The notes under the pieces were generated by a model that was given only the letters and a program-made list of their open reading frames with translations, made no database searches and was not told the DNA's origin. From Gammaproteobacteria bacterium (GTDB taxonomy: Bacteria; Pseudomonadota; Gammaproteobacteria; CBDBBL01), in the NCBI GenBank assembly GCA_965203125.1, contig CBDBBL010000018.1, positions 11,949 through 75,948 on the forward strand: a DNA stretch of 64,000 nt, given 5' to 3'. This document shows positions 1 to 64,000 of the stretch, piece by piece (the first letter of the stretch is position 1; the number at the start of each line of letters is the position of its first letter). A program made the position numbers and the translations under genes.

Positions 1-961
1 ATCGGTACTGAAACGCTTTAATAACCTCCATATCAGAACAATGATAAGGAGTATTTGGGAAAGGATTAAATGGAATCAAATTAATTTTACATTTAATACC
101 TTCTAGCAATTTAATCATCCCAAGCGAGTGTTTCGGCTGATCATTCACCCCTGCCAACATCACGTACTCAAAAGTAATTTGGCGTCGGGGTTCTTTTTCA
201 AAGTAATGACGACAGGTTTCCATCAATTTTTCTAACGGATATTTTTTATTAATCGGCACAAGCTCATTACGCAGTTCATCAAATGGCGCATGTAAAGAAA
301 CTGCTAACGCACAAACACTATCAACCTTTAACTGCTCCATCTGCTTGACTAAACCCGACGTACTCAAAGTGACCCGATATTTAGACAAACCATAAGCAAA
401 ATCGTCCATCATCAAGTTCATTGCACTCACTACTGCATCGTAGTTAAGTAACGGCTCCCCCATGCCCATCATAACGACATTGGTAACCACACGATGTCGA
501 TCAGGGAATTTCTTTGCCAACCGCTGTACTGCCACCCAGACTTGCCCAATAATTTCTGCTAGGGTTAAGTTACGGTTAAATCCTTGTTTTGCAGTCGAGC
601 AGAAACTACAAGTTAAGCCACAACCAATTTGAGATGAAACACACAGCGTTCCTCGGTTTCCCTCTGGAATAAAAACAGTTTCGACACAGTTATTATCATC
701 CAACTGCACGAGCCATTTACACGTACCATCTTTTGAATACTGAGCATCACTCACTTTCGGCTCAATAATTTCTGCTACTGTTTTGAGTTTCTCTCGCAAT
801 GCTTTGCTCAAATTCAACATTTGATCAAAATCAGTAATGCCCTCTTGATGAATCCACTTGGAAACCTGGTTAGCACGAAAACTTTTTTCATTGATAGACG
901 CAAAAAACCGCGCTAATTGTGCGCGGTCATAGTTCATTAAGTTAACTTTATCAGTTGCCAT
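1..961 (-). CDS. rlmN: 23S rRNA m2A2503 methyltransferase RlmN (radical SAM); 3' part cut by the window edge
   Basis: Minus-strand translation from the ATG at 961-959 reads [20 protein letters not shown]...[19 protein letters not shown] with the radical-SAM Cys triad, collinear with RlmN. The start overlaps the ndk stop (TAATG). Confidence 0.85.
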
Positions 962-1371
962 TAAAGCTCTGGAAAGAAAAATGAGATTTCTTCTTTTGCC
1001 GTGTCTACTGCATCAGAGCCATGTACTGCGTTGGCGTCAATCGAATCTGAAAAATCTGCACGAATTGTGCCTACTGCCGCTTCTGCCGGATTAGTAGCGC
1101 CCATCAAGTCTCTATTCTTCATGATTGCATCTTCACCACATAGTGCTTGAACAACAACAGGACCACTGATCATAAAGTTAACCAAATCATTAAAAAATGG
1201 TCGTTCTTTGTGCACCGCATAAAAATCCTCTGCTTGCGCACGAGTTAAATGCATCATCCTCATCGCAACCACTTGTAGCCCACTTTTCTCAAACCGTGAT
1301 ACAATTTCACCAATCACATTTTTTTTCACGGCATCGGGCTTAATAATTGATAATGTTGTTTCTATTGTCAT
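961..1371 (-). CDS. ndk: nucleoside diphosphate kinase
   Basis: 136 aa; NDK motifs IIKPDAV and NAVHGSD; sits between rlmN and the isc genes as in many gammaproteobacteria. Confidence 0.95.
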
Positions 1372-1383
1372 GACTATACTCCT

Positions 1384-1605
1384 TTATTCTTCCATACTCT
1401 CTACAAAACGACCCACATCATCACCATCGTCGTCTTCAAAATCATCATCGAACAACCCCATATCATCAGGGTCAACATCCGTTAAAACAACAAAAAATGA
1501 ACCATCATTTCCTGGCGTCACAGTTGTCACATACCATTCATCTTCTAATGCTAGGTTCAGCTCTTCAAGCCCCTTATTATCTTTAACAATCATTGCTTGA
1601 TGCAT
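1384..1605 (-). CDS. small very acidic hypothetical protein (~74 aa from the ATG at 1605; the ORF track extends to a TTG at 1650 inside a MITE)
   Basis: ORF with a Asp/Glu-rich tail (DPDDMGLFDDDFEDDDGDD), wedged between ndk and the IscU-like gene. No family recognised, and it is not IscX-like by sequence. Confidence 0.45.
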   Translation of the reverse strand: MHQAMIVKDNKGLEELNLALEDEWYVTTVTPGNDGSFFVVLTDVDPDDMGLFDDDFEDDDGDDVGRFVESMEE

Positions 1606-1641
1606 TTTTAGATCCTTGATTACTTTGTGTGATTTAATAAG

Positions 1642-1804
1642 TATACCCAAACTACTTGAAGAAGCCGAGACTTTAACATAATAAATTTGAGTAGAATAAA
1701 ATTTAAAAGATTGGGCAATAGCACCGCTATTGGAGAAGCTTTTAGATTTTATTCTGCCGAATTTATGCAGTTAAAGTCCAGTTTCTTCAAGTAGTTTGGG
1801 TATA
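1642..1804. mobile_element. MITE copy B1 (subfamily B: tatacccaaa..cttgaaga.gccg..ttaac...gcaatagcaccgctattg...cggcgtcttcaagt.gtttgggtata)
   Basis: ~163-bp palindromic element with long terminal inverted repeats. The same element recurs at 49225, 49813, 52026, 54898 and 58189, with a fragment at 8207. Confidence 0.85.
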
Positions 1805-2181
1805 TACATCTTCTGTAACGCACTCTCTACTAATAATGCAACATGTCGCTTTGTTCTAGGCAATGTTAATTGCTCTATCATATAAGACACTGTCAATTGC
1901 TCGGCAGCCTTTAAGTCCACACCCTTTAACATTCGACACACCCACTCTCCCAACGCAATTAATACAACACCGCCATATGCTTTATAACAAATATCAACTA
2001 TTTTATGGTCACTAACCAATAATTGAAATTGAACTCGGTCACTACCTAAGCAACCAGCACGTAGTGTCTTCAAATGATATGGGCGTACATCCTCCGACTG
2101 CTCCCACTCACCCACATGACGTGGCGAATAAAAATAAGACAACAAACGATCACTATACATCATCACCCCAACCACATTCAT
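1771..2181 (-). CDS. IscU/NifU-N-like Fe-S scaffold homolog, degenerate (true start probably at M7/M8 near 2160-2163)
   Basis: Aligns collinearly with E. coli IscU (YSDRLLSYFYSPRHVGE vs YSEKVIDHYENPRNVGS). Only the first conserved Cys (AGCLGSD) is kept; IscU Cys63 and Cys106 are replaced (KAYGGVV, KRHVALLV). The last ~10 aa (IPKLLEETGL) are encoded by MITE B1. Confidence 0.7.
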   Translation of the reverse strand: MNVVGVMMYSDRLLSYFYSPRHVGEWEQSEDVRPYHLKTLRAGCLGSDRVQFQLLVSDHKIVDICYKAYGGVVLIALGEWVCRMLKGVDLKAAEQLTVSYMIEQLTLPRTKRHVALLVESALQKMYIPKLLEETGL

Positions 2182-3331
2182 CTGGCACTAAATCACGTAA
2201 CTGCTTAACTGTTTTTATCACATGAGCACTTGCCGCCTTAATATCGTCTAACGTGGTAAATCTTCCCAACGAAAAACGAATAGAGCGATCTGCCTCTAGA
2301 TCAGAACACCCTAACGCACGCAACACATAAGATGGCTCAACGGTTGCTGCATTGCAAGCTGACCCTGATGAAACTGCTATTTTTTCAGTCAGCCCATAGA
2401 GCAAGGCCTCACCATCAACACCATCAAATGATAAATTCAAATTACCAGCAATACGATCATCCATCGATCCATTCAAAGTCACACCATCCAGCTCGCTCGT
2501 GATCAAGCTATGAAACTGCTGCCGCAACTGCAATATATCTAACTGCTCTTTTTGCATACACTGGCTCGCAAGCTGTGCTGCCTCACCCAAACCAACAATC
2601 TGGTGAGTCGCCAACGTACCCGAACGCAACCCTAACTGATGCCCACCTCCATAAATTAGCGGCTTCAATCGTGCCTTTGGTTTTTGCCTCACAAACAAAC
2701 CACCCGCACCTTTAGGACCATAGAACTTGTGTGCACTGAACGATAAATAATCAATCGGGATGTCCTTTAAATTAACAGCTATTTTGCCCACGCTCTGGGC
2801 TCCATCAACATGCAGTAATATCCCGTGAGATTTAACAATATCTGCGATTGAACTCATATCTTGAATAACACCTGTTTCATTATTTACATGCATGACAGAA
2901 ACCAATATGGTATCAACACGAATTGCTTTCTCTAACAGTTTTAAGTTTAAACAACCATCTCGATTCGGCTTGAGATAACTCACTTCAAACCCTTTTTTCT
3001 CTAGTACAGACATCACATCTAACACGGCTTTATGCTCGGTAGCCATGGTAATCACGTGATGTCCTCTACGCTGGTAAAATTCAGCAGCACCGAGCAATGC
3101 TAAGTTATTCGATTCTGTTGCTCCTGAGGTCCAAATAATTTCATCAGACACACAAGATAATAGCTGCGCAACTTGCCCTGCTGCTTTCTTCACTGCTGAC
3201 TTTGCCTGATAACCTAAACCATGATTAGACGCTGGGTTTGCGAATCCTTTCGTCTGCTGCATCCATGGCAGCATTTTTTCCAACACTCGCTGATCTAATG
3301 GTGTCGTTGCCATATAATCTAAGTAAATCAC
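2153..3331 (-). CDS. iscS: cysteine desulfurase IscS (PLP-dependent)
   Basis: 392 aa; class V aminotransferase fold with PLP-lysine context SFSAHKFYGPKG and C-terminal SSGSACN active-site Cys loop. Confidence 0.95.
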   Translation of the reverse strand: MIYLDYMATTPLDQRVLEKMLPWMQQTKGFANPASNHGLGYQAKSAVKKAAGQVAQLLSCVSDEIIWTSGATESNNLALLGAAEFYQRRGHHVITMATEHKAVLDVMSVLEKKGFEVSYLKPNRDGCLNLKLLEKAIRVDTILVSVMHVNNETGVIQDMSSIADIVKSHGILLHVDGAQSVGKIAVNLKDIPIDYLSFSAHKFYGPKGAGGLFVRQKPKARLKPLIYGGGHQLGLRSGTLATHQIVGLGEAAQLASQCMQKEQLDILQLRQQFHSLITSELDGVTLNGSMDDRIAGNLNLSFDGVDGEALLYGLTEKIAVSSGSACNAATVEPSYVLRALGCSDLEADRSIRFSLGRFTTLDDIKAASAHVIKTVKQLRDLVPDECGWGDDV

Positions 3332-4080
3332 AGGCGAACCTTATCAATAATATGTCGGCACAATCCACGCAAAATGTTGATTTCTTTTTTATCTAAACGT
3401 GTCCTAGCAAACAACCGACGTAAACGCCGCATTAAAAACTTCGGATTACCCTGATCTAAAAAACCCACAACTTGCAGCATTGACTCCAAATGTTGAAAAA
3501 AACCTTCTAACTGTGATTGATTTCCTAATTCGCTTAGCGTGTCAGGCTTAACATTATCCACCACAACTGATTGAGCGTGTTCACACTTAAGCAAGCGGTC
3601 TTGACGACGTAATTCATAAGCAATTAACAATACTGCCTGCGCTAAATTTAAAGAGTTATAATCTTCATTAGCAGGGATCGATAAATGTAGCTGGCACAAA
3701 TCAAGTGCAGCATTCGTTAACCCTGTACGCTCACAACCAAATAAAATAGCTACCTTGCTTATCTGCGTTTCTTGCAACAACTGCGCAGTGGCAACATCTA
3801 GCGATTGCTGTGGCAATGACACTGTTCTCATCCTAGCACTCGTTGCTGCAACCAATGTACAATCTGAAACCGCCTCTGATAACGAATCGACAACACTGGC
3901 CTGCTTTAATATGTCTTCTGCACCCGCAGATAATGCAGTCGCCTCAGGGTGTGGGAATAGCTTAGGTCGCACTAAAACAAGCTGACTCAACCCCATATTC
4001 TTCATGGCACGCGCTGTCGCTCCAATATTACCCGGATGAGAAGGACGGTCTAATACAATTTTAATTTGCTGTAATGACAT
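3328..4080 (-). CDS. trmJ: SpoU-family tRNA (Cm32/Um32) 2'-O-methyltransferase TrmJ-like (the ORF track extends to 4119 into MITE A1; the real start is probably MSLQQIKIVL at ~4080)
   Basis: SpoU/TrmH motifs (HPGNIGATARAMKNMG; AILFGCERTGL) and position immediately upstream of iscS as in E. coli trmJ. The first 13 codons of the long ORF lie inside the MITE. Confidence 0.8.
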   Translation of the reverse strand: MSLQQIKIVLDRPSHPGNIGATARAMKNMGLSQLVLVRPKLFPHPEATALSAGAEDILKQASVVDSLSEAVSDCTLVAATSARMRTVSLPQQSLDVATAQLLQETQISKVAILFGCERTGLTNAALDLCQLHLSIPANEDYNSLNLAQAVLLIAYELRRQDRLLKCEHAQSVVVDNVKPDTLSELGNQSQLEGFFQHLESMLQVVGFLDQGNPKFLMRRLRRLFARTRLDKKEINILRGLCRHIIDKVRL

Positions 4081-4243
4081 ATACCCATCACCTTTAAAGA
4101 AATCGTAGTTTAACTTCATGAATTTTGCAAAATTGAAATTTAAAAACTCTCACAATAGCCTGCTATTACTCGATCTTTTAAATCTAATTTTACTAAAATT
4201 CATTTTGTTAAAGCTCCGACGTCTTGAAAGGTGATAGGTATAG
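4080..4243. mobile_element. MITE copy A1 (subfamily A: tatacccatc.ccattcaaga..ccg..ttttaac...ttttgcaaaattgaaatttaaaaactttcgcaatagcctgctattactc...aaatctaattttactaaaattcattttgttaaaactccggcgtcttgaa.g.gatgggtata)
   Basis: 164-bp palindromic element. Near-identical copies lie at 40891, 42075, 48423, 54557 and 61956. Confidence 0.85.
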
Positions 4244-4296
4244 GCTCAAGAAAAAACTATCGATAAAAGAAACCAGCACCATCCTAACAAGAAGGA

Positions 4297-4372
4297 TGGC
4301 GTCCCCAAGGGGGTTCGAACCCCTGTTCCCGCCGTGAAAGGGCGGTGTCCTAGGCCACTAGACGATGGGGAC
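4297..4372 (-). tRNA. tRNA-Glu (anticodon UUC)
   Basis: Reverse complement reads GTCCCCATCGTCTAGTGGCCTAGGACACCGCCCTTTCACGGCGGGAACAGGGGTTCGAACCCCCTTGGGGACGCCA: a cloverleaf with anticodon loop CTTTCAC, closely matching the E. coli tRNA-Glu sequence as recalled. Confidence 0.9.
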
Positions 4373-4414
4373 CTAAGTTCTTTGCGACTTCCTATTGACT
4401 TGACAAAAATCATT

Positions 4415-4490
4415 TGGTGGAGCTAGGCGGTCTCGAACCGCCGACCTTCTGGCTGCCAGCCAGACGCTCTCCCAACTGAGCTATAGCCCC
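4415..4490 (-). tRNA. tRNA-Ala (anticodon GGC)
   Basis: Reverse complement reads GGGGCTATAGCTCAGTTGGGAGAGCG...CTGGCAG...GGTTCGAGACCGCCTAGCTCCACCA: a G3:U70-type Ala acceptor stem with anticodon GGC. Confidence 0.9.
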
Positions 4491-4508
4491 TTAGAAGCGT
4501 TGTGAATT

Positions 4509-5909
4509 CTATGGCGAGACCTGCTTACTGTCAAGCACATTTTTTTGAAATCTCACCAATCGTTGCGTCACAAGCGTTTTAGGCAAAGCTGCAATGAGTT
4601 GATCAATACTTGGCGCATTAGCAGAACCTGTCAAAGCGATTCGCAAAGGCTGTGCCACTTGTGGAAATTTTACAGCAAATTGCTTCAGCATTTGTTTTAC
4701 CATTTGTTTAATATGATCAGCTTCCCATACTTGCAACGAATCTAGCTGTAATAACAAGCAGGCGTATAGCTCATTGGTCTTCTCATCTATAAACTTTGCA
4801 CAAGCTTCTTCGTCATACTTAATTTCATCTTGTGAAAACAAGGCACAAGCATTTTCTAACTCAAGCAAAGTTTCACAACGAGATTTATATAAATCAATAA
4901 TGGCTAACTGATTATCTTTGAGCAAAACACTGCTGGGCATCATATCCAACAAACGATCTGCCGTACATTGTTGAATATGTTGTTGATTAACCCAATGTAA
5001 CTTACTGCTATTAAAGGCCGCTGCTGATTTACTCACATGCGCCAAATCAAATAATTGTACAATCTCTTGCTTCACAAAGATTTCTTGATCTTGATGAGAC
5101 CAACCTAAACGCACCAGATAATTTAACATCGCCTCAGGTAAGAAACCTTCATCTCGATAAGCTGTCACACTTAATGCACCATGACGCTTAGACAATTTAG
5201 TACCATCATCTCCTAAAATCATCGGCAAGTGGGCATATTTTGGTGGTGAAACTTTGAGTGCACCCATGATATTAAGCTGTTTTGGCGTATTATTAACATG
5301 ATCATTACCACGAATCACATGGGTAATGCTCATATCAACATCATCCACAACCACGGTAAAATTATAGGTCGGTGCACCATCACTACGCTGGATAATAAAA
5401 TCATCCAGCTGTGCATTATCAAACACGATACTACCCAACACTAAATCATCAAAAGACACTTGCCCTTCTTGCGGATTTTTAAAACGCACAACATAAGACT
5501 CACCTTGTACATTACACTGCAGATTCAAATGACGACACTTACCATCATAACGAGGATTTTCACCGACACTCATTTGCTGTTCGCGCAATTGATCCAAACG
5601 TGCTTTTGAACAACTACAATAATAAGCCTGCCCTTCATCAAGTAGTTGTTGAATCACTTGGTGATAACGCTCAAAACGCTTGGTTTGATAAATAGGCCCC
5701 TCATCATAATCCAAACCTAACCACTCCATGCCTTCCAAAATAGCATCAATTGCAGGCTGAGTTGAGCGTTCAATATCGGTGTCCTCAATGCGCAAGACAA
5801 ACTGCCCATGATGATGACGCGCGTACGCCCAAGCATAAAGTGCTGTACGCGCACCACCTAGATGTAAAAAACCAGTAGGGCTCGGTGCAAAACGGGTGCG
5901 AACAGTCAT
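4509..5909 (-). CDS. gltX: glutamyl-tRNA synthetase
   Basis: 466 aa; class I HIGH-like motif (PSPTGFLHLGGARTA) and KLSKR (KMSK) motif. Confidence 0.95.
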   Translation of the reverse strand: MTVRTRFAPSPTGFLHLGGARTALYAWAYARHHHGQFVLRIEDTDIERSTQPAIDAILEGMEWLGLDYDEGPIYQTKRFERYHQVIQQLLDEGQAYYCSCSKARLDQLREQQMSVGENPRYDGKCRHLNLQCNVQGESYVVRFKNPQEGQVSFDDLVLGSIVFDNAQLDDFIIQRSDGAPTYNFTVVVDDVDMSITHVIRGNDHVNNTPKQLNIMGALKVSPPKYAHLPMILGDDGTKLSKRHGALSVTAYRDEGFLPEAMLNYLVRLGWSHQDQEIFVKQEIVQLFDLAHVSKSAAAFNSSKLHWVNQQHIQQCTADRLLDMMPSSVLLKDNQLAIIDLYKSRCETLLELENACALFSQDEIKYDEEACAKFIDEKTNELYACLLLQLDSLQVWEADHIKQMVKQMLKQFAVKFPQVAQPLRIALTGSANAPSIDQLIAALPKTLVTQRLVRFQKNVLDSKQVSP

Positions 5910-6006
5910 CAGCTTAATCTCTTATGAACAATACGATTTAGCTTAGCAAAAAAATCGCTTCCCATCAGCCAAATTTTTCGATAACCTTCGAACCTCACTT
6001 ACCCGC

Positions 6007-6094
6007 GGAGAGGTGGCTGAGTGGTCGAAAGCGGCGGTCTTGAAAACCGTTGAAGGGAAACCTTCCCAGGGTTCGAATCCCTGCCTCTCCGCCA
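6007..6094 (+). tRNA. tRNA-Ser (anticodon UGA)
   Basis: GGAGAGGTGGCTGAGTGG...CGGTCTTGAAAACCG...long variable arm...GGTTCGAATCCCTGCCTCTCCGCCA: an 88-nt type II tRNA. Confidence 0.9.
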
Positions 6095-6450
6095 CTTCAA
6101 ATCTATTCGAAGCCAAAATCCCACACAACCTACATACTCACCAGCAATCTCTTGCAGGGAAGCGAACCCGATACAGGGTTCGATAAAAATATCACGATGA
6201 TATTTTTAGATGACGTGCAGCGTCACCCGCAGGGCAAGCGCATGGATGCGCGCAGTCAATCCCTGCCTCTCCGCCACTTCAAATCTATTCGAAGCCAAAA
6301 TCCCACACAATCTACATACTCACCAGCAATCTCTTGCAGGGAAGCGAACCCGATACAGGGTTCGATAAAAATATCACGATGATATTTTTAGATGACGCGC
6401 AGCGTCACCCGCAGGGCAAGCGCATGGATGCGCGCAGTCAATCCCTGCCT
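6076..6450 (+). repeat. 182-bp direct tandem repeat (2 full units plus an 11-bp partial); each unit begins with the last 19 nt of tRNA-Ser
   Basis: Unit 1 is 6076-6257 and unit 2 is 6258-6439, with about 2 mismatches; a partial aatccctgcct lies at 6440-6450. Each unit holds a degenerate copy of the tRNA variable and T arms (agggaagcgaacccgatacagggttcga) and two palindromes (gacgtgcagcgtc, gcgcatggatgcgcgc). Confidence 0.85.
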
Positions 6451-7130
6451 AGTTTATAATTAACGACTGTCTCACCCATATTTCGAGCAATCATCATCCT
6501 CAAAAACAAAAAGCTACCTACTGCAAACCCAACACTCCCTAAGACCCAATACATCGCCATAATCCATGCAGGATTAATCTTCATTTGAGCCACAACACCT
6601 CCTGCAATATAAAATAACGAACCCAAGATAAAGCAAATCAATGCAATAACACTGATCGCCTCACTCTTCAACCAACTCTCTTTTTCTTCAACATTCGCCA
6701 GTATTGTTTTCAAACATAAAAAACTCGACGCCAAGTAGGCACATGATCCAAAACGAAACACCCATGTGCCATAATCTGCAACCGACATACCAAGAACCAA
6801 TCGATTGACAATTAACGGTAAATACAAACAAGACGCAAGTAAAAACAACGAAGCTCCCAGCAATTGAAAATGCTTTGCATAACACAATTGCTGTTGACTA
6901 TGATTTCTATCATTGACAGTCGATATATACAATGGATAAACCTCTAGGAAAGCAGCAAGCACCAAGCATGAGCAAGCAATAATCAAGCCAACAACTGCTC
7001 CCAAATAAAAAACTTTAGAGCACCCCAACAACCAGCAAGCAGGTACTAATAAAACACAACCTAAAAAACACAACGCACCACTCACTATTTCTCGATTTCT
7101 CATCATCACAAAACTCCTCTCAATTAACAT
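6438..7130 (-). CDS. polytopic inner-membrane protein, hypothetical
   Basis: 230 aa with about 6 hydrophobic segments; overlaps the next gene by 7 nt. The last 3 codons lie in the tRNA-derived repeat. Confidence 0.45.
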   Translation of the reverse strand: MLIERSFVMMRNREIVSGALCFLGCVLLVPACWLLGCSKVFYLGAVVGLIIACSCLVLAAFLEVYPLYISTVNDRNHSQQQLCYAKHFQLLGASLFLLASCLYLPLIVNRLVLGMSVADYGTWVFRFGSCAYLASSFLCLKTILANVEEKESWLKSEAISVIALICFILGSLFYIAGGVVAQMKINPAWIMAMYWVLGSVGFAVGSFLFLRMMIARNMGETVVNYKLGRD

Positions 7131-8137
7131 GGCTGTAACGGGACAATAATCGAAGGGTTCGCCAGCCCTAAAATAAACCCTAAACTAGCACGACTCCAAA
7201 ACACACTAGTTTCATGTGGTATTGATTTTGGATATCCACTCACATTGGTTATCAATACGTTGTTAGCCGTTTCGACTGTCTCATCATGACGACTGCCTTC
7301 AACATTACCTCCTTCTGAAATCGCCATATCTACAACCACTGCATGTGACTTCATGACGTCTAAAGAAGATTTAGGAATTAATAATGGTGCGCGTTGTCCT
7401 GCTCGACGAGCCGAGGCAATAACAATATCTGCTTCCATGATCAACTGATTGATTGCTTTTTGTTGCATGATTAACGTTAAAGATCGATCAATTTTACAAA
7501 TATTAACACCCAACTTTTTCAGTGAATTCGCTTGAGTTTCAGTACTAACCACTGCCCAAACAGGCAGCTTCAAATGAAGTGCTTCCTCAAGTGCCGATTG
7601 ACCAACAACACCCAATCCAATGATCACCACTTTATTAATTTGCTGTGAATGTTTAGCACACGCATCTTGCAATGCCAATTGCCCTGCGAAACGACTCATA
7701 GCAGCTAATACATTCATCGGATCATGAACAGGCAGGCGTGCCTGATCAATGCTATATGCTAAAATGCCTGCAGCATGATATTCATCAATGTGTGTCGAAT
7801 TAACCTCAAAAGGATCCAATGCCCCAATCATCAGAGTACCTGCTTTCATCGCTTGAGCTTCTAATTGTTCACGAATTCGATCAGCTCTTTTGACCCGAAC
7901 AATCATATCAACCTGAGAAAACAATGAAATATAACTTGCTAAACACTGATCATCCAGATCAACAATTTTCGCCCCTATCTGTTGATACAGCTCATTTGGA
8001 TAACCCGCAGCTAATCCTGCATCACTTTCAACTAGAATCGCGTACCCTTCTTCAATCAATCTTTGAGCATCACAAGGCACCAACGCAACTCGACATTCTC
8101 CCGCTCTAGACTCCTTTACCAACAAAATAGTATTCAC
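7124..8137 (-). CDS. alanine dehydrogenase/PNT-family NAD(P)-binding dehydrogenase (saccharopine/alanine DH-like)
   Basis: N-terminal LLVKESRAGECRVALVPCD signature of the AlaDH/PNT family plus Rossmann segment VIIGLGVVGQSA. Confidence 0.55.
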   Translation of the reverse strand: MNTILLVKESRAGECRVALVPCDAQRLIEEGYAILVESDAGLAAGYPNELYQQIGAKIVDLDDQCLASYISLFSQVDMIVRVKRADRIREQLEAQAMKAGTLMIGALDPFEVNSTHIDEYHAAGILAYSIDQARLPVHDPMNVLAAMSRFAGQLALQDACAKHSQQINKVVIIGLGVVGQSALEEALHLKLPVWAVVSTETQANSLKKLGVNICKIDRSLTLIMQQKAINQLIMEADIVIASARRAGQRAPLLIPKSSLDVMKSHAVVVDMAISEGGNVEGSRHDETVETANNVLITNVSGYPKSIPHETSVFWSRASLGFILGLANPSIIVPLQPC

Positions 8138-8203
8138 AAAACAGCTCTCTTTAAAAAAGCATTACGATAGCAATTTGTGTTTATTTTGAAATACAGGATT
8201 TTT

Positions 8204-8956
8204 TCAACCTATACCCAAATCAATTGAAGATGCCGAGGTTTTAACATCAAGCATTTGCTTCACAAAAGGTAGTGTAATAGCTCGCTTCATTTGTAGCGAG
8301 CACTCACTCAAATACGCCAACAAATCAAACAACGCTCCCAAATCACGATCATAACGTTGCAAGATATATGTTATAACAGGAAGCTTAATCACTAACGAAT
8401 GTCGCCTAGCCCACTCAATCAATATCGCTTGTTTGTCACGATCACTACAATTAGGCATTTTCAGAATAATCGCAGAAGATAACCTTGAGTTCAAATCTGC
8501 AAGCTCAAATGTGGTATTTTTAGGTGATGATTTCGATGCAATCAATAATTGCTTATTATCATCTAAACGCTGGTTATAACAGTCAAATAACGCTTCCTCC
8601 CATTCGCGTGATGACGGTAGCGCATCCAAATCATCCAAACACAAGACATCAAAGTCATTTAAGTTTTCAAATACATCTGGCGCTAAATTTTTCGTCTTAA
8701 ATGATAGATAAAAGCAAGTACGTGAATAATCACCTTGCAGCACGTGACTCACCGCTTGTAATAAATGCGTTTTCCCCGTAGAAAGAGCTCCAAATAAATA
8801 TAAGAAACGATGCTGATCTTTCAAGAACTGCTTGAGCATTTCAACAATTAGCTCAAGCTCCGACTGCCCTCCATTCAATCTGCATTGATTGGTATAGAAA
8901 TTCTCAAATGCTGCTGACTCTCTATGACTAAGGTTAAGCGTTAACTGTTGTGCCAT
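8204..8956 (-). CDS. hda: DnaA-related AAA+ protein Hda (regulatory inactivation of DnaA)
   Basis: 250 aa; Walker A LFGALSTGKTHLLQAV with DnaA-like box layout. The C-terminal ~10 aa (SASSIDLGIG) are encoded by a subfamily-B MITE fragment. Confidence 0.7.
   Translation of the reverse strand: MAQQLTLNLSHRESAAFENFYTNQCRLNGGQSELELIVEMLKQFLKDQHRFLYLFGALSTGKTHLLQAVSHVLQGDYSRTCFYLSFKTKNLAPDVFENLNDFDVLCLDDLDALPSSREWEEALFDCYNQRLDDNKQLLIASKSSPKNTTFELADLNSRLSSAIILKMPNCSDRDKQAILIEWARRHSLVIKLPVITYILQRYDRDLGALFDLLAYLSECSLQMKRAITLPFVKQMLDVKTSASSIDLGIG
8207..8252. mobile_element. solitary terminus of a subfamily-B MITE (ctatacccaaatcaattgaagatgccgaggttttaac)
   Basis: Matches the B-family terminal inverted repeat. 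It forms the 3' end of the hda ORF. Confidence 0.6.
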
Positions 8957-10200
8957 AGGACATCCAACACATCTTGATGCTGCTTACCCAAGTCTGCCAC
9001 ATCACTATTTAGTTCACCACTATTTGCTCCAGAAGTCACATCACCATGCCCTGCAACTGGTAACGACTGCAACTGAAAATGATCATCTGCTGTCAATAAA
9101 TGTGTTAAGCGATTCATTCCACCCAAAACTAGTAACCGCAGCTGTAGTTGCTGATTGCCAATTTGCCCCACATCAACTTTTCTAATTGCTTTGATTTTCT
9201 TTAAATAAGTCAGGATATTAGTATAAGCACTCAAATCACCAACACCATGTACAACCAAACTCACAGGCTTAGCAACATTATCTGATAATACTTGCACGTG
9301 TGACGGAGCCATATCACTCAAAAGATGACCAAACAGCCTGTCTAAAACTTCCTGAGGGTTCCTTCCAGACTGCTTACCAATAGCAACCTGAACACCTTTC
9401 TTATACTCCACCCACTGACCTTGCCACTGATTATTTCCCGCCAGTGGATACAATCTTAAAAACAAGACATGCACAGATTGATAACGCTGACTGGCTAGCA
9501 AGACTTTTTTAACATCAAACTTCCAAATCTGATCTTTAGAAATAATTTGTAAATCAGTCAAATCAAATAAAGGTAACGTTAAGTGAATGCCATAGCGTGT
9601 CGCACTATCACTTAGCAACTTAGATAGTGTTGTTGATCCAGCTGTAGTTAATTTCGACTGCGCAGTGACGATAGGATTATTACCCACAAATAATCGTGCC
9701 TGTTGACTTAATACCCCCCAGACTAAAAACGAAGGCCTCTTTCCCACCCAAATTGGTAACATCATTTTCTCTAATGCACGACTAATTACCTGTTGATTCA
9801 GCTGAACAAGCAGTAGCCCTTGACTCACCGTAAAATTCTGCACAAGTTGTGGCGCATGCTTTAGTAAGTCACGCAGTGTTTTCTGCACAAGAACCTGATT
9901 AGTAAGTAGCTCAGAAACCTGGTTATTCTGTAAGGCAGCATCACTTTGATCTTGATCATCATCAGACTTTGAAACCTTACACTGCGATGCTAGGGAATCA
10001 TCTGGCAAAGCATTCAACTGGTAATCACAAAGCAAATTGGCGTTCCCAGTTACCTTTATTAAGACTTGTATCAGTGCACGCCTAGCTAACTGTGCTGAAA
10101 CTTTTTGCACACTCGATTGAACAGGAAAAGTGGCGGTATACATATTCGAATCCGCTACTGCCATAGAAAACAAAAAAAGACTACATAATAAAAACTTCAT
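8941..10200 (-). CDS. secreted protein with signal peptide, DUF2066-like (hypothetical)
   Basis: N-terminal signal peptide MKFLLCSLFLFSMAVA. A gene of this type adjacent to hda recalls the Pseudomonas-type arrangement; the family call is from memory only. Confidence 0.45.
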   Translation of the reverse strand: MKFLLCSLFLFSMAVADSNMYTATFPVQSSVQKVSAQLARRALIQVLIKVTGNANLLCDYQLNALPDDSLASQCKVSKSDDDQDQSDAALQNNQVSELLTNQVLVQKTLRDLLKHAPQLVQNFTVSQGLLLVQLNQQVISRALEKMMLPIWVGKRPSFLVWGVLSQQARLFVGNNPIVTAQSKLTTAGSTTLSKLLSDSATRYGIHLTLPLFDLTDLQIISKDQIWKFDVKKVLLASQRYQSVHVLFLRLYPLAGNNQWQGQWVEYKKGVQVAIGKQSGRNPQEVLDRLFGHLLSDMAPSHVQVLSDNVAKPVSLVVHGVGDLSAYTNILTYLKKIKAIRKVDVGQIGNQQLQLRLLVLGGMNRLTHLLTADDHFQLQSLPVAGHGDVTSGANSGELNSDVADLGKQHQDVLDVLWHNS

Positions 10201-10571
10201 TAGTATTACCCTAAAGAACTACACAGAAATAACTTGAATAATTGATCCCTTGTGATATCACGGACAGGCCATTGCGAAAGTTTTTGAATTTGTGTTCTAT
10301 CAAAAGCATGCGGTAAAAATCAGCGTTTTCAATGGTGGTGAGTATAACATGCTTTTGCTACAATGAATATGCTGTGGTTTAGGAACTGCCAGCAAATAAC
10401 TTAAGCGATTGGCGCACAGATTGTGTTCAGGCTTGAAGGTTTTGATTGAGAAAAACCACAGTAATAGCAAGCTATTGCACGGATTTTTCGATTGCTAAAT
10501 TTTCAAAGATGAGCATAAGCTGGGTGATGAATCGTTGAAGTTATTTACTGACAGCTCCTTAGGCATAAGGG

Positions 10572-11972
10572 GTGATCATGCACATTAGTATTTTTGATTT
10601 ATTTTCGATCGGAATCGGACCTTCTAGCTCACACACAGTAGGGCCGATGAAAGCTGCTTTTGAATTTATTCAGAAAATAAACCACAACAAGTTACATCCA
10701 TTATCTCAAGTATCAAGGGTACAGGTCGACACCTATGGATCATTAGCATTAACAGGCAAGGGTCATGGTACTGAAAAAGCTATTCTAATGGGGTTGTCTG
10801 GAGAACTTCCAGACACAGTCCACCCAGCAAGTATCCCTCAACAACTTCAACAAATCACAAAAAAACATCAAATTATTTTAAACAAAACACATCCTATCAC
10901 ATTTGATATAAAGCAAGACTTCTTACTACACAAAGAAAAAGCACTTCCCAAACACAGTAATGGCATGAAACTTAATGCGTTTAATGCTGATCATCAGCTT
11001 ATTGCAGAAGAAACATATTACTCAATTGGCGGTGGATTTATTGTAACAGATAAAGATTTTGGCAAAGAAAACACAGGTGCCACGGATATCAAAGTACCTT
11101 ATTCCTTTAACACAGCGACTGAACTTTTTTCACACTGCCTGCAACACCACTTATCAATCGATCAGGTGATGCGTTACAATGAACAGACCATCCATCAAGA
11201 CCAAGAAATCAATCAACGTTTAGACTCGATTGCTGCCACCATGGAAAACTGCATTCACACAGGATGTCGTAGCGATGGCATCTTACCTGGCGGGCTCAAA
11301 GTAAAACGTCGCGCACCTGAAATTTATCAAAAACTCCAAGTATCACAAAAGATCCCTCCAAAAAATGTAAATCACAGCGAAGTCATGAACTGGCTTAATG
11401 TCTTTGCCATGGCGGTGAATGAAGAAAATGCTGCAGGTGGCCGCATTGTCACCGCACCGACCAATGGTGCTGCAGGCATTATTCCCAGCGTATTAGAATA
11501 CTACAAACGCTTTTGTGATGGCACCCAAAAAGGTATTCGTCAATTTCTCTTAACCGCAGGTGCCATTGCTATTCTATATAAAAAGGGAGCTTCCATTTCC
11601 GGAGCAGAAGTCGGCTGCCAAGGTGAAGTTGGCGTTGCATGCTCGATGGCAGCAGGCGCATTATGCGCTGTATTAGGCGGCACATTAACTCAAATTGAAA
11701 ATGCTGCAGAAATTGGCATGGAACACAACCTAGGGCTCACCTGTGACCCCGTTGCCGGCTTAGTACAAATACCTTGCATTGAACGCAACGCTATGGGAGC
11801 AGTTAAAGCTGTTAATGCTGCCCATCTAGCGCTAGCAGAAACAGATAGTAACAAAGTGTCTTTGGACAAAGTCATTGAAACTATGAAGCAAACAGGGGCT
11901 GATATGGCCCATCACTACAAGGAAACCTCACTGGGCGGGCTAGCTATTCAAGTGGGGTTGCCAGAGTGTTAA
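10572..11972 (+). CDS. sdaA: L-serine dehydratase (4Fe-4S L-serine ammonia-lyase)
   Basis: 466 aa; N-terminal [21 protein letters not shown] hallmark of single-chain L-serine dehydratases. Confidence 0.9.
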
Positions 11973-13243
11973 TCGAATAATTTACCCATCAACGCTAATA
12001 TCTTATAAGCACTGCTAGATACTTTATTCAGATTGTTACGCCAGTGTATAGGAACTGAAAAATAATATGCTATATGAATTGGCCAACAATCTTTATCGAA
12101 CCCCTTCAAATGATTATATGTCGTGTATTGATAATTTTCCCAATACACTACAATCTCTTTCAATTTATCAAGAATGTTGTTTATACTTCGCCGACACAAA
12201 GCCTTACTATAAAATATATGATCATAAAGAGCTTTAACATCTCTAACCTGCAAAATAAACTCTGCATCGCTATTCGCAAACCCTGCTGGCTTGTGCATCA
12301 ATGGATAGTATGAAGGGTATAAATATAAACAACCACCGCTACATGCATAATTACCTTGCTCCCATACTTGCACCAAATCAGGCAAGTGTGATTGCATAAC
12401 TTGAAAGCATTTCAGCAATTCCGACCTAAGCTTATACTGCCTTCTATCGTCGTCACTTAATAATAGGAGACTTCCGTACCGATCAAGAACCTTAGGTGAT
12501 AAGAAATGCTTATCCATACTGCGTTTAGCAAGCATATACCTCGCAGAACGTAACAGCCCCTCGCTCTTGTCATTACAAAAAACTTTTTCCAATCTTTGTT
12601 TTCTCTCGATCAAACTATCAGCACAAATAGGCTCTACACCATGGTTACCTATCAAACATTCAGAGCGCAACCTATCTGTTGCAGGGGATACTGTCAATTG
12701 ACGCAATTCATCTAAAGAAATCTCATCCTTCTTCATATCATCGCAACCAGAGCTACCGTCATTAGCTAGGCAATATTTTAAGCATCTAGATACACAACCA
12801 GTATCTTCGTCAACATACTTCATACGAAAGCAGAAGTATTGGCGACCTGAGGGAGTTGAAATCAAGCCAAGACACTCTACATGCAAACTATCACTCATCA
12901 TATGATCAACGTGAAATATCAAACTAGTACAGAAACACGCTTTTGTTCTTATATTTTGTATCGCAACTTTAAAATTAATAACTTTTAAATCACCACTCTC
13001 CGCAACCTTAAACTTAAAATTCCTTGAAGCTAAACCAGCATGCTGATTACGCTCAACTAGCTTAACCTTAACATTTTCTTCTAACCTTATGATTTTGCGG
13101 CGAATATAACTAACTTCACTATATTCATTTCTCCCAACACTATAGTCAGCTCGATCACAAGATGAACTGCTTAGCAATATAACTGGCACACCCAATTTCC
13201 GCCTATATAAATAGAATCTATTAAAAAAAAAGCTGAACAACAT
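11969..13243 (-). CDS. large Cys-rich orphan protein, hypothetical (ORF track runs to 13396; start probably an internal Met ~13243)
   Basis: Long ORF in an AT-rich tract with no recognisable catalytic motifs. It is convergent with sdaA (4-nt overlap), and the upstream part of the ORF overlaps aspC. Confidence 0.45.
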
Positions 13244-13318
13244 ACCCCCTCCAAAATGAATACATCTACCAATCTTTAAGGTATCATGTACAAAGATAAT
13301 ATTACGAAATGGTGCATT

Positions 13319-14500
13319 ATGACAAGTCTTTTCTCCAAACGAGCTCAATCCGTCAAACCATCCCCAACACTGGCAATTAGCGCCAAAGCCGCTCAATTAA
13401 AACAGGCAGGTCGAGACATCATCTCACTGAGTGTCGGCGAGCCAGATTTTGACACCCCAGAACATATTAAAGTGGCCGCCATCGATGCAATTAAAGCAGG
13501 AGATACCAACTATACGCCAGTTGACGGAACACCAAAACTAAAAGCGGCAATTATCCATAAATTTGCACGTGATAATCAACTCACTTTTTCCGCAAACGAG
13601 ATCATTGCTTCAACAGGCGCTAAACAGGTGATCTATAATGCATTACAAGCACTCCTCAATGAGGGAGATGAGGTAATCATTCCTGCACCTTACTGGGTTT
13701 CCTATCCAGACATGGTTCGCTTGGCAGGTGGCACACCCGTTATCGCACCAACACAGATTGAGCAGAAATTCAAACTCACCGCAACCACGCTAAAACAAGC
13801 TATTACACCCAACACCAAAGCCATTATTGTTAACAGCCCCTCTAATCCAACAGGCCAAAGCTACAACACAAAGGAATTAAGAGAGCTCACTGATTTATTA
13901 AAACAACACCCTAATATTTGGATTATTTCTGACGATATTTATGAACCTATTTTGTGGTCAAAAGAACCTTTCGTGAATCCTCTGATGGTAGAACCACAAC
14001 TCAGAGAAAGAACATTGATCGTCAATGGCGTGTCAAAAAGTTACGCTATGACAGGCTGGAGAATCGGTTATGCTGCTGGTCCTAGCTCATTAATTCAACT
14101 CATGAAAAAAATACAATCACAAAGCACATCAAACCCCAACAGCATCGCACAAGCAGCTAGTGCTGCTGCACTAACTGGTGACCAATCATGCGTCAAGATG
14201 ATGTGTCAGGCATTTCAGCAACGTCACGACATGCTACATCAACAGCTTGAGTCTATACCTGGCATCACCCCATACAAATCAACAGGCACTTTCTACTTGT
14301 TTGTCGATATTCGTCAAGCAATGCAGCAGAAAAACATCAACACAGATGTTGAGTTTGCAAGTGAATTACTGAGCAATGGGGTCGCAGTTGTCCCAGGCAG
14401 TGCCTTTGGCTGTGAGGGTTTTATGCGCCTATCCTTTGCATTAAGCCAAGATATGCTAGATAAAGCTGTCAAAAGAATCGCTGAATTTCTAAGGAGCTAA
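13319..14500 (+). CDS. aspartate/aromatic aminotransferase (class I, AspC-like)
   Basis: PLP aminotransferase class I fold: SLSVGEPDFDTP, NSPSNPTG, SKSYAMTGWRIGY (PLP lysine). Start chosen at MTSLFSK. Confidence 0.85.
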   Translation: MTSLFSKRAQSVKPSPTLAISAKAAQLKQAGRDIISLSVGEPDFDTPEHIKVAAIDAIKAGDTNYTPVDGTPKLKAAIIHKFARDNQLTFSANEIIASTGAKQVIYNALQALLNEGDEVIIPAPYWVSYPDMVRLAGGTPVIAPTQIEQKFKLTATTLKQAITPNTKAIIVNSPSNPTGQSYNTKELRELTDLLKQHPNIWIISDDIYEPILWSKEPFVNPLMVEPQLRERTLIVNGVSKSYAMTGWRIGYAAGPSSLIQLMKKIQSQSTSNPNSIAQAASAAALTGDQSCVKMMCQAFQQRHDMLHQQLESIPGITPYKSTGTFYLFVDIRQAMQQKNINTDVEFASELLSNGVAVVPGSAFGCEGFMRLSFALSQDMLDKAVKRIAEFLRS

Positions 14501-14503
14501 TCA

Positions 14504-15412
14504 ATGACAACACCCACACATCAACCCAGTATCATCAATAATATCCCTACCCACGGATATTATTTGATCTTCTCATGTCAACAACAAGATGATGCACAAC
14601 AGACGCTACTGCAACTAGCACCTATGCTCGATTATCAAAAATGCACTTTAGGGCTAGGAAGCAACCTGCTCAAACAAGAAACAAATATCTTTGAAAAGCA
14701 CACTGCCTTACAGAATGAAGATAAAATATTACCCAGCAAAAATCATGACCTTGCAATTTGGTTGCAGGGTCATGATGCTGGCGTGCTTTTTCATCAAGCT
14801 AGAAAACTAATCAAGACACTTTCAACCGCTTTTAAGCTTGAAGAAATTACACGAGCAAATGATCACCTACCCCAAAAGGCTAATGATAACAAAGTCAATC
14901 ATGACTTATCTGGTTTTGAAGATGGCACCGAAAACCCCGAAGGAAAAGACATTAGCAAAACGGCTTTCGTACAAAGCGAAGATCGATTACAGCACAGTGG
15001 TAGTTGCTGGGTATTACAGAAGTGGCAACATCAATTTGACCAGCTCGACAACATGACTCAAAATCACAAAGAAAAGCTAGTAGGTCGTAGTTTAGATGAT
15101 AATCATGAGTTCGATGACAACCAGCCTTCTGCTCACGTACAGCGCACGGCTCAAGAAAGCTTCTCACCACAAGCGTTTATGTGGCGCCGTTCAATGCCAT
15201 GGATCAATGATCAACTAAAAGGAGGATTGATGTTCAGTGCCTTTGCTCAATCATTCTACCCTTTTGAAGCACAGATGAATCGGATGCTTGGAAATGAAGA
15301 TAACATCATCGATGGTATTTTTGAGTTCTCGTCCATTCAATATACCAGTTATTTTTGGTGCCCACCTTTGGTTAATAAAAAACTTGCTTACGATCTCGCT
15401 CTAAGAGGGTAA
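14504..15412 (+). CDS. Dyp-type peroxidase family protein
   Basis: Contains the DyP GxxDG signature as GFEDGTENP; 302 aa fits YfeX-like DyPs. Confidence 0.7.
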   Translation: MTTPTHQPSIINNIPTHGYYLIFSCQQQDDAQQTLLQLAPMLDYQKCTLGLGSNLLKQETNIFEKHTALQNEDKILPSKNHDLAIWLQGHDAGVLFHQARKLIKTLSTAFKLEEITRANDHLPQKANDNKVNHDLSGFEDGTENPEGKDISKTAFVQSEDRLQHSGSCWVLQKWQHQFDQLDNMTQNHKEKLVGRSLDDNHEFDDNQPSAHVQRTAQESFSPQAFMWRRSMPWINDQLKGGLMFSAFAQSFYPFEAQMNRMLGNEDNIIDGIFEFSSIQYTSYFWCPPLVNKKLAYDLALRG

Positions 15413-15664
15413 ACGTTCTTTAGCTTTGGCTAATTGACTTTTTAAACGCAATACTTTTAATCTCATAATCGTCAGCGGGTAAGATAGCACCAGCAACATC
15501 ATCAAAGCACCACACAACAAAGTTAATGCTAACAACAAAGCTAAGGAAACCTTTAATGTCCCCACATAATAATTCAGCGCAACAACACTTGCATTTAAAT
15601 TGGCAAATATGAAACCAACTACCACAACCGCTATGAAAACAATAAAAGAGAGTAACTTTTTCAT
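15401..15664 (-). CDS. lapA: LapA-like (DUF1049) small inner-membrane protein
   Basis: 87 aa with two TM segments and a basic C-terminal tail. It lies where lapA follows rpsA-ihfB in other gammaproteobacteria, but no ihfB is present here. Confidence 0.55.
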   Translation of the reverse strand: MKKLLSFIVFIAVVVVGFIFANLNASVVALNYYVGTLKVSLALLLALTLLCGALMMLLVLSYPLTIMRLKVLRLKSQLAKAKERLPS

Positions 15665-15717
15665 TCGCTCATTCTATACACAAAGTTACTAAAAATACAT
15701 CCAATACAGATGAAGAT

Positions 15718-15753
15718 ACCAAAAACAAAAACGGGCACTATGCAAGTGCCCGT
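15718..15753 (-). terminator. rho-independent terminator downstream of rpsA
   Basis: Perfect 8-bp stem acgggcac/gtgcccgt with a 7-nt loop, followed on the minus strand by a T-run (plus-strand aaaaacaaaa). Confidence 0.55.
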
Positions 15754-15777
15754 TTAAAAAAGAAAGAAACTGCTTAT

Positions 15778-17433
15778 TTAAGCTTTGTCTTTACCTTGAA
15801 GTTGATCTTTAAATAGATCTCCCAAAGTACTAGACTCTGGCGCATCAGCAGTCATATTACTACGCTGCAACGCTTTAATTGATAGCGCCACCATACGGCT
15901 CTTACGATCAAAACCAGTCACTTGCGCCTCAACTTCTTCATCAATCGTCAAGTATTCACGTGCATCTTTAATGTTACCCACACTGATATCTGATGCTTTA
16001 ATATAACCTGTAAGATCATCACCAAGATCAAGTGTTGCACCTTTAGCATCTAGGTGAGTCACCTTACCTTTAGCTAAACTTCCTTTTGGATGCCCATCAG
16101 AGAAGTCAGTCATCGGATCTTCATCCAGTTGTTTAATACCTAAAGAAATACGTTCGCGCTCAGAATCAACAGACAAAATAATTGCCTCAACTTCGTCACC
16201 TTTTTTATAGCTACGAATTGCTTCCTCTTCATTCATCGCCCATGAAATATCAGACATATGAATCAAACCATCGATATTTCCTTGTAATCCAACAAATAAG
16301 CCAAAATCAGTAATAGAACGAACCTGTCCTTTCACTCGATCACCTTCTTTATGGGCACTTGCATAAACTTGCCAAGGATTTTCTGTGCACTGTTTAATCC
16401 CCAAAGAAATACGTCGACGAGACTGATCTACTTCCAGCACCATCACATCTACTTCACCCCCTAATTGCACCACTTTGCTTGGATGAATGTTTTTATTGGT
16501 CCAATCCATTTCAGACATGTGAACAAGACCTTCCACACCATCTTCAATCTCAACAAAACAACCATAATCCGTTAGGTTAGTCACACGACCTTTTGCACGA
16601 CTTCCTACTGGATATTGATTAATAATTGCAGCCCACGGATCATCTCCCGTTTGCTTCATTCCTAGTGACACACGATTTTTCTCACGATCAAATTTCAAAA
16701 TTGCAACGTCAATTTCATCACCCACTTTCAAAATCTCACTCGGGTGCTTAATGCGCTTCCAAGACATATCTGTAATATGCAACAAACCATCAATACCACC
16801 TAAGTCAACGAAAGCACCGTAGTCAGTTAAGTTTTTAACCACACCTTTAACGATCTGACCTTCGTCAAGATTCTCTAGGAATTCTTTGCGCTCTACACTA
16901 GTTTCTTGCTCAACCACAGCACGACGAGAAACAACAATATTATTACGCTTTTGATCTAATTTAATTAATTTAAACTCAAGTTCTTGACCTTCTAAGCATG
17001 CTGGATCACGTACAGGACGCATATCAACTAAGGATCCTGGTAAAAATGCTTTAATTGAGCTAATCATCACAGCAAAACCGCCTTTAACTCGCTCCGTAAC
17101 TACCCCAACAATATTTTCATTATTTTCAAATGCATCATATAAAGATTGCCATGCTGCTGCACGACGTGCTCTTTCTCGCGATAATTTAGGTTCACCAAAT
17201 CCATTTTCAGGGGTAACCACAACCACATCAATTAGATCACCAACGTTGATTTCTAGCTGACCTTTTCCATCCATAAACTCAAATTTAGGGATAGGCACAT
17301 CTGCTTTCATTCCTGCACTAACAATAACACTTTCAGGACGAACTTGTGTGACCACTGCACTAATTAAAGAATTCTTATTAAAGCTTGTATTTTCTAAACT
17401 TTCGTTCAGTAATTGTTCAAAATTTTCTATCAT
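15778..17433 (-). CDS. rpsA: 30S ribosomal protein S1
   Basis: 551 aa with six S1 repeats. Confidence 0.95.
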
Positions 17434-17505
17434 AATTTATATCTCTCTTGTTCACATTAAGAAGCAAACAAGGCTAATTTTTATCTAAACAAAGTAATTT
17501 CAAGA

Positions 17506-18186
17506 TTACTTTATTCCCCTTTCTTTTATGAGCGTGCATACCTGGGCAAACACTTCATCAATGGATGACTCACTACTATTTATCACAATCGCATCATCTG
17601 CAGCTTTCAATGGAGACACCAGTCGACTACGATCACGCTGATCACGCTGTTGCAAATTGTTCAAAATTTTCGCGAGTGTAGCACTGCTATCTCCCGCTTG
17701 CAAGCATTGCTGATAACGTCTTTGCGCTCGCACTTCACAACTGGCATCTAAGAACACTTTCAACACAGCATCTGGAAAAACCACCGTCCCCATATCCCTA
17801 CCATCTGTCACCAAACCTGGTGAAGCAGACCAGCACCCCGACCGCTGCCAATCCAGCAGTGCAGTACGCACTTTTGGATATTTTGCTAATTCTGATGCTT
17901 TAATACCGATTGCTTCTGTACGCGTTTCTGGCAAGCCTTCAGAACTTAGTTTCCAGCGCTTGTCTGCAGTTACTTTAACATTATTCAGTTGAAAATTAGT
18001 AATAAACGCTACTAATGCTAATTCATTAGAGAAGTCTATACCTGACTGTACGGCATGGAGTGCAACCAAACGGTACACACAACCTGAATCAAGATAATGA
18101 AAACCAAACTCTGAGGCGATACGTTGCGCTAATGTGCCTTTACCTGAGCCACTAGGTCCATCAATCGTAATGACTACATAATTCAT
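17506..18186 (-). CDS. cmk: cytidylate kinase
   Basis: P-loop ITIDGPSGSGKGT; 226 aa; upstream of rpsA as is usual. Confidence 0.9.
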   Translation of the reverse strand: MNYVVITIDGPSGSGKGTLAQRIASEFGFHYLDSGCVYRLVALHAVQSGIDFSNELALVAFITNFQLNNVKVTADKRWKLSSEGLPETRTEAIGIKASELAKYPKVRTALLDWQRSGCWSASPGLVTDGRDMGTVVFPDAVLKVFLDASCEVRAQRRYQQCLQAGDSSATLAKILNNLQQRDQRDRSRLVSPLKAADDAIVINSSESSIDEVFAQVCTLIKERGIK

Positions 18187-19100
18187 GGCATATCATCAAT
18201 CGCCACTTTTTTAGCGGGCAACAAACTGTTGCGATCCAATCCCATCATAAGTGCCAACGAACCTGCCACATAAATTGAGGAGTAGGTACCAATTAAAATA
18301 CCAATCATCAATGCCAAAGCAAAGGGTTTCAAAACCTCACCGCCATAAAGATATAAAGCGATCACAACCAACAACGTCAACCCAGACGTCATAATCGTTC
18401 TTGAAAGCGTTTGATTAATTGATAAATTCATCACTTCAATAGCTGTCTTCTTCCTCACCTTACGAAAGCACTCACGCACTCGATCATAAACAACAATGGT
18501 ATCGTTTAGGGAATAACCAATAACCGTCAGTACCGCGGCCAACGTAATCAAGTTAAATTCAATATGAAAAAAAGAAAAAATGCCTAACACCAATATAGGA
18601 TCATGAATCATTGCAACTGTGGCACTTACGCCAAAACGATAGTCAAAACGAACAGCAACATAAAGCATGGTTGCCAATAGAGAAACAATAATAGCCAATA
18701 TACCGTTAGTGACTAAAGCCTTTCCTACCTGTGGCCCTATATAGTCCATGCGCACAATCTTCCCCAGTGGCAACGCACGCTGCACAGCTTGCTTCACTTG
18801 ATCTTGTTTTTCATGCGCTTTAGGCTGCAGCTTGATTGAAACCTCATGTGAAGTTCCGTAGTTCTGCACTCCAGCATGCAATAAGCCAGCAGTATCCAAC
18901 TGCTCTCGGATATGTGTCAAATTTGCAGGCTGTTGATAGTGAAGTTGCATCTGCACACCACCAGTGAAGTCTAAGCCTAAATTCAATCCATGAACAATTA
19001 AAGACCCCAATGAAAATATAAATAGTAGCCCAGAGAAAATAGCGGCCCAACGACGCTGCCCCATAAAATCAATCGCTGATTTTGCTTTAAAAAATTCCAT
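18183..19100 (-). CDS. secF: protein translocase subunit SecF
   Basis: 305 aa polytopic protein; follows secD with a 4-nt overlap. Confidence 0.9.
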   Translation of the reverse strand: MEFFKAKSAIDFMGQRRWAAIFSGLLFIFSLGSLIVHGLNLGLDFTGGVQMQLHYQQPANLTHIREQLDTAGLLHAGVQNYGTSHEVSIKLQPKAHEKQDQVKQAVQRALPLGKIVRMDYIGPQVGKALVTNGILAIIVSLLATMLYVAVRFDYRFGVSATVAMIHDPILVLGIFSFFHIEFNLITLAAVLTVIGYSLNDTIVVYDRVRECFRKVRKKTAIEVMNLSINQTLSRTIMTSGLTLLVVIALYLYGGEVLKPFALALMIGILIGTYSSIYVAGSLALMMGLDRNSLLPAKKVAIDDMP

Positions 19101-19121
19101 ACAGTTTAAACCTATTTTGTT

Positions 19122-21071
19122 TTAGACTTTTATACCAATTGATAACTGCTTTACAGATTTCCCACCATAAACCGCATTAATGACAGCTCTGGTACAGAAA
19201 ACGGCTGTTATCATTGAAGTTAACAAACCAATGATGAGCGCAATCGCAAACCCTTTAACTTGAGAGCTACCTAAAGCCACCAAAACAACGGCAACAATTA
19301 ATGTGGTGACATTCGCATCAACAATGGTCGCAAATGCACGCTCATAACCTGCAAAAATAGCAGCTTGAATGGAAACACCATTACGTAGTTCCTCTCGAAT
19401 CCGCTCATTAATCAACACATTGGCATCCACCGCCATGCCAACGGTCAAGACAATCCCTGCAATACCATCCAGTGTCATAGTAAAGCCCATCAACGACATC
19501 ACTGCCACAATAAACACCACATTTAAAATTAACGCCATATTGGCAACCAAACCAAAGAATCGATAGTACAGCAGCATAAATATAATCACTAATAAAGACC
19601 CGACCTCCATGGACAACAACCCTTTATCAATATTAGCCTTCCCTAAACTTGGCCCTACCGTGGTTTCTTCCACAAAAGTTAGTGGTGCTTGCAACGCTCC
19701 CGAGCGCAATAATAGCGCTAAGTTTTGCGCCTCTTTTTGCGAAGATAAACTTGTAATTTGAAAATTTCCGCCCAACGCAGATTGAATCGTGGCAATATTA
19801 ATCACTTTCTCATGTTGCTGATGAATCGTCACGACCTTGCCACCAATCTTCTTTTTCACTGGCTTAGTTTCTACATACACAACCGCTAAGGGCTTACCTA
19901 TATTCTGCCCAGTCACGCGGTTAAACAAGCTTTCGCCACCACCGCCTAAACGAATATTCACATCAGGCTTACCATTCTCACCAAAGCTTGCATCAGCATA
20001 AGTAATTGAATCACCTGTTAAAATAGCCTGAGACTTCAATAACACAGGCTGCCCATCAAAGTGATATAACTTACTGCCAAACGGAACGGCTCCAGCAACA
20101 GCTGCCTGAACATCATGTGTTGTGTCAACCAATTGAAAGCTTAACGTTGCTGTCTTACCAATCAAGTTCTTCGCACGCGCGGCATCCTGAACACCGGGTA
20201 AATCCACACTAATATTACTAGCACCCTGGCGCTGCACGATTGCGGCACTGGTTCCTAATGCATCAACTCGCTTACGCAGTACCTGCATCGCTTGATTCAC
20301 AGCATAAGTTTGTGTTGCAACAATCGATTCATTGGTTAAAACCGCAACAATTTGCATACGAGAATTTTTTACACTCGTCCTAAACAAATAGTTATGAAAC
20401 TGTGGTTTTAAAACCTCAAGTGCTTTTGCCATCGATGATTGTGAACGAAACCCAATCATAATTTGAGAGCCTGTAGTAACACTTTGAGACTGTGTCGAAT
20501 GCCTCTGCGGATTTTTTTGTAGGATAGCCGCGTAACGAACATTATCTTTACGCAATGCCTGTGCCATTTGACGCATATCACTTTCTTGACGCGTTTTTAG
20601 CAATGCATTGCTATCTACATTCAATAAGAAATGAACGCCACCTTGCAAATCAAGTCCAAGCTTCATTGGATGAGCACCCAACATCGTTAACCAATGTGGC
20701 GTACGCGCTGCCAAATTGAGTGCTACCGTATAATTAGCACCCAACGCTTGTTTAATAGCATCTCTAGCTTTTATTTGTGCCGAAGCATCATGAAAACGCA
20801 CGAGAAAATCACCAACAGACTGCCCACTTTTCTCTATCTGTATTGATTTATAAAGTATATGTTTTTTTTCCAGAATCGTTTTTATTTTAGTACTCACTAC
20901 CATTAAATCACCTTGAGTAACATCAACTTTCGATTCACTAGCGGCTGAGTTTTGATGCGATATTTGCACAGCAGGATCATCGCCAAAAACATTGGGCAAT
21001 GCATATAGCACGCCAAAAACAATCATGGCAATCAATAAAACATACTTCCAAGCTGGATAGCGATTTAACAT
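19122..21071 (-). CDS. secD: protein translocase subunit SecD
   Basis: 649 aa with a large periplasmic domain and a C-terminal 6-TM bundle; position in the yajC-secD-secF order. Confidence 0.9.
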   Translation of the reverse strand: MLNRYPAWKYVLLIAMIVFGVLYALPNVFGDDPAVQISHQNSAASESKVDVTQGDLMVVSTKIKTILEKKHILYKSIQIEKSGQSVGDFLVRFHDASAQIKARDAIKQALGANYTVALNLAARTPHWLTMLGAHPMKLGLDLQGGVHFLLNVDSNALLKTRQESDMRQMAQALRKDNVRYAAILQKNPQRHSTQSQSVTTGSQIMIGFRSQSSMAKALEVLKPQFHNYLFRTSVKNSRMQIVAVLTNESIVATQTYAVNQAMQVLRKRVDALGTSAAIVQRQGASNISVDLPGVQDAARAKNLIGKTATLSFQLVDTTHDVQAAVAGAVPFGSKLYHFDGQPVLLKSQAILTGDSITYADASFGENGKPDVNIRLGGGGESLFNRVTGQNIGKPLAVVYVETKPVKKKIGGKVVTIHQQHEKVINIATIQSALGGNFQITSLSSQKEAQNLALLLRSGALQAPLTFVEETTVGPSLGKANIDKGLLSMEVGSLLVIIFMLLYYRFFGLVANMALILNVVFIVAVMSLMGFTMTLDGIAGIVLTVGMAVDANVLINERIREELRNGVSIQAAIFAGYERAFATIVDANVTTLIVAVVLVALGSSQVKGFAIALIIGLLTSMITAVFCTRAVINAVYGGKSVKQLSIGIKV

Positions 21072-21167
21072 TGAATATCCCTTATTTTATGGTAACTATT
21101 CACCTGTCATTCCGTGCGAAGTCGTAGGATGACGCAAGGCGAGCAGTTACATTTTACACTTATCTTA

Positions 21168-23631
<2,464 letters not shown>

Positions 23632-23681
23632 TTAATTGGTGAGAATTATACCCAATGCAGAGGAGAATATCGATTTTTAAT

Positions 23682-23755
23682 TGGAGGCTGAGGGCGGAAT
23701 CGAACCGCCGTACACGGCTTTGCAGGCCGCTGCATAACCACTCTGCCACTCAGCC
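23682..23755 (-). tRNA. tRNA-Cys (anticodon GCA)
   Basis: Reverse complement reads GGCTGAGTGGCAGAGTGGTTATGCAGCGGCCTGCAAAGCCG...GGTTCGATTCCGCCCTCAGCCTCCA. Confidence 0.85.
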
Positions 23756-23790
23756 GCTGATTCAATGAAATTGATCCAACGAAAAGAAAA

Positions 23791-23865
23791 TGGAGCGGGA
23801 AACGAGGTTCGAACTCGCGACCCCAACCTTGGCAAGGTTGTGCTCTACCACTGAGCTATTCCCGC
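23791..23865 (-). tRNA. tRNA-Gly (anticodon GCC)
   Basis: Reverse complement reads GCGGGAATAGCTCAGTGGTAGAGCACAACCTTGCCAAGGTTGGGGTCGCGAGTTCGAACCTCGTTTCCCGCTCCA, closely matching the E. coli tRNA-Gly(GCC) sequence as recalled. Confidence 0.9.
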
Positions 23866-23925
23866 TAGCACCAATTCAACACTCATGAAGCATCGAATAG
23901 GAAATGGTATTATTGTCAAAACGAC

Positions 23926-24513
23926 TCATTTGTCAATGGAAATATTTTCATCAGAGTCGAGTATATCCACCATCATCGCCGCTTTTAAATATAAAATCAT
24001 TGTCCACACAGTCAGTCCTGCAGCAATATACAATAGAATTGCGCCGATGTACCAGTACCAAATCGACGATTGAGGTGTCACATAAAGCAAAAAACCCAAG
24101 GCAACCATCTGTACAACTGTCTTTAATTTACCTAACCAATTCACCGCCACCGATGCACTTTCACCAATCGTAGCCATCCACTCTCGCAAAGCAGAAACAA
24201 TAATCTCTCTGGAAATAATTGCAATCGCAGGTAAAACCAACCAGTGCCCATAAGGCTCAGCAATAATCATAATCAAAACAACAGCAACAATTAATTTATC
24301 TGCAACAGGGTCTAGAAAGGCTCCAAACTTGGTTTGCATATCTAACTTTCTTGCCAATAGCCCATCCAAGAAGTCAGTGAAGGAAGCAATCGCGAACAGT
24401 ACTACAGCAATCAAATGCGCATCAGCAAACGGCAAATAAAAAGTAATGACAAATACTGGTATTAAGATCACTCTCAACCATGTCAAATACGTTGCCCAGT
24501 TGTGCTTAATCAC
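23926..24513 (-). CDS. pgsA: CDP-diacylglycerol--glycerol-3-phosphate 3-phosphatidyltransferase
   Basis: 195 aa; CDP-alcohol phosphatidyltransferase motif DxxDGxxAR...FLDPVADK; next to tRNA-Gly/Cys as in E. coli. Confidence 0.9.
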   Translation of the reverse strand: MIKHNWATYLTWLRVILIPVFVITFYLPFADAHLIAVVLFAIASFTDFLDGLLARKLDMQTKFGAFLDPVADKLIVAVVLIMIIAEPYGHWLVLPAIAIISREIIVSALREWMATIGESASVAVNWLGKLKTVVQMVALGFLLYVTPQSSIWYWYIGAILLYIAAGLTVWTMILYLKAAMMVDILDSDENISIDK

Positions 24514-25157
24514 TGCTTGCTGCCTCTTTTATGCAACTTTCTCGGAAAGTATTTAACAATCATATTGAGTATTTGTCGTGCCTGCTGATCATCTGCCTTA
24601 ACAGTTACATGTGTCAACAGTAAACCATTACCCATCACGAGAACTTGATATTGTTTAGGTAACCCTCCAACTGTAATGGTATAAGTGCCTGCTTGAATAT
24701 TATCTGCAATAATATGATAAGGTGTTTTTCGTAACGCTTGCCAAATTTGACCATAAGCTTGATACTGTGCTTCATGTAAGACTAGCACAGCCTGCTTCTT
24801 AAGGGTTTGCACCCCTTCATCCCCATAGTCAATCCCGAGTGGCGTCACCACCTTTTTAAAGCCTTGCCACAAGCTTTCGTGTGGCTTCAAATGTATGTCG
24901 TTAGGGACAATCGTCAAGTTTTTTGATATTGCTTTAGGTTGCAATTTGGCAGGAATTGGGTATTGATGGGTTAACTGCGTTCGATCCACACCTAACATAC
25001 CCTGAGCTGGCGTAGCAATTTGATCTTGCAACAAATAATCATTACGACTGGGGTCAATCAACTTATTTTTTCCGTAAAGCGTATTGCTTGAACATGAGCT
25101 CAACAATAAAACCAAGGAAGATAACACCCCAATCAACACACACCTAAATTTCATCAA
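24510..25157 (-). CDS. lipoprotein, hypothetical
   Basis: Signal peptide plus lipobox (LLLSSCSS); 215 aa; no family recognised. Confidence 0.5.
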   Translation of the reverse strand: MMKFRCVLIGVLSSLVLLLSSCSSNTLYGKNKLIDPSRNDYLLQDQIATPAQGMLGVDRTQLTHQYPIPAKLQPKAISKNLTIVPNDIHLKPHESLWQGFKKVVTPLGIDYGDEGVQTLKKQAVLVLHEAQYQAYGQIWQALRKTPYHIIADNIQAGTYTITVGGLPKQYQVLVMGNGLLLTHVTVKADDQQARQILNMIVKYFPRKLHKRGSKQ

Positions 25158-25200
25158 CTACGCATCCTTATCAATCTGTCAGCATTATTACAAACAAGTG

Positions 25201-26985
25201 CTATTTAGGCAATAACCCTCGACCCCTTCTAAATTTCAAACTTAACTGATATAACTGACTATTTTGATAGACTCTAGTTTGCTCCTCAAAAACCCTCAAG
25301 AAAAGCACATCATCTTCCATACTAGAAAGCATAGTATAGGCAATATGCACTATCTTCGCGTAATTGGATGCCAAGAACCTTCCATCAATCACCAACACCT
25401 CTTTAAGTGTTACATCGCTAGTATCTTTTAAAGAAAGATAATCATCGTGGGACTTATCACTTCTACCACTAAAAGCCTCCTTAATTCTTTGGTGATAGTC
25501 AGGGATGAACTGATGAAAACTGCCATCTCCATTTGGACAGTGTTGAGCTAATGACGCAAATAAGTACACCATCGTCCTCACATCAACTAACAAGGCGTGT
25601 AACATCGCTAGCTCCATGCCATTCAAGACTTCAGAGCGAAAAATCAAATCACAAGTATCCTTCAATCCATCCACCATCTCTCGAAAGTCACCACAAATTT
25701 CATCAGCTCGCTCACGCAATTTTAGATGATATACTTCTTGTGCATCATAAGCAGAAAGCCCATCAGCACCAGAACACCGATAAGATAAATTATAGGCATA
25801 TCCAGTCAAGGCATTACATATATGTAGCAGCGCATCAAACGCATCTTTCTTAAAACAGTTATCACCCAGCGGCTCATGATAGCCAACTTGTAACAACAAC
25901 AATAACTTCTGCTGCAAAACTCTCAAAGCGCTATTTGCACCTGGCGCATGCTCTGCCTGATAAATCCCCCTCCGCCACTCTTGAATGAATTCTAAAAACT
26001 GAACGGCATCACTTATCAACGAAAAAACACTATCTGGAATCAAATCACAACAATCCTCAGCTGGAATGATTTGTCTCGTCAACCACTGTAATTTCGAATA
26101 ATCCCTAGCAGAAACAACCCGTGATGTAACAACTGGTGAACTCAGATCACCAGAAGAAGTCAAGATTAAAGCACTCTCAATCTCTATAATACGCCGAAAG
26201 ATCGGCACCATATATTTCAAAAAATCATTACATACATGACTTACATTCTCTACTCCACACTGATGAGAAGATCCTGACTTCAACACATAACCAACTGGAG
26301 ATGAAAAAGCACTTGGACTAGACTGCATTAACTCAATAAACGGCTCGAACTTGGATTCCTCAAAACACTGAAAAAGACAAAGCCCTTGATTATTTGCAAA
26401 CATAATATTAAACACGTTTCTCACGCTAGAAAATGCCCCTAATCCAAAATCTAACAACAACCCTCGCAGGCAAGAAGCGATAGAAAGTGGATTAACAACA
26501 CCCTCACCTCGATTGGGATCTGCAAGAACCGCTGAAATCGTACCAAAACCAAAGTGGTGCCCACCATGAAAGCAAAAACTAAAAAGATAAAACAGCAAGT
26601 CCACCAAATAATACATGAGCCAATTGCGCTCAAACTCAAGCATAAGAGATGAATTAGAGTGAATAGAGCCTAGAAGCTCTTGAAGATGATGCGACTGCTG
26701 CATTTGCTGCAACCAAACATCTACCGCAGCATTATTGTAAGAAAAGCAGGCTTTACCCCTTGAAAGGCGCTTACTGACATCTCTACTTTTAAATGCAGAC
26801 GGTGCAGACTCTTGCATTGAATAAGCTCTTGCTATGGTAGCCTTAGAAAAAACTTCGCCTGCTGCACAATGATCTTTTGCCACTCTTGCTAACGCAAACA
26901 AATATCCTTCCAAAATGGAATCTGGCAATGTGTGGTATTTAGTAAAAGCACCTTTTTTCGACTTATAACGTATAACTCGCATCAC
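25201..26985 (-). CDS. large orphan protein (594 aa), hypothetical; candidate secreted effector
   Basis: Long uninterrupted ORF with no P-loop, signal peptide or other recognisable motif. Confidence 0.45.
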   Translation of the reverse strand: MMRVIRYKSKKGAFTKYHTLPDSILEGYLFALARVAKDHCAAGEVFSKATIARAYSMQESAPSAFKSRDVSKRLSRGKACFSYNNAAVDVWLQQMQQSHHLQELLGSIHSNSSLMLEFERNWLMYYLVDLLFYLFSFCFHGGHHFGFGTISAVLADPNRGEGVVNPLSIASCLRGLLLDFGLGAFSSVRNVFNIMFANNQGLCLFQCFEESKFEPFIELMQSSPSAFSSPVGYVLKSGSSHQCGVENVSHVCNDFLKYMVPIFRRIIEIESALILTSSGDLSSPVVTSRVVSARDYSKLQWLTRQIIPAEDCCDLIPDSVFSLISDAVQFLEFIQEWRRGIYQAEHAPGANSALRVLQQKLLLLLQVGYHEPLGDNCFKKDAFDALLHICNALTGYAYNLSYRCSGADGLSAYDAQEVYHLKLRERADEICGDFREMVDGLKDTCDLIFRSEVLNGMELAMLHALLVDVRTMVYLFASLAQHCPNGDGSFHQFIPDYHQRIKEAFSGRSDKSHDDYLSLKDTSDVTLKEVLVIDGRFLASNYAKIVHIAYTMLSSMEDDVLFLRVFEEQTRVYQNSQLYQLSLKFRRGRGLLPK

Positions 26986-27012
26986 TCCTCCAAGCAGATA
27001 TTAATGATTATT

Positions 27013-28065
27013 TTATTCAGCCACCCACTGTGGTACAACAACCTTCAAATATTCCATAAACTTCCACAAGCCAACTCGCCATTCCGTCTCACCATACTGA
27101 TCAGTTTTTTGCTCGGGGAAGCCAATCCCAACACCATACAAACCGGGCGCTATTACTCCTGTCTGCGGGTTATGCTCCAACAAACAACCCGCAGACAATC
27201 TCCTAGCATTAAACCCAACGGCATAAACCACCTTATTACACCGTGGCAAATAATGCTGCATATTTTCTAGCGTCGACTGCACACGCAGTAAGTTTGATGG
27301 AAACTGAGCAGAATCCGGGAATTCTAAATACTGTTTTGCCCATGTCGCAGCATTCCCCTTCAACCCTGTATTATCGTATAAGATGCCGCCTTCAAGATAC
27401 TCGGCATATTTCAAAGGTTGGCGATGAAAGTTAACTACCTGCATTACAGGCAGTTCTATTAAGTGTCTTAATGCAATCACTGCCGAATGTGATCCACCAA
27501 AAACAGCCACTCGATCGTGCTGTGAGAAATATTGATGATAGCAAGATTCATTTAGAATTTGCTTTAATGGGATGACCTGTGCCTCTTGAGCAAGTGGAAC
27601 GCCATCTAATTGCTTCTCTTCAGCACCCGTTGCCAACACTACATGATGAGCTCTAAAAACTTCATTCTGGTCGGTTACCAACACCCAATCATCATCATTT
27701 TGTTGCAGCTCTGTAATCAAAGCAGAGCGATGCTGGCATTGACTTTGTAACTGCTCTGTCACCCACAATAACGGTGCTTTCATCTCTCCCAGCAAACAAG
27801 TTGCTTCTGGCTCACAGTCCTGCAAAGGAAAGCGAGGAGCTTGGTTGAAATGAAAAGATTGGCAAGCTAATAAGAATTGCTCAAACAAACGCACCTTAGT
27901 ATTACTTGATACCCCAGACCATAGACGACCAAAATCACCCACCTCAAAATAAGGGTCAAGCCATAATAGCTGATCTTTTTCCACGCCAGCATCTAACAAA
28001 TTGCCAACAGTAGCAATCCCAGCTGGACCTGCACCCACAACTATCCAGTCATAAACTTTACTCAT
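27013..28065 (-). CDS. FAD/NAD(P)-binding oxidoreductase (pyridine nucleotide-disulfide/monooxygenase-like)
   Basis: N-terminal dinucleotide-binding motif [11 protein letters not shown] and a second motif ([11 protein letters not shown]) further downstream. Confidence 0.55.
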
Positions 28066-29840
28066 ACGACAGGCTTAGCATTTACCCTGATATTCAACTC
28101 CAACAACTGCTTCATATCGACATCACTAGGCGCATCAGTCAATGGGCAGGCAGCTGATTGCGTTTTAGGGAAAGCAATTACATCACGAATCGCCTGAGTA
28201 CTTGTCATCAACATCACTAAACGATCTAAACCAAAGGCAATACCACCATGAGGTGGCGCACCATATTTTAATCCAGCCAATAAATGCCCAAATTTAGCCT
28301 GTTGTTGCTCATGATCAATACCAAGAATATCAAATACAGATTGTTGCATTTGTCGATCATGTATACGAATGGATCCGCCACCAATCTCATAGCCATTGAG
28401 AACAATATCATAAGCACGAGATAATGCTTCACCAGGGTTGTCTGAGACTGCTTGTACATCCGTTGTATTGGGCGCAGTAAAAGGATGATGCAATGCTTGC
28501 CAACGCCCCTCTTTGTCATCTTTTTCAAACATTGGAAAATCAATAATCCACACCGGCTTCCAACCTGCCTCTACCAAGTCTAAATCTTCAGCAACTTTAA
28601 CTCGTAACGCCCCCAAAGCTTCGTTAACAATTTTCGCTTGATCGGCACCAAAGAATACTAAATCACCATCTTGAGCTGATACACGATCCATAATTGCCAA
28701 TACCACGTCATCAGGAAGGAATTTCAAAATCGGCGACTGCAACCCCGCAATCCCATTAGCCAAGGTATTGACTTTAATATAAGCCAAGCCTTTTGCACCA
28801 TAAATAGCTACAAACTTAGTATAATCATCAATTGCCTTACGACTTAACTGACAACCGCCTGGGATTTTTAAAGCAGCAACACGCCCCGCTTGGTCATTTG
28901 CTGGCACTGCAAATACTTTAAAATCAACTGATGCCATTAAATCAGCCACATCAACCAACTCTAGTGGAATACGTAAATCAGGCCGATCAATGCCATAACG
29001 TCGAATTGACTCTGCATACGTCATGCGTGGAAAATCAGGCAAAGTTACATTCATCAATATTTTGAAGGCGTGTTTTAACATCGATTCCATCAATGTTTGA
29101 ATATCAGATTCATCAACAAAAGACATTTCAACATCCAGCTGAGTAAATTCTGGCTGACGATCTGCACGTAAATCTTCATCACGAAAACAACGCACAATTT
29201 GATAGTAACGATCAACACCACTGACCATCAATAATTGTTTGAATACTTGCGGAGACTGTGGCAACGCATAAAATTGCCCTGGGTGCACACGAGAAGGCAC
29301 CAAATAATCACGAGCGCCTTCTGGCGTTGCTTTAGTTAAAATCGGTGTTTCTACTTCTATAAATTCCTGCTGATCAAGAAAGTTACGCAGCAATTGATTT
29401 AACCGCGCACGAAAGCGTAATCGATTAATCATCTCTGGACGACGAATATCCAAATAACGGTGACGTAACCTCACATCCTCACTCACTTCTTGATGCTCAT
29501 CAATGCGGAATGGCACTGGCTCTGATGCATTCAAAATATCGACTTTTTCAGCCACAATCTCTATCTTACCTGTAGGCAACTGATCATTTACGGTACCTTC
29601 TAGACGCGGCTTAACCATCCCTGTGACTTGCATTACAAACTCATTACGTGCAGTTTCTGCAACACGAAACGCAGTCACTTGATCAGGATTAACAACGACT
29701 TGCACCAATCCTTCGCGATCACGCAAATCAATAAAAATCACACCACCATGATCACGTCGACGGTGAACCCAGCCTTGTACAGTCACCATTTGATTTTCTA
29801 GTGTTTCTAAAACATTCCCACAATAATGTGTTCTTTTCAT
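28062..29840 (-). CDS. aspS: aspartyl-tRNA synthetase
   Basis: 592 aa; class II motifs ([18 protein letters not shown]; GGGSIRIHD; GLDRLVML) and an N-terminal OB anticodon-binding domain. Confidence 0.95.
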
Positions 29841-29853
29841 TATTTATTATTCC

Positions 29854-30483
29854 TTAATTTTTACGTGCTGGCTTTTGAGAATTGGGCATTACCACACCCA
29901 AAGAAATCACCATTTTCAATGCCTCATCAACTGAAATATTCAATGGGTGAACCTCATCAACTGGCACCAACATAAAAAATCCCGAAGTTGGATTAGGCGT
30001 CGTTGGCACAAAAATAGTACACAGCTGCTTACCCACATGTGTTTGAGCTTGGTCAAAACCCTTAGCTGTCTTAAAAGCAATACTCCAAATACCCTTACGT
30101 GGATACTCCAACATAACGACCTGACGAAATGATTGCTCTTGCTGATTAAACAAGGTATCTAACACCTGCTTTACTGCACCATAAATCGAGCGAACCAAAG
30201 GAATCTTGTCAAGTATTCGCTCCCACAATCTTACAAAATAACGACCAATGACATTAGATACAATCATTCCTGTGAAAAACAAAACGAACAGCGCCAGCAC
30301 CACACTAAGCCCAGGAATCTTGACTCCAAACCAAACAGTCGGATGATAAGTAGCAGGTAACAATGCAAATGATTGATCTAATAAATTTAGAACCAAGCGC
30401 ACAATCCAAACGGTTGCTAAAATTGGCAACCAAAAAATTAGGCCTGCAACAAAGTAGCGACGAAATAATGACTTCACTTTCAT
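29854..30483 (-). CDS. DUF502-family membrane protein
   Basis: 209 aa with two N-terminal TM segments (FVAGLIFWLPILATVWIV); found downstream of aspS in many gammaproteobacteria. Confidence 0.65.
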   Translation of the reverse strand: MKVKSLFRRYFVAGLIFWLPILATVWIVRLVLNLLDQSFALLPATYHPTVWFGVKIPGLSVVLALFVLFFTGMIVSNVIGRYFVRLWERILDKIPLVRSIYGAVKQVLDTLFNQQEQSFRQVVMLEYPRKGIWSIAFKTAKGFDQAQTHVGKQLCTIFVPTTPNPTSGFFMLVPVDEVHPLNISVDEALKMVISLGVVMPNSQKPARKN

Positions 30484-30884
30484 TCGCTTGACTTGATTTT
30501 TTTTGCAGGATTTTCAGAGGATTTTGACCCTGTACTTGCTACTTTTACTTCACTGCTTTTTTTCGACTGACTGCCTTGATCACCGCCAGCATTAACTTTA
30601 GTTGGCATATCAGACTTATTATCTGCACTACTGTTTGAGCCAGTATCCGACCCAGCCTCTGAAGTGGCATCAGACTTACCATGATCAGCAGCATTGTTTT
30701 TTTTATCGCGAAAATCGGTTACATACCAACCGCTTCCTTTCAATTGAAATCCTGCCGCAGTCACCACCTTCTGTAACTGGCCCTCTCCACACTGAGGACA
30801 AACTGTTAATAAAGGGTCTGAAATCTTTTGTAGCTTTTCAAACTGATGATCACATGCATGGCAATGATATGGGTAAATAGGCAT
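30480..30884 (-). CDS. FmdB-family zinc-ribbon protein with a low-complexity Ser/Gly/Lys tail
   Basis: N-terminal YxCxxCxxxF...CPxCG zinc ribbon (YPYHCHACDHQFEKL...CPQCGEG). Confidence 0.7.
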   Translation of the reverse strand: MPIYPYHCHACDHQFEKLQKISDPLLTVCPQCGEGQLQKVVTAAGFQLKGSGWYVTDFRDKKNNAADHGKSDATSEAGSDTGSNSSADNKSDMPTKVNAGGDQGSQSKKSSEVKVASTGSKSSENPAKKIKSSE

Positions 30885-31157
30885 TTATTCTTCCTCTGGG
30901 TATCTACTCAACACAGATAAAAACCCATCATCTTGATCCATGTTGAGTCTACACCTCTGTGATAGGGTAGATTATATACTTAAACAACATCAATACGCTA
31001 GTTTTAGAGTAGACTAAGTAGTCGTCGTAGTGGGGACTTTAGCCCCACTGTATTTGTAATAAAATACAATATAGTTCCATCCACAGGTCTAATTTTTCCG
31101 AGATCAAGATCAAAAGGATATCTACTGAAATGAATAACAAACACCTTCCTAATAATA

Positions 31158-31904
31158 CTAAGAAGCACTTTCTTTTTTAAATGGATTAAAGTCTAGAGAC
31201 ATATTTGTAATATTTGTTTCAGGAATCACCTTGCGTAAAATAATTACTATGATATTAGCAGGAATGGAGCAACCTATCGAAAACAAGACCTTAATCAAGT
31301 AAGAAGTAATAATCATACGCACAAGAGTTGTGTCAGGAAAATTATTATATTGCATTAATAAAATTATAAGGACTGTATAAATCAACTCACCTATTGTTGA
31401 GGAACCTATACTTCTAATCCAAAAATACCTCCCCTTCCAAAGTACTTTCCACTTACTGATCAAATATAAGTTCACCGTACTTGCCACCACATAAGAAAAG
31501 AAAGATGCGAAGCTCATTCGAAGCAATGGAGAAAATACGAAATTATAATGACTTTCTCCTTGCCAATAGGCAGGTGAAGGTAGATTTATACTTATCACAC
31601 AGATAGTAGCAAATAATAGCTGAAAGAAAAAAGCTGCCTGAATCACAACAAATGTATGCTTATAACCGAATAGTTCAGACATTATATCTGCTGAACAAAA
31701 AATAAAGGGCACAATTAACACACCAGCCAAAGTAATTGCTGGATCAAATGCTACTACCTTATTTGTTAAAACAGCAGAACAAAGCACTAAAGTCATATAA
31801 ACCATACTCAAACACGCAAACGCCAAAGTTGGCAGGCTAAGTGATTTTGATTGTATTTTTAACATTCTCATACCTTCTGAAACAACACACCTAACCGAAT
31901 ACAT
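31158..31904 (-). CDS. YhhQ/DUF165-family membrane protein (putative queuosine-precursor transporter), paralog 1
   Basis: Polytopic membrane protein with the family-like segments PFIFCSADIMSELFGY and WIRSIGSSTIGELIYTVL and the C-terminal FNPF motif shared with the paralog at 34063. Confidence 0.6.
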   Translation of the reverse strand: MYSVRCVVSEGMRMLKIQSKSLSLPTLAFACLSMVYMTLVLCSAVLTNKVVAFDPAITLAGVLIVPFIFCSADIMSELFGYKHTFVVIQAAFFFQLLFATICVISINLPSPAYWQGESHYNFVFSPLLRMSFASFFSYVVASTVNLYLISKWKVLWKGRYFWIRSIGSSTIGELIYTVLIILLMQYNNFPDTTLVRMIITSYLIKVLFSIGCSIPANIIVIILRKVIPETNITNMSLDFNPFKKESAS

Positions 31905-32031
31905 CAGTCAAGCTACAATTATTTTTTGCTTTCATACCTCCCAACAACTATCATTGCAACAAAAGGCATATTGAAGAAAGTATAATAAAAATAACTACCA
32001 ACACTCAACCTAATTAATAAAGGCACATCAT

Positions 32032-32442
32032 ATGACTAAACTAACTGGCCACTGCCTATGCGAAAAAATCACATACCAGTATCATGGAGAAATAGATATT
32101 ATACCTGTATATAACTGTCATTGCTCAATGTGTCGTCGGTGGACCGGAGATGCATTCAGAACCAGCACACTAATACATAGCAATAAGTTTAAATGGGTCA
32201 GTGGTGAATACTATCTGAGCAAGTATAACTACAAAAACAAAGCTGTAAAAACTTTCTGTAGTCAATGTGGAACACATCTGCTTAGCATGTACCAGGGAAA
32301 CCCTGATGTATATGGTGTATCCTTGGGAATGTTTGATCAAGACCCCATGGCAAGACCAATTGCTAACATCTTTGTTGGATCTAAAGCTTGCTGGCATGAA
32401 CTGGACTCCGACCTACCTAGTTACCCAGAAAGAGTCACGTAA
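32032..32442 (+). CDS. GFA-family (CENP-V / glutathione-dependent formaldehyde-activating) zinc protein
   Basis: HCLCEKITYQ...YNCHCSMCRRWTG, the typical GFA Cys pattern. Confidence 0.75.
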   Translation: MTKLTGHCLCEKITYQYHGEIDIIPVYNCHCSMCRRWTGDAFRTSTLIHSNKFKWVSGEYYLSKYNYKNKAVKTFCSQCGTHLLSMYQGNPDVYGVSLGMFDQDPMARPIANIFVGSKACWHELDSDLPSYPERVT

Positions 32443-32519
32443 CTCCTTCTATCCTTCAACAACTTCCTTGAGTACTTAGTCGACGCCGAAAAAAACAGTT
32501 TTAGTCTTGTATATTATTC

Positions 32520-32690
32520 TCAGCGAGTTGAAAATGGATTGAACTTTGTACTCAAATCATACACATCAAGATTTTCGGTATTCTTCAACCAAGCAACAAA
32601 AAATGATCCTATCATCACCATCCTATTTTCAGCCAGAATAGTTAAGAAAACCACCATAACATAACTCACGGATAGTAAGGATAAATACTT
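32520..32690 (-). pseudogene. 3' fragment of a third yhhQ-like paralog
   Basis: The C-terminus VSYVMVVFLTILAENRMVMIGSFFVAWLKN...STKFNPFSTR parallels the C-termini of the two intact YhhQ-like proteins (…LDFNPFKKESAS; …VSFNPFSALVEEDN). There is no upstream body. Confidence 0.4.
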
Positions 32691-32742
32691 AGGCGTTTTC
32701 ACGCCAGAGCGGTGCAATGGGTTTGACCTCATACTACATCTC

Positions 32743-33417
32743 CTAAAATGCATCTGTTGCTGTATTAAAGGCAAAGTCTGCTAATAATCTTGTCGTATCA
32801 ACACATATTTTCCCCACCAACCCCTCATTATATACTTCTGGTAATTCAGTACACCCAAGAATAACGCCGTTACACTCGACTTGCTGTATTTTCTCTAACA
32901 CTAATCCGCTGGTTCTAGATGTAACTTTTCCTGGTATTAACTCTTGCATAATAAATTGGTGTACTAATTCATTATCACTTTCCGACAAATATACTGCGTG
33001 TATATTATTTTGCATTAGAAGTGCATTATATAACCCATATTTCGTAGTCAAACTAGTGCCCAAGACTAAAACTCGACCTAGATGCAGTTGTTTACAACGC
33101 TTAGCAACTATCTCCAATAAATTTATAACAGGAATACTAACATGATCCAAACAATCTTGATAAGCATAGTGAGGTGTGTTTGCGGGAATAATAACAAAGT
33201 CAGCACCCGCTTTTTCCAAAAATTTAATAGAACTATTAAGCAATTGCGCTGTCTTTTTCCAGTCACAAGACAACACTGCTTGCTTATATCCACTAAAAGG
33301 CAAAGAGTGCACAATAAACTCTGGGTGATTGCCATCAACCCCGCCTAACTCACAAATACGGCGCTGACAAATAGTAGACCCAATGGTCGTAACATCAACA
33401 ATTCCGATTTTCTTCAT
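32743..33417 (-). CDS. Asp/Glu/hydantoin racemase-family protein (aspartate racemase-like)
   Basis: 224 aa; Asp/Glu racemase fold with conserved Cys-containing segments GSTICQRR and VILGCTELP. Confidence 0.65.
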   Translation of the reverse strand: MKKIGIVDVTTIGSTICQRRICELGGVDGNHPEFIVHSLPFSGYKQAVLSCDWKKTAQLLNSSIKFLEKAGADFVIIPANTPHYAYQDCLDHVSIPVINLLEIVAKRCKQLHLGRVLVLGTSLTTKYGLYNALLMQNNIHAVYLSESDNELVHQFIMQELIPGKVTSRTSGLVLEKIQQVECNGVILGCTELPEVYNEGLVGKICVDTTRLLADFAFNTATDAF

Positions 33418-33427
33418 AACTTCTGCC

Positions 33428-33985
33428 TCATAACGTTAATTCTTTCGCCCAACAATCTATTAATCGAGGTGTTGCTCTCATAGGAAGCCAAATTAATAAT
33501 TCTTGATAAATGCCGTTGAGAGAAGAACCCTCCAAAACAGCCTGCCCTTTGGAAATAACGATTGCGAATTGAATACATTTCCAAGAAAAATTAAAAATTT
33601 CCACAAGAGAGGAGGAAGCATTACCAGAAAAATCATACAAGCACTTACTGTGTGCCTCAATTTGGCTGCTTAAGTGAAGCCAGGCATCATAGCAGTTATC
33701 AGTATTACAGTATAATCTCTGTTGTATAAATTCAAGACCATGTGACATCTCATCTGCCATCGCTGCATCGCCTATGCCTACGGCGAATGCTGTAATCAAC
33801 ACCATTAACCCCAAGTTGGTGACACCTTCTACGGTCACTTGTACTTTGCTTGGCGTCGGTAACTGTTGAAAGTATTTTTCTGCAAATTTCTCAATCAGTT
33901 GACGGGATTGAGCATCACTGAGGATTACGAGGATTTGTTTTGCCATTTGTTCAGTGATGTGGAATGTATACCCATCGCTTTTCAA
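33428..33985 (-). CDS. hypothetical protein
   Basis: 185-aa ORF with no recognised family. Its 5' end abuts a subfamily-A MITE fragment. Confidence 0.4.
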   Translation of the reverse strand: MKSDGYTFHITEQMAKQILVILSDAQSRQLIEKFAEKYFQQLPTPSKVQVTVEGVTNLGLMVLITAFAVGIGDAAMADEMSHGLEFIQQRLYCNTDNCYDAWLHLSSQIEAHSKCLYDFSGNASSSLVEIFNFSWKCIQFAIVISKGQAVLEGSSLNGIYQELLIWLPMRATPRLIDCWAKELTL

Positions 33986-34010
33986 GACACCGGAGTTTTA
34001 ACAAAATGAA
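33972..34010. mobile_element. fragment of a subfamily-A MITE terminus (ttttcaagacaccggagttttaacaaaatgaa)
   Basis: Matches the right-hand terminal inverted repeat of A copies (ctttcaagacgccggagttttaacaaaatgaatttt). Confidence 0.45.
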
Positions 34011-34062
34011 GACAACTCAGAGGATTCCACAGCCCCCTGCGCAACAAATTCAAAAGCCATAA

Positions 34063-34779
34063 CTAGTTATCTTCCTCCACAAGCGCAGAAAATGGATTAA
34101 AAGAAACTGTATTACTTGTATAATCAATCTTTTTAACCACCTTTATATAATAAACTATCAGTCCTCCAATTGGAGCACAAATAATGGCATAAATTAATTT
34201 AAGGACATAGGATACTACTAATAAATTAACTATTTGCTTTATAGTCAAAATACCACCAAACCCTAAAGGAAATGCAACTAGCGAATTCACAAGCTCACCA
34301 ACCGCTGATGACCCAATACTTCTTAACCAAAAATAGCGACCAGCTACTAAAAACTTCCATCTTACAATCATAAAAGAATTTACAATTGTTCCTATCCAAA
34401 TCGCAAAAAAACCAACAACCATAAACTTCATACTCATCTCAAAAACCTGATGATATGCTTTAGAGTTATTATAAAAATTAGGAGATGGAATTTGAATCAC
34501 ACCAAACATTAATACAGAAAATATAGCGGCTCCTAATAAAGAATAGAAGATTATTTTTTGAGTAACACGATACCCATATATTTCAGCAACAATATCTCCA
34601 AGAAAAAATATCAATGGGAACACAATTAAACACGCTGAAATTAAGAAGCCATGAATTACAATAATTTTATTGGTCAGCACTAATGATGCTATAGTTGTCA
34701 TGACATACAACACTACAACAAATATTGGCACCTTGACACCTTTTTCAGCTGAGCTTACAAACCTCTTTACTTCATTCAT
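34063..34779 (-). CDS. YhhQ/DUF165-family membrane protein, paralog 2
   Basis: Collinear with paralog 1 (PLIFFLGDIVAEIYGY; WLRSIGSSAVGELVNSLV; C-terminal FNPF). Confidence 0.6.
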   Translation of the reverse strand: MNEVKRFVSSAEKGVKVPIFVVVLYVMTTIASLVLTNKIIVIHGFLISACLIVFPLIFFLGDIVAEIYGYRVTQKIIFYSLLGAAIFSVLMFGVIQIPSPNFYNNSKAYHQVFEMSMKFMVVGFFAIWIGTIVNSFMIVRWKFLVAGRYFWLRSIGSSAVGELVNSLVAFPLGFGGILTIKQIVNLLVVSYVLKLIYAIICAPIGGLIVYYIKVVKKIDYTSNTVSFNPFSALVEEDN

Positions 34780-34914
34780 TTCTAATCTCTCATTTATAAT
34801 AACTCACAGTGATAAACATATCTAAACCCAACAAGAAGCCACTTGAACCCAGTCCGTATTAATCAAAGCTTCAACATAAAAAAGCAGATTCCGCTTGCTT
34901 GCCGTTTCACTTAG

Positions 34915-35000
34915 TCCTTGCTCATTGATTTGAAGCTGTGCTTGTCCGTTGTGGATATTGATTTGCAAGCACCGCTATTGTGAGAACTTTTAGCTTTGCA
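34915..35000. pseudogene. scar: ~65-bp fragment homologous to the internal gp5-domain region of vgrG (compare 37187-37250), fused to half of a subfamily-B MITE core (gcaagcaccgctattgtgagaacttttag)
   Basis: ttagtccttgctcattgatttgaagctgtgcttgtccgttgtggatattgatttgcaagcac is ~85% identical to the vgrG segment ttagtccttgaccatcgatttgaagccgtgcctgtccattgtgaatattgatttgcttgcc. It is followed directly by the B-family central motif. Confidence 0.55.
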
Positions 35001-35148
35001 TCATAGCAGTTATCATTATCACTGCATAGGGAAGATTAAACTCATTATCGCAACTTTCTATGATTTATTCATAGTGTCAAAATTTCAAAAGATGTGCGAA
35101 AAACCAAGCATTTTATGGGTCTTTTATTAACTGACGAACCTTGTCTGA

Positions 35149-35559
35149 TTATGACATATTGTATTTTTTCATCACTTGCTTACATAAGCGAAACACCACA
35201 TCATACTGCTGGTTAATTTCATCTGTATAAATCGTCACCTCCCAGCAGAATTCATCTAAGGGTCTATGAAGAACCCTAAAAAACTTTAACCCAGGAATAC
35301 GCGGTCTCTCTTGAGCATCTGATGTGATCGTTAAATTTTCAAAGCTTTCTTGCAATACTTGACGCTTATCTATCATTCTATCAAGCCAGCCTTGTAAACT
35401 TTGTTGAATACGTGGTAGCGACCCTGACTTTTTACGACCTAACCCAAGTTCATTGAGCAATGAGTCATCATCCGCACTCATTGCATCAACAGCTTTCTTA
35501 ATTAATGCTATATACCCATCAATTTCTCGTAATAACTCATCCATCAATGTATCTTGCAT
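35149..35559 (-). CDS. hypothetical protein, last gene of the vgrG island (candidate immunity or adaptor protein)
   Basis: 136 aa; separated by 1 nt from the upstream 109-aa ORF; no family recognised. Confidence 0.45.
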   Translation of the reverse strand: MQDTLMDELLREIDGYIALIKKAVDAMSADDDSLLNELGLGRKKSGSLPRIQQSLQGWLDRMIDKRQVLQESFENLTITSDAQERPRIPGLKFFRVLHRPLDEFCWEVTIYTDEINQQYDVVFRLCKQVMKKYNMS

Positions 35560-35560
35560 T

Positions 35561-35890
35561 TTAATTACTCCAATTTGTTTCCATCATTTCTAAATCTTCA
35601 GGGACATCTTGCCATGCCGATGGTACAAACACCTGTGTTTTACCACCTCGTAACATTTCTCCATCAAAGCTTTCTTCAGACAAGTCCTGTGTAGCTGTTA
35701 CACCTTCCCATATTGGAACATCTTCAGGAAAAGTATATGTCACATAATACCCATTGGAATTCCATGGATCGGCGACAGCATAGCTTGCTCTCCATTCCAT
35801 TTTATTTTTTGGCAGTTCATACGCCCAGTATCGTCCATTAACATCATCTTGACGAGCAATTACTCGATACAACGTCGTCCCTTTTGGCAA
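35561..35890 (-). CDS. hypothetical protein in the vgrG island (candidate toxin domain or immunity protein; TTG start in the ORF track)
   Basis: 109 aa, acidic C-terminus; tightly coupled to the downstream 136-aa gene. Confidence 0.4.
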   Translation of the reverse strand: MPKGTTLYRVIARQDDVNGRYWAYELPKNKMEWRASYAVADPWNSNGYYVTYTFPEDVPIWEGVTATQDLSEESFDGEMLRGGKTQVFVPSAWQDVPEDLEMMETNWSN

Positions 35891-35956
35891 AACTTTCGGG
35901 GTTGGCTCCCCTGAAAAATTGCCTCAACTTTCTCTTTCAGCAACTTCCTTGAGTAC

Positions 35957-36370
35957 TTAAGCTGATTTACTTCTAAACTGCATCACCCACAAAATTACAG
36001 CCAATACCATAACAGTAGCAAGTGATAAAGCGGATATGCCTGAAAAAAAACCAAGCGCGGAATCTGGAGCAATTAGTTGGTTTGGTAGAGTTTTCATTAT
36101 CATATTAAAATATGAAGTAAACGGGTTCACTACGTACGAATAAACAGAGCCAATGATCAATGTCAACATAACTCCGTTTGTTTCTTTACGCCAACTGAAA
36201 AATAGCACCAATAAGAAGGGAGAAAAATATTCCACATTGTTTAACAATATGGATCCCCAGTAATGCCACCCAAAAGTATGCATTATATCAATACTACCAT
36301 AAATTCCATATAGCAGGCATAACGACATTAAGATTGATATACAATTGAAAATATAGTTTTTCATCTTCAT
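35957..36370 (-). CDS. small polytopic membrane protein immediately downstream of vgrG (candidate immunity protein)
   Basis: 137 aa with about 4 TM segments; starts 9 nt after the vgrG stop. Confidence 0.5.
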   Translation of the reverse strand: MKMKNYIFNCISILMSLCLLYGIYGSIDIMHTFGWHYWGSILLNNVEYFSPFLLVLFFSWRKETNGVMLTLIIGSVYSYVVNPFTSYFNMIMKTLPNQLIAPDSALGFFSGISALSLATVMVLAVILWVMQFRSKSA

Positions 36371-36379
36371 CAGTAACTC

Positions 36380-39211
36380 CTATACAACAATTAATGCACC
36401 TAGAGCAATTTCATCAACAACAGGTAATAATTCTTTCCCTATAATAGCAACACTCGAGATTACGGCACTTAATTGAATACCTTTCCAGTTAGATTTTACT
36501 AAGCTTTTTGCCGATGTTTTTTGTAACATTATAGGTGGGATGTGATCTTTATCTTGCGGTTTAAGTGTAGCGGAAAATGCTATATCACCACTAATTTTCC
36601 AACTGTCAAAAACTTTGTCTATGGATGTTGGAGATGCTATAAAAACTAGATTATACCCAACCATTGTAATACTATCACTAACAAATTCCCCAGTAACTTT
36701 ACTACCAATCATTAACTGCTCATGACTAGTCGGTCGCAATGTCATCCCTGAGAAAAAATCACCCAACATATTCTTAGCCGATATTTTATACTGATTTAGA
36801 ACAAGTTTGCCAGCGGGATGCGTCCCTTGTTTTTGCAAACTCATACTACCAGACAAGGTTGTCTTATAGATGTATGGCTTATCTTCAAAAACAATCACAC
36901 CAGTCACTGGAGAAATCACACTCAACTCTAGTGATAGCACAGGAAACAGATTCGTCAATACTGTTGAGGCAGGTTTCAACTTTAGATCACCTACACTTAA
37001 ACTGGGCAATACACTCAACGATGGGGACGAGGACAGCACGGAGGCTTCCGCAGCCTTCCCTTGCCCACCTAAATTCATTTTACCTTGGGCATTACCTTGA
37101 GCAGACACCGCTTTTTGTGTATTCGTCAGCGGTTCTCCTCCACTGATTTTCCCGATCACTTCCACTTGGCTGCCGTTAATGGTTAGTCCTTGACCATCGA
37201 TTTGAAGCCGTGCCTGTCCATTGTGAATATTGATTTGCTTGCCTGCTTGTAGCCAGTGGTTGAGGTCACTGAGTATCGATAGGTTTCCTTGGTCTGCACT
37301 GACAATCAGGTTGCCCTGCTGGCTGTCCATACTGATTCCATCTCCAGCAATGATTTGATGATTTTTCTCAATTTGATGTTGTAGTTGCTGTTTGCTGATT
37401 ATCGTACTATTTTGCTCGCTCCGTTGGCTAATGTCTTTGTTTGCCACGCTGTGTTGACTACCTTTTTGACTCACTTGACTTGCATCACCTTCTATCGCTA
37501 GTTGATGTTGTCCCTTCGCTTGTTGTATGAAGTTATTTTCGGTTGTTGTGATGTGGTTTTGTTGCGCTGTTTCAGCCAGTGTGCCTTGTGAGGTCTTGAG
37601 CATAACACGATGTTGTTGTTCATTCGCATCGAGTTGTATTTGATGTTGTTTTTCTGCTGTCTGTAAGGTTATTTTGCTTTTTTTACTGTGATCATCTAAA
37701 CACAGTTGATGTCCACTTTGGGTTTGCAAATGATGTTGGTGTCGATTTTTTTGTGTCACCACACTATGTTGTTGTGAATGAGGAAAGGCGCCGAGTATGA
37801 TGGGGCGATTGGCATTACTGGCTTCAAAATCCACTAGTACCGTTGTACCTGTTAGCAAGGAGAGGTGTTTGCCGTGATTCGATCCATGATGATCCATGAG
37901 GTGACGAATACCACAGCGATCTGCCCCAATTCGCTGTTTGTCCTCATCCTCTTGTAATTCAAGATAATAATGCCCCTGCTCAGTGAGTGAAGCACTTGTC
38001 TTCATCGCATGAATGTTCCCCCAAGCATTACTGGAGTTCTTCGGCTGTTGTTGTGGCATCATTTGATAACGTTGTTCTGCCTTAATCATCGTAAGCTGGC
38101 TACAATCATTGCCACGGTTGGCTTGATGGTCAAGATCTGCATCGCTACCTTGCTGGCTCAACCCAATTAAACGCCATGTGCCGTTGATACTGAGCGTCGG
38201 GCAAGCTTCTATGGTGATTAAGCTACCCATGGGTAAATTAAGGCAATTTGATTTTGCAGTCAGTTGCTGGGCTTGTGTTTGGTGCGCGCGTTGATAGTTT
38301 CCAGCCAGTTGTTCTCCTTGTTTTTTGTCGATGTAGTCACTGCCATAAATCACATTTTTCGAGTCACTGGTTGAGACGTTTTCTTGTTTGTGATTTTTTT
38401 CTTGATGATTGGCTGTTAAATCAACATGAGGTCGTGAGAAGTGTGTTTGATGAAGCTGAGTTTTTTTTGGTAACGTATCGATTTGTCGACTTTGTATATC
38501 CCAAATACTTGGGGTAATTTTTTCATGGTTAGCCGCAAGGTCATTCGAGTTGATAAACCATAAGCTTTGTGATCGATCATTAATCGGCTGGTCATTGAAC
38601 CATAGTTCAAAATAATCGGCAAAATGGCGACAGTAAAAGACAATGCCGTGATCAGCACAAATACGTCGTAAAAAATCATAATCAGATTCATCAGCTAACT
38701 GTGTTATCAAGTCTTGTTGCCAATCACTATGGGTTATTTGAAAGTGTGCCTGCGCCTTTAATAGTGGATAATTGCTCAATACCTGCTGAATGATACTGCT
38801 GATCGTTTGATTAACAAAAGTACGGTGGTAGTTGCTATCTTTTAATAGTCGCAGTGGTGATTTGATACTGACGGCGTAATGAATACCTGATTCAGTTGTC
38901 TCATGGGGATCCAGTGTGACTTGAGCAATCATACCATGATAGTAAGCCTCAGGTTGACCGAAGGTTTCTAAGTGAAACACAGCATAAGATGACAAGTATT
39001 CTTGAAGCTGTTGCAATGCAATAGGATGTTGCACACACAGTGTTAGCTCAATGGCATAATCTGCAGAGATTTCTTCGTTGCAGAGTTTAAATTGACTAAC
39101 AGGATACGTCGATTGATCAATCTTTAAGCTTGCTTTCATCTTTGTACTTTGGCAAAGTTCTTTCGCCTGTACAATACTGGAAATCACGCTATAGCTAACA
39201 CGGTTAAGCAT
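36380..39211 (-). CDS. vgrG: type VI secretion tip protein VgrG with a ~250-aa C-terminal extension (evolved VgrG)
   Basis: gp27-like N-terminal region (…YHRTFVNQTISSIIQQVL…) and the gp5 OB-fold signature TVLVDFEASNANRPIILGAFPH (compare the canonical EVLVDFLEGDPDRPIITG). A long extension ends in a hydrophobic tail. The true start may be MKASLKID at ~39139. Confidence 0.8.
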   Translation of the reverse strand: MLNRVSYSVISSIVQAKELCQSTKMKASLKIDQSTYPVSQFKLCNEEISADYAIELTLCVQHPIALQQLQEYLSSYAVFHLETFGQPEAYYHGMIAQVTLDPHETTESGIHYAVSIKSPLRLLKDSNYHRTFVNQTISSIIQQVLSNYPLLKAQAHFQITHSDWQQDLITQLADESDYDFLRRICADHGIVFYCRHFADYFELWFNDQPINDRSQSLWFINSNDLAANHEKITPSIWDIQSRQIDTLPKKTQLHQTHFSRPHVDLTANHQEKNHKQENVSTSDSKNVIYGSDYIDKKQGEQLAGNYQRAHQTQAQQLTAKSNCLNLPMGSLITIEACPTLSINGTWRLIGLSQQGSDADLDHQANRGNDCSQLTMIKAEQRYQMMPQQQPKNSSNAWGNIHAMKTSASLTEQGHYYLELQEDEDKQRIGADRCGIRHLMDHHGSNHGKHLSLLTGTTVLVDFEASNANRPIILGAFPHSQQHSVVTQKNRHQHHLQTQSGHQLCLDDHSKKSKITLQTAEKQHQIQLDANEQQHRVMLKTSQGTLAETAQQNHITTTENNFIQQAKGQHQLAIEGDASQVSQKGSQHSVANKDISQRSEQNSTIISKQQLQHQIEKNHQIIAGDGISMDSQQGNLIVSADQGNLSILSDLNHWLQAGKQINIHNGQARLQIDGQGLTINGSQVEVIGKISGGEPLTNTQKAVSAQGNAQGKMNLGGQGKAAEASVLSSSPSLSVLPSLSVGDLKLKPASTVLTNLFPVLSLELSVISPVTGVIVFEDKPYIYKTTLSGSMSLQKQGTHPAGKLVLNQYKISAKNMLGDFFSGMTLRPTSHEQLMIGSKVTGEFVSDSITMVGYNLVFIASPTSIDKVFDSWKISGDIAFSATLKPQDKDHIPPIMLQKTSAKSLVKSNWKGIQLSAVISSVAIIGKELLPVVDEIALGALIVV

Positions 39212-39279
39212 GAATCATGTTAGCTATACAATGAGCTACTCAGGAACTGTCAGAAATTAAGTTAACAAGCGTTGCTCAC

Positions 39280-40071
39280 ATGAAACACTTCCACCCAAAG
39301 AAAGCCCTTCTTATGCTTTGCCTGATTTTCAGCACACCCTGTTTTGCTATGGAAAAACCAACTAACATTATATTCGATGCATCACTTGCAAACAGTCCCA
39401 TTAAGGGGTTTGTACAAACTCCTATCGGCGGCACCCCAGGCACATCTAGCCCAAATCGCCCAACATTGACTGAGCTAGGTATCACCCACCAAAACATGGG
39501 CAACCTCAACCTGCAAGCAAACTGGAAAGATACCTTTGGGTTTATTGGAATACAGCTGAACCAAATGAAGCATACCTCAACATTGCAACAAGCTTTAATG
39601 ACACATGGCGTACTTATTCATATTGGCACCACTATTCATAGTAAACTTAAGTTCAACTTATATCACATCGGTGGTGGCTACCAATTTCACCCCACGCATC
39701 ACTTAACACTTTCACCCACTGCCATACTAACAGGCATGCGATTCGATTATGAAATTGCATCTTATATCACCCCAAGACGTTATAACCATTATACGCTGGA
39801 ACTCGGCGCTCAAGCACGTGAGCAACTGACTGAAAAAACCGCGATACTATTCGAGGGCGCGTTCTCCTCCCCTGGATTTAATGAGCTTAATGTTAAGTCA
39901 GCGAAGATGAAACTATCACGGCAAATTTATCAGCATCAAGGTATCAGCAGTTCAATTTATGCAGGACTGGGGGTCATGTCATTAGATTTCAAAGACACAC
40001 AGCCAATGCCAAACCATCTACATATCAGCACAGGTATGCAGTGGATTGCTGGCTTTAGAGTATCAGTTTAA
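39280..40071 (+). CDS. secreted protein, probable outer-membrane beta-barrel (hypothetical)
   Basis: Signal peptide MKHFHPKKALLMLCLIFSTPCFA; alternating amphipathic strands; aromatic-rich C-terminus. Divergent from vgrG with a 68-bp gap. Confidence 0.45.
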   Translation: MKHFHPKKALLMLCLIFSTPCFAMEKPTNIIFDASLANSPIKGFVQTPIGGTPGTSSPNRPTLTELGITHQNMGNLNLQANWKDTFGFIGIQLNQMKHTSTLQQALMTHGVLIHIGTTIHSKLKFNLYHIGGGYQFHPTHHLTLSPTAILTGMRFDYEIASYITPRRYNHYTLELGAQAREQLTEKTAILFEGAFSSPGFNELNVKSAKMKLSRQIYQHQGISSSIYAGLGVMSLDFKDTQPMPNHLHISTGMQWIAGFRVSV

Positions 40072-40875
40072 AAATAAATCTTTATAAGGTTTTTTAGTCG
40101 CATCCACAGCATAGGATGAAAAATCAGTCATGCCGTATTGACTCAACACCGCTTCATCAATTAAAAACTGCCCTGTTAATTCACAATCTTTTGCAGAGAC
40201 AACTTTCATCACTGCATCTGCAACAATTGCTGGATCACGTGAACATTGATAAATTTCTTTTGGGAAATTAACTGCGATCGCATCCGTTGCAATTGTTGTT
40301 GCTGGCCATAGTGAATTCACTGCAATTCCCCACTGTTTAAATTCTGCCGCCATCCCAAGCGTACACATACTCATCCCATATTTAGACATCGTGTATGCTA
40401 CATGTTTTTCAAACCATTTAGCTTGCATATTCAACGGCGGCGACATCGTCAAAACATGTGCACACTCTGACATCTTCAAATAAGGCAAACAAGCATGAGC
40501 ACACGCAAAGGTTGCTCGCATATTCACCTGCATCATCAAATCAAAACGCTTCATTGTGGTTGACTCAGTATCTGTCAATGAAATCGCACTGGCGTTATTG
40601 ATTAAAATATCAATACCACCAAAATGATCAGCTGCCTGCTCAACTCTCGCCTGTATTTGATCACAATCACGCACATCAAGCTGAATCGCCAAAGCATTGC
40701 CACCCAGCTGTTCAATTTCTTCCGTAACCGTATGAATCGTACCACGGAGCTTTGCATGTGGCTGCGCTGTTTTACCAGTCACTACGACATTAGCACCCTG
40801 AGCTGCTAACTTAAGCGCAATGGCACGACCAATTCCTCGAGTCGCTCCTGTAATGAATGCTGTTTTACCTTTCAT
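40063..40875 (-). CDS. SDR-family NAD(P)-dependent oxidoreductase
   Basis: TGATRGIGRAIA cofactor motif, NNAS, and YxxxK (YTMSKYGMS). Confidence 0.85.
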   Translation of the reverse strand: MKGKTAFITGATRGIGRAIALKLAAQGANVVVTGKTAQPHAKLRGTIHTVTEEIEQLGGNALAIQLDVRDCDQIQARVEQAADHFGGIDILINNASAISLTDTESTTMKRFDLMMQVNMRATFACAHACLPYLKMSECAHVLTMSPPLNMQAKWFEKHVAYTMSKYGMSMCTLGMAAEFKQWGIAVNSLWPATTIATDAIAVNFPKEIYQCSRDPAIVADAVMKVVSAKDCELTGQFLIDEAVLSQYGMTDFSSYAVDATKKPYKDLFLN

Positions 40876-40890
40876 CTCATTCCTTATTTA

Positions 40891-41053
40891 TCCCCATCAC
40901 CATTCAAGAAACCGAATTTTAACAGCATGAATTTTGCAAAATTGACATTTAAAAACTTTCGCAATAGCCTGGCTATTACTCAATTTTTTAAATCTAATTT
41001 TACTAAAATTCATTTTGTTAAAACTCCGGCGTCTTGAAAAGCGATGGGTATAG
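40891..41053. mobile_element. MITE copy A2
   Basis: tccccatcaccattcaagaaaccgaattttaac…gcaatagcctggctattactc…ccggcgtcttgaaaagcgatgggtatag. Confidence 0.8.
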
Positions 41054-41222
41054 AGATTGACACTAGCTGCTTCAACAAAATGCTATCTGCAAATACGCTG
41101 GATACAGTCACTGCAACGACACCTGCAAATACTAGCGCAAGCAGTAGCGCAAATCCATTAGATTTCTGATTCATACAGCAATTACCTGCTGCCATTGCTG
41201 GCCTCCAAGCATAAACTGCCAC
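41010..41222 (-). pseudogene. remnant of a pilin-like small protein (MNQKSNGFALLLALVF…) whose 3' end is replaced by MITE A2
   Basis: Prepilin-like hydrophobic N-terminus without the conserved Glu5. The C-terminal codons read into the MITE. Confidence 0.35.
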
Positions 41223-41758
41223 AACACCCAGTGTATATTACGCCACTCTTTCACAGTGCTTGCGGTTTCAAAATCAAGATGACCCGCTGTTACTATGCCA
41301 TAAAGAAATTGCAATCTTGTCACGTCAAATAGATGAATCACTGCGTGCGAATGCAGGTGGTTCATCTTAAAATACAAAGCAGTTTTATGTCCTGAAATAG
41401 AGGTTTTACCCATATAAGCGTAAATAGATTGCCATTTTCCTTGCACACAAAGCGGTAACAATACTTTATTATTTGAGAAATTCATTGAACTAACACCATG
41501 AACAACAGGCTCACCTTGTATGCGACAACTTGAATGTTGTGATAATTGCTTTAAATAATGACTCAATAACATCACATCTTGCAAAGAAGTATTGTCTTGA
41601 TTAATTTTGCCAACTTGCTGAAAGACCTGAACACTGAGTGAAGTGATTATCAAAAAGACAATCACACTCAACATCATAGCAACCAGCAGCTCGAATAAAG
41701 TATGACCACCCTGAAACCTAATATTACACATGTAGCTCAACCTGTAGTTTGCCAGCAC
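41171..41758 (-). CDS. type IV pilus minor pilin, PilW-like (prepilin N-terminus GHTLFELLVAMML)
   Basis: Class III signal/pilin N-terminal motif G-x-T-L-x-E-L-L-V followed by a hydrophobic helix. Confidence 0.5.
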   Translation of the reverse strand: MLANYRLSYMCNIRFQGGHTLFELLVAMMLSVIVFLIITSLSVQVFQQVGKINQDNTSLQDVMLLSHYLKQLSQHSSCRIQGEPVVHGVSSMNFSNNKVLLPLCVQGKWQSIYAYMGKTSISGHKTALYFKMNHLHSHAVIHLFDVTRLQFLYGIVTAGHLDFETASTVKEWRNIHWVLWQFMLGGQQWQQVIAV

Positions 41759-42029
41759 GCAAATTTATCTGACAACTACCATTCCAGCACTCACACTGTT
41801 GCACCTTAACCAGCGATGGAACTACTTGTGTGCTTATACCACAAAAATTGTTTGGCATGTGGGCATGAATACCATCAATACTCAGCTCAGCCATATTAAG
41901 CATCAACTTTTGTCGTGCATCAATTTGATTATCTTGTGACTTCAGCAATAATACATCCGCACTTTCTATCGAAAGCGTAATAATGATTACAGCAACTATG
42001 ACTTCAATTACAGAAAAACCTAACAACAC
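41724..42029 (-). CDS. type IV pilus minor pilin, PilV/FimT-like (MLLGFSVIEVIVAVIII)
   Basis: Prepilin cleavage/methylation motif GFSVIEV at the N-terminus; 101 aa. Confidence 0.5.
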   Translation of the reverse strand: MLLGFSVIEVIVAVIIITLSIESADVLLLKSQDNQIDARQKLMLNMAELSIDGIHAHMPNNFCGISTQVVPSLVKVQQCECWNGSCQINLRAGKLQVELHV

Positions 42030-42074
42030 CGTTACCTATATCGTGAGTGATGATAGAATAACCTGATAGGTTCC

Positions 42075-42252
42075 TATATAAGATACGGGTGTTTTAACGG
42101 TATATTTTAACTGCATGAATTTTGCAAAATTGAGATTTAAAAACTTTCACAATAGCTTGCCCAGAATATGACTAGGGCTCGACTTTTTAAATCTAATTTT
42201 ACTAAAATTCATTTTGTTAAAACTCCAGCGTCTTGAAAGATGGTGGGTATAG
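42075..42252. mobile_element. MITE copy A3 (left end degenerate)
   Basis: …catgaattttgcaaaattgagatttaaaaactttcacaatagcttgc…aaatctaattttactaaaattcattttgttaaaactccagcgtcttgaaagatggtgggtatag. Confidence 0.7.
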
Positions 42253-42261
42253 CCTCAATTT

Positions 42262-43419
42262 CTAAACCCGCTGCAAAATAATACTACCGATCGAGTACCC
42301 AGCACCGAAAGAACATAACACCCCATAATCACCTGCAGAAAAATCATCATGATAATGATGAAATGCAATCACAGAACCCGCCGAACTTGTATTGCCATAA
42401 CAACTTAGGATTTGTGGCGCTTGCATTTCACTTGGTTCAACCCCAAGTACTTTTGTCGCAATCAAACGATTCATATTACTATTAGCTTGATGCAGCCATA
42501 AGCGCTGAATATCTTTTGCCTCAATCTTACACTTCTGTAGTTGCTGTCTCATAAACTCACTAGCCATCGGAACCACTTCTTTAAAAACTTTCCGACCCTG
42601 CTGTGTAATCGAGAGCTCTTCTGTACGACGAGGTGGTCTTTCACAGTGGTTTAAGAAGCCAAAGTTATTACGAATGTTATTGGAATATACGGTTTTTAGC
42701 TGACAATCAATCACTTGGAACGGACTTGAGCTTGTGGTCAAATCAGCTGATTCCAACAACATAGCTGTACACGCATCTCCGAAGATAAAGTGTGTGTCAC
42801 GATCGGTGAAATTTAAATGCGCTGTACAAATCTCAGGACTAAGCACTAATACTCTTTTAGCTTGGCCTGATGCCACATGATGATATGCTGATGAGAGTCC
42901 AAAAGTTGCAGAAGAGCAAGCCATGCTCATATCATAAGCAAAACCATCAATTCCCAGTTCTGCTTGCACTTCAACTGCAACAGCAGGATATCCACGTTGT
43001 AACATAGAGCAAGAAACAATGACACCATCAATATCAGCACCTGTAAGCTGCTGTTTATCTAGGACAGCTCGCGCTGCCTTAACTGCCATTTCTGCCTGTA
43101 TCGACAATTCGTCATTATTACGAGTGGATAAACAAGGGCGCATGCGATTAACATCCAAAATACCTGCTTTATCGATCACGTGTCGAGAACATATGCCAGA
43201 TGCTTTTTCGATAAATCCAGCATCAGAAAGTGGCTTTTGATCATCAGGAAATTGCTCATTATGCTGAGCAACAGCCTGGTTAAAACTAGCAACTAACTCA
43301 TGATTATCAATCGTATCCTCTGGCACATATAACCCAACACCACTTAGAACAACCGCTTTCACTATAATCCACCTTTTGCTATGAGTGCATCCTTGCGTAA
43401 CCAATATTGATTTAACCAC
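42262..43419 (-). CDS. FabH-like 3-oxoacyl-ACP synthase III-family condensing enzyme
   Basis: Cys-His-Asn triad in KAS III context (MACSSATFG; HQANSNMN; YGNTSSAGS), 385 aa, so longer than FabH. Confidence 0.75.
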   Translation of the reverse strand: MVKSILVTQGCTHSKRWIIVKAVVLSGVGLYVPEDTIDNHELVASFNQAVAQHNEQFPDDQKPLSDAGFIEKASGICSRHVIDKAGILDVNRMRPCLSTRNNDELSIQAEMAVKAARAVLDKQQLTGADIDGVIVSCSMLQRGYPAVAVEVQAELGIDGFAYDMSMACSSATFGLSSAYHHVASGQAKRVLVLSPEICTAHLNFTDRDTHFIFGDACTAMLLESADLTTSSSPFQVIDCQLKTVYSNNIRNNFGFLNHCERPPRRTEELSITQQGRKVFKEVVPMASEFMRQQLQKCKIEAKDIQRLWLHQANSNMNRLIATKVLGVEPSEMQAPQILSCYGNTSSAGSVIAFHHYHDDFSAGDYGVLCSFGAGYSIGSIILQRV

Positions 43420-44420
43420 GCTTTAAACTGTGTTTGAAATACTTGGTCATTCGCATAATCACCAATTAGGAATGACTTAATATCAAACGCTTGAATATAA
43501 ACTTGAATCACCGATGTTTTTCCACATAAGAATTGCCACAATGATTTCATTTTATCTGGGTACACGATGGTCACATCAATCATTTTATCCAGCTTATTCC
43601 CCATGATTTCCAAAGCATATGCCATCCCACCCGCCTTAGGCATTAATAAATGCTGAGCTGAAAAATGATTTCGTTGCTGTTTTTCCTGAGTAAAACGAGT
43701 CCCCTCTGGAAAGATCATTACAGAAGAAGGTAAGCTCAAAAACTGTTGACAACTTTTCTTTGTCGCCAACACATCTTTACCTTGAAGATGTGGCTTCTTG
43801 CGCAACAATGCTTTGGAGTAACGCTTCATAAACGGAAAATTCAATCCCCACCATGCCAAACCAATCACAGGAACCCACTTTAACTCATTTTTAAGAAAAA
43901 ATTTAAGCGTCGGAATCTTACCCAACAGCACTTTCTGTAACACAACAATATCTAACCAAGATTGATGATTAGCCGTCACCATATACCATTTATTAAGACT
44001 TAAACTTTCAAGGCAACCCTCACCAAAGAACAATTCAAAACGTGTTTTCAAGCTATATTTGACAAAAAAATTATTAACACGACTCCAGCCATTTGCCATC
44101 TTTGTTGCTAAATAACTCAACCCATTCCGCAACCTACGCACAGGCATGATCAATTTCAAACAAGCAAACACACATAATGGAATAGTCCAAAAAATAGTAT
44201 TTACTGCCAATAACAAGACTAAAGTGGCACCTTTTAACACTGCAAACATACTCGAAACAGATGAAAATGTCGATTTTCCAACACAAGGAATTTGAGTAGA
44301 ATCAGATTCAGAAACTCGAGTAATAGCATCCCTATTAGGAGAGCTTATGGAGCTGACTTCTGCCGAATTACTGCAGTTGGAATTCGACCTTTTCGTCTGT
44401 TTCGAGTATATACTTTTCAC
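43362..44420 (-). CDS. PlsC/LPLAT-family acyltransferase (HX4D), paralog 1; the N-terminal ~57 aa of the ORF are encoded by MITE C1, and the likely real start is MFAVLKG at ~44247
   Basis: Acyltransferase motif ANHQSWLDIVVL and FPEGTRF. It is a paralog of the protein at 61995-63002. Confidence 0.7.
   Translation of the reverse strand: MKSIYSKQTKRSNSNCSNSAEVSSISSPNRDAITRVSESDSTQIPCVGKSTFSSVSSMFAVLKGATLVLLLAVNTIFWTIPLCVFACLKLIMPVRRLRNGLSYLATKMANGWSRVNNFFVKYSLKTRFELFFGEGCLESLSLNKWYMVTANHQSWLDIVVLQKVLLGKIPTLKFFLKNELKWVPVIGLAWWGLNFPFMKRYSKALLRKKPHLQGKDVLATKKSCQQFLSLPSSVMIFPEGTRFTQEKQQRNHFSAQHLLMPKAGGMAYALEIMGNKLDKMIDVTIVYPDKMKSLWQFLCGKTSVIQVYIQAFDIKSFLIGDYANDQVFQTQFKAWLNQYWLRKDALIAKGGL
44256..44413. 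mobile_element. MITE copy C1 (subfamily C: tatatactcgaaacagatgaaaatgtcga…agtaatagc.…gctatt…tcgacattttcatctgtttcgagtatat)
   Basis: Terminal inverted repeats and central motif shared with copy C2 at 50611. Confidence 0.75.
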
Positions 44421-44425
44421 TCTGA

Positions 44426-45811
44426 TTACTTCCTTTTAAATTTTACACAGGCTGGCAACAACATCAAACATAAACCACCGATTAATAATAACTCATAACG
44501 ATCATGCCCACCAACATTGATATGAGCAGGTGGAATAAAGCTCACAACTAGGGTGCCGATTGCAGAAATCAACCCTAACAACACAAAAACTACACAACCA
44601 ACCTGTCCACCTGGGATTTTGAAATCACGCACTTTATTCGGGTAACGCACTCTTAAAGCCCAGCAAGCTAAAAACATGATTATATACATCACCATGTAAA
44701 TTTGCGTACACAATACCGTCATAAACCAATAGGCACCATTCACAGTAGGAATTAACACGAATGCCATCGTCAAACAAGTCACTAGTACTGCTTGAATAAT
44801 CAGCAAACGACTGGGAGCTTGTGTTTTATTGACAACTAGCAGTGATTTTGGCAAACAACCATCTAGCCCAGCCACATACAACCCACGTGTTGGTGCAATA
44901 ATCCAGTTATTGACTGTACCAAAGACACCCAAAACAACCAAGGCCGCAACAATCGGCAACAACCAATGTAAATGGTAGTGATTAAAAAAAATGGCAACCA
45001 TTTCTATAATCCCTGTTACTAGACTGATCTTAGCAGTCGGTACAACCAATGCAATCGCCAGCGACCCCCCCATTAAGGTGACTAATAGTATGATCGTAGA
45101 AATCAGCAAAGCCTTCGGGTAAGTTTTCTTGGCATTATGTACATCACTACTATGCACTGTGGCAATTTCCATACCACAAAAACACAAAATAATCGCTGTC
45201 AGAGGCACCCACATTGCTTTCTGGTGTAAATCAGGCATTAAATTCCTAAAATGAAGATCAACGGCCAACGGCTGATGAGTCAACACCCAAACGCCACCGA
45301 GCACAATAATTAACACCATCGGTACAATTAATCCAAAAATGGCGCAAATACTCGCCAATCGACTCGATGCCTGAATACCACATAAATTAACCCAAGTTGC
45401 CCCCCAAAAGGCGGCCAATACAACGGTCATAATAAAGTACTTATTATTGGCTAACTCAGGAGAAATCAAATAACCAATCGTACCCGCCATAAATGCTAAA
45501 ATTGCTGGATAATAGAAAATATTTTCTGCCCACTGCGCCCAAACTGCCAAGAAACCCCATCTTGTACCAAATGCCTCCTTAACCCATAAATAAATCCCTC
45601 CACTGTCTTCATAGCTTGACGCTAATTCAGCAGAAACAAATGCGCTAGGAAGCAAGAAACAAACAGCTGCAAGCAAGAAAAAGAAAATCAAACTGCTACC
45701 AAATAATGCTGTTGTCGACAAATTCCGAATCGAATCGACAGAACCAACGGTCATCATCACAATAGAAAAAACACCCAATTTTTTAACGGAAGCACGAGAT
45801 GATGATGTCAT
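44426..45811 (-). CDS. APC-superfamily amino acid permease/antiporter
   Basis: 461 aa with ~12 TM segments; N-terminal GVFSIVMMTVGSV…GGIYLWVKEAFG, typical of APC transporters. Confidence 0.75.
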   Translation of the reverse strand: MTSSSRASVKKLGVFSIVMMTVGSVDSIRNLSTTALFGSSLIFFFLLAAVCFLLPSAFVSAELASSYEDSGGIYLWVKEAFGTRWGFLAVWAQWAENIFYYPAILAFMAGTIGYLISPELANNKYFIMTVVLAAFWGATWVNLCGIQASSRLASICAIFGLIVPMVLIIVLGGVWVLTHQPLAVDLHFRNLMPDLHQKAMWVPLTAIILCFCGMEIATVHSSDVHNAKKTYPKALLISTIILLVTLMGGSLAIALVVPTAKISLVTGIIEMVAIFFNHYHLHWLLPIVAALVVLGVFGTVNNWIIAPTRGLYVAGLDGCLPKSLLVVNKTQAPSRLLIIQAVLVTCLTMAFVLIPTVNGAYWFMTVLCTQIYMVMYIIMFLACWALRVRYPNKVRDFKIPGGQVGCVVFVLLGLISAIGTLVVSFIPPAHINVGGHDRYELLLIGGLCLMLLPACVKFKRK

Positions 45812-45861
45812 ATATTAATATCAATTGTGAAGATCGCACATTGTAATGTAAAATACAGCAG

Positions 45862-46899
45862 ATGTCAGAAAAATTCTCAACAGCATTGCTCAAATGGTAT
45901 AACCAAAATGGTCGACTTGAGCTACCTTGGCGTCAACAGATCACACCTTACCGAGTATGGTTGTCAGAAATCATGTTGCAACAGACACAGGTCAAGACCG
46001 TACTGCCTTATTTTCTAAAGTTCTTACAGCACTTTCCCACCATTGAAGATTTGGCAAAATCTTCTCTCGATAGCGTGCTATCACAATGGGCAGGATTGGG
46101 TTATTACACCAGAGCACGTAATTTGCATCGCTGTGCTAAAATCATTCGGCAACAATATATGAATCAATTTCCAACCACAGTGCAACAGCTTGTTGAATTG
46201 CCTGGAATTGGACTCACCACCGCACATGCTATTTGCGCAATTTGTTTCAATCAATCCACACCGATTTTAGATGGCAATGTCAAACGTATTTTATCTCGCT
46301 ACTATGGTATATTCGGCGACCCCAGCAGCAGCAAAGTCAATAAAACACTTTGGGGGAAAGCTACTGAAATCATGCCAAAAAAACATACGAATGATTACAC
46401 GCAAGCCATTATGGACTTGGGTGCAACCTGCTGTACTCGCAACAATCCTAGCTGTCAGCAATGCCCAGTTCATACGAATTGCTACGCACACCTTCACAAA
46501 GCCACTGCTCAGCTTCCTAGCGCAAAGAAGAAAATCAAGCGCCATATAAGATCATGCTACTTATTAATATTTAAACGCAAAAGTCAAGAAGGACATATTG
46601 AAATATTCTTGCACAAACGACCCCACAAAGGAATTTGGGGAGGACTTTGGAGCTTACCAGAAACTGACACCATTGAAACAACCCACAAGCTATTAGGTGA
46701 CCTAAACGTCAAACATAACCAAGTAGTAAAACTGCCTGCCTTACTGCATCAATTCACCCACATCAAACTCACTGCAACCCCCATAATCATTCCAATTCAT
46801 CATCAAAAGCTACCGTTTGATGGTGGAGTTTGGTACTGTTTGGAAAACATCACGGTCGGAATACCACAACTCATTAAAAAGGTTTTATCACAGTTATGA
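45862..46899 (+). CDS. mutY: A/G-specific adenine DNA glycosylase
   Basis: HhH-GPD segment (LPGIGLTTAHAI), 4Fe-4S cluster Cys ligands (CCTRNNPSCQQCPVHTNC) and a C-terminal NUDIX-like domain. Confidence 0.9.
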   Translation: MSEKFSTALLKWYNQNGRLELPWRQQITPYRVWLSEIMLQQTQVKTVLPYFLKFLQHFPTIEDLAKSSLDSVLSQWAGLGYYTRARNLHRCAKIIRQQYMNQFPTTVQQLVELPGIGLTTAHAICAICFNQSTPILDGNVKRILSRYYGIFGDPSSSKVNKTLWGKATEIMPKKHTNDYTQAIMDLGATCCTRNNPSCQQCPVHTNCYAHLHKATAQLPSAKKKIKRHIRSCYLLIFKRKSQEGHIEIFLHKRPHKGIWGGLWSLPETDTIETTHKLLGDLNVKHNQVVKLPALLHQFTHIKLTATPIIIPIHHQKLPFDGGVWYCLENITVGIPQLIKKVLSQL

Positions 46900-47165
46900 A
46901 TACCATTGAATGTACCTATTTAAACAAATCTTCCCCTGCACTCAAAAAAGCACCTTTTCCTGATGAGCTGGGCAAGCGCATTTTACAGGAAATTTCAAAA
47001 CCTGCATGGATGCTTTGGCTGAACCAACAAACCATGCTCATCAATGAATATCGTCTAGACTTATCCGATCAAAAAGCTCAAGTCTTTCTCAAGAAAGAAC
47101 TCGTTAAGTTTTTATTTGAGAAAGATAGTACACCGCCGCAGGGGTATCAAAAGATGGTGGATTAA
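46896..47165 (+). CDS. yggX: Fe(II)-trafficking / oxidative-damage protection protein YggX
   Basis: 89 aa; immediately downstream of mutY with a 4-nt overlap, as in E. coli; YggX-like sequence (…KPAWMLWLNQQTMLINEYRLD…). Confidence 0.8.
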   Translation: MNTIECTYLNKSSPALKKAPFPDELGKRILQEISKPAWMLWLNQQTMLINEYRLDLSDQKAQVFLKKELVKFLFEKDSTPPQGYQKMVD

Positions 47166-47197
47166 GGAGCGGCCCAACCATCATTGAAAATTGTTTC

Positions 47198-48421
47198 TCA
47201 CCTCCCACCTTTGCAAACCCAAGCACAAAAAAGACTCAACAACAGCATGATCCCAACTAGATATACAATAAACAATTCCGATAGAGACGCAATGTGCAAT
47301 AAACCAAGCGTTGATGATAAGATTGCAGCCACTAGGTACACTAAAGATCCCATCACTGCATTGGCTACTCCTGCCATATCTGGAAATGCGGCAATTGCTC
47401 TAGAAAAAAAGGCAGGAAACGTCATACCACTGAACATACAAACCAAGAAAGCAATGACAGTCAGCAAGGTTAACTGAGCAGTTATAACATGAGCAATTCC
47501 TATCCCAATCACAATCGTTAAAAATAAAGCGACCAGTATTAGCATCAGTAATCGTCTACCATCCCATGGATTAAGAAGACGATAACCGAGTGTACCAACA
47601 ACATACCCTGCTCCAATCATTAAAGCGATATATCCATAATGTAGTGGTGAAACGTGCCAAATATTTTGAACTAAGAATGGAGCTGATACCCCAAATATAA
47701 TCAGTAAGAAATAAAGCGATCCTAATATAGCACTACTCAAAATAAATGAAGTGTTTGACAGCACTGTTAAATAACGTCCTACTATATCTTTAATCGTTAA
47801 CTTAACTAAATGCTGATTGGTTTCTTGCACCACAACTCCATTGGACAAATAGATAGCCAATGAATAAATCGCGTAAAAATAAAAACACGACTGCCAACCC
47901 CATGTATACGTGAGCCATCCTCCAACCCATGGAGCTACAATAGGACCTACACCCCAAGCAATGGTCATGTAAGTACCCACATGCCGTAGCTTTTCTCCTT
48001 GATAGGTGTCTGATGATTGAGCCCTTAATACTGCATTGACAGCACCTGCACTCACACCCTGTAGGTAGCGAAACCCAATGATAAGATAAATATTATGAGT
48101 ACAACTAATAGCAATGCTAGCAATTAAAAAGACAAAGCTACAATATTGAATAATAGGTCGCCTGCCGATCATGTCTGATAGCATCGGCAAAATAAATTGC
48201 CCAAAAAAATTCCCTAAGAAGAAAAAGCTGACTGTTAACTTTATTAATGCACTAGAGACACCAAAATAATGTGCCATACTGGGCAGAGCAGGTGAATATA
48301 AATCCGTGCCAATTCCGCTAAAAGGTGTTGCTAGTAAAATTGCAAACAACACATACTCTGCTGAATTTTTCTTTGTATTCATTTCCAGCACATCCAAGAC
48401 TCGTTGTATTTTTGCGGGCAT
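47198..48421 (-). CDS. MFS transporter (drug:H+ antiporter-like)
   Basis: 407 aa with 12 TM segments and the MFS motif GxLSDxxGRRP (LSDMIGRRP). The 5' end abuts MITE A4. Confidence 0.8.
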   Translation of the reverse strand: MPAKIQRVLDVLEMNTKKNSAEYVLFAILLATPFSGIGTDLYSPALPSMAHYFGVSSALIKLTVSFFFLGNFFGQFILPMLSDMIGRRPIIQYCSFVFLIASIAISCTHNIYLIIGFRYLQGVSAGAVNAVLRAQSSDTYQGEKLRHVGTYMTIAWGVGPIVAPWVGGWLTYTWGWQSCFYFYAIYSLAIYLSNGVVVQETNQHLVKLTIKDIVGRYLTVLSNTSFILSSAILGSLYFLLIIFGVSAPFLVQNIWHVSPLHYGYIALMIGAGYVVGTLGYRLLNPWDGRRLLMLILVALFLTIVIGIGIAHVITAQLTLLTVIAFLVCMFSGMTFPAFFSRAIAAFPDMAGVANAVMGSLVYLVAAILSSTLGLLHIASLSELFIVYLVGIMLLLSLFCAWVCKGGR

Positions 48422-48422
48422 A

Positions 48423-48586
48423 TATACCCATCACCATTCAAGAAACCGATTTTTAACTTCATAAATTTTGCAAAATTGAAATTTAAAAACTTTCGCAATA
48501 GCCTGCTATTACTCGATTTTTCAAATCTAATTTTACTAAAATTCATTTTGTTAAAACTCCAGCGTCTTGAATGGCGATGGGTATAG
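48423..48586. mobile_element. MITE copy A4
   Basis: tatacccatcaccattcaagaaaccgatttttaac…cgcaatagcctgctattactcg…ccagcgtcttgaatggcgatgggtatag. Confidence 0.85.
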
Positions 48587-48618
48587 CTAACACGATTAAG
48601 TATCAACATATTGATTAG

Positions 48619-48662
48619 AAACTACGCCCAAATCTCGGCATCCTCAAGTAGTTTGGGTATAG
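48619..48662. mobile_element. internally deleted micro-copy of a subfamily-B MITE (termini only)
   Basis: tacgcccaaatctcggcatcctcaagtagtttgggtatag, the terminal repeat without the core. Confidence 0.45.
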
Positions 48663-48675
48663 AAAAATGACCGTT

Positions 48676-49797
48676 TCAATTTACCACCAAGTCTCGACCC
48701 AACCAATGTTGCGCCACTTCCGCACCTCGGTAAGGTGGCATCACCGTGTTCTTTGATACCTCTGGCTGCCAACCCTTTTTCGCAAGAAATATTGCCGTTC
48801 CACGCTTTTCACTGTACGCACAAGCACCGAACGTAGAGATATTCCAGCGGTATTTTTGAAAAGTTTCAAAATCAAACTGATGCCTTTTCATACCTTTTAT
48901 ACTTGGCTGCCAACCTTCTAGCTGAAAAAAAGTATCAGGCTTACCTTGCCAAACGGTTGTCGGGCCAATTAAAAACGACAATAAAAAACCATCGTTTTTC
49001 TTTGCACTTGACTGATTGATACGCAGATAATTGCTCGAATGCAAATTAACCGCCAAAGTGTAATGGGAATTACCTAGATTATGATGTTGATCACGCGACA
49101 ATTGCTGCCGAAACGATCTCAAAAACCCCGACCTAGATCGATCCTCAACATCTCTGACCACAAAATGTCCGCCCAAGAGAAATAATTTCAGAAACTCCCT
49201 GACATTAACATCCGAGTTATCGTTGATACCTAAAGCGTTTGAAGATGTCGAGGATTTAACATAATGAGTTTGAGCAGAATCAAATTTACAGAATGGCGCA
49301 ATAGCACCGCTATTGCGAGAGCTTGTAGATTTGCATTCTGACAAACTCATGCCGTTAAAGTTCGGCGTCTTCAAGTGCTTTGGGTATAGAGATAAATCAT
49401 AATGTTGGTAACCTAAAATACGATAAGTTGGAGCAGCTCCTGATTTACCCACATATTCTAGCTGTGGTTTATACATCACTAACTTATGCTCAATCACATA
49501 TCTCTTAATAAATTGGATAAGTGCCCTATCCTTACTATTTGTTCCCTCAGGCGTTTTCCCATTCCAAAGCTCAACCAAATAATCTAAAGTACGATTGAAA
49601 TTCTGCAACGAATAAACAACATGATCACTTCCTTGCTGATAAATACTGTCCTGATAACGATCTAAATTACGCACACCCTGCTCAAAGAGACTATTAACAT
49701 ATTGATTTTTATTACTCAAAGAAGCATCAAGATTCACAATCGAGGCCTGACTAAGTGCAAAACACCCCATCAATAACACACCAATAAAAGCCCTCAT
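48676..49797 (-). CDS. secreted hypothetical protein (signal peptide) carrying an in-frame 55-aa MITE-encoded insert
   Basis: Signal peptide MRAFIGVLLMGCFALSQA. The internal segment LYPKHLKTPNFNGMSLSECKSTSSRNSGAIAPFCKFDSAQTHYVKSSTSSNALGI is encoded by MITE B2. Confidence 0.5.
   Translation of the reverse strand: MRAFIGVLLMGCFALSQASIVNLDASLSNKNQYVNSLFEQGVRNLDRYQDSIYQQGSDHVVYSLQNFNRTLDYLVELWNGKTPEGTNSKDRALIQFIKRYVIEHKLVMYKPQLEYVGKSGAAPTYRILGYQHYDLSLYPKHLKTPNFNGMSLSECKSTSSRNSGAIAPFCKFDSAQTHYVKSSTSSNALGINDNSDVNVREFLKLFLLGGHFVVRDVEDRSRSGFLRSFRQQLSRDQHHNLGNSHYTLAVNLHSSNYLRINQSSAKKNDGFLLSFLIGPTTVWQGKPDTFFQLEGWQPSIKGMKRHQFDFETFQKYRWNISTFGACAYSEKRGTAIFLAKKGWQPEVSKNTVMPPYRGAEVAQHWLGRDLVVN
49225..49389. 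mobile_element. MITE copy B2, in frame inside the CDS 48676-49797
   Basis: …gcgtttgaagatgtcgaggatttaac…gcgcaatagcaccgctattgcgagag…gttcggcgtcttcaagtgctttgggtatag. Confidence 0.8.
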
Positions 49798-49812
49798 CTG
49801 CCCCCCTTAATA

Positions 49813-49976
49813 TATACCCAGACCACTTGAAGACGCCAGACTTTAACGGTATGAGCTCGGCAGAATGCAAATTTAAAAGTTTTCCCAATAGCGATGCTAT
49901 TGCTCAATCTTTTAAATCTGATTCTGCTCAAGCTCATTATGTTAAAACCTCGGTGTCTTCAAGTAATTTGGGTATA
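49813..49976. mobile_element. MITE copy B3
   Basis: tatacccagaccacttgaagacgccagactttaac…cccaatagcgatgctattgctc…cctcggtgtcttcaagtaatttgggtata. Confidence 0.85.
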
Positions 49977-49989
49977 ACCTTTCGTTTTG

Positions 49990-50613
49990 TCAGTGTAGAC
50001 TATCCTGACTAATACGCATTTTTCCTTGACGAATAATCTGACATGAATCTGAAGTAAAATCCACTACTGTTGTTGCTTCAATTTCAGAAAAACCACTATC
50101 CAACACATAATCTACTTGCTTCAACATAGATGTCCTTATATCCCCCGTATGACTCACAACACCATCGTCATGGTGCAACAATGAAACGCTCATTAATGGA
50201 TCACCATACTGGCGTACCAATGCCTGACAAATTTGATGATCAGGCAAACGTAACCCAATGGTTTTACGTTTAGGATGAAGTAACTTCTTTGGCACCTCTT
50301 TTGTCGCATTAAGTACAAATGTAAAAGCCCCTGGTGTATGTCGTTTGAGAAATTTGAATGTATGATTATCGACTTTAGCATAGGTACTTAAATGTGAAAA
50401 ACCCTGGCAAATTAGCGTAAATAAGTGATTCTTTTCCAACTGTCTTATTTGACGAATACGTTCTATTGCCTTTGCTTGCCCAACACCACAGCCTAACGCA
50501 TAACCAGAATCGGTCGGATAAATAATCACTGCACCCTCATGCAAATCATCCACAACCTGTTGCAACAAACGTTCTTGTGGGTTCTGCTGATGTATCGTTA
50601 GTATTTTAGCCAT
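49990..50613 (-). CDS. tsaC: L-threonylcarbamoyladenylate synthase (YrdC/TsaC family)
   Basis: 207 aa; YrdC motif PTDSGYALGC and the KxR…R layout. Confidence 0.8.
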   Translation of the reverse strand: MAKILTIHQQNPQERLLQQVVDDLHEGAVIIYPTDSGYALGCGVGQAKAIERIRQIRQLEKNHLFTLICQGFSHLSTYAKVDNHTFKFLKRHTPGAFTFVLNATKEVPKKLLHPKRKTIGLRLPDHQICQALVRQYGDPLMSVSLLHHDDGVVSHTGDIRTSMLKQVDYVLDSGFSEIEATTVVDFTSDSCQIIRQGKMRISQDSLH

Positions 50614-50787
50614 AGGTGAGTATATACTCGAAACAGATGAAAATGTCGAATTCTAACTTCAGAAATTCGGCAGACATTGAACTCAAACAACCTCTCAATA
50701 GCCGTGCTATTACTCAACTTTTTGATTCCAATTCTGCCCTAACTTCTTATGCTAGAAAATCGACATTTTCATCTGTTTCGAGTATAT
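50611..50787. mobile_element. MITE copy C2
   Basis: tatatactcgaaacagatgaaaatgtcgaattc…ctcaatagccgtgctattactcaac…tcgacattttcatctgtttcgagtatat. Confidence 0.8.
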
Positions 50788-50821
50788 TAACGTCGAGTTA
50801 ACATAAAGCAATTTAAGACAC

Positions 50822-51352
50822 ATGAAACTACTGTTTGACTTCTTTCCCATCTTACTATTTTTTATCAGTTACAAATGGCTCGGTATTTACATTGCAACGG
50901 CAGTCACTATTGTAGCATCCATTCTTCAAGTAGGCTGGATTTACTATCGCTATCGAAAATTAGAACCAGTACATCTCATTACTTTAGCCTCGGTTGTGAT
51001 TTTAGGTGGTGCAACACTATTATTTCATAATGAACTCTTCATTAAATGGAAACCCACTGCTATTTATTGGCTCATGGCACTGGCATTTCTTATCAGTCAC
51101 TTTATGCAGAAAAATCTTATATATCGCATGATGTCGAGCCAAATTGAACTACCTAAGAAAATCTGGAAAACGCTCAATCTCTGCTGGGTTGCATTCTTTG
51201 TTTTCATGGGGGCGCTCAATATATACGTCGTCTATCACTTCAGTACAAACACATGGGTAGACTTTAAACTATTTGGCACCTTAATACTGACACTGATTTT
51301 TGGTGTCGGGCAGGCACTGTACTTAAGTCAACATATTAAGGAACGTGTATAG
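50822..51352 (+). CDS. yciB: intracellular septation protein A / YciB-family inner-membrane protein
   Basis: 176 aa; MKLLFDFFPILLFFISYK N-terminus and 5 TM segments, typical of YciB. Confidence 0.8.
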   Translation: MKLLFDFFPILLFFISYKWLGIYIATAVTIVASILQVGWIYYRYRKLEPVHLITLASVVILGGATLLFHNELFIKWKPTAIYWLMALAFLISHFMQKNLIYRMMSSQIELPKKIWKTLNLCWVAFFVFMGALNIYVVYHFSTNTWVDFKLFGTLILTLIFGVGQALYLSQHIKERV

Positions 51353-51355
51353 CAA

Positions 51356-51613
51356 ATGACTGAACGCATCCACAAAATACGGCAATGTCTTGAAACATCT
51401 TTAGCACCAGAACAGCTACATATTGAAGATGAGAGTGACCAACACATTGGACATGCAGGTGCGAAATCTGGTAGAGGCCACTTTGCCCTCACCATTAAAT
51501 CCAAACAGCTATCGAAACAAAATAAAATAAAAGCACATCAAATGATCTATCATGCGCTCGGAGAGCTAATGAACACAGATATTCATGCCTTACGCATTAA
51601 GATTGAAAAGTAG
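51356..51613 (+). CDS. BolA-family protein (YrbA/IbaG-like)
   Basis: 85 aa; BolA signature …DESDQHIGHAG…HFALTIKS…. Confidence 0.8.
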   Translation: MTERIHKIRQCLETSLAPEQLHIEDESDQHIGHAGAKSGRGHFALTIKSKQLSKQNKIKAHQMIYHALGELMNTDIHALRIKIEK

Positions 51614-52103
51614 TCAATATCAATTCTTTGGTATTATATAAGTTATAATACGTCCCATCAAAAAAGAAATGAAACATACCCAAGAAAAAACCAATCATTA
51701 GCAACAGCATTATCACACCTGAAATCACACCATAAAAAGCCCACCTCTTCTGCACTCGCTGGAATTCCTCAACACTGCCCCAATGTTTATTCCTCCACGC
51801 CCAAACACTGCCTCGACTGGCTAAGACAAAGGGTATTATCCAACCAATCACAGGAATGAAGCATAGGATGCTCAGGTAAACATTATTACCCAACCCCCAA
51901 ATCCACGTTAGCATGAATGCACCCCAATTCCATTTGCGAATTTCAGGAGGAATGGTTGAGAAATCACCTTTTCCTGAAATATATTCATCGCCTTTAGGAA
52001 TATCAGTTTTCAACGACTTCCTATCTATACCCAGCGCAGTTGAAGATATCGAGTTTTTATCAAAATGATTTTGAGTAGCATTGAATTTAAAAAACCGAAT
52101 CAT
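51597..52103 (-). CDS. small membrane protein, hypothetical; the N-terminal ~30 codons of the ORF are encoded by MITE B4 (the real start is probably internal)
   Basis: Three TM segments in the C-terminal two-thirds. The N-terminus (…NSISSTALGIDRKS…) matches MITE-encoded peptides seen elsewhere in the window. Confidence 0.4.
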   Translation of the reverse strand: MIRFFKFNATQNHFDKNSISSTALGIDRKSLKTDIPKGDEYISGKGDFSTIPPEIRKWNWGAFMLTWIWGLGNNVYLSILCFIPVIGWIIPFVLASRGSVWAWRNKHWGSVEEFQRVQKRWAFYGVISGVIMLLLMIGFFLGMFHFFFDGTYYNLYNTKELILTTFQS

Positions 52104-52188
52104 AGCAAGCCTATGGTGAGTTTTTTTAAATTGAATGACACCAAAAACATGAAGCTAAAAAGCAGTATCTTCAACTGCTTTGGGTATA
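52026..52188. mobile_element. MITE copy B4 (core more diverged)
   Basis: tatacccagcgcagttgaagatatcgagtttttatc…aatcatagcaagcctatggtg…gcagtatcttcaactgctttgggtata. Confidence 0.75.
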
Positions 52189-52197
52189 TGAATAAAT

Positions 52198-53001
52198 TCA
52201 TTTTTTAGCTACGTCATCTATCATTTTCTTGCGGTTCTTGAAATAAAACAGTGGTCCTGAAATTGCATAACCAACGAAAACAATAAACAACACAACAGGC
52301 GGATCAACTGCAATAAAAATAAGCGTTAACACCACCAGTAACATCGTCATAAATGGCACATGCTGTTTCACATTCAAATCTTTAAAGCTTCGATATGGAA
52401 TGGAAGTAATCATCATAATGGCTAAAAATATCGGCACCACCGCTAACATCACTACAAAAATAGGAGAAACATGAATATGAAAACTCTCTAATACCCAGAC
52501 TAAACCTGCCAACACACCTGCAGCAGCTGGACAGGCCAACCCTTGAAAATAACGTTTTGAAGTTTCTTCTGTGACATTAAATCTTGCCAAACGCAAAGCA
52601 ACAGCCACCGCATAAACAAATGCAATTAACCAACCAATCTTACCCAACGCATTTAACCCCCAAACATACATTAAGCAAGCAGGCGCTATTCCAAAAGAAA
52701 CCATATCTGACAAGCTATCCAACTCTGCCCCAAATGCAGTTTGCGTATTAGTCAGTCTCGCAACACGTCCATCAAGGCTATCAAGTAACATTGCAATAAA
52801 AATAGCAACCGATGCCCAAATGAGCTGTGTGCCTTCTGGATGATGAAAACTAGCAATAATCGCATAAAACCCAGAAAACATCGCAGAAACTGTGAAAAGG
52901 TTTGGCAACAAATAAATACCCTTACCTCGATGTCGAAATCTTGATTTCGATTCATTCTCTATCGACTGTTCACTGTTAACCTTTTTATCTGACTCAGACA
53001 T
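52198..53001 (-). CDS. pssA: CDP-diacylglycerol--serine O-phosphatidyltransferase (CDP-alcohol phosphatidyltransferase type)
   Basis: DSLDGRVARLTNTQTAFGAELDSLSD, the CDP-OH transferase motif; 267 aa with multiple TM segments. Confidence 0.75.
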   Translation of the reverse strand: MSESDKKVNSEQSIENESKSRFRHRGKGIYLLPNLFTVSAMFSGFYAIIASFHHPEGTQLIWASVAIFIAMLLDSLDGRVARLTNTQTAFGAELDSLSDMVSFGIAPACLMYVWGLNALGKIGWLIAFVYAVAVALRLARFNVTEETSKRYFQGLACPAAAGVLAGLVWVLESFHIHVSPIFVVMLAVVPIFLAIMMITSIPYRSFKDLNVKQHVPFMTMLLVVLTLIFIAVDPPVVLFIVFVGYAISGPLFYFKNRKKMIDDVAKK

Positions 53002-53015
53002 GAATTTCCCTTAAC

Positions 53016-53408
53016 TTGTCGCACCTCAACTGTTACACTTATTCGACTGAGGCACAGAATGTGCACAACTATACCAAAACCATGACAGAAAGCACAAAAG
53101 ATAAATCTGAAAACACACAAACCAGCACAGTCGTCATTGAAGGAATAACTGAATCTGGTGAAGCTTTCAGGCCCAGCGACTGGGCAGAACGCATGAGCGG
53201 ACAACTCTCAACATTTCGCCGTAATCGTATTATTTATTCCCCGAAACTTCGTCCCGCTATGAAAGATGGCAATAAATGTGTCGTATTAGACCCCAAACTG
53301 GAAAAATCAAACCCCAAACTTTATCGCTCAATTATGACTTTTGTCAAAAATAATAAACTTCGTATCTGCTCAGAAGAAGATGAAAGCCGAGAAGATGCAA
53401 AAAGTTGA
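53016..53408 (+). CDS. small hypothetical protein, possibly DUF3579-like (real start probably MTESTKD at ~53082)
   Basis: The segment …GEAFRPSDWAERMSGQLSTF… resembles DUF3579 proteins as I recall them (low certainty). It overlaps the annotated start of the PLD gene in another frame. Confidence 0.35.
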   Translation: MSHLNCYTYSTEAQNVHNYTKTMTESTKDKSENTQTSTVVIEGITESGEAFRPSDWAERMSGQLSTFRRNRIIYSPKLRPAMKDGNKCVVLDPKLEKSNPKLYRSIMTFVKNNKLRICSEEDESREDAKS

Positions 53409-54525
53409 AACCGTCTTTCATGACGGCAATGCTTATTTTTCATCGCTATTGAAGGATATCGACTCATCAACCTATAGCATTGAACTGGAATCTTACATAT
53501 TTCAATATAAAAATATTGGGAAGCAACTGGTTACTCACCTAATTGCTGCTACCAAACGAAATGTTCAAGTCCGTATATTAGTTGACGGTGCAGGCACACC
53601 CAACTGGAGTGGGAAGTGGGTCCGTCAAATGGAGCAGTCAGGTATTCAAACTCGGATTTACCACCCCTTTCCTTGGCGATTATGGCAGTGGAGTCGCACC
53701 GTTGTTAAGCTTCCTTCTCTACTGAAAGCAATCTACCTACTACTAAAAATAAACACACGAAATCATCGAAAAACTTGTGTCATCGATCAAAATATTGCTT
53801 ATGTCGGTAGTTTAAATATTAGCGACAAGCATTTAAGCACTCAAACAGGCGGTGAAAACTGGAGAGACACCGGTGTAAAATTAACTGGCTACGACTTATC
53901 TGATCTACAAAACGCTTTCGAATCCATTTGGGATCACACCACTTTAAAGCAACGAGTCAGTAATCTATTCTCACATATTAATACACAAAACAAGATTCGC
54001 CTCAACAACACACGACACCGACGACGTGTATTATATAAGAACTTACTCAAGCGTATTGCACGAGCAAAACAGAAAATTTGGATTACAAATGCTTATTTCA
54101 TTCCCGATAACTTTCTAATGCAGAAACTATGTGATGCTGCCGAATGCGGGTTAGATGTAAAAATCTTACTACCAAGACATTCAGACACGCTTGTCATGCC
54201 ATGGGCATCTAAAGCATTTTATGCAAAATTACTGCACTCAGGCGTTAAAATTTTTGAATACCTACCTAGCATCTTACATGCAAAAACAATGATCATCGAT
54301 CACTGGACACTGATTGGATCTAGCAATTTAAACCATAGAAGCTTACTGCATGATTTAGAAATCGATGTTGTTATTGAACAACCCACCTCAATCAACCACA
54401 TAGCACAACAATATACCCAAGATTTAACACAGTCTAATGAAGTCACCTTAATGTCTTTACAACAACGCCCATGGTATCAGAAGCTCATTGGAAGGGTTGT
54501 TCTCTACTTGAAATACTGGATTTAA
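53341..54525 (+). CDS. phospholipase D-family protein with two HKD motifs (cardiolipin synthase ClsB-like)
   Basis: HKD motif 1 NHRKTCVIDQNIAYVGSLNI and motif 2 LHAKTMIIDHWTLIGSSNLNHRS. Confidence 0.8.
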   Translation: MSKIINFVSAQKKMKAEKMQKVETVFHDGNAYFSSLLKDIDSSTYSIELESYIFQYKNIGKQLVTHLIAATKRNVQVRILVDGAGTPNWSGKWVRQMEQSGIQTRIYHPFPWRLWQWSRTVVKLPSLLKAIYLLLKINTRNHRKTCVIDQNIAYVGSLNISDKHLSTQTGGENWRDTGVKLTGYDLSDLQNAFESIWDHTTLKQRVSNLFSHINTQNKIRLNNTRHRRRVLYKNLLKRIARAKQKIWITNAYFIPDNFLMQKLCDAAECGLDVKILLPRHSDTLVMPWASKAFYAKLLHSGVKIFEYLPSILHAKTMIIDHWTLIGSSNLNHRSLLHDLEIDVVIEQPTSINHIAQQYTQDLTQSNEVTLMSLQQRPWYQKLIGRVVLYLKYWI

Positions 54526-54556
54526 GTTTTACCCAAGACAAGTGATCTTTAACATA

Positions 54557-54720
54557 TATACCCATCATCATTCAAGAAACCGAATTTTAACTTCATAAAT
54601 TTTGAAAAATTGAAATGTAAAAATTTTCGCAATAGCCTGCTATTACTCAATTTTTTAAATTTAATTTTTCTAAAATTCATTTTGTTAAAACTCCGGCATC
54701 TTGAAAGGCGATGGGTATAG
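54557..54720. mobile_element. MITE copy A5
   Basis: tatacccatcatcattcaagaaaccgaattttaac…cgcaatagcctgctattactc…ccggcatcttgaaaggcgatgggtatag. Confidence 0.85.
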
Positions 54721-54897
54721 ACAAAAGAAAAGGCGCAAAGCCAATTCATTGTCTCGACTTAACACCTCTTCGGGGAAACTGACGTTCATCCTAAGAAATA
54801 ATAATCCTGATTAAAACAACTACATGCTTAAATCACCCTAAGCATTATCTCACAACGATGATATACCCACTGCACGTGAAGACACTGGACGCTCAAA

Positions 54898-55061
54898 TAT
54901 ACCCAAACCGCTTGGAGACGCCGAGGCTTTAACATAAGGAGCTTGAGCAGAATCAGATTTAAAAGATTGAGCAATAGCACCGCTATTGGGAAAGATTTTA
55001 GATTTGTATTCTGCTGAGATCATGCCGTTAAAGTTTGGTGTCTTCATGTGGTTTGGGTATA
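54898..55061. mobile_element. MITE copy B5; its right end encodes the last ~10 aa of the Bax-like protein
   Basis: tatacccaaaccgcttggagacgccgaggctttaac…gcaatagcaccgctattggg…gtttggtgtcttcatgtggtttgggtata. Confidence 0.85.
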
Positions 55062-55759
55062 CATTGTGCATACTGACCCAAATCATATTGCAGAATAATG
55101 TGCTGAATCGTTGATACGTACCAAACACCTCTCTCAGAGTAATTACTCAATCCTACCGCCATCTGCACACCCAAGTTCATCGTCTTCTTCTCACTCAAGA
55201 AGTCTCGACGAATCTGCCACAATTGTTTGTGCGCTGAATTACGGTTTAAGTTTAAAAAATAAGCAGCCACGGAGGCTTGCCTTGTTGGAAACTTCTGCAC
55301 TGCAAAACGCCACTGACTAGAACGATCTTTCGGCTTCAAACCACACTGTGGCTGAGAGCACCATTGACCAAAATAGTTATGTGCCTGCCTAGCAAACCGT
55401 GACTGCCCCCATGCTGACTCATTAATCGCTTGCGCTAACACCAAAGAAGCAGGAATGATGTTTACTCTTAAACTTAACTGCTGAAATAAACGACGATTAA
55501 CTCCAACAAATGGTAGATTAAAACGTGCCGCTAATGATAACAACCACATCTTCTCTACTGAATTCAAATGATTGTTGGCTTGCCATAACGATTGATAATG
55601 TAAAATCAATTGGTGCATTTTGTGATACTTCACATTAGTTGCACAAATTGCTGGCACCATTTTTTGAATAAACTGAGTCTGCTTCTCAGTTAGTTTTTTA
55701 GGCGCAGCGTAACTGTATGATGAGAAAATAATACAATAGCAAATCAACACCCATTTCAT
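55028..55759 (-). CDS. Bax-like secreted protein with a glucosaminidase (FlgJ C-terminal type) domain
   Basis: Signal peptide, then ASLVLAQAINESAWGQSRFARQAHNYFGQW, typical of the mannosyl-glycoprotein endo-beta-N-acetylglucosaminidase domain. The C-terminus IPKPHEDTKL is MITE-derived. Confidence 0.65.
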   Translation of the reverse strand: MKWVLICYCIIFSSYSYAAPKKLTEKQTQFIQKMVPAICATNVKYHKMHQLILHYQSLWQANNHLNSVEKMWLLSLAARFNLPFVGVNRRLFQQLSLRVNIIPASLVLAQAINESAWGQSRFARQAHNYFGQWCSQPQCGLKPKDRSSQWRFAVQKFPTRQASVAAYFLNLNRNSAHKQLWQIRRDFLSEKKTMNLGVQMAVGLSNYSERGVWYVSTIQHIILQYDLGQYAQCIPKPHEDTKL

Positions 55760-58554
55760 GCTGAAATCAGACTTTTGGTGACCACCTCTTTCACATCATT
55801 GGACAATCCTTGATTTTGCTTAATCCGCTCTAACACCTGCTTCATCAGCTGCTGTCGTGGCAAATCAAACTTCCTCCAGTAAATCAATGGCTCTACCAGC
55901 CGAGCTGCCAGTTGTGGATTAAAACGATCTGCCTCCAAGATTTGCTGTTGCAGAAAATGATAGCCTGAACCATCAATCACATGAAATGCGATTGGATTAT
56001 TAACACAAAACTGTCCCACCAAAGCACGCACTTTATTTGGATTACAAGCATCATATGCCTCATGTTCCAATAATACTTGTACTCGACTCAACGCGCTGCC
56101 TCCTTCAAGCGAATCATGAGCAGTTGCTTGTAATGACAACCACTTATCGACCACTAGTGCTTGGCTCTGCCAGCGTCGATAAAAATGCGCTAACTGTTCA
56201 TTCCTTTGGACTGAAGCCACTTGATTCAATGCTATTAACGCCCCAAATTCATTAGTCATATTACGTGAACACTGGTACTGATCAACACAATGCGCTCTAA
56301 TTTCTGGCGTCGATGCTATTGCTAGCAACTTCATGCTTGCATTTTTTAAAGCCCGCAGCCCAATTTGATCACTATCATACTCAGCAGTACCTGTCTTATT
56401 TTGCTGACTTAACACCAATAATGAGGACCTTAAAGCAATCGAAATTGCTTGCTGATAATGATCTAATGCTTGAGCTAAATATTCCAACCTCACTTGATCA
56501 AACATAGCTATTAACTCTGCTAAAGTCGGCAATGTTAACAGTCGCGCTTTCAACCCACAGTCAAGTGTATCATCATCCACAATGCACTGGTAAGCATTGA
56601 TAATACGCTGATCAATTTGGACAACCCCACCTTGTTTCAAGCTATCATTTGCTTGCTGAATTGCCCCTATCAGCAATTGATTAGTAATATCCCAACGATT
56701 AAACCCATCTGTTTCATGCTGCATCAGACATAAAAGTGAATCAATTGAATAAGTATAATTCATTTTAACTGGCGCTGAAAAACCACGATTTAATGAAACA
56801 ATGGGCTGTTCATCAACCGACTCAAAAATAAACGTTTCCACTTCCTGCGTCACATGTAATACATTGGAGTCACTTAAGCTTCCCTGTTTCAACATCAATG
56901 GTATTTGCTGCCCATCATGAGTAAACAACCCAATACGCAACGGAATAAAAAACGGCAACTTTTCAGAACCATCTGCTGTATTATCACAATGCTGCTCAAT
57001 CGTTAAATGGTAATACTGTGTTGCCTCATCATAACGGTCTGTCACCGTCAGAATCGGCGTTCCTGCCTGATGATACCAGCGTTCAAATTGTGTTAAATCA
57101 AATTCTGATACTTCGGACATGCAAGCGACAAAATCTTCTGTCGTCACCGCTTGCCCATCAAAACGAGAAAAATATAAATCAGTCCCTTGACGATATTTTT
57201 CTTGCCCCAGCAAGGTATGCAACATGCGAATCACTTCCGCACCTTTGTTGTATACAGTCACCGTATAAAAGTTATTAATCTCATCAAAATGATCAGGACG
57301 AATGGGATGCGCCATCGGTCCTGCATCTTGTGCAAACTGTGCACTACGAATGATCTTAACATCATCAATCCGTGTCACCGCTTGCCCAACCTGATCTTCG
57401 GTAAAAGACTGGTCACGAAAAACGGTTAAGCCTTCTTTTAAACTTAATTGGAACCAATCTCGACAAGTGACACGATTACCTGACCAATTATGAAAATATT
57501 CATGTGCAACAACACCTTCCACTGCAATCAAATCTGCATCTGTTGCAGTTTGTGCATTCGCTAAAACATATTTGGTATTGAAAATATTGAGCCCTTTATT
57601 CTCCATCGCACCGAAGTTAAAGTCACTCACAGCAACAATCATGTAAATATCTAAATCATATTCACGACCATATTTCTCCTCATCCCAACGCATTGCACGC
57701 TGTAAAGAAGCCATTGCATGTTGTGTTTGATCTAAAAACCCTTTCTCCACATAGAGCTTTAAATCAACATTACGTCCCGACTGAGTAATAAACTGATCAG
57801 ATAAACAATCAAAATCACCTGCAACTAACGCAAATAAATAACAAGGTTTTAAGGATGGATCCTGCCAAACCACTTGATGACGCCCATCAGCAAGATCACA
57901 AGCATCGATTTGATTACCATTAGATAACAACTGGGGAAATTTGCTTTTATCTGCTCGAATTGTGGTCGTAAAATACGACAGTACATCAGGACGATCCAAA
58001 AAATAAGTAATCCGTCGAAAACCATGTGATTCACATTGCGTACAGTAGTTGTCATTAGAAATGTACAGCCCGCTTAAAGTTTTATTAGTCTTCGGACTAA
58101 TAAAAACTGTCGTTTCCAATAAGAATGACTCACTGGGTGGATTCAGAATCGTTAAACCTGTCTCATCAACCTGATAATCAGTACCATCTATACCCAAATC
58201 ACTTGAAGACGCCGAGGTTTTAACATAATGAGCTTGAGCAGAATCAGATTTAAAAGATTGAGCAATAGCATCGCTACTGGGAAAACTTTTAGATTTGTAT
58301 TCTGCCGAGCTCATGCCGTTAAAGTCCGGCGTCTTCAAGTGATTTGGGTATAAAACTTGCCCATTGAGCTTAAGCATATGTAATTCAAGTTGTTCCCCAT
58401 TAAGAAACAGTGGCTCATGAGCAGGTGTATGCGCTTGTCTTTTTAACTTTAACTGACTAATAACACAAGTACGTTCTTCGGCTAAATCAAAAATCAACTC
58501 AACTTGGCTGATTTGGTAATTCGGCACTTGATAGTCTTTTAAATAAGTTGTCAT
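55756..58554 (-). CDS. pepN: aminopeptidase N (M1 family) with an in-frame 54-aa MITE-encoded insertion near the N-terminus
   Basis: HEYFHNWSGNRVT…LKEGLTVF zinc-binding and gluzincin motifs, collinear with E. coli PepN. The extra segment YPNHLKTPDFNGMSSAEYKSKSFPSSDAIAQSFKSDSAQAHYVKTSASSSDLGI matches MITE B6 exactly in position. Confidence 0.9.
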   Translation of the reverse strand: MTTYLKDYQVPNYQISQVELIFDLAEERTCVISQLKLKRQAHTPAHEPLFLNGEQLELHMLKLNGQVLYPNHLKTPDFNGMSSAEYKSKSFPSSDAIAQSFKSDSAQAHYVKTSASSSDLGIDGTDYQVDETGLTILNPPSESFLLETTVFISPKTNKTLSGLYISNDNYCTQCESHGFRRITYFLDRPDVLSYFTTTIRADKSKFPQLLSNGNQIDACDLADGRHQVVWQDPSLKPCYLFALVAGDFDCLSDQFITQSGRNVDLKLYVEKGFLDQTQHAMASLQRAMRWDEEKYGREYDLDIYMIVAVSDFNFGAMENKGLNIFNTKYVLANAQTATDADLIAVEGVVAHEYFHNWSGNRVTCRDWFQLSLKEGLTVFRDQSFTEDQVGQAVTRIDDVKIIRSAQFAQDAGPMAHPIRPDHFDEINNFYTVTVYNKGAEVIRMLHTLLGQEKYRQGTDLYFSRFDGQAVTTEDFVACMSEVSEFDLTQFERWYHQAGTPILTVTDRYDEATQYYHLTIEQHCDNTADGSEKLPFFIPLRIGLFTHDGQQIPLMLKQGSLSDSNVLHVTQEVETFIFESVDEQPIVSLNRGFSAPVKMNYTYSIDSLLCLMQHETDGFNRWDITNQLLIGAIQQANDSLKQGGVVQIDQRIINAYQCIVDDDTLDCGLKARLLTLPTLAELIAMFDQVRLEYLAQALDHYQQAISIALRSSLLVLSQQNKTGTAEYDSDQIGLRALKNASMKLLAIASTPEIRAHCVDQYQCSRNMTNEFGALIALNQVASVQRNEQLAHFYRRWQSQALVVDKWLSLQATAHDSLEGGSALSRVQVLLEHEAYDACNPNKVRALVGQFCVNNPIAFHVIDGSGYHFLQQQILEADRFNPQLAARLVEPLIYWRKFDLPRQQLMKQVLERIKQNQGLSNDVKEVVTKSLISA
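58189..58352. mobile_element. MITE copy B6, in frame inside pepN
   Basis: tatacccaaatcacttgaagacgccgaggttttaac…gcaatagcatcgctactggg…gtccggcgtcttcaagtgatttgggtata, 164 bp. Net 162 bp if TA is a shared target duplication. Confidence 0.85.
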
Positions 58555-58647
58555 CTTATTGTACTCTCTCTAAAAAATTGATCAATCTACTCATCGCAGT
58601 TGGAGATATCTACCTTGTCACTTCTTCAACCAACTTGTTTAAGCAAT

Positions 58648-60288
58648 TTAGAACCTGTAAAAAACAACTGGGTTTCTTGCAGGGTCAGGGTGATAAACAT
58701 TCATAAAATCAAGCATTGTGTATGATCCTTGCTGGTAGCACATTGCATCACATGAACATGCTTCTGGTCTTTGATAATGCCTCTTAACATAAGCTAACTT
58801 CATCGGCAGGTTTTGCAAAATCGACTCCATCTCTCTTAAGTGCATATTCACACCTCGAATCACGATTTCTTGTGTTAATCTAAATCGTTTACAAATCTTA
58901 CACAACGGTTCAAATAAAGCATACAGCTGCGCCCACTGGATCAATGTCGAAGTTGTCAAGATTAGATCAACACGATAACTTTGATCACTCTGCTTATCTA
59001 ATGGATCAAAATAATACAACTCTGCCGATTTAATCAAGTCACCTAACTGCATTCTTAAGATCTGCGTGATACTATTTTCTGACACAATCGGCGCATAATC
59101 AAGTGGTAAGATTCTAAGTTTGACCAGTTGCTTACGTAAAGCAAACAGTGAAATTAGCTTTGCTTGAGGGTTCAAAGCGACAGGAAGCTGCTTTAAATTG
59201 TGTTGCTTAAATTTATCCATCGAATAGTAACAGTGGATACTCTGATCAGTTGCTGTTTTTACCTCAACAAACGCAAACTTTTTTTGATGGGTTAGCACCT
59301 CATGGGTTAATAACCTACCTGATTTATCAAACAAACAAGGTGTCATCTTACGACCAGCCCAGTACCCATAACCATATTCAAAACCCAATTGCTCATATTG
59401 CTCAATATCCCTTAAAGCAATGAAGCAATACACGGGAATACCATTAACAGGTACAGATATAAAAGTTAAATTTGCCCAAGCAACATGTTGATGCTGCTGC
59501 ACCCGTGATGAAAAGCTAAAATACTCGCTTGAATTTAATCTAAAATCAGCGTTTTGACGAAACATATATTGTGCATATTGTTCGTAACTGATTGCACTTG
59601 TTGCCGGAAAACTGTTTTGTGCATCAGTTAGGAAATAACCATCGGCAGTATATTTGAACATGGCAGGCATTTGCTCAGGATGCTGGTGATAACGATTGAG
59701 CCTTTGCAAAGCGTCATCTTGATTATTCGGCATATGTTGTATAAATCTTGCCAATCCACCAATATCTTTCGCACTAATATGGGAATCAGCAGTTCCTCCC
59801 AGTGGATAGTCGTCTCCAGTTGATATCGCACCTAACTGATGTAATCCTGCATAAGTTAAAACCACTTCACCTGCTCGAAATTTTCGATTGGCAAATAAAC
59901 CACACCCAACTCGATCATCTATCTTTGCGACAATAAAATCATCCGAAGGGGATTGACATAAACGAACAGACACCAATCGTTGTAAGTCTCTATCGAACGC
60001 TTGTGGTGGTAATTCCATTTCTCTATCGATTTGAGGTGTCACCCATGTGCTTTCTGAGTATTGAAAGTGATGTATCACCTCAAGCCTTGATACTGCTGTC
60101 CTAGTAATTCTACTAGGAATAATCGGTACCTGATCCATTGTTAATACATAGTCAGAACTAGCACTTTTCACACGATCTATATTCACATGTCTTCTCGAAG
60201 TAGTCACAATGTTTGCCGATTGAACAATACGCTGTGATGATTGATGAGAACGGCGATATTTTTTCTTAGCTTTGCGACCCATAGGCAT
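58648..60288 (-). CDS. SET-domain protein (putative protein lysine methyltransferase; eukaryotic-like effector candidate) with a basic NLS-like N-terminus
   Basis: Three SET signatures in order: GxG region VGCGLFANRKFRAGEVVLTYAGL; NHSC-like ARFIQHMPN; ELxFDY-like EQLGFEYGYGYW. The N-terminus reads MPMGRKAKKKYRRSHQ. No secretion-system signal recognisable from sequence. Confidence 0.5.
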   Translation of the reverse strand: MPMGRKAKKKYRRSHQSSQRIVQSANIVTTSRRHVNIDRVKSASSDYVLTMDQVPIIPSRITRTAVSRLEVIHHFQYSESTWVTPQIDREMELPPQAFDRDLQRLVSVRLCQSPSDDFIVAKIDDRVGCGLFANRKFRAGEVVLTYAGLHQLGAISTGDDYPLGGTADSHISAKDIGGLARFIQHMPNNQDDALQRLNRYHQHPEQMPAMFKYTADGYFLTDAQNSFPATSAISYEQYAQYMFRQNADFRLNSSEYFSFSSRVQQHQHVAWANLTFISVPVNGIPVYCFIALRDIEQYEQLGFEYGYGYWAGRKMTPCLFDKSGRLLTHEVLTHQKKFAFVEVKTATDQSIHCYYSMDKFKQHNLKQLPVALNPQAKLISLFALRKQLVKLRILPLDYAPIVSENSITQILRMQLGDLIKSAELYYFDPLDKQSDQSYRVDLILTTSTLIQWAQLYALFEPLCKICKRFRLTQEIVIRGVNMHLREMESILQNLPMKLAYVKRHYQRPEACSCDAMCYQQGSYTMLDFMNVYHPDPARNPVVFYRF

Positions 60289-60485
60289 AATCCAAACTGA
60301 TTTGCTATCATCTTAATGGTTAATAGGTAGTGTGACAAATTAGTTGAATCAACCAGCTCTCTCATCATTCCGCGATGGCGTGCGGAATGGTGAGGGGATA
60401 TGCAGTTACTGTCACTACATTTATTTATTCTCATAGAACAATCTCAATTTATGTGAGAACAGCAGTAAAATAAAGCCGATTACAA

Positions 60486-60812
60486 TTGCAAAACAGCCTA
60501 TGTGTGAAAAGACATGAGAAAAGTACTGAAGCGCACGGAGCAGGAGCGAGACATACTAAAAAAGGCGGCAGCGTATTTTGCGAGCGAAAAGCTGTGAAAT
60601 ACGCATTCATTAAAAACAATCGTCATACCTGTCGTGTAGATCTGATGGCACAGATGTTAAGCGTGAGCACATCAGTCACTAGGGAGCAAGCTAGATCATC
60701 CATCTTTGAGTATATTGAAGCCTATTTTAATACGCGTAGGCGTCATAGCGCCATTAATTACGTGACTCCAGATCAATTTGAACGTATTATTTGGATTGAT
60801 AAAGTCGCGTGA
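60486..60812 (+). pseudogene. remnant of an IS3-family transposase (end of OrfA and start of OrfB, frameshifted/truncated)
   Basis: …EQERDILKKAAAYFASEKL (OrfA C-terminal consensus), then in another frame KYAFIKNNRHTCRVDLMAQMLSVS and …YFNTRRRHSAINYVTPDQFE (the IS3 OrfB C-terminal RPH…LGY..P motif). Only ~330 bp remain. Confidence 0.6.
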
Positions 60813-60934
60813 CTTTCATGTCCCATTTTGGGGAACAGGATCAAATGATCAAATGTGCCCACTTAAGCGTGTGCGTCTGTAATCTGCATCATGCAACGAT
60901 GATACTGATATCATCGTTGCTTACAATAGCGTGA

Positions 60935-61891
60935 TTATTGGGTTGTTTGCGCCGTTAAATTACCTGTAATCACACCATCTCGCATTTGTGATGCTAAATC
61001 ATGCAACCCTGAAGGATTATGTGGCAACAAAATAGTCGTACTCTTATCTTTAGCACCAATTTCTTTTAAGGTGTCATAATATTGCGTCATTAACACTAGA
61101 CTCATCACATCTTTCGCAGAACTATCTGGCACACCTTGCTGAAACTCTTCGATACTTTCTTTAAGTCCATCAATAATCGCACGACGTTGATCAGCAACTC
61201 CCTGTCCACTTAAACGCATACTTTCCGCTTCAGCTTCCGCTTGCTTCACTTTCAATATCTTTTCAGCCTCGCCACGTTCTTGTGCTGCCATACGCAAGCG
61301 CTTTTGCTCATTAATTTCATTCATTGCATTTTTCACTTTTTCATCTGGATCAATATCTGTCACCAATGATTTCACAATGTAATAGCCAAAACCAGTCATG
61401 GTCTCACTCAACTCTTCTTTAACGACATTCGCCACCGCATCTTTATTTTCAAATAAGCCATCTAGTTGCATTTTAGGCACTTGTGCACGCACGACATCAA
61501 AGACAAACGATTGAATTTGCGCTGCTGGATCAGATAATCGATAGAAAGCATCAAACACTTTATCAGTCAACACATGAAACTGTACGGCAACCATAATTTT
61601 CACAAAGACATTATCTTGTGTTTTCGTTTCAACGGTGACATTCAATTGCTGCACTTTCAAGCTAATGCGACCACTGACTTGCTCAATCAGTGGGATTTTG
61701 AAATTGAGTCCTGCTGGGCTAATACGCTTAAATTTCCCCAGTCGCTCAACCACAGCAACTGTTTGTTGCTCCACTGTAAATAAGCCACCTAAAATAAGTA
61801 TCGCTAGTAGTACTCCGAGAACAATTAATCCTGCCATAAATTCACCTCTAATCGTTGTATTCTGCGATAAGTATGCTAGATAAATCGACAT
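60935..61891 (-). CDS. SPFH/band-7 (stomatin/prohibitin-like) membrane protein
   Basis: N-terminal TM segment, then the SPFH domain (…FTVEQQTVAVVERLGKFKRISPAGLNFKIPLIEQV…) and a C-terminal coiled coil. Confidence 0.8.
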   Translation of the reverse strand: MSIYLAYLSQNTTIRGEFMAGLIVLGVLLAILILGGLFTVEQQTVAVVERLGKFKRISPAGLNFKIPLIEQVSGRISLKVQQLNVTVETKTQDNVFVKIMVAVQFHVLTDKVFDAFYRLSDPAAQIQSFVFDVVRAQVPKMQLDGLFENKDAVANVVKEELSETMTGFGYYIVKSLVTDIDPDEKVKNAMNEINEQKRLRMAAQERGEAEKILKVKQAEAEAESMRLSGQGVADQRRAIIDGLKESIEEFQQGVPDSSAKDVMSLVLMTQYYDTLKEIGAKDKSTTILLPHNPSGLHDLASQMRDGVITGNLTAQTTQ

Positions 61892-61955
61892 ATCGCAATC
61901 AAGTGCTTATAATTTCAAACTAAAATTAAGGAACGCGTACAAAAACCATGCTGAC

Positions 61956-62119
61956 TATACCCATCACCTTTCAAGACGCCGGAGTTTTAACAAAATGAAT
62001 TTTAGAAAAATTAAATTTAAAAAATCGAGTAATAGCAAGCTATTGCGAAAGTTTTTACATTTCAATTTTGCAAAATTTATGAAGTTAAAATTCGGTTTCT
62101 TGAATGGTGATGGGTATAG
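61956..62119. mobile_element. MITE copy A6; it supplies the ATG and first ~13 codons of the downstream acyltransferase
   Basis: tatacccatcacctttcaagacgccggagttttaac…cgagtaatagcaagctattgcg…cggtttcttgaatggtgatgggtatag. Confidence 0.85.
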
Positions 62120-63002
62120 ATACCCATTAGCACTTCTTAGTATCATACTATACACACTATCCCTCACAAGCATTGCTATTCTCAGTATTTTACTGCTTCC
62201 ATTACAATACCTAGTTCTTAAATCATCTTGGCGTCACGCCGTTCGCAACGCACTCTATAAACACTTAACTGAGCTTTGGGTACTTATAAATCATTGGATA
62301 TTCCAGCTTACTTGCAAAACTAAACTGGAAGTGGTCGGGGAACAAACGTTGTCTGAAGATAACTGGTATTGCATCATGGCTAACCATCAATCCTGGGTTG
62401 ATATCCTCCTCATGGGTGAACTCTTGCGTAAAAAAACACCTCCGCTACGCTTTTTCATGAAACAAGAACTGATTTGGCAAATCCCTATCGTAGGTATCGC
62501 ATGCTGGGCGTTAGGTTACCCTTTCATGAAACGTTATTCTCGCGCCTATTTACAGAAACATCCTGAAAAACGAGGTCAGGATTTAGAAACCACAAAACGA
62601 TTTTGTCAAAAATTTAAAACATTGCCCATTTCTATTTGTAATTACGCTGAGGGAACACGCTTCACCTCAGCAAAACACAAACGACAACAATCAAACTATA
62701 CTCATTTATTGAAACCGCGTGCTGGAGGCATTGCCTTTGTATTAGCTGCTATGGATGGCATGGTGAAGCACCTTGTGGATGTCACCATGGTTTATCACCA
62801 CAATAAGCCCAATACTTGGAACTTCTTGTGTGGGAGAATTAACAAAATCACCCTACACTATCAAGTCATTCCAATCACAACAGATTTGATTGGTGACTAT
62901 AATAACGACTCAGCGTTTCGCAACCATTTTCAACAGTGGATCAATCAACGTTGGGAAGAAAAAGATCTACTGATTGACACTATCAAACACGACTCTCGAT
63001 GA
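61995..63002 (+). CDS. PlsC/LPLAT-family acyltransferase (HX4D), paralog 2; the functional start is probably the MITE-internal ATG at ~62079 (MKLKFGFLNGDGY…)
   Basis: MANHQSWVDILLMG and AEGTRF motifs; collinear with the paralog at 43362-44420. There is no in-frame ATG between the MITE and the HX4D motif. Confidence 0.7.
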   Translation: MNFRKIKFKKSSNSKLLRKFLHFNFAKFMKLKFGFLNGDGYRYPLALLSIILYTLSLTSIAILSILLLPLQYLVLKSSWRHAVRNALYKHLTELWVLINHWIFQLTCKTKLEVVGEQTLSEDNWYCIMANHQSWVDILLMGELLRKKTPPLRFFMKQELIWQIPIVGIACWALGYPFMKRYSRAYLQKHPEKRGQDLETTKRFCQKFKTLPISICNYAEGTRFTSAKHKRQQSNYTHLLKPRAGGIAFVLAAMDGMVKHLVDVTMVYHHNKPNTWNFLCGRINKITLHYQVIPITTDLIGDYNNDSAFRNHFQQWINQRWEEKDLLIDTIKHDSR

Positions 63003-63946
63003 AAAAACTCAGAATAGCAACCAGAAAAAGCCCGCTTGCACTATGGCAAGCTGAATTTGTACAACAAGCTTTACAAAAACATAACCCTGCTCTAGAGATC
63101 ACATTAATACCCATGAGTACAGAGGGCGATGAAAAACTAAGCACACCACTGTATAATATTGGCGGAAAAGGGTTGTTTTTAAAAACATTAGAAACCTCAC
63201 TCTTAGACCATCGCGCAGACATTGCTGTCCACTCAATGAAAGATATGACTACAGAATTACCTGATGGATTAACACTGGGTGCATTTTGCCAACGTGATAA
63301 TCCTTATGATGCCTTTGTCAGCAATCAATATGATTCAGTTGCATCCTTACCGAAAAAAGCTGTTGTTGGCACATCAAGTCTGCGCCGCATTGCACAACTG
63401 ACACAGTTTCGCCCTGATTTAATCATCAAATCACTCCGAGGAAATATCGGCACACGCCTCCACAAACTAGATACAGGTAAGTTTGATGCCATTATTCTTG
63501 CCGCTGCAGGTCTAGAGCGCCTCCAACTCAAAGGTCGTATTCGTCAATTACTGGATGATCTCACCCATTTCTTACCTGCCATTGGGCAAGGCACGATTGG
63601 TGTTGAGTGTCGCCAGGAAGATAATCAAATACTCGATATACTCGCACCTATTAATCACGCAGACAGCACTATTTGCATCACCGCAGAGCGTGCCTTTAAT
63701 CATCAACTTGAGGGGGGATGCCACCTACCAATCGCAGGGTTTGCGACCATTGAAGAGCAACAACTCACCCTAATTGTTCGCATTCATAGTTTAGATGGAA
63801 AAACACAGCTTGCTCACCAATCATCTGTTCCACTGTCTTCCTCCATATCAGTCCAACTCAATGAGGCAAAATCACTTGGAGTATCAGTCGCGCAATATAT
63901 GATCAAGAAAGGCGGGCGTGATCTGCTAAAAACACACCATGCGTAA
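62999..63946 (+). CDS. hemC: porphobilinogen deaminase (hydroxymethylbilane synthase)
   Basis: MKKLRIATRKSPLALWQAEFV N-terminus and the dipyrromethane cofactor Cys region …GGCHLPIAG…. Confidence 0.9.
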   Translation: MKKLRIATRKSPLALWQAEFVQQALQKHNPALEITLIPMSTEGDEKLSTPLYNIGGKGLFLKTLETSLLDHRADIAVHSMKDMTTELPDGLTLGAFCQRDNPYDAFVSNQYDSVASLPKKAVVGTSSLRRIAQLTQFRPDLIIKSLRGNIGTRLHKLDTGKFDAIILAAAGLERLQLKGRIRQLLDDLTHFLPAIGQGTIGVECRQEDNQILDILAPINHADSTICITAERAFNHQLEGGCHLPIAGFATIEEQQLTLIVRIHSLDGKTQLAHQSSVPLSSSISVQLNEAKSLGVSVAQYMIKKGGRDLLKTHHA

Positions 63947-64000
63947 AGCGCTTATTACTCGTCCACTGAAGCAATCCATACAACTTGCAACACAACTAGA
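63939..64000 (+). CDS. hemD: probable uroporphyrinogen-III synthase, 5' end only (window edge)
   Basis: The ATG overlaps the hemC stop (ATGCGTAA). MRKALITRPLKQS… is typical of HemD following hemC. Confidence 0.45.
   Translation, partial: MRKALITRPLKQSIQLATQL

Follow-up and report, generated by a model that had tools for sequence, protein, structure and literature searches.

Why does a gammaproteobacterial chromosome carry a gene for a protein with a eukaryote-type SET domain, and on which proteins could such an enzyme act? The gene lies in a 64,000-nt (64-kb) stretch of DNA, the whole of which was analysed and is called the window below. A sequence-only reading of the window had described a 546-aa protein with three SET signatures in canonical order, and had seen in a neighboring transposon stump a hint at the origin of its gene. 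To our knowledge, bacterial SET "nucleomodulins" are known from few pathogens, and RomA/LegAS4 alone is understood structurally.

The reading frame is complete (Table 1). In the public record (P0001), the protein starts at Met3 and has 544 aa; besides Met1 or Met3, the GTG codons 28, 35 and 40 are further possible starts. A weak sigma-70-like site precedes the gene; sites of this kind are no more numerous in the region than shuffling predicts. The neighbors are core chromosomal genes (pepN, band-7, hemC), and the GC and GC3 contents of the SET gene (0.390 and 0.322) are the same as theirs. Eukaryotic contamination as the source of the gene was rejected, given the bacterial chromosome around it and the matching composition. 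A defense-system or phage protein was rejected as well. The protein had no match in NCBIfam, PADLOC or PHROGs, and a scan of viral contigs found no relatives. As for the bacterium itself, the relatives found in a scan with the window's PepN are all at most 49% identical. Its AspRS is about 67-68% identical to sequences from Methylophaga and MAGs, and Legionellales names are absent from the top matches.

Table 1 Features of the SET gene and its surroundings (positions in the window)
Feature	Positions	Strand	Remarks
MITE-like element, second copy	58189..58352	.	26-nt perfect inverted termini; inside pepN
SET-CTD protein, complete reading frame	58648..60288	-	546 aa + stop; ATG start
C-terminal tail, residues 506-546 + stop	58648..58773	-	pLDDT <50 from residue 509
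C-terminal domain (CTD), alpha/beta, conserved, residues 331-505	58774..59298	-	~170 aa
SET core, C-terminal half, residues 269-330	59299..59484	-	N273, beta-hairpin, E299-Q-L-G-F303-E-Y305
Insert after QH motif, residues 190-268	59485..59721	-	mostly helical in model
SET core, N-terminal half, residues 118-189	59722..59937	-	G128xG130, Y146xG148, Y161, R181-F-I-Q184-H185-M-P187
N-flank, structured, residues 47-117	59938..60150	-	1 Cys
N-terminal extension, lineage-specific, residues 1-46	60151..60288	-	pLDDT <50 at residues 1-37
Basic cluster RKAKKKYRR, like a monopartite NLS, residues 5-13	60250..60276	-	
Sigma-70-like site, weak	60310..60338	-	TTGTCA-17-TAAGAT; ATG 22 nt downstream
IS3-family relic, OrfA tail + last ~35 OrfB residues	60486..60812	+	
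MITE-like element	61955..62119	.	~165 bp, 33-nt inverted termini; 1.67 kb from SET gene

The SET domain and its known counterparts

The protein has the SET beta-fold. Its residues 128-306 match the full Pfam SET model (PF00856, positions 1-105) with 34.3 bits (E=3.5e-8), above the gathering cut-off of 22.4, and the closest structures by Foldseek are EHMT2 and EHMT1, so the profile check proposed by the sequence-only reading came out in favor of a SET fold. The three signatures, GCGLF (128-132), ARFIQHMPN (180-188) and EQLGFEYGYGYW (299-310), stand in canonical order in the 546-aa frame, as that reading had it. In an alignment of 18 sequences, G128, Y146, G148, Y161, R181, H185 and Y305 are invariant. 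The GxG and YxG motifs of the AdoMet site (G128, G130, Y146, G148) are invariant or nearly so, and the same holds for Y309-W310 across very divergent relatives. Y305, the Tyr of the ELxFDY motif (E299-Q-L-G-F-E-Y305), is the sole invariant column across 96 relatives. P317..F320 also belong to the C-terminal half of the core, where F303 occupies the Phe/Tyr switch position, as F1152 does in G9a. Residues 269-330 contain no post-SET cysteines, and no CxCx4C follows Y305.

The NHxCxPN motif is altered. Gln184 replaces the AdoMet-contacting Asn of the Asn-His pair while His185 is kept, giving QH instead of the canonical NH; the Q is found in 70 of 86 family members. The expectation that the AdoMet-binding residues would be intact held for most of them and failed for the canonical Asn. 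The motif is then broken up by about 79 inserted residues. This insert differs in length and sequence between family members and was modeled with a pLDDT of 47-77; N273 may be the terminal Asn of the split motif. From His185 to Glu299 there are 114 residues, against about 35 in G9a, which justifies the earlier remark on a long spacer. In the alignment with G9a, 18 residues lie between ...NHLC (chain residue 195) and PRIAFF (214). The SET fold of the protein is thus a genuine one of the eukaryotic type, in which the catalytic Tyr and the majority of AdoMet-site residues are kept. It is probably an intact AdoMet-dependent protein-lysine methyltransferase and is predicted to be active.

Among solved structures, profile comparison and Foldseek alike place EHMT2/EHMT1 (G9a/GLP) nearest to the protein. 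The family profile matched EHMT2 with E=4e-18 and RomA/LegAS4 with E of about 1e-8; a PDB sequence search with the protein alone gave a marginal EHMT1 match only. GxG, YxGE, RFI-x-H, ELGF-x-YG-x-x-W and the Phe at the switch position are common to the protein and EHMT2/EHMT1, at an identity of 15-20%. In contrast to these enzymes, it is devoid of the pre-SET Zn3Cys9 and post-SET Cys clusters as well as of an ankyrin reader domain, and it carries QH-x-P, split by the insert, where they have NHLCDPN. It lacks the Cys-rich pre-SET and post-SET regions of the SUV39/EHMT (G9a-type) subfamily, with H-M-P standing for H-x-C. The N-flank has no pre-SET Zn cluster, since it contains a single Cys. Its relatives share W[YV]ADKPPLLGG...YSE in this region, of which YSE (E79) is retained and the first motif is degenerate (VLTMDQVP).

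Other bacterial SET effectors are more distant. RomA/LegAS4 of Legionella pneumophila, a Dot/Icm-translocated H3K14 methyltransferase, belongs to a different SET subfamily and is not the closest relative. In the match to the LegAS4 profile, only the first half of the SET domain is covered (profile positions 95-154), and eukaryotic G9a/GLP score far better. Where RomA has C-terminal ankyrin repeats, which it needs for binding H3, the protein has no ankyrin repeats and instead combines the insert with a new alpha/beta CTD. Gln184 stands where RomA has Asn181. NUE, BtSET and BaSET are much shorter proteins with little besides the SET core. Compared with these three, known here by description only, the protein carries a structured N-flank, the insert and the CTD. 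Chlamydia NUE, Burkholderia BtSET and Bacillus BaSET are reported to target host histones (PMC7542358). It is extremely improbable that the protein is an orthologue of any of these effectors, RomA included; nothing in the architecture described for RomA corresponds to the insert or the CTD (PMC10653858). The QH motif, the insert and the CTD set its sequence apart from the known bacterial SET effectors, and the label "new variant" given to it earlier is justified.

The family and its C-terminal domain

The family comprises 288 cluster representatives among 1.84 billion proteins in an exhaustive HMMER search, in which the best homologue was 36% identical. It is visible only in that search. Word-indexed protein searches returned only the protein itself and one relative, even with the family profile, and none of 185,579 reference genomes gave a match in a pattern scan. 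Almost all members come from uncultured bacteria. Pfam SET was passed by 86 of 96 relatives, and Zn-Cys pre-SET or post-SET regions are absent from the family. Fusions to Ank (12), TPR (7) and zf-MYND (4) domains occur among the 96 members scanned. Each relative sits at a different locus, among housekeeping genes, in low-to-moderate-GC bacterial contigs, with ankyrin, TPR/Sel1 and Pfam-less giant orphan proteins as neighbors. The tree of the family has long branches and the shape of a star.

The C-terminal part had been described as unrelated and about 240 aa long. This description has to be given up, as residues ~333-505 make up a domain that 52 of the 152 listed family representatives, about one third, have in common. 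P369, S380, R385, P429, E474 and N481 are invariant or nearly invariant in it. No relatives of the CTD were found in Pfam or PDB, its profile gave noise only against PDB, and PHROGs contained no match. A full-text literature search found no description of this SET-CTD subfamily. From these comparisons, the proteins form an unnamed, uncharacterized two-domain SET-CTD family, with the CTD in about one third of those listed.

The SET-CTD unit also occurs in the amoeba Anaeramoeba flamelloides. Three paralogues (KAJ3447016.1, KAJ3447023.1, KAJ3443104.1), about 25% identical to the bacterial protein and with the same motifs, carry it C-terminally in proteins of 1083-1644 aa, of which at least one is annotated as a TPR protein. 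Two of the three were placed in a rough NJ tree without support values, both within the spread of bacterial members.

Origin of the gene

The IS3 stump noted about 200 bp upstream is real and begins 198 bp from the start codon. Its OrfA tail (60508-60588) is 70% identical to P. salmonis OrfA, of which residues 48-74 were matched. The NCBIfam model transpos_IS3 was matched at positions 336-369 of 369, with 44 bits against a cut-off of 160. The DDE (rve) core of an intact transposase is missing, and the relic is the only copy in the window. The MITE noted 1.6 kb away was found as well, and a second copy lies 296 bp past the SET stop codon. A length of about 165 bp, inverted termini of 26-33 nt, dispersed copies and the lack of a transposase mark these elements as MITEs. 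At least eight MITE termini occur in the 64 kb, against none expected. The copies that were aligned are about 80% alike, and no match was found in plasmids.

A recent, IS3-mediated horizontal acquisition, in which the gene arrived with the adjacent insertion sequence, is quite unlikely. The position of the relic, the MITE copies on both sides of the gene and the patchy phyletic distribution speak for it. However, GC and GC3 are indistinguishable from those of the neighbors, so that the foreign composition looked for was not seen, and the IS3 piece is single, heavily deleted and without a partner copy on the opposite side. The MITEs are uninformative because copies are scattered through the whole window. 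The support that the sequence-only reading drew from a dead relic and dispersed elements is accordingly thin, and the case for horizontal transfer as a whole is weak; any acquisition of the gene is an old one. The gene is regarded as accessory because its best homologue is only 36% identical and its relatives lie at differing loci. In sequence comparison, this sparse and divergent distribution is better evidence for an accessory gene than the proximity of IS3 and MITEs is for transfer.

Possible function and its alternatives

The N-terminus, MPMGRKAKKKYRR, had been read as a nuclear-localization signal. The observation stands in so far as seven K/R lie within nine residues, the top value among the window's 49 long ORFs and 150 family members, and KKYR (9-12) fits K-K/R-x-K/R. 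As a family trait it does not stand, for the cluster is lineage-specific and missing in the closest relatives. Moreover, the model has low confidence there, and how far the cluster reaches, or whether it is present at all, hinges on the choice of start codon. Residues 1-46 contain no signal-peptide-like hydrophobic stretch, and direct reading of the sequence revealed neither a signal peptide nor a transmembrane segment in the protein. The C-terminal tail has a loose resemblance to that of some relatives, in [FY]-x-x-[DQ]-P and in ending on aromatic residues; it has few acidic residues and is not obviously Dot/Icm-like. The only secretion-related gene in the 64-kb window is vgrG (36380-39211), and no Dot/Icm genes are present in it. 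T6SS cargo of this vgrG was rejected as a role, as the genes are 19 kb apart with unrelated genes between them.

The most likely role of the protein is that of an effector which a host-associated gammaproteobacterium translocates into a protist host. The SET core would methylate a lysine in a protein of this host, perhaps a histone or some other protein of the nucleus. By analogy with the ankyrin repeats of Legionella RomA, the CTD would be the target-recognition module, and in this lineage the basic cluster at the N-terminus may also direct the protein to the nucleus. The reading frame, the fold, the conserved motifs, the family and the surroundings of its members are observations; activity and secretion are inferred, as are the substrate, import into the nucleus and what the CTD does, and a host-directed, translocated lysine methyltransferase is given an even chance. 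Counted for it were the SET fold with its conserved catalytic residues, the few and divergent relatives, their shifting loci beside ankyrin, TPR/Sel1 and giant proteins, the Ank/TPR/zf-MYND fusions and the amoeba paralogues. The absence of a signal peptide or transmembrane segment and the strength of the basic cluster were counted likewise. A precedent is RomA, in which an N-terminal NLS, SET and a C-terminal substrate-binding domain cooperate in a bacterial effector (PMC10653858). Counted against it were Gln184, the absence of a linked effector-delivery system from the window, where vgrG stands alone, the NLS-like cluster with its lack of conservation, low model confidence and dependence on the start codon, the tail poor in acidic residues and the lack of Legionellales among the top AspRS matches.

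An endogenous enzyme that is never secreted and methylates one of the bacterium's own proteins, for example of the nucleoid, ribosome or envelope, is unlikely, although the gene shares the composition of the core genes around it, and neither a secretion signal nor a linked secretion system was seen in the window. Two points from the literature were counted in favor of this role (PMC3980110): archaea are discussed as having SET proteins that act on their own chromatin proteins, and it has been argued that bacterial SET genes arose in bacteria. A housekeeping enzyme, however, predicts conservation and synteny, and the gene is a near-orphan whose relatives each sit elsewhere on a star-like, long-branched tree. 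The closeness of the family to G9a/GLP also counts against it, and the fusions and the amoeba occurrence point to eukaryotic targets. Very unlikely is a dead pseudo-enzyme for binding or scaffolding only, in which the change from Asn to Gln and the insert abolished AdoMet binding. It would fit the loss of a conserved Asn, as the active site of RomA is listed as Arg178, Asn181 and Tyr220 (PMC10653858), and the missing post-SET Zn cluster, which closes the cofactor pocket in G9a-type enzymes. Nevertheless, the QH pair is a family hallmark under purifying selection rather than a single lesion, and Gln preserves the amide of Asn. The retention of GxG, YxG, Y161, R181, H185, Y305 and Y309-W310 is hard to explain without catalysis.

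The effector reading can be extended, tentatively and with considerable doubt, to the whole family. SET-CTD proteins would then be an unrecognized family of effectors that intracellular bacteria and anaerobic amoebae have exchanged. The CTD, in some members with Ank, TPR or MYND domains, would read the target, and the NH-to-QH change and the insert would reshape the cofactor and substrate pocket, giving a new substrate or product specificity.

What is exposed here is a separate, unnamed SET family. Its catalytic motif is a variant of its own, about a third of the listed members carry a companion domain for which no relatives are known, and the SET-CTD unit is also present in an amoeba genome. 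If its members are translocated methyltransferases, they would widen the range of ways in which bacteria write marks on host proteins, and would provide a new recognition domain together with a naturally occurring NH-to-QH variant on which the SET mechanism can be studied. If the substrates of SET-CTD proteins are bacterial, the family would be among the few examples of bacteria regulating their own proteins through SET enzymes.

SET domain and family features

The SET protein, whose public record (P0001) starts at Met3 and comprises 544 aa, carries GCGLF (residues 128-132), ARFIQHMPN (180-188) and EQLGFEYGYGYW (299-310), i.e., the three SET signatures in canonical order that the sequence-only reading had described. 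The Pfam SET model aligns over its full length to residues 128-306 (34.3 bits, gathering score 22.4), and no match was found in NCBIfam, PADLOC or PHROGs. With the modelled structure as query, Foldseek retrieved G9a/GLP (EHMT2/EHMT1) with a probability of 1.00 over about 200 columns. With the family profile, EHMT2 gave E=4e-18 and EHMT1 8e-17, but the Legionella effector LegAS4 only ~1e-8, in a match confined to the N-terminal half of SET. The SET fold was hence recovered by both approaches, each with G9a/GLP as best match. Because of these scores, the domain is genuine eukaryote-type, nearest to G9a/GLP, and no orthologue of RomA/LegAS4. By profile and fold, the protein qualifies for the SET superfamily. 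Membership in the G9a/SUV39 subfamily was rejected, as the zinc clusters are lacking.

The long spacer between the last two signatures was confirmed. His185 and Glu299 lie 114 residues apart, compared to 18 residues between ...NHLC and the PRIAFF strand of G9a in the family-profile alignment, giving about 79 extra residues. The conserved catalytic set GxG, YxG, Y161, R181, H185 and Y305, together with Phe303, favours an active lysine methyltransferase that depends on AdoMet. Phe303 presumably occupies the Phe/Tyr switch position, equivalent to G9a F1152, and from this Phe the enzyme is predicted to be capable of going past monomethylation. The protein departs from the textbook SET definition at the Asn of the NH motif (Q184). 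This Asn is replaced by Gln in 70 of 86 members, and the change is therefore a family trait and no single-gene lesion.

When 1.84 billion representatives were searched exhaustively with HMMER, 288 proteins passed E<=1e-3; of these, 114 reached E<=1e-10 and 9 E<=1e-30. The top homologue shares 36% identity, and many matches span query residues ~45-495. Word-indexed protein searches recovered, besides the query, a single protein at 25% identity. Scanning 185,579 reference genomes with a pattern gave no match, and the viral contig scan yielded no relatives. The alignment revealed a common N-flank, W[YV]ADKPPLLGG...YSE, the first motif of which is degenerate in the query. G128, G130, Y146, G148, Y161, R181, F182, H185, P187, N273, Y305, Y309, W310 and P317 are invariant or nearly so, Y305 (the Tyr of ELxFDY) being the only invariant column among 96 relatives. 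The insert, which separates the QH motif from the A[WF][AS]N strand, varies in length and sequence and is helical in the model. Pre-SET and post-SET cysteine clusters are absent, and the shared C-terminal module ends with T-x-E-[IV]-x-I-x-G-V-N. A rough NJ tree, without support values, is star-like with long branches; in it, the query clusters with P0003, P0004, P0009 and P0017, and both amoeba paralogues included (P0015, P0101) fall within the bacterial spread. The QH motif, the insert splitting NHxCxPN, an N-flank of the WYADKPP type and the new C-terminal domain together set this subfamily apart as distinct and hitherto undescribed, and the literature search found no published description of it. 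The earlier suggestion of a new variant therefore holds.

C-terminal domain and carriers of relatives

The C-terminus, previously regarded as an unrelated stretch of ~240 aa, is in fact a conserved partner domain of ~170 residues (CTD, query residues ~333-505) followed by a disordered tail of ~40 residues, since an HMM of the CTD matches 52 of 152 family representatives. In every case, it directly follows the SET domain, including in all three paralogues of the amoeba Anaeramoeba flamelloides. Several members' tails (window 58648-58773 in the query) share a loose motif, [FY]F-x-x-[QD]-P-G/A, and have an aromatic residue close to their very end (VVFYRF, WMHFNG, LRQFRL, RYFVIKR), features that could represent a secretion signal or a short linear motif.

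Apart from the A. flamelloides proteins, family members are named only "hypothetical protein" or "SET domain". The seven distinct genomic contexts retrieved are all bacterial, on contigs of 34 to 51% GC, and each occupies its own site among housekeeping genes (rimP-nusA-infB-truB, tsf-rpsB, rpmB-rpmG, htrA, rnhA). Common neighbours are ankyrin-repeat proteins, a TPR/Sel1 protein of 1952 aa and giant proteins (773-2588 aa) with no Pfam match. Of the 96 members scanned, 12 are fused to ankyrin repeats, 7 to TPR and 4 to zf-MYND. Two relatives illustrate this modular variety: in P0007 (798 aa; L089 5448-7844), a tandem pair of SET modules precedes ankyrin repeats, and P0278 (608 aa; L085 10001-11827) bears a zf-MYND finger, an echo of eukaryotic SMYD proteins. 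In A. flamelloides, at least three SET-CTD paralogues form part of proteins of 1083-1644 aa (P0015, P0058 and P0101; KAJ3447016.1, KAJ3447023.1 and KAJ3443104.1), and two of them share one 575-kb contig. The presence of these paralogues suggests that amoebae and their intracellular bacteria have exchanged genes. In A. pumila, a Legionellales symbiont with host-derived genes has been reported (bioRxiv 10.64898/2026.04.11.717937).

Genomic surroundings

The window carries core chromosomal genes (AspRS, SecDF, Tgt, S1, Cmk, TrxB, PepN, HemC). Identity to any other sequence peaks at 68% for AspRS, the named matches being mostly from Methylophaga, and at 49% for PepN. The source organism is a divergent gammaproteobacterium.

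Features of the window
Feature	Position	Strand	Remarks
SET-protein ORF	58648-60288	-	546 codons
IS3-family relic	60486-60812	+	198 bp from SET start codon
MITE-like element	61955-62119		~165 bp; 33-nt inverted termini
Second MITE copy	58189-58352		inside pepN; 296 bp past SET stop codon
MITE-family positions	1642, 8210, 49363, 49813, 49951, 54898, 58189, 58327, 61955-62119
pepN	55756-58554	-
Acyltransferase ORF	61995-63002	+
VgrG	36380-39211	-	943 aa; Phage_GPD at residues 46-357; long C-terminal extension
Pfam-less long ORFs	25201-26985, 24510-25157, 48676-49797, 39280-40071, 41171-41758, 51597-52103, 33428-33985, 11969-13396		168-594 aa
Vut_1 paralogues	31158-31904, 34063-34779	-	putative vitamin uptake transporter family
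tgt	21554-22666	-

The IS3 stump noticed 200 bp upstream is a relic that retains only the OrfA tail (60508-60588; 70% identical to an OrfA of Piscirickettsia salmonis) and the last ~35 OrfB residues, the DDE core being missing. The MITE seen 1.6 kb away was also identified, and the second copy is even nearer the SET gene. At least eight termini of this ~165-bp family (terminus TATACCCAAATCACTTGAAGACGCCG) occur in the 64 kb, against a chance expectation of 0. The copies that were aligned are ~80% alike, and the plasmid collection gave no match. In pepN, the MITE forms a 54-residue in-frame insertion (PepN residues ~73-126) that is absent from five homologues and leaves the ORF open, a behaviour reminiscent of the palindromic elements of Rickettsia but seen here in a gammaproteobacterium. 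The copy at 61955-62119 contains the first ~42 codons (MNFRKIKFKK...GDGYR) of the acyltransferase ORF: either the MITE provides the 5' end, or the true start is more downstream.

VgrG is the sole secretion-related gene in the window, and no delivery system could be linked to the SET gene. In the VgrG region (37-39 kb), GC and AT skews are opposite to the remaining window. The Pfam-less long ORFs sit among core genes; they could encode further lineage-specific or effector-type proteins, and some, e.g., 11969-13396, may be spurious. The two Vut_1 genes and tgt hint at reliance on salvaged queuosine precursors, consistent with a host-associated life.

Putative role of the SET protein

A host-directed effector seems to fit the SET protein better than a housekeeping enzyme, because of its G9a-like sequence, the orphan-like, fast-evolving and scattered distribution, the fusions to eukaryote-type interaction modules, the ankyrin, TPR and giant neighbours of relatives, the SET-CTD unit in an amoeba and the lack of a signal peptide. 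An endogenous bacterial methyltransferase would suit the core-gene neighbourhood and the matched composition, but it is unlikely, as conservation and synteny are lacking. A dead pseudo-enzyme, to which Q184 and the lack of a post-SET region would point, is very unlikely, given the strong conservation of catalytic residues across very divergent sequences.

Whereas the SET fold and the new variant of the sequence-only reading stood, its argument for horizontal acquisition from the IS3 remnant and the MITE proved weak. GC/GC3 of the SET gene (0.390/0.322) equals that of pepN (0.400/0.332) and the band-7 gene (0.399/0.329), the IS relic is alone without a partner copy, and MITEs occur all over the window. 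A recent IS3-borne acquisition is therefore very unlikely. Orthology to RomA/LegAS4 is extremely improbable, since ankyrin repeats are absent and the nearest relatives are others. Family membership was rejected on the same grounds, the SET domain being nearest to G9a/GLP.

RomA still offers, by analogy, a precedent for the NLS, SET and C-terminal-domain layout: its NLS spans residues 27-53 and its SET domain 117-221 (with R178, N181 and Y220), followed by an ankyrin domain (PMC10653858). This domain provides roughly half of the contacts with the H3 peptide, and activity requires it (PMC10653858). In the putative effector, the SET core would act as an AdoMet-dependent lysine methyltransferase, working in the same way as bacterial SET effectors and eukaryotic SET lysine methyltransferases, and the CTD might be the target reader, as the ankyrin domain is in RomA.

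The N-terminus MPMGRKAKKKYRR, described earlier as NLS-like, is indeed a striking basic cluster (7 K/R in 9 residues), the densest found when the window's 49 long ORFs and 150 family members were compared. However, it is restricted to the query lineage, the N-terminus of the closest homologue, P0003, being rich in Pro, Thr and Ala instead. The cluster is also modelled with low confidence and varies in extent with the start codon chosen. Nuclear targeting is the weakest link of the effector reading.

Only a new function of the CTD or new QH/insert chemistry would make the protein a surprise to specialists. It nonetheless gives a solid entry point into a family of putative effectors that has so far gone uncharacterised.
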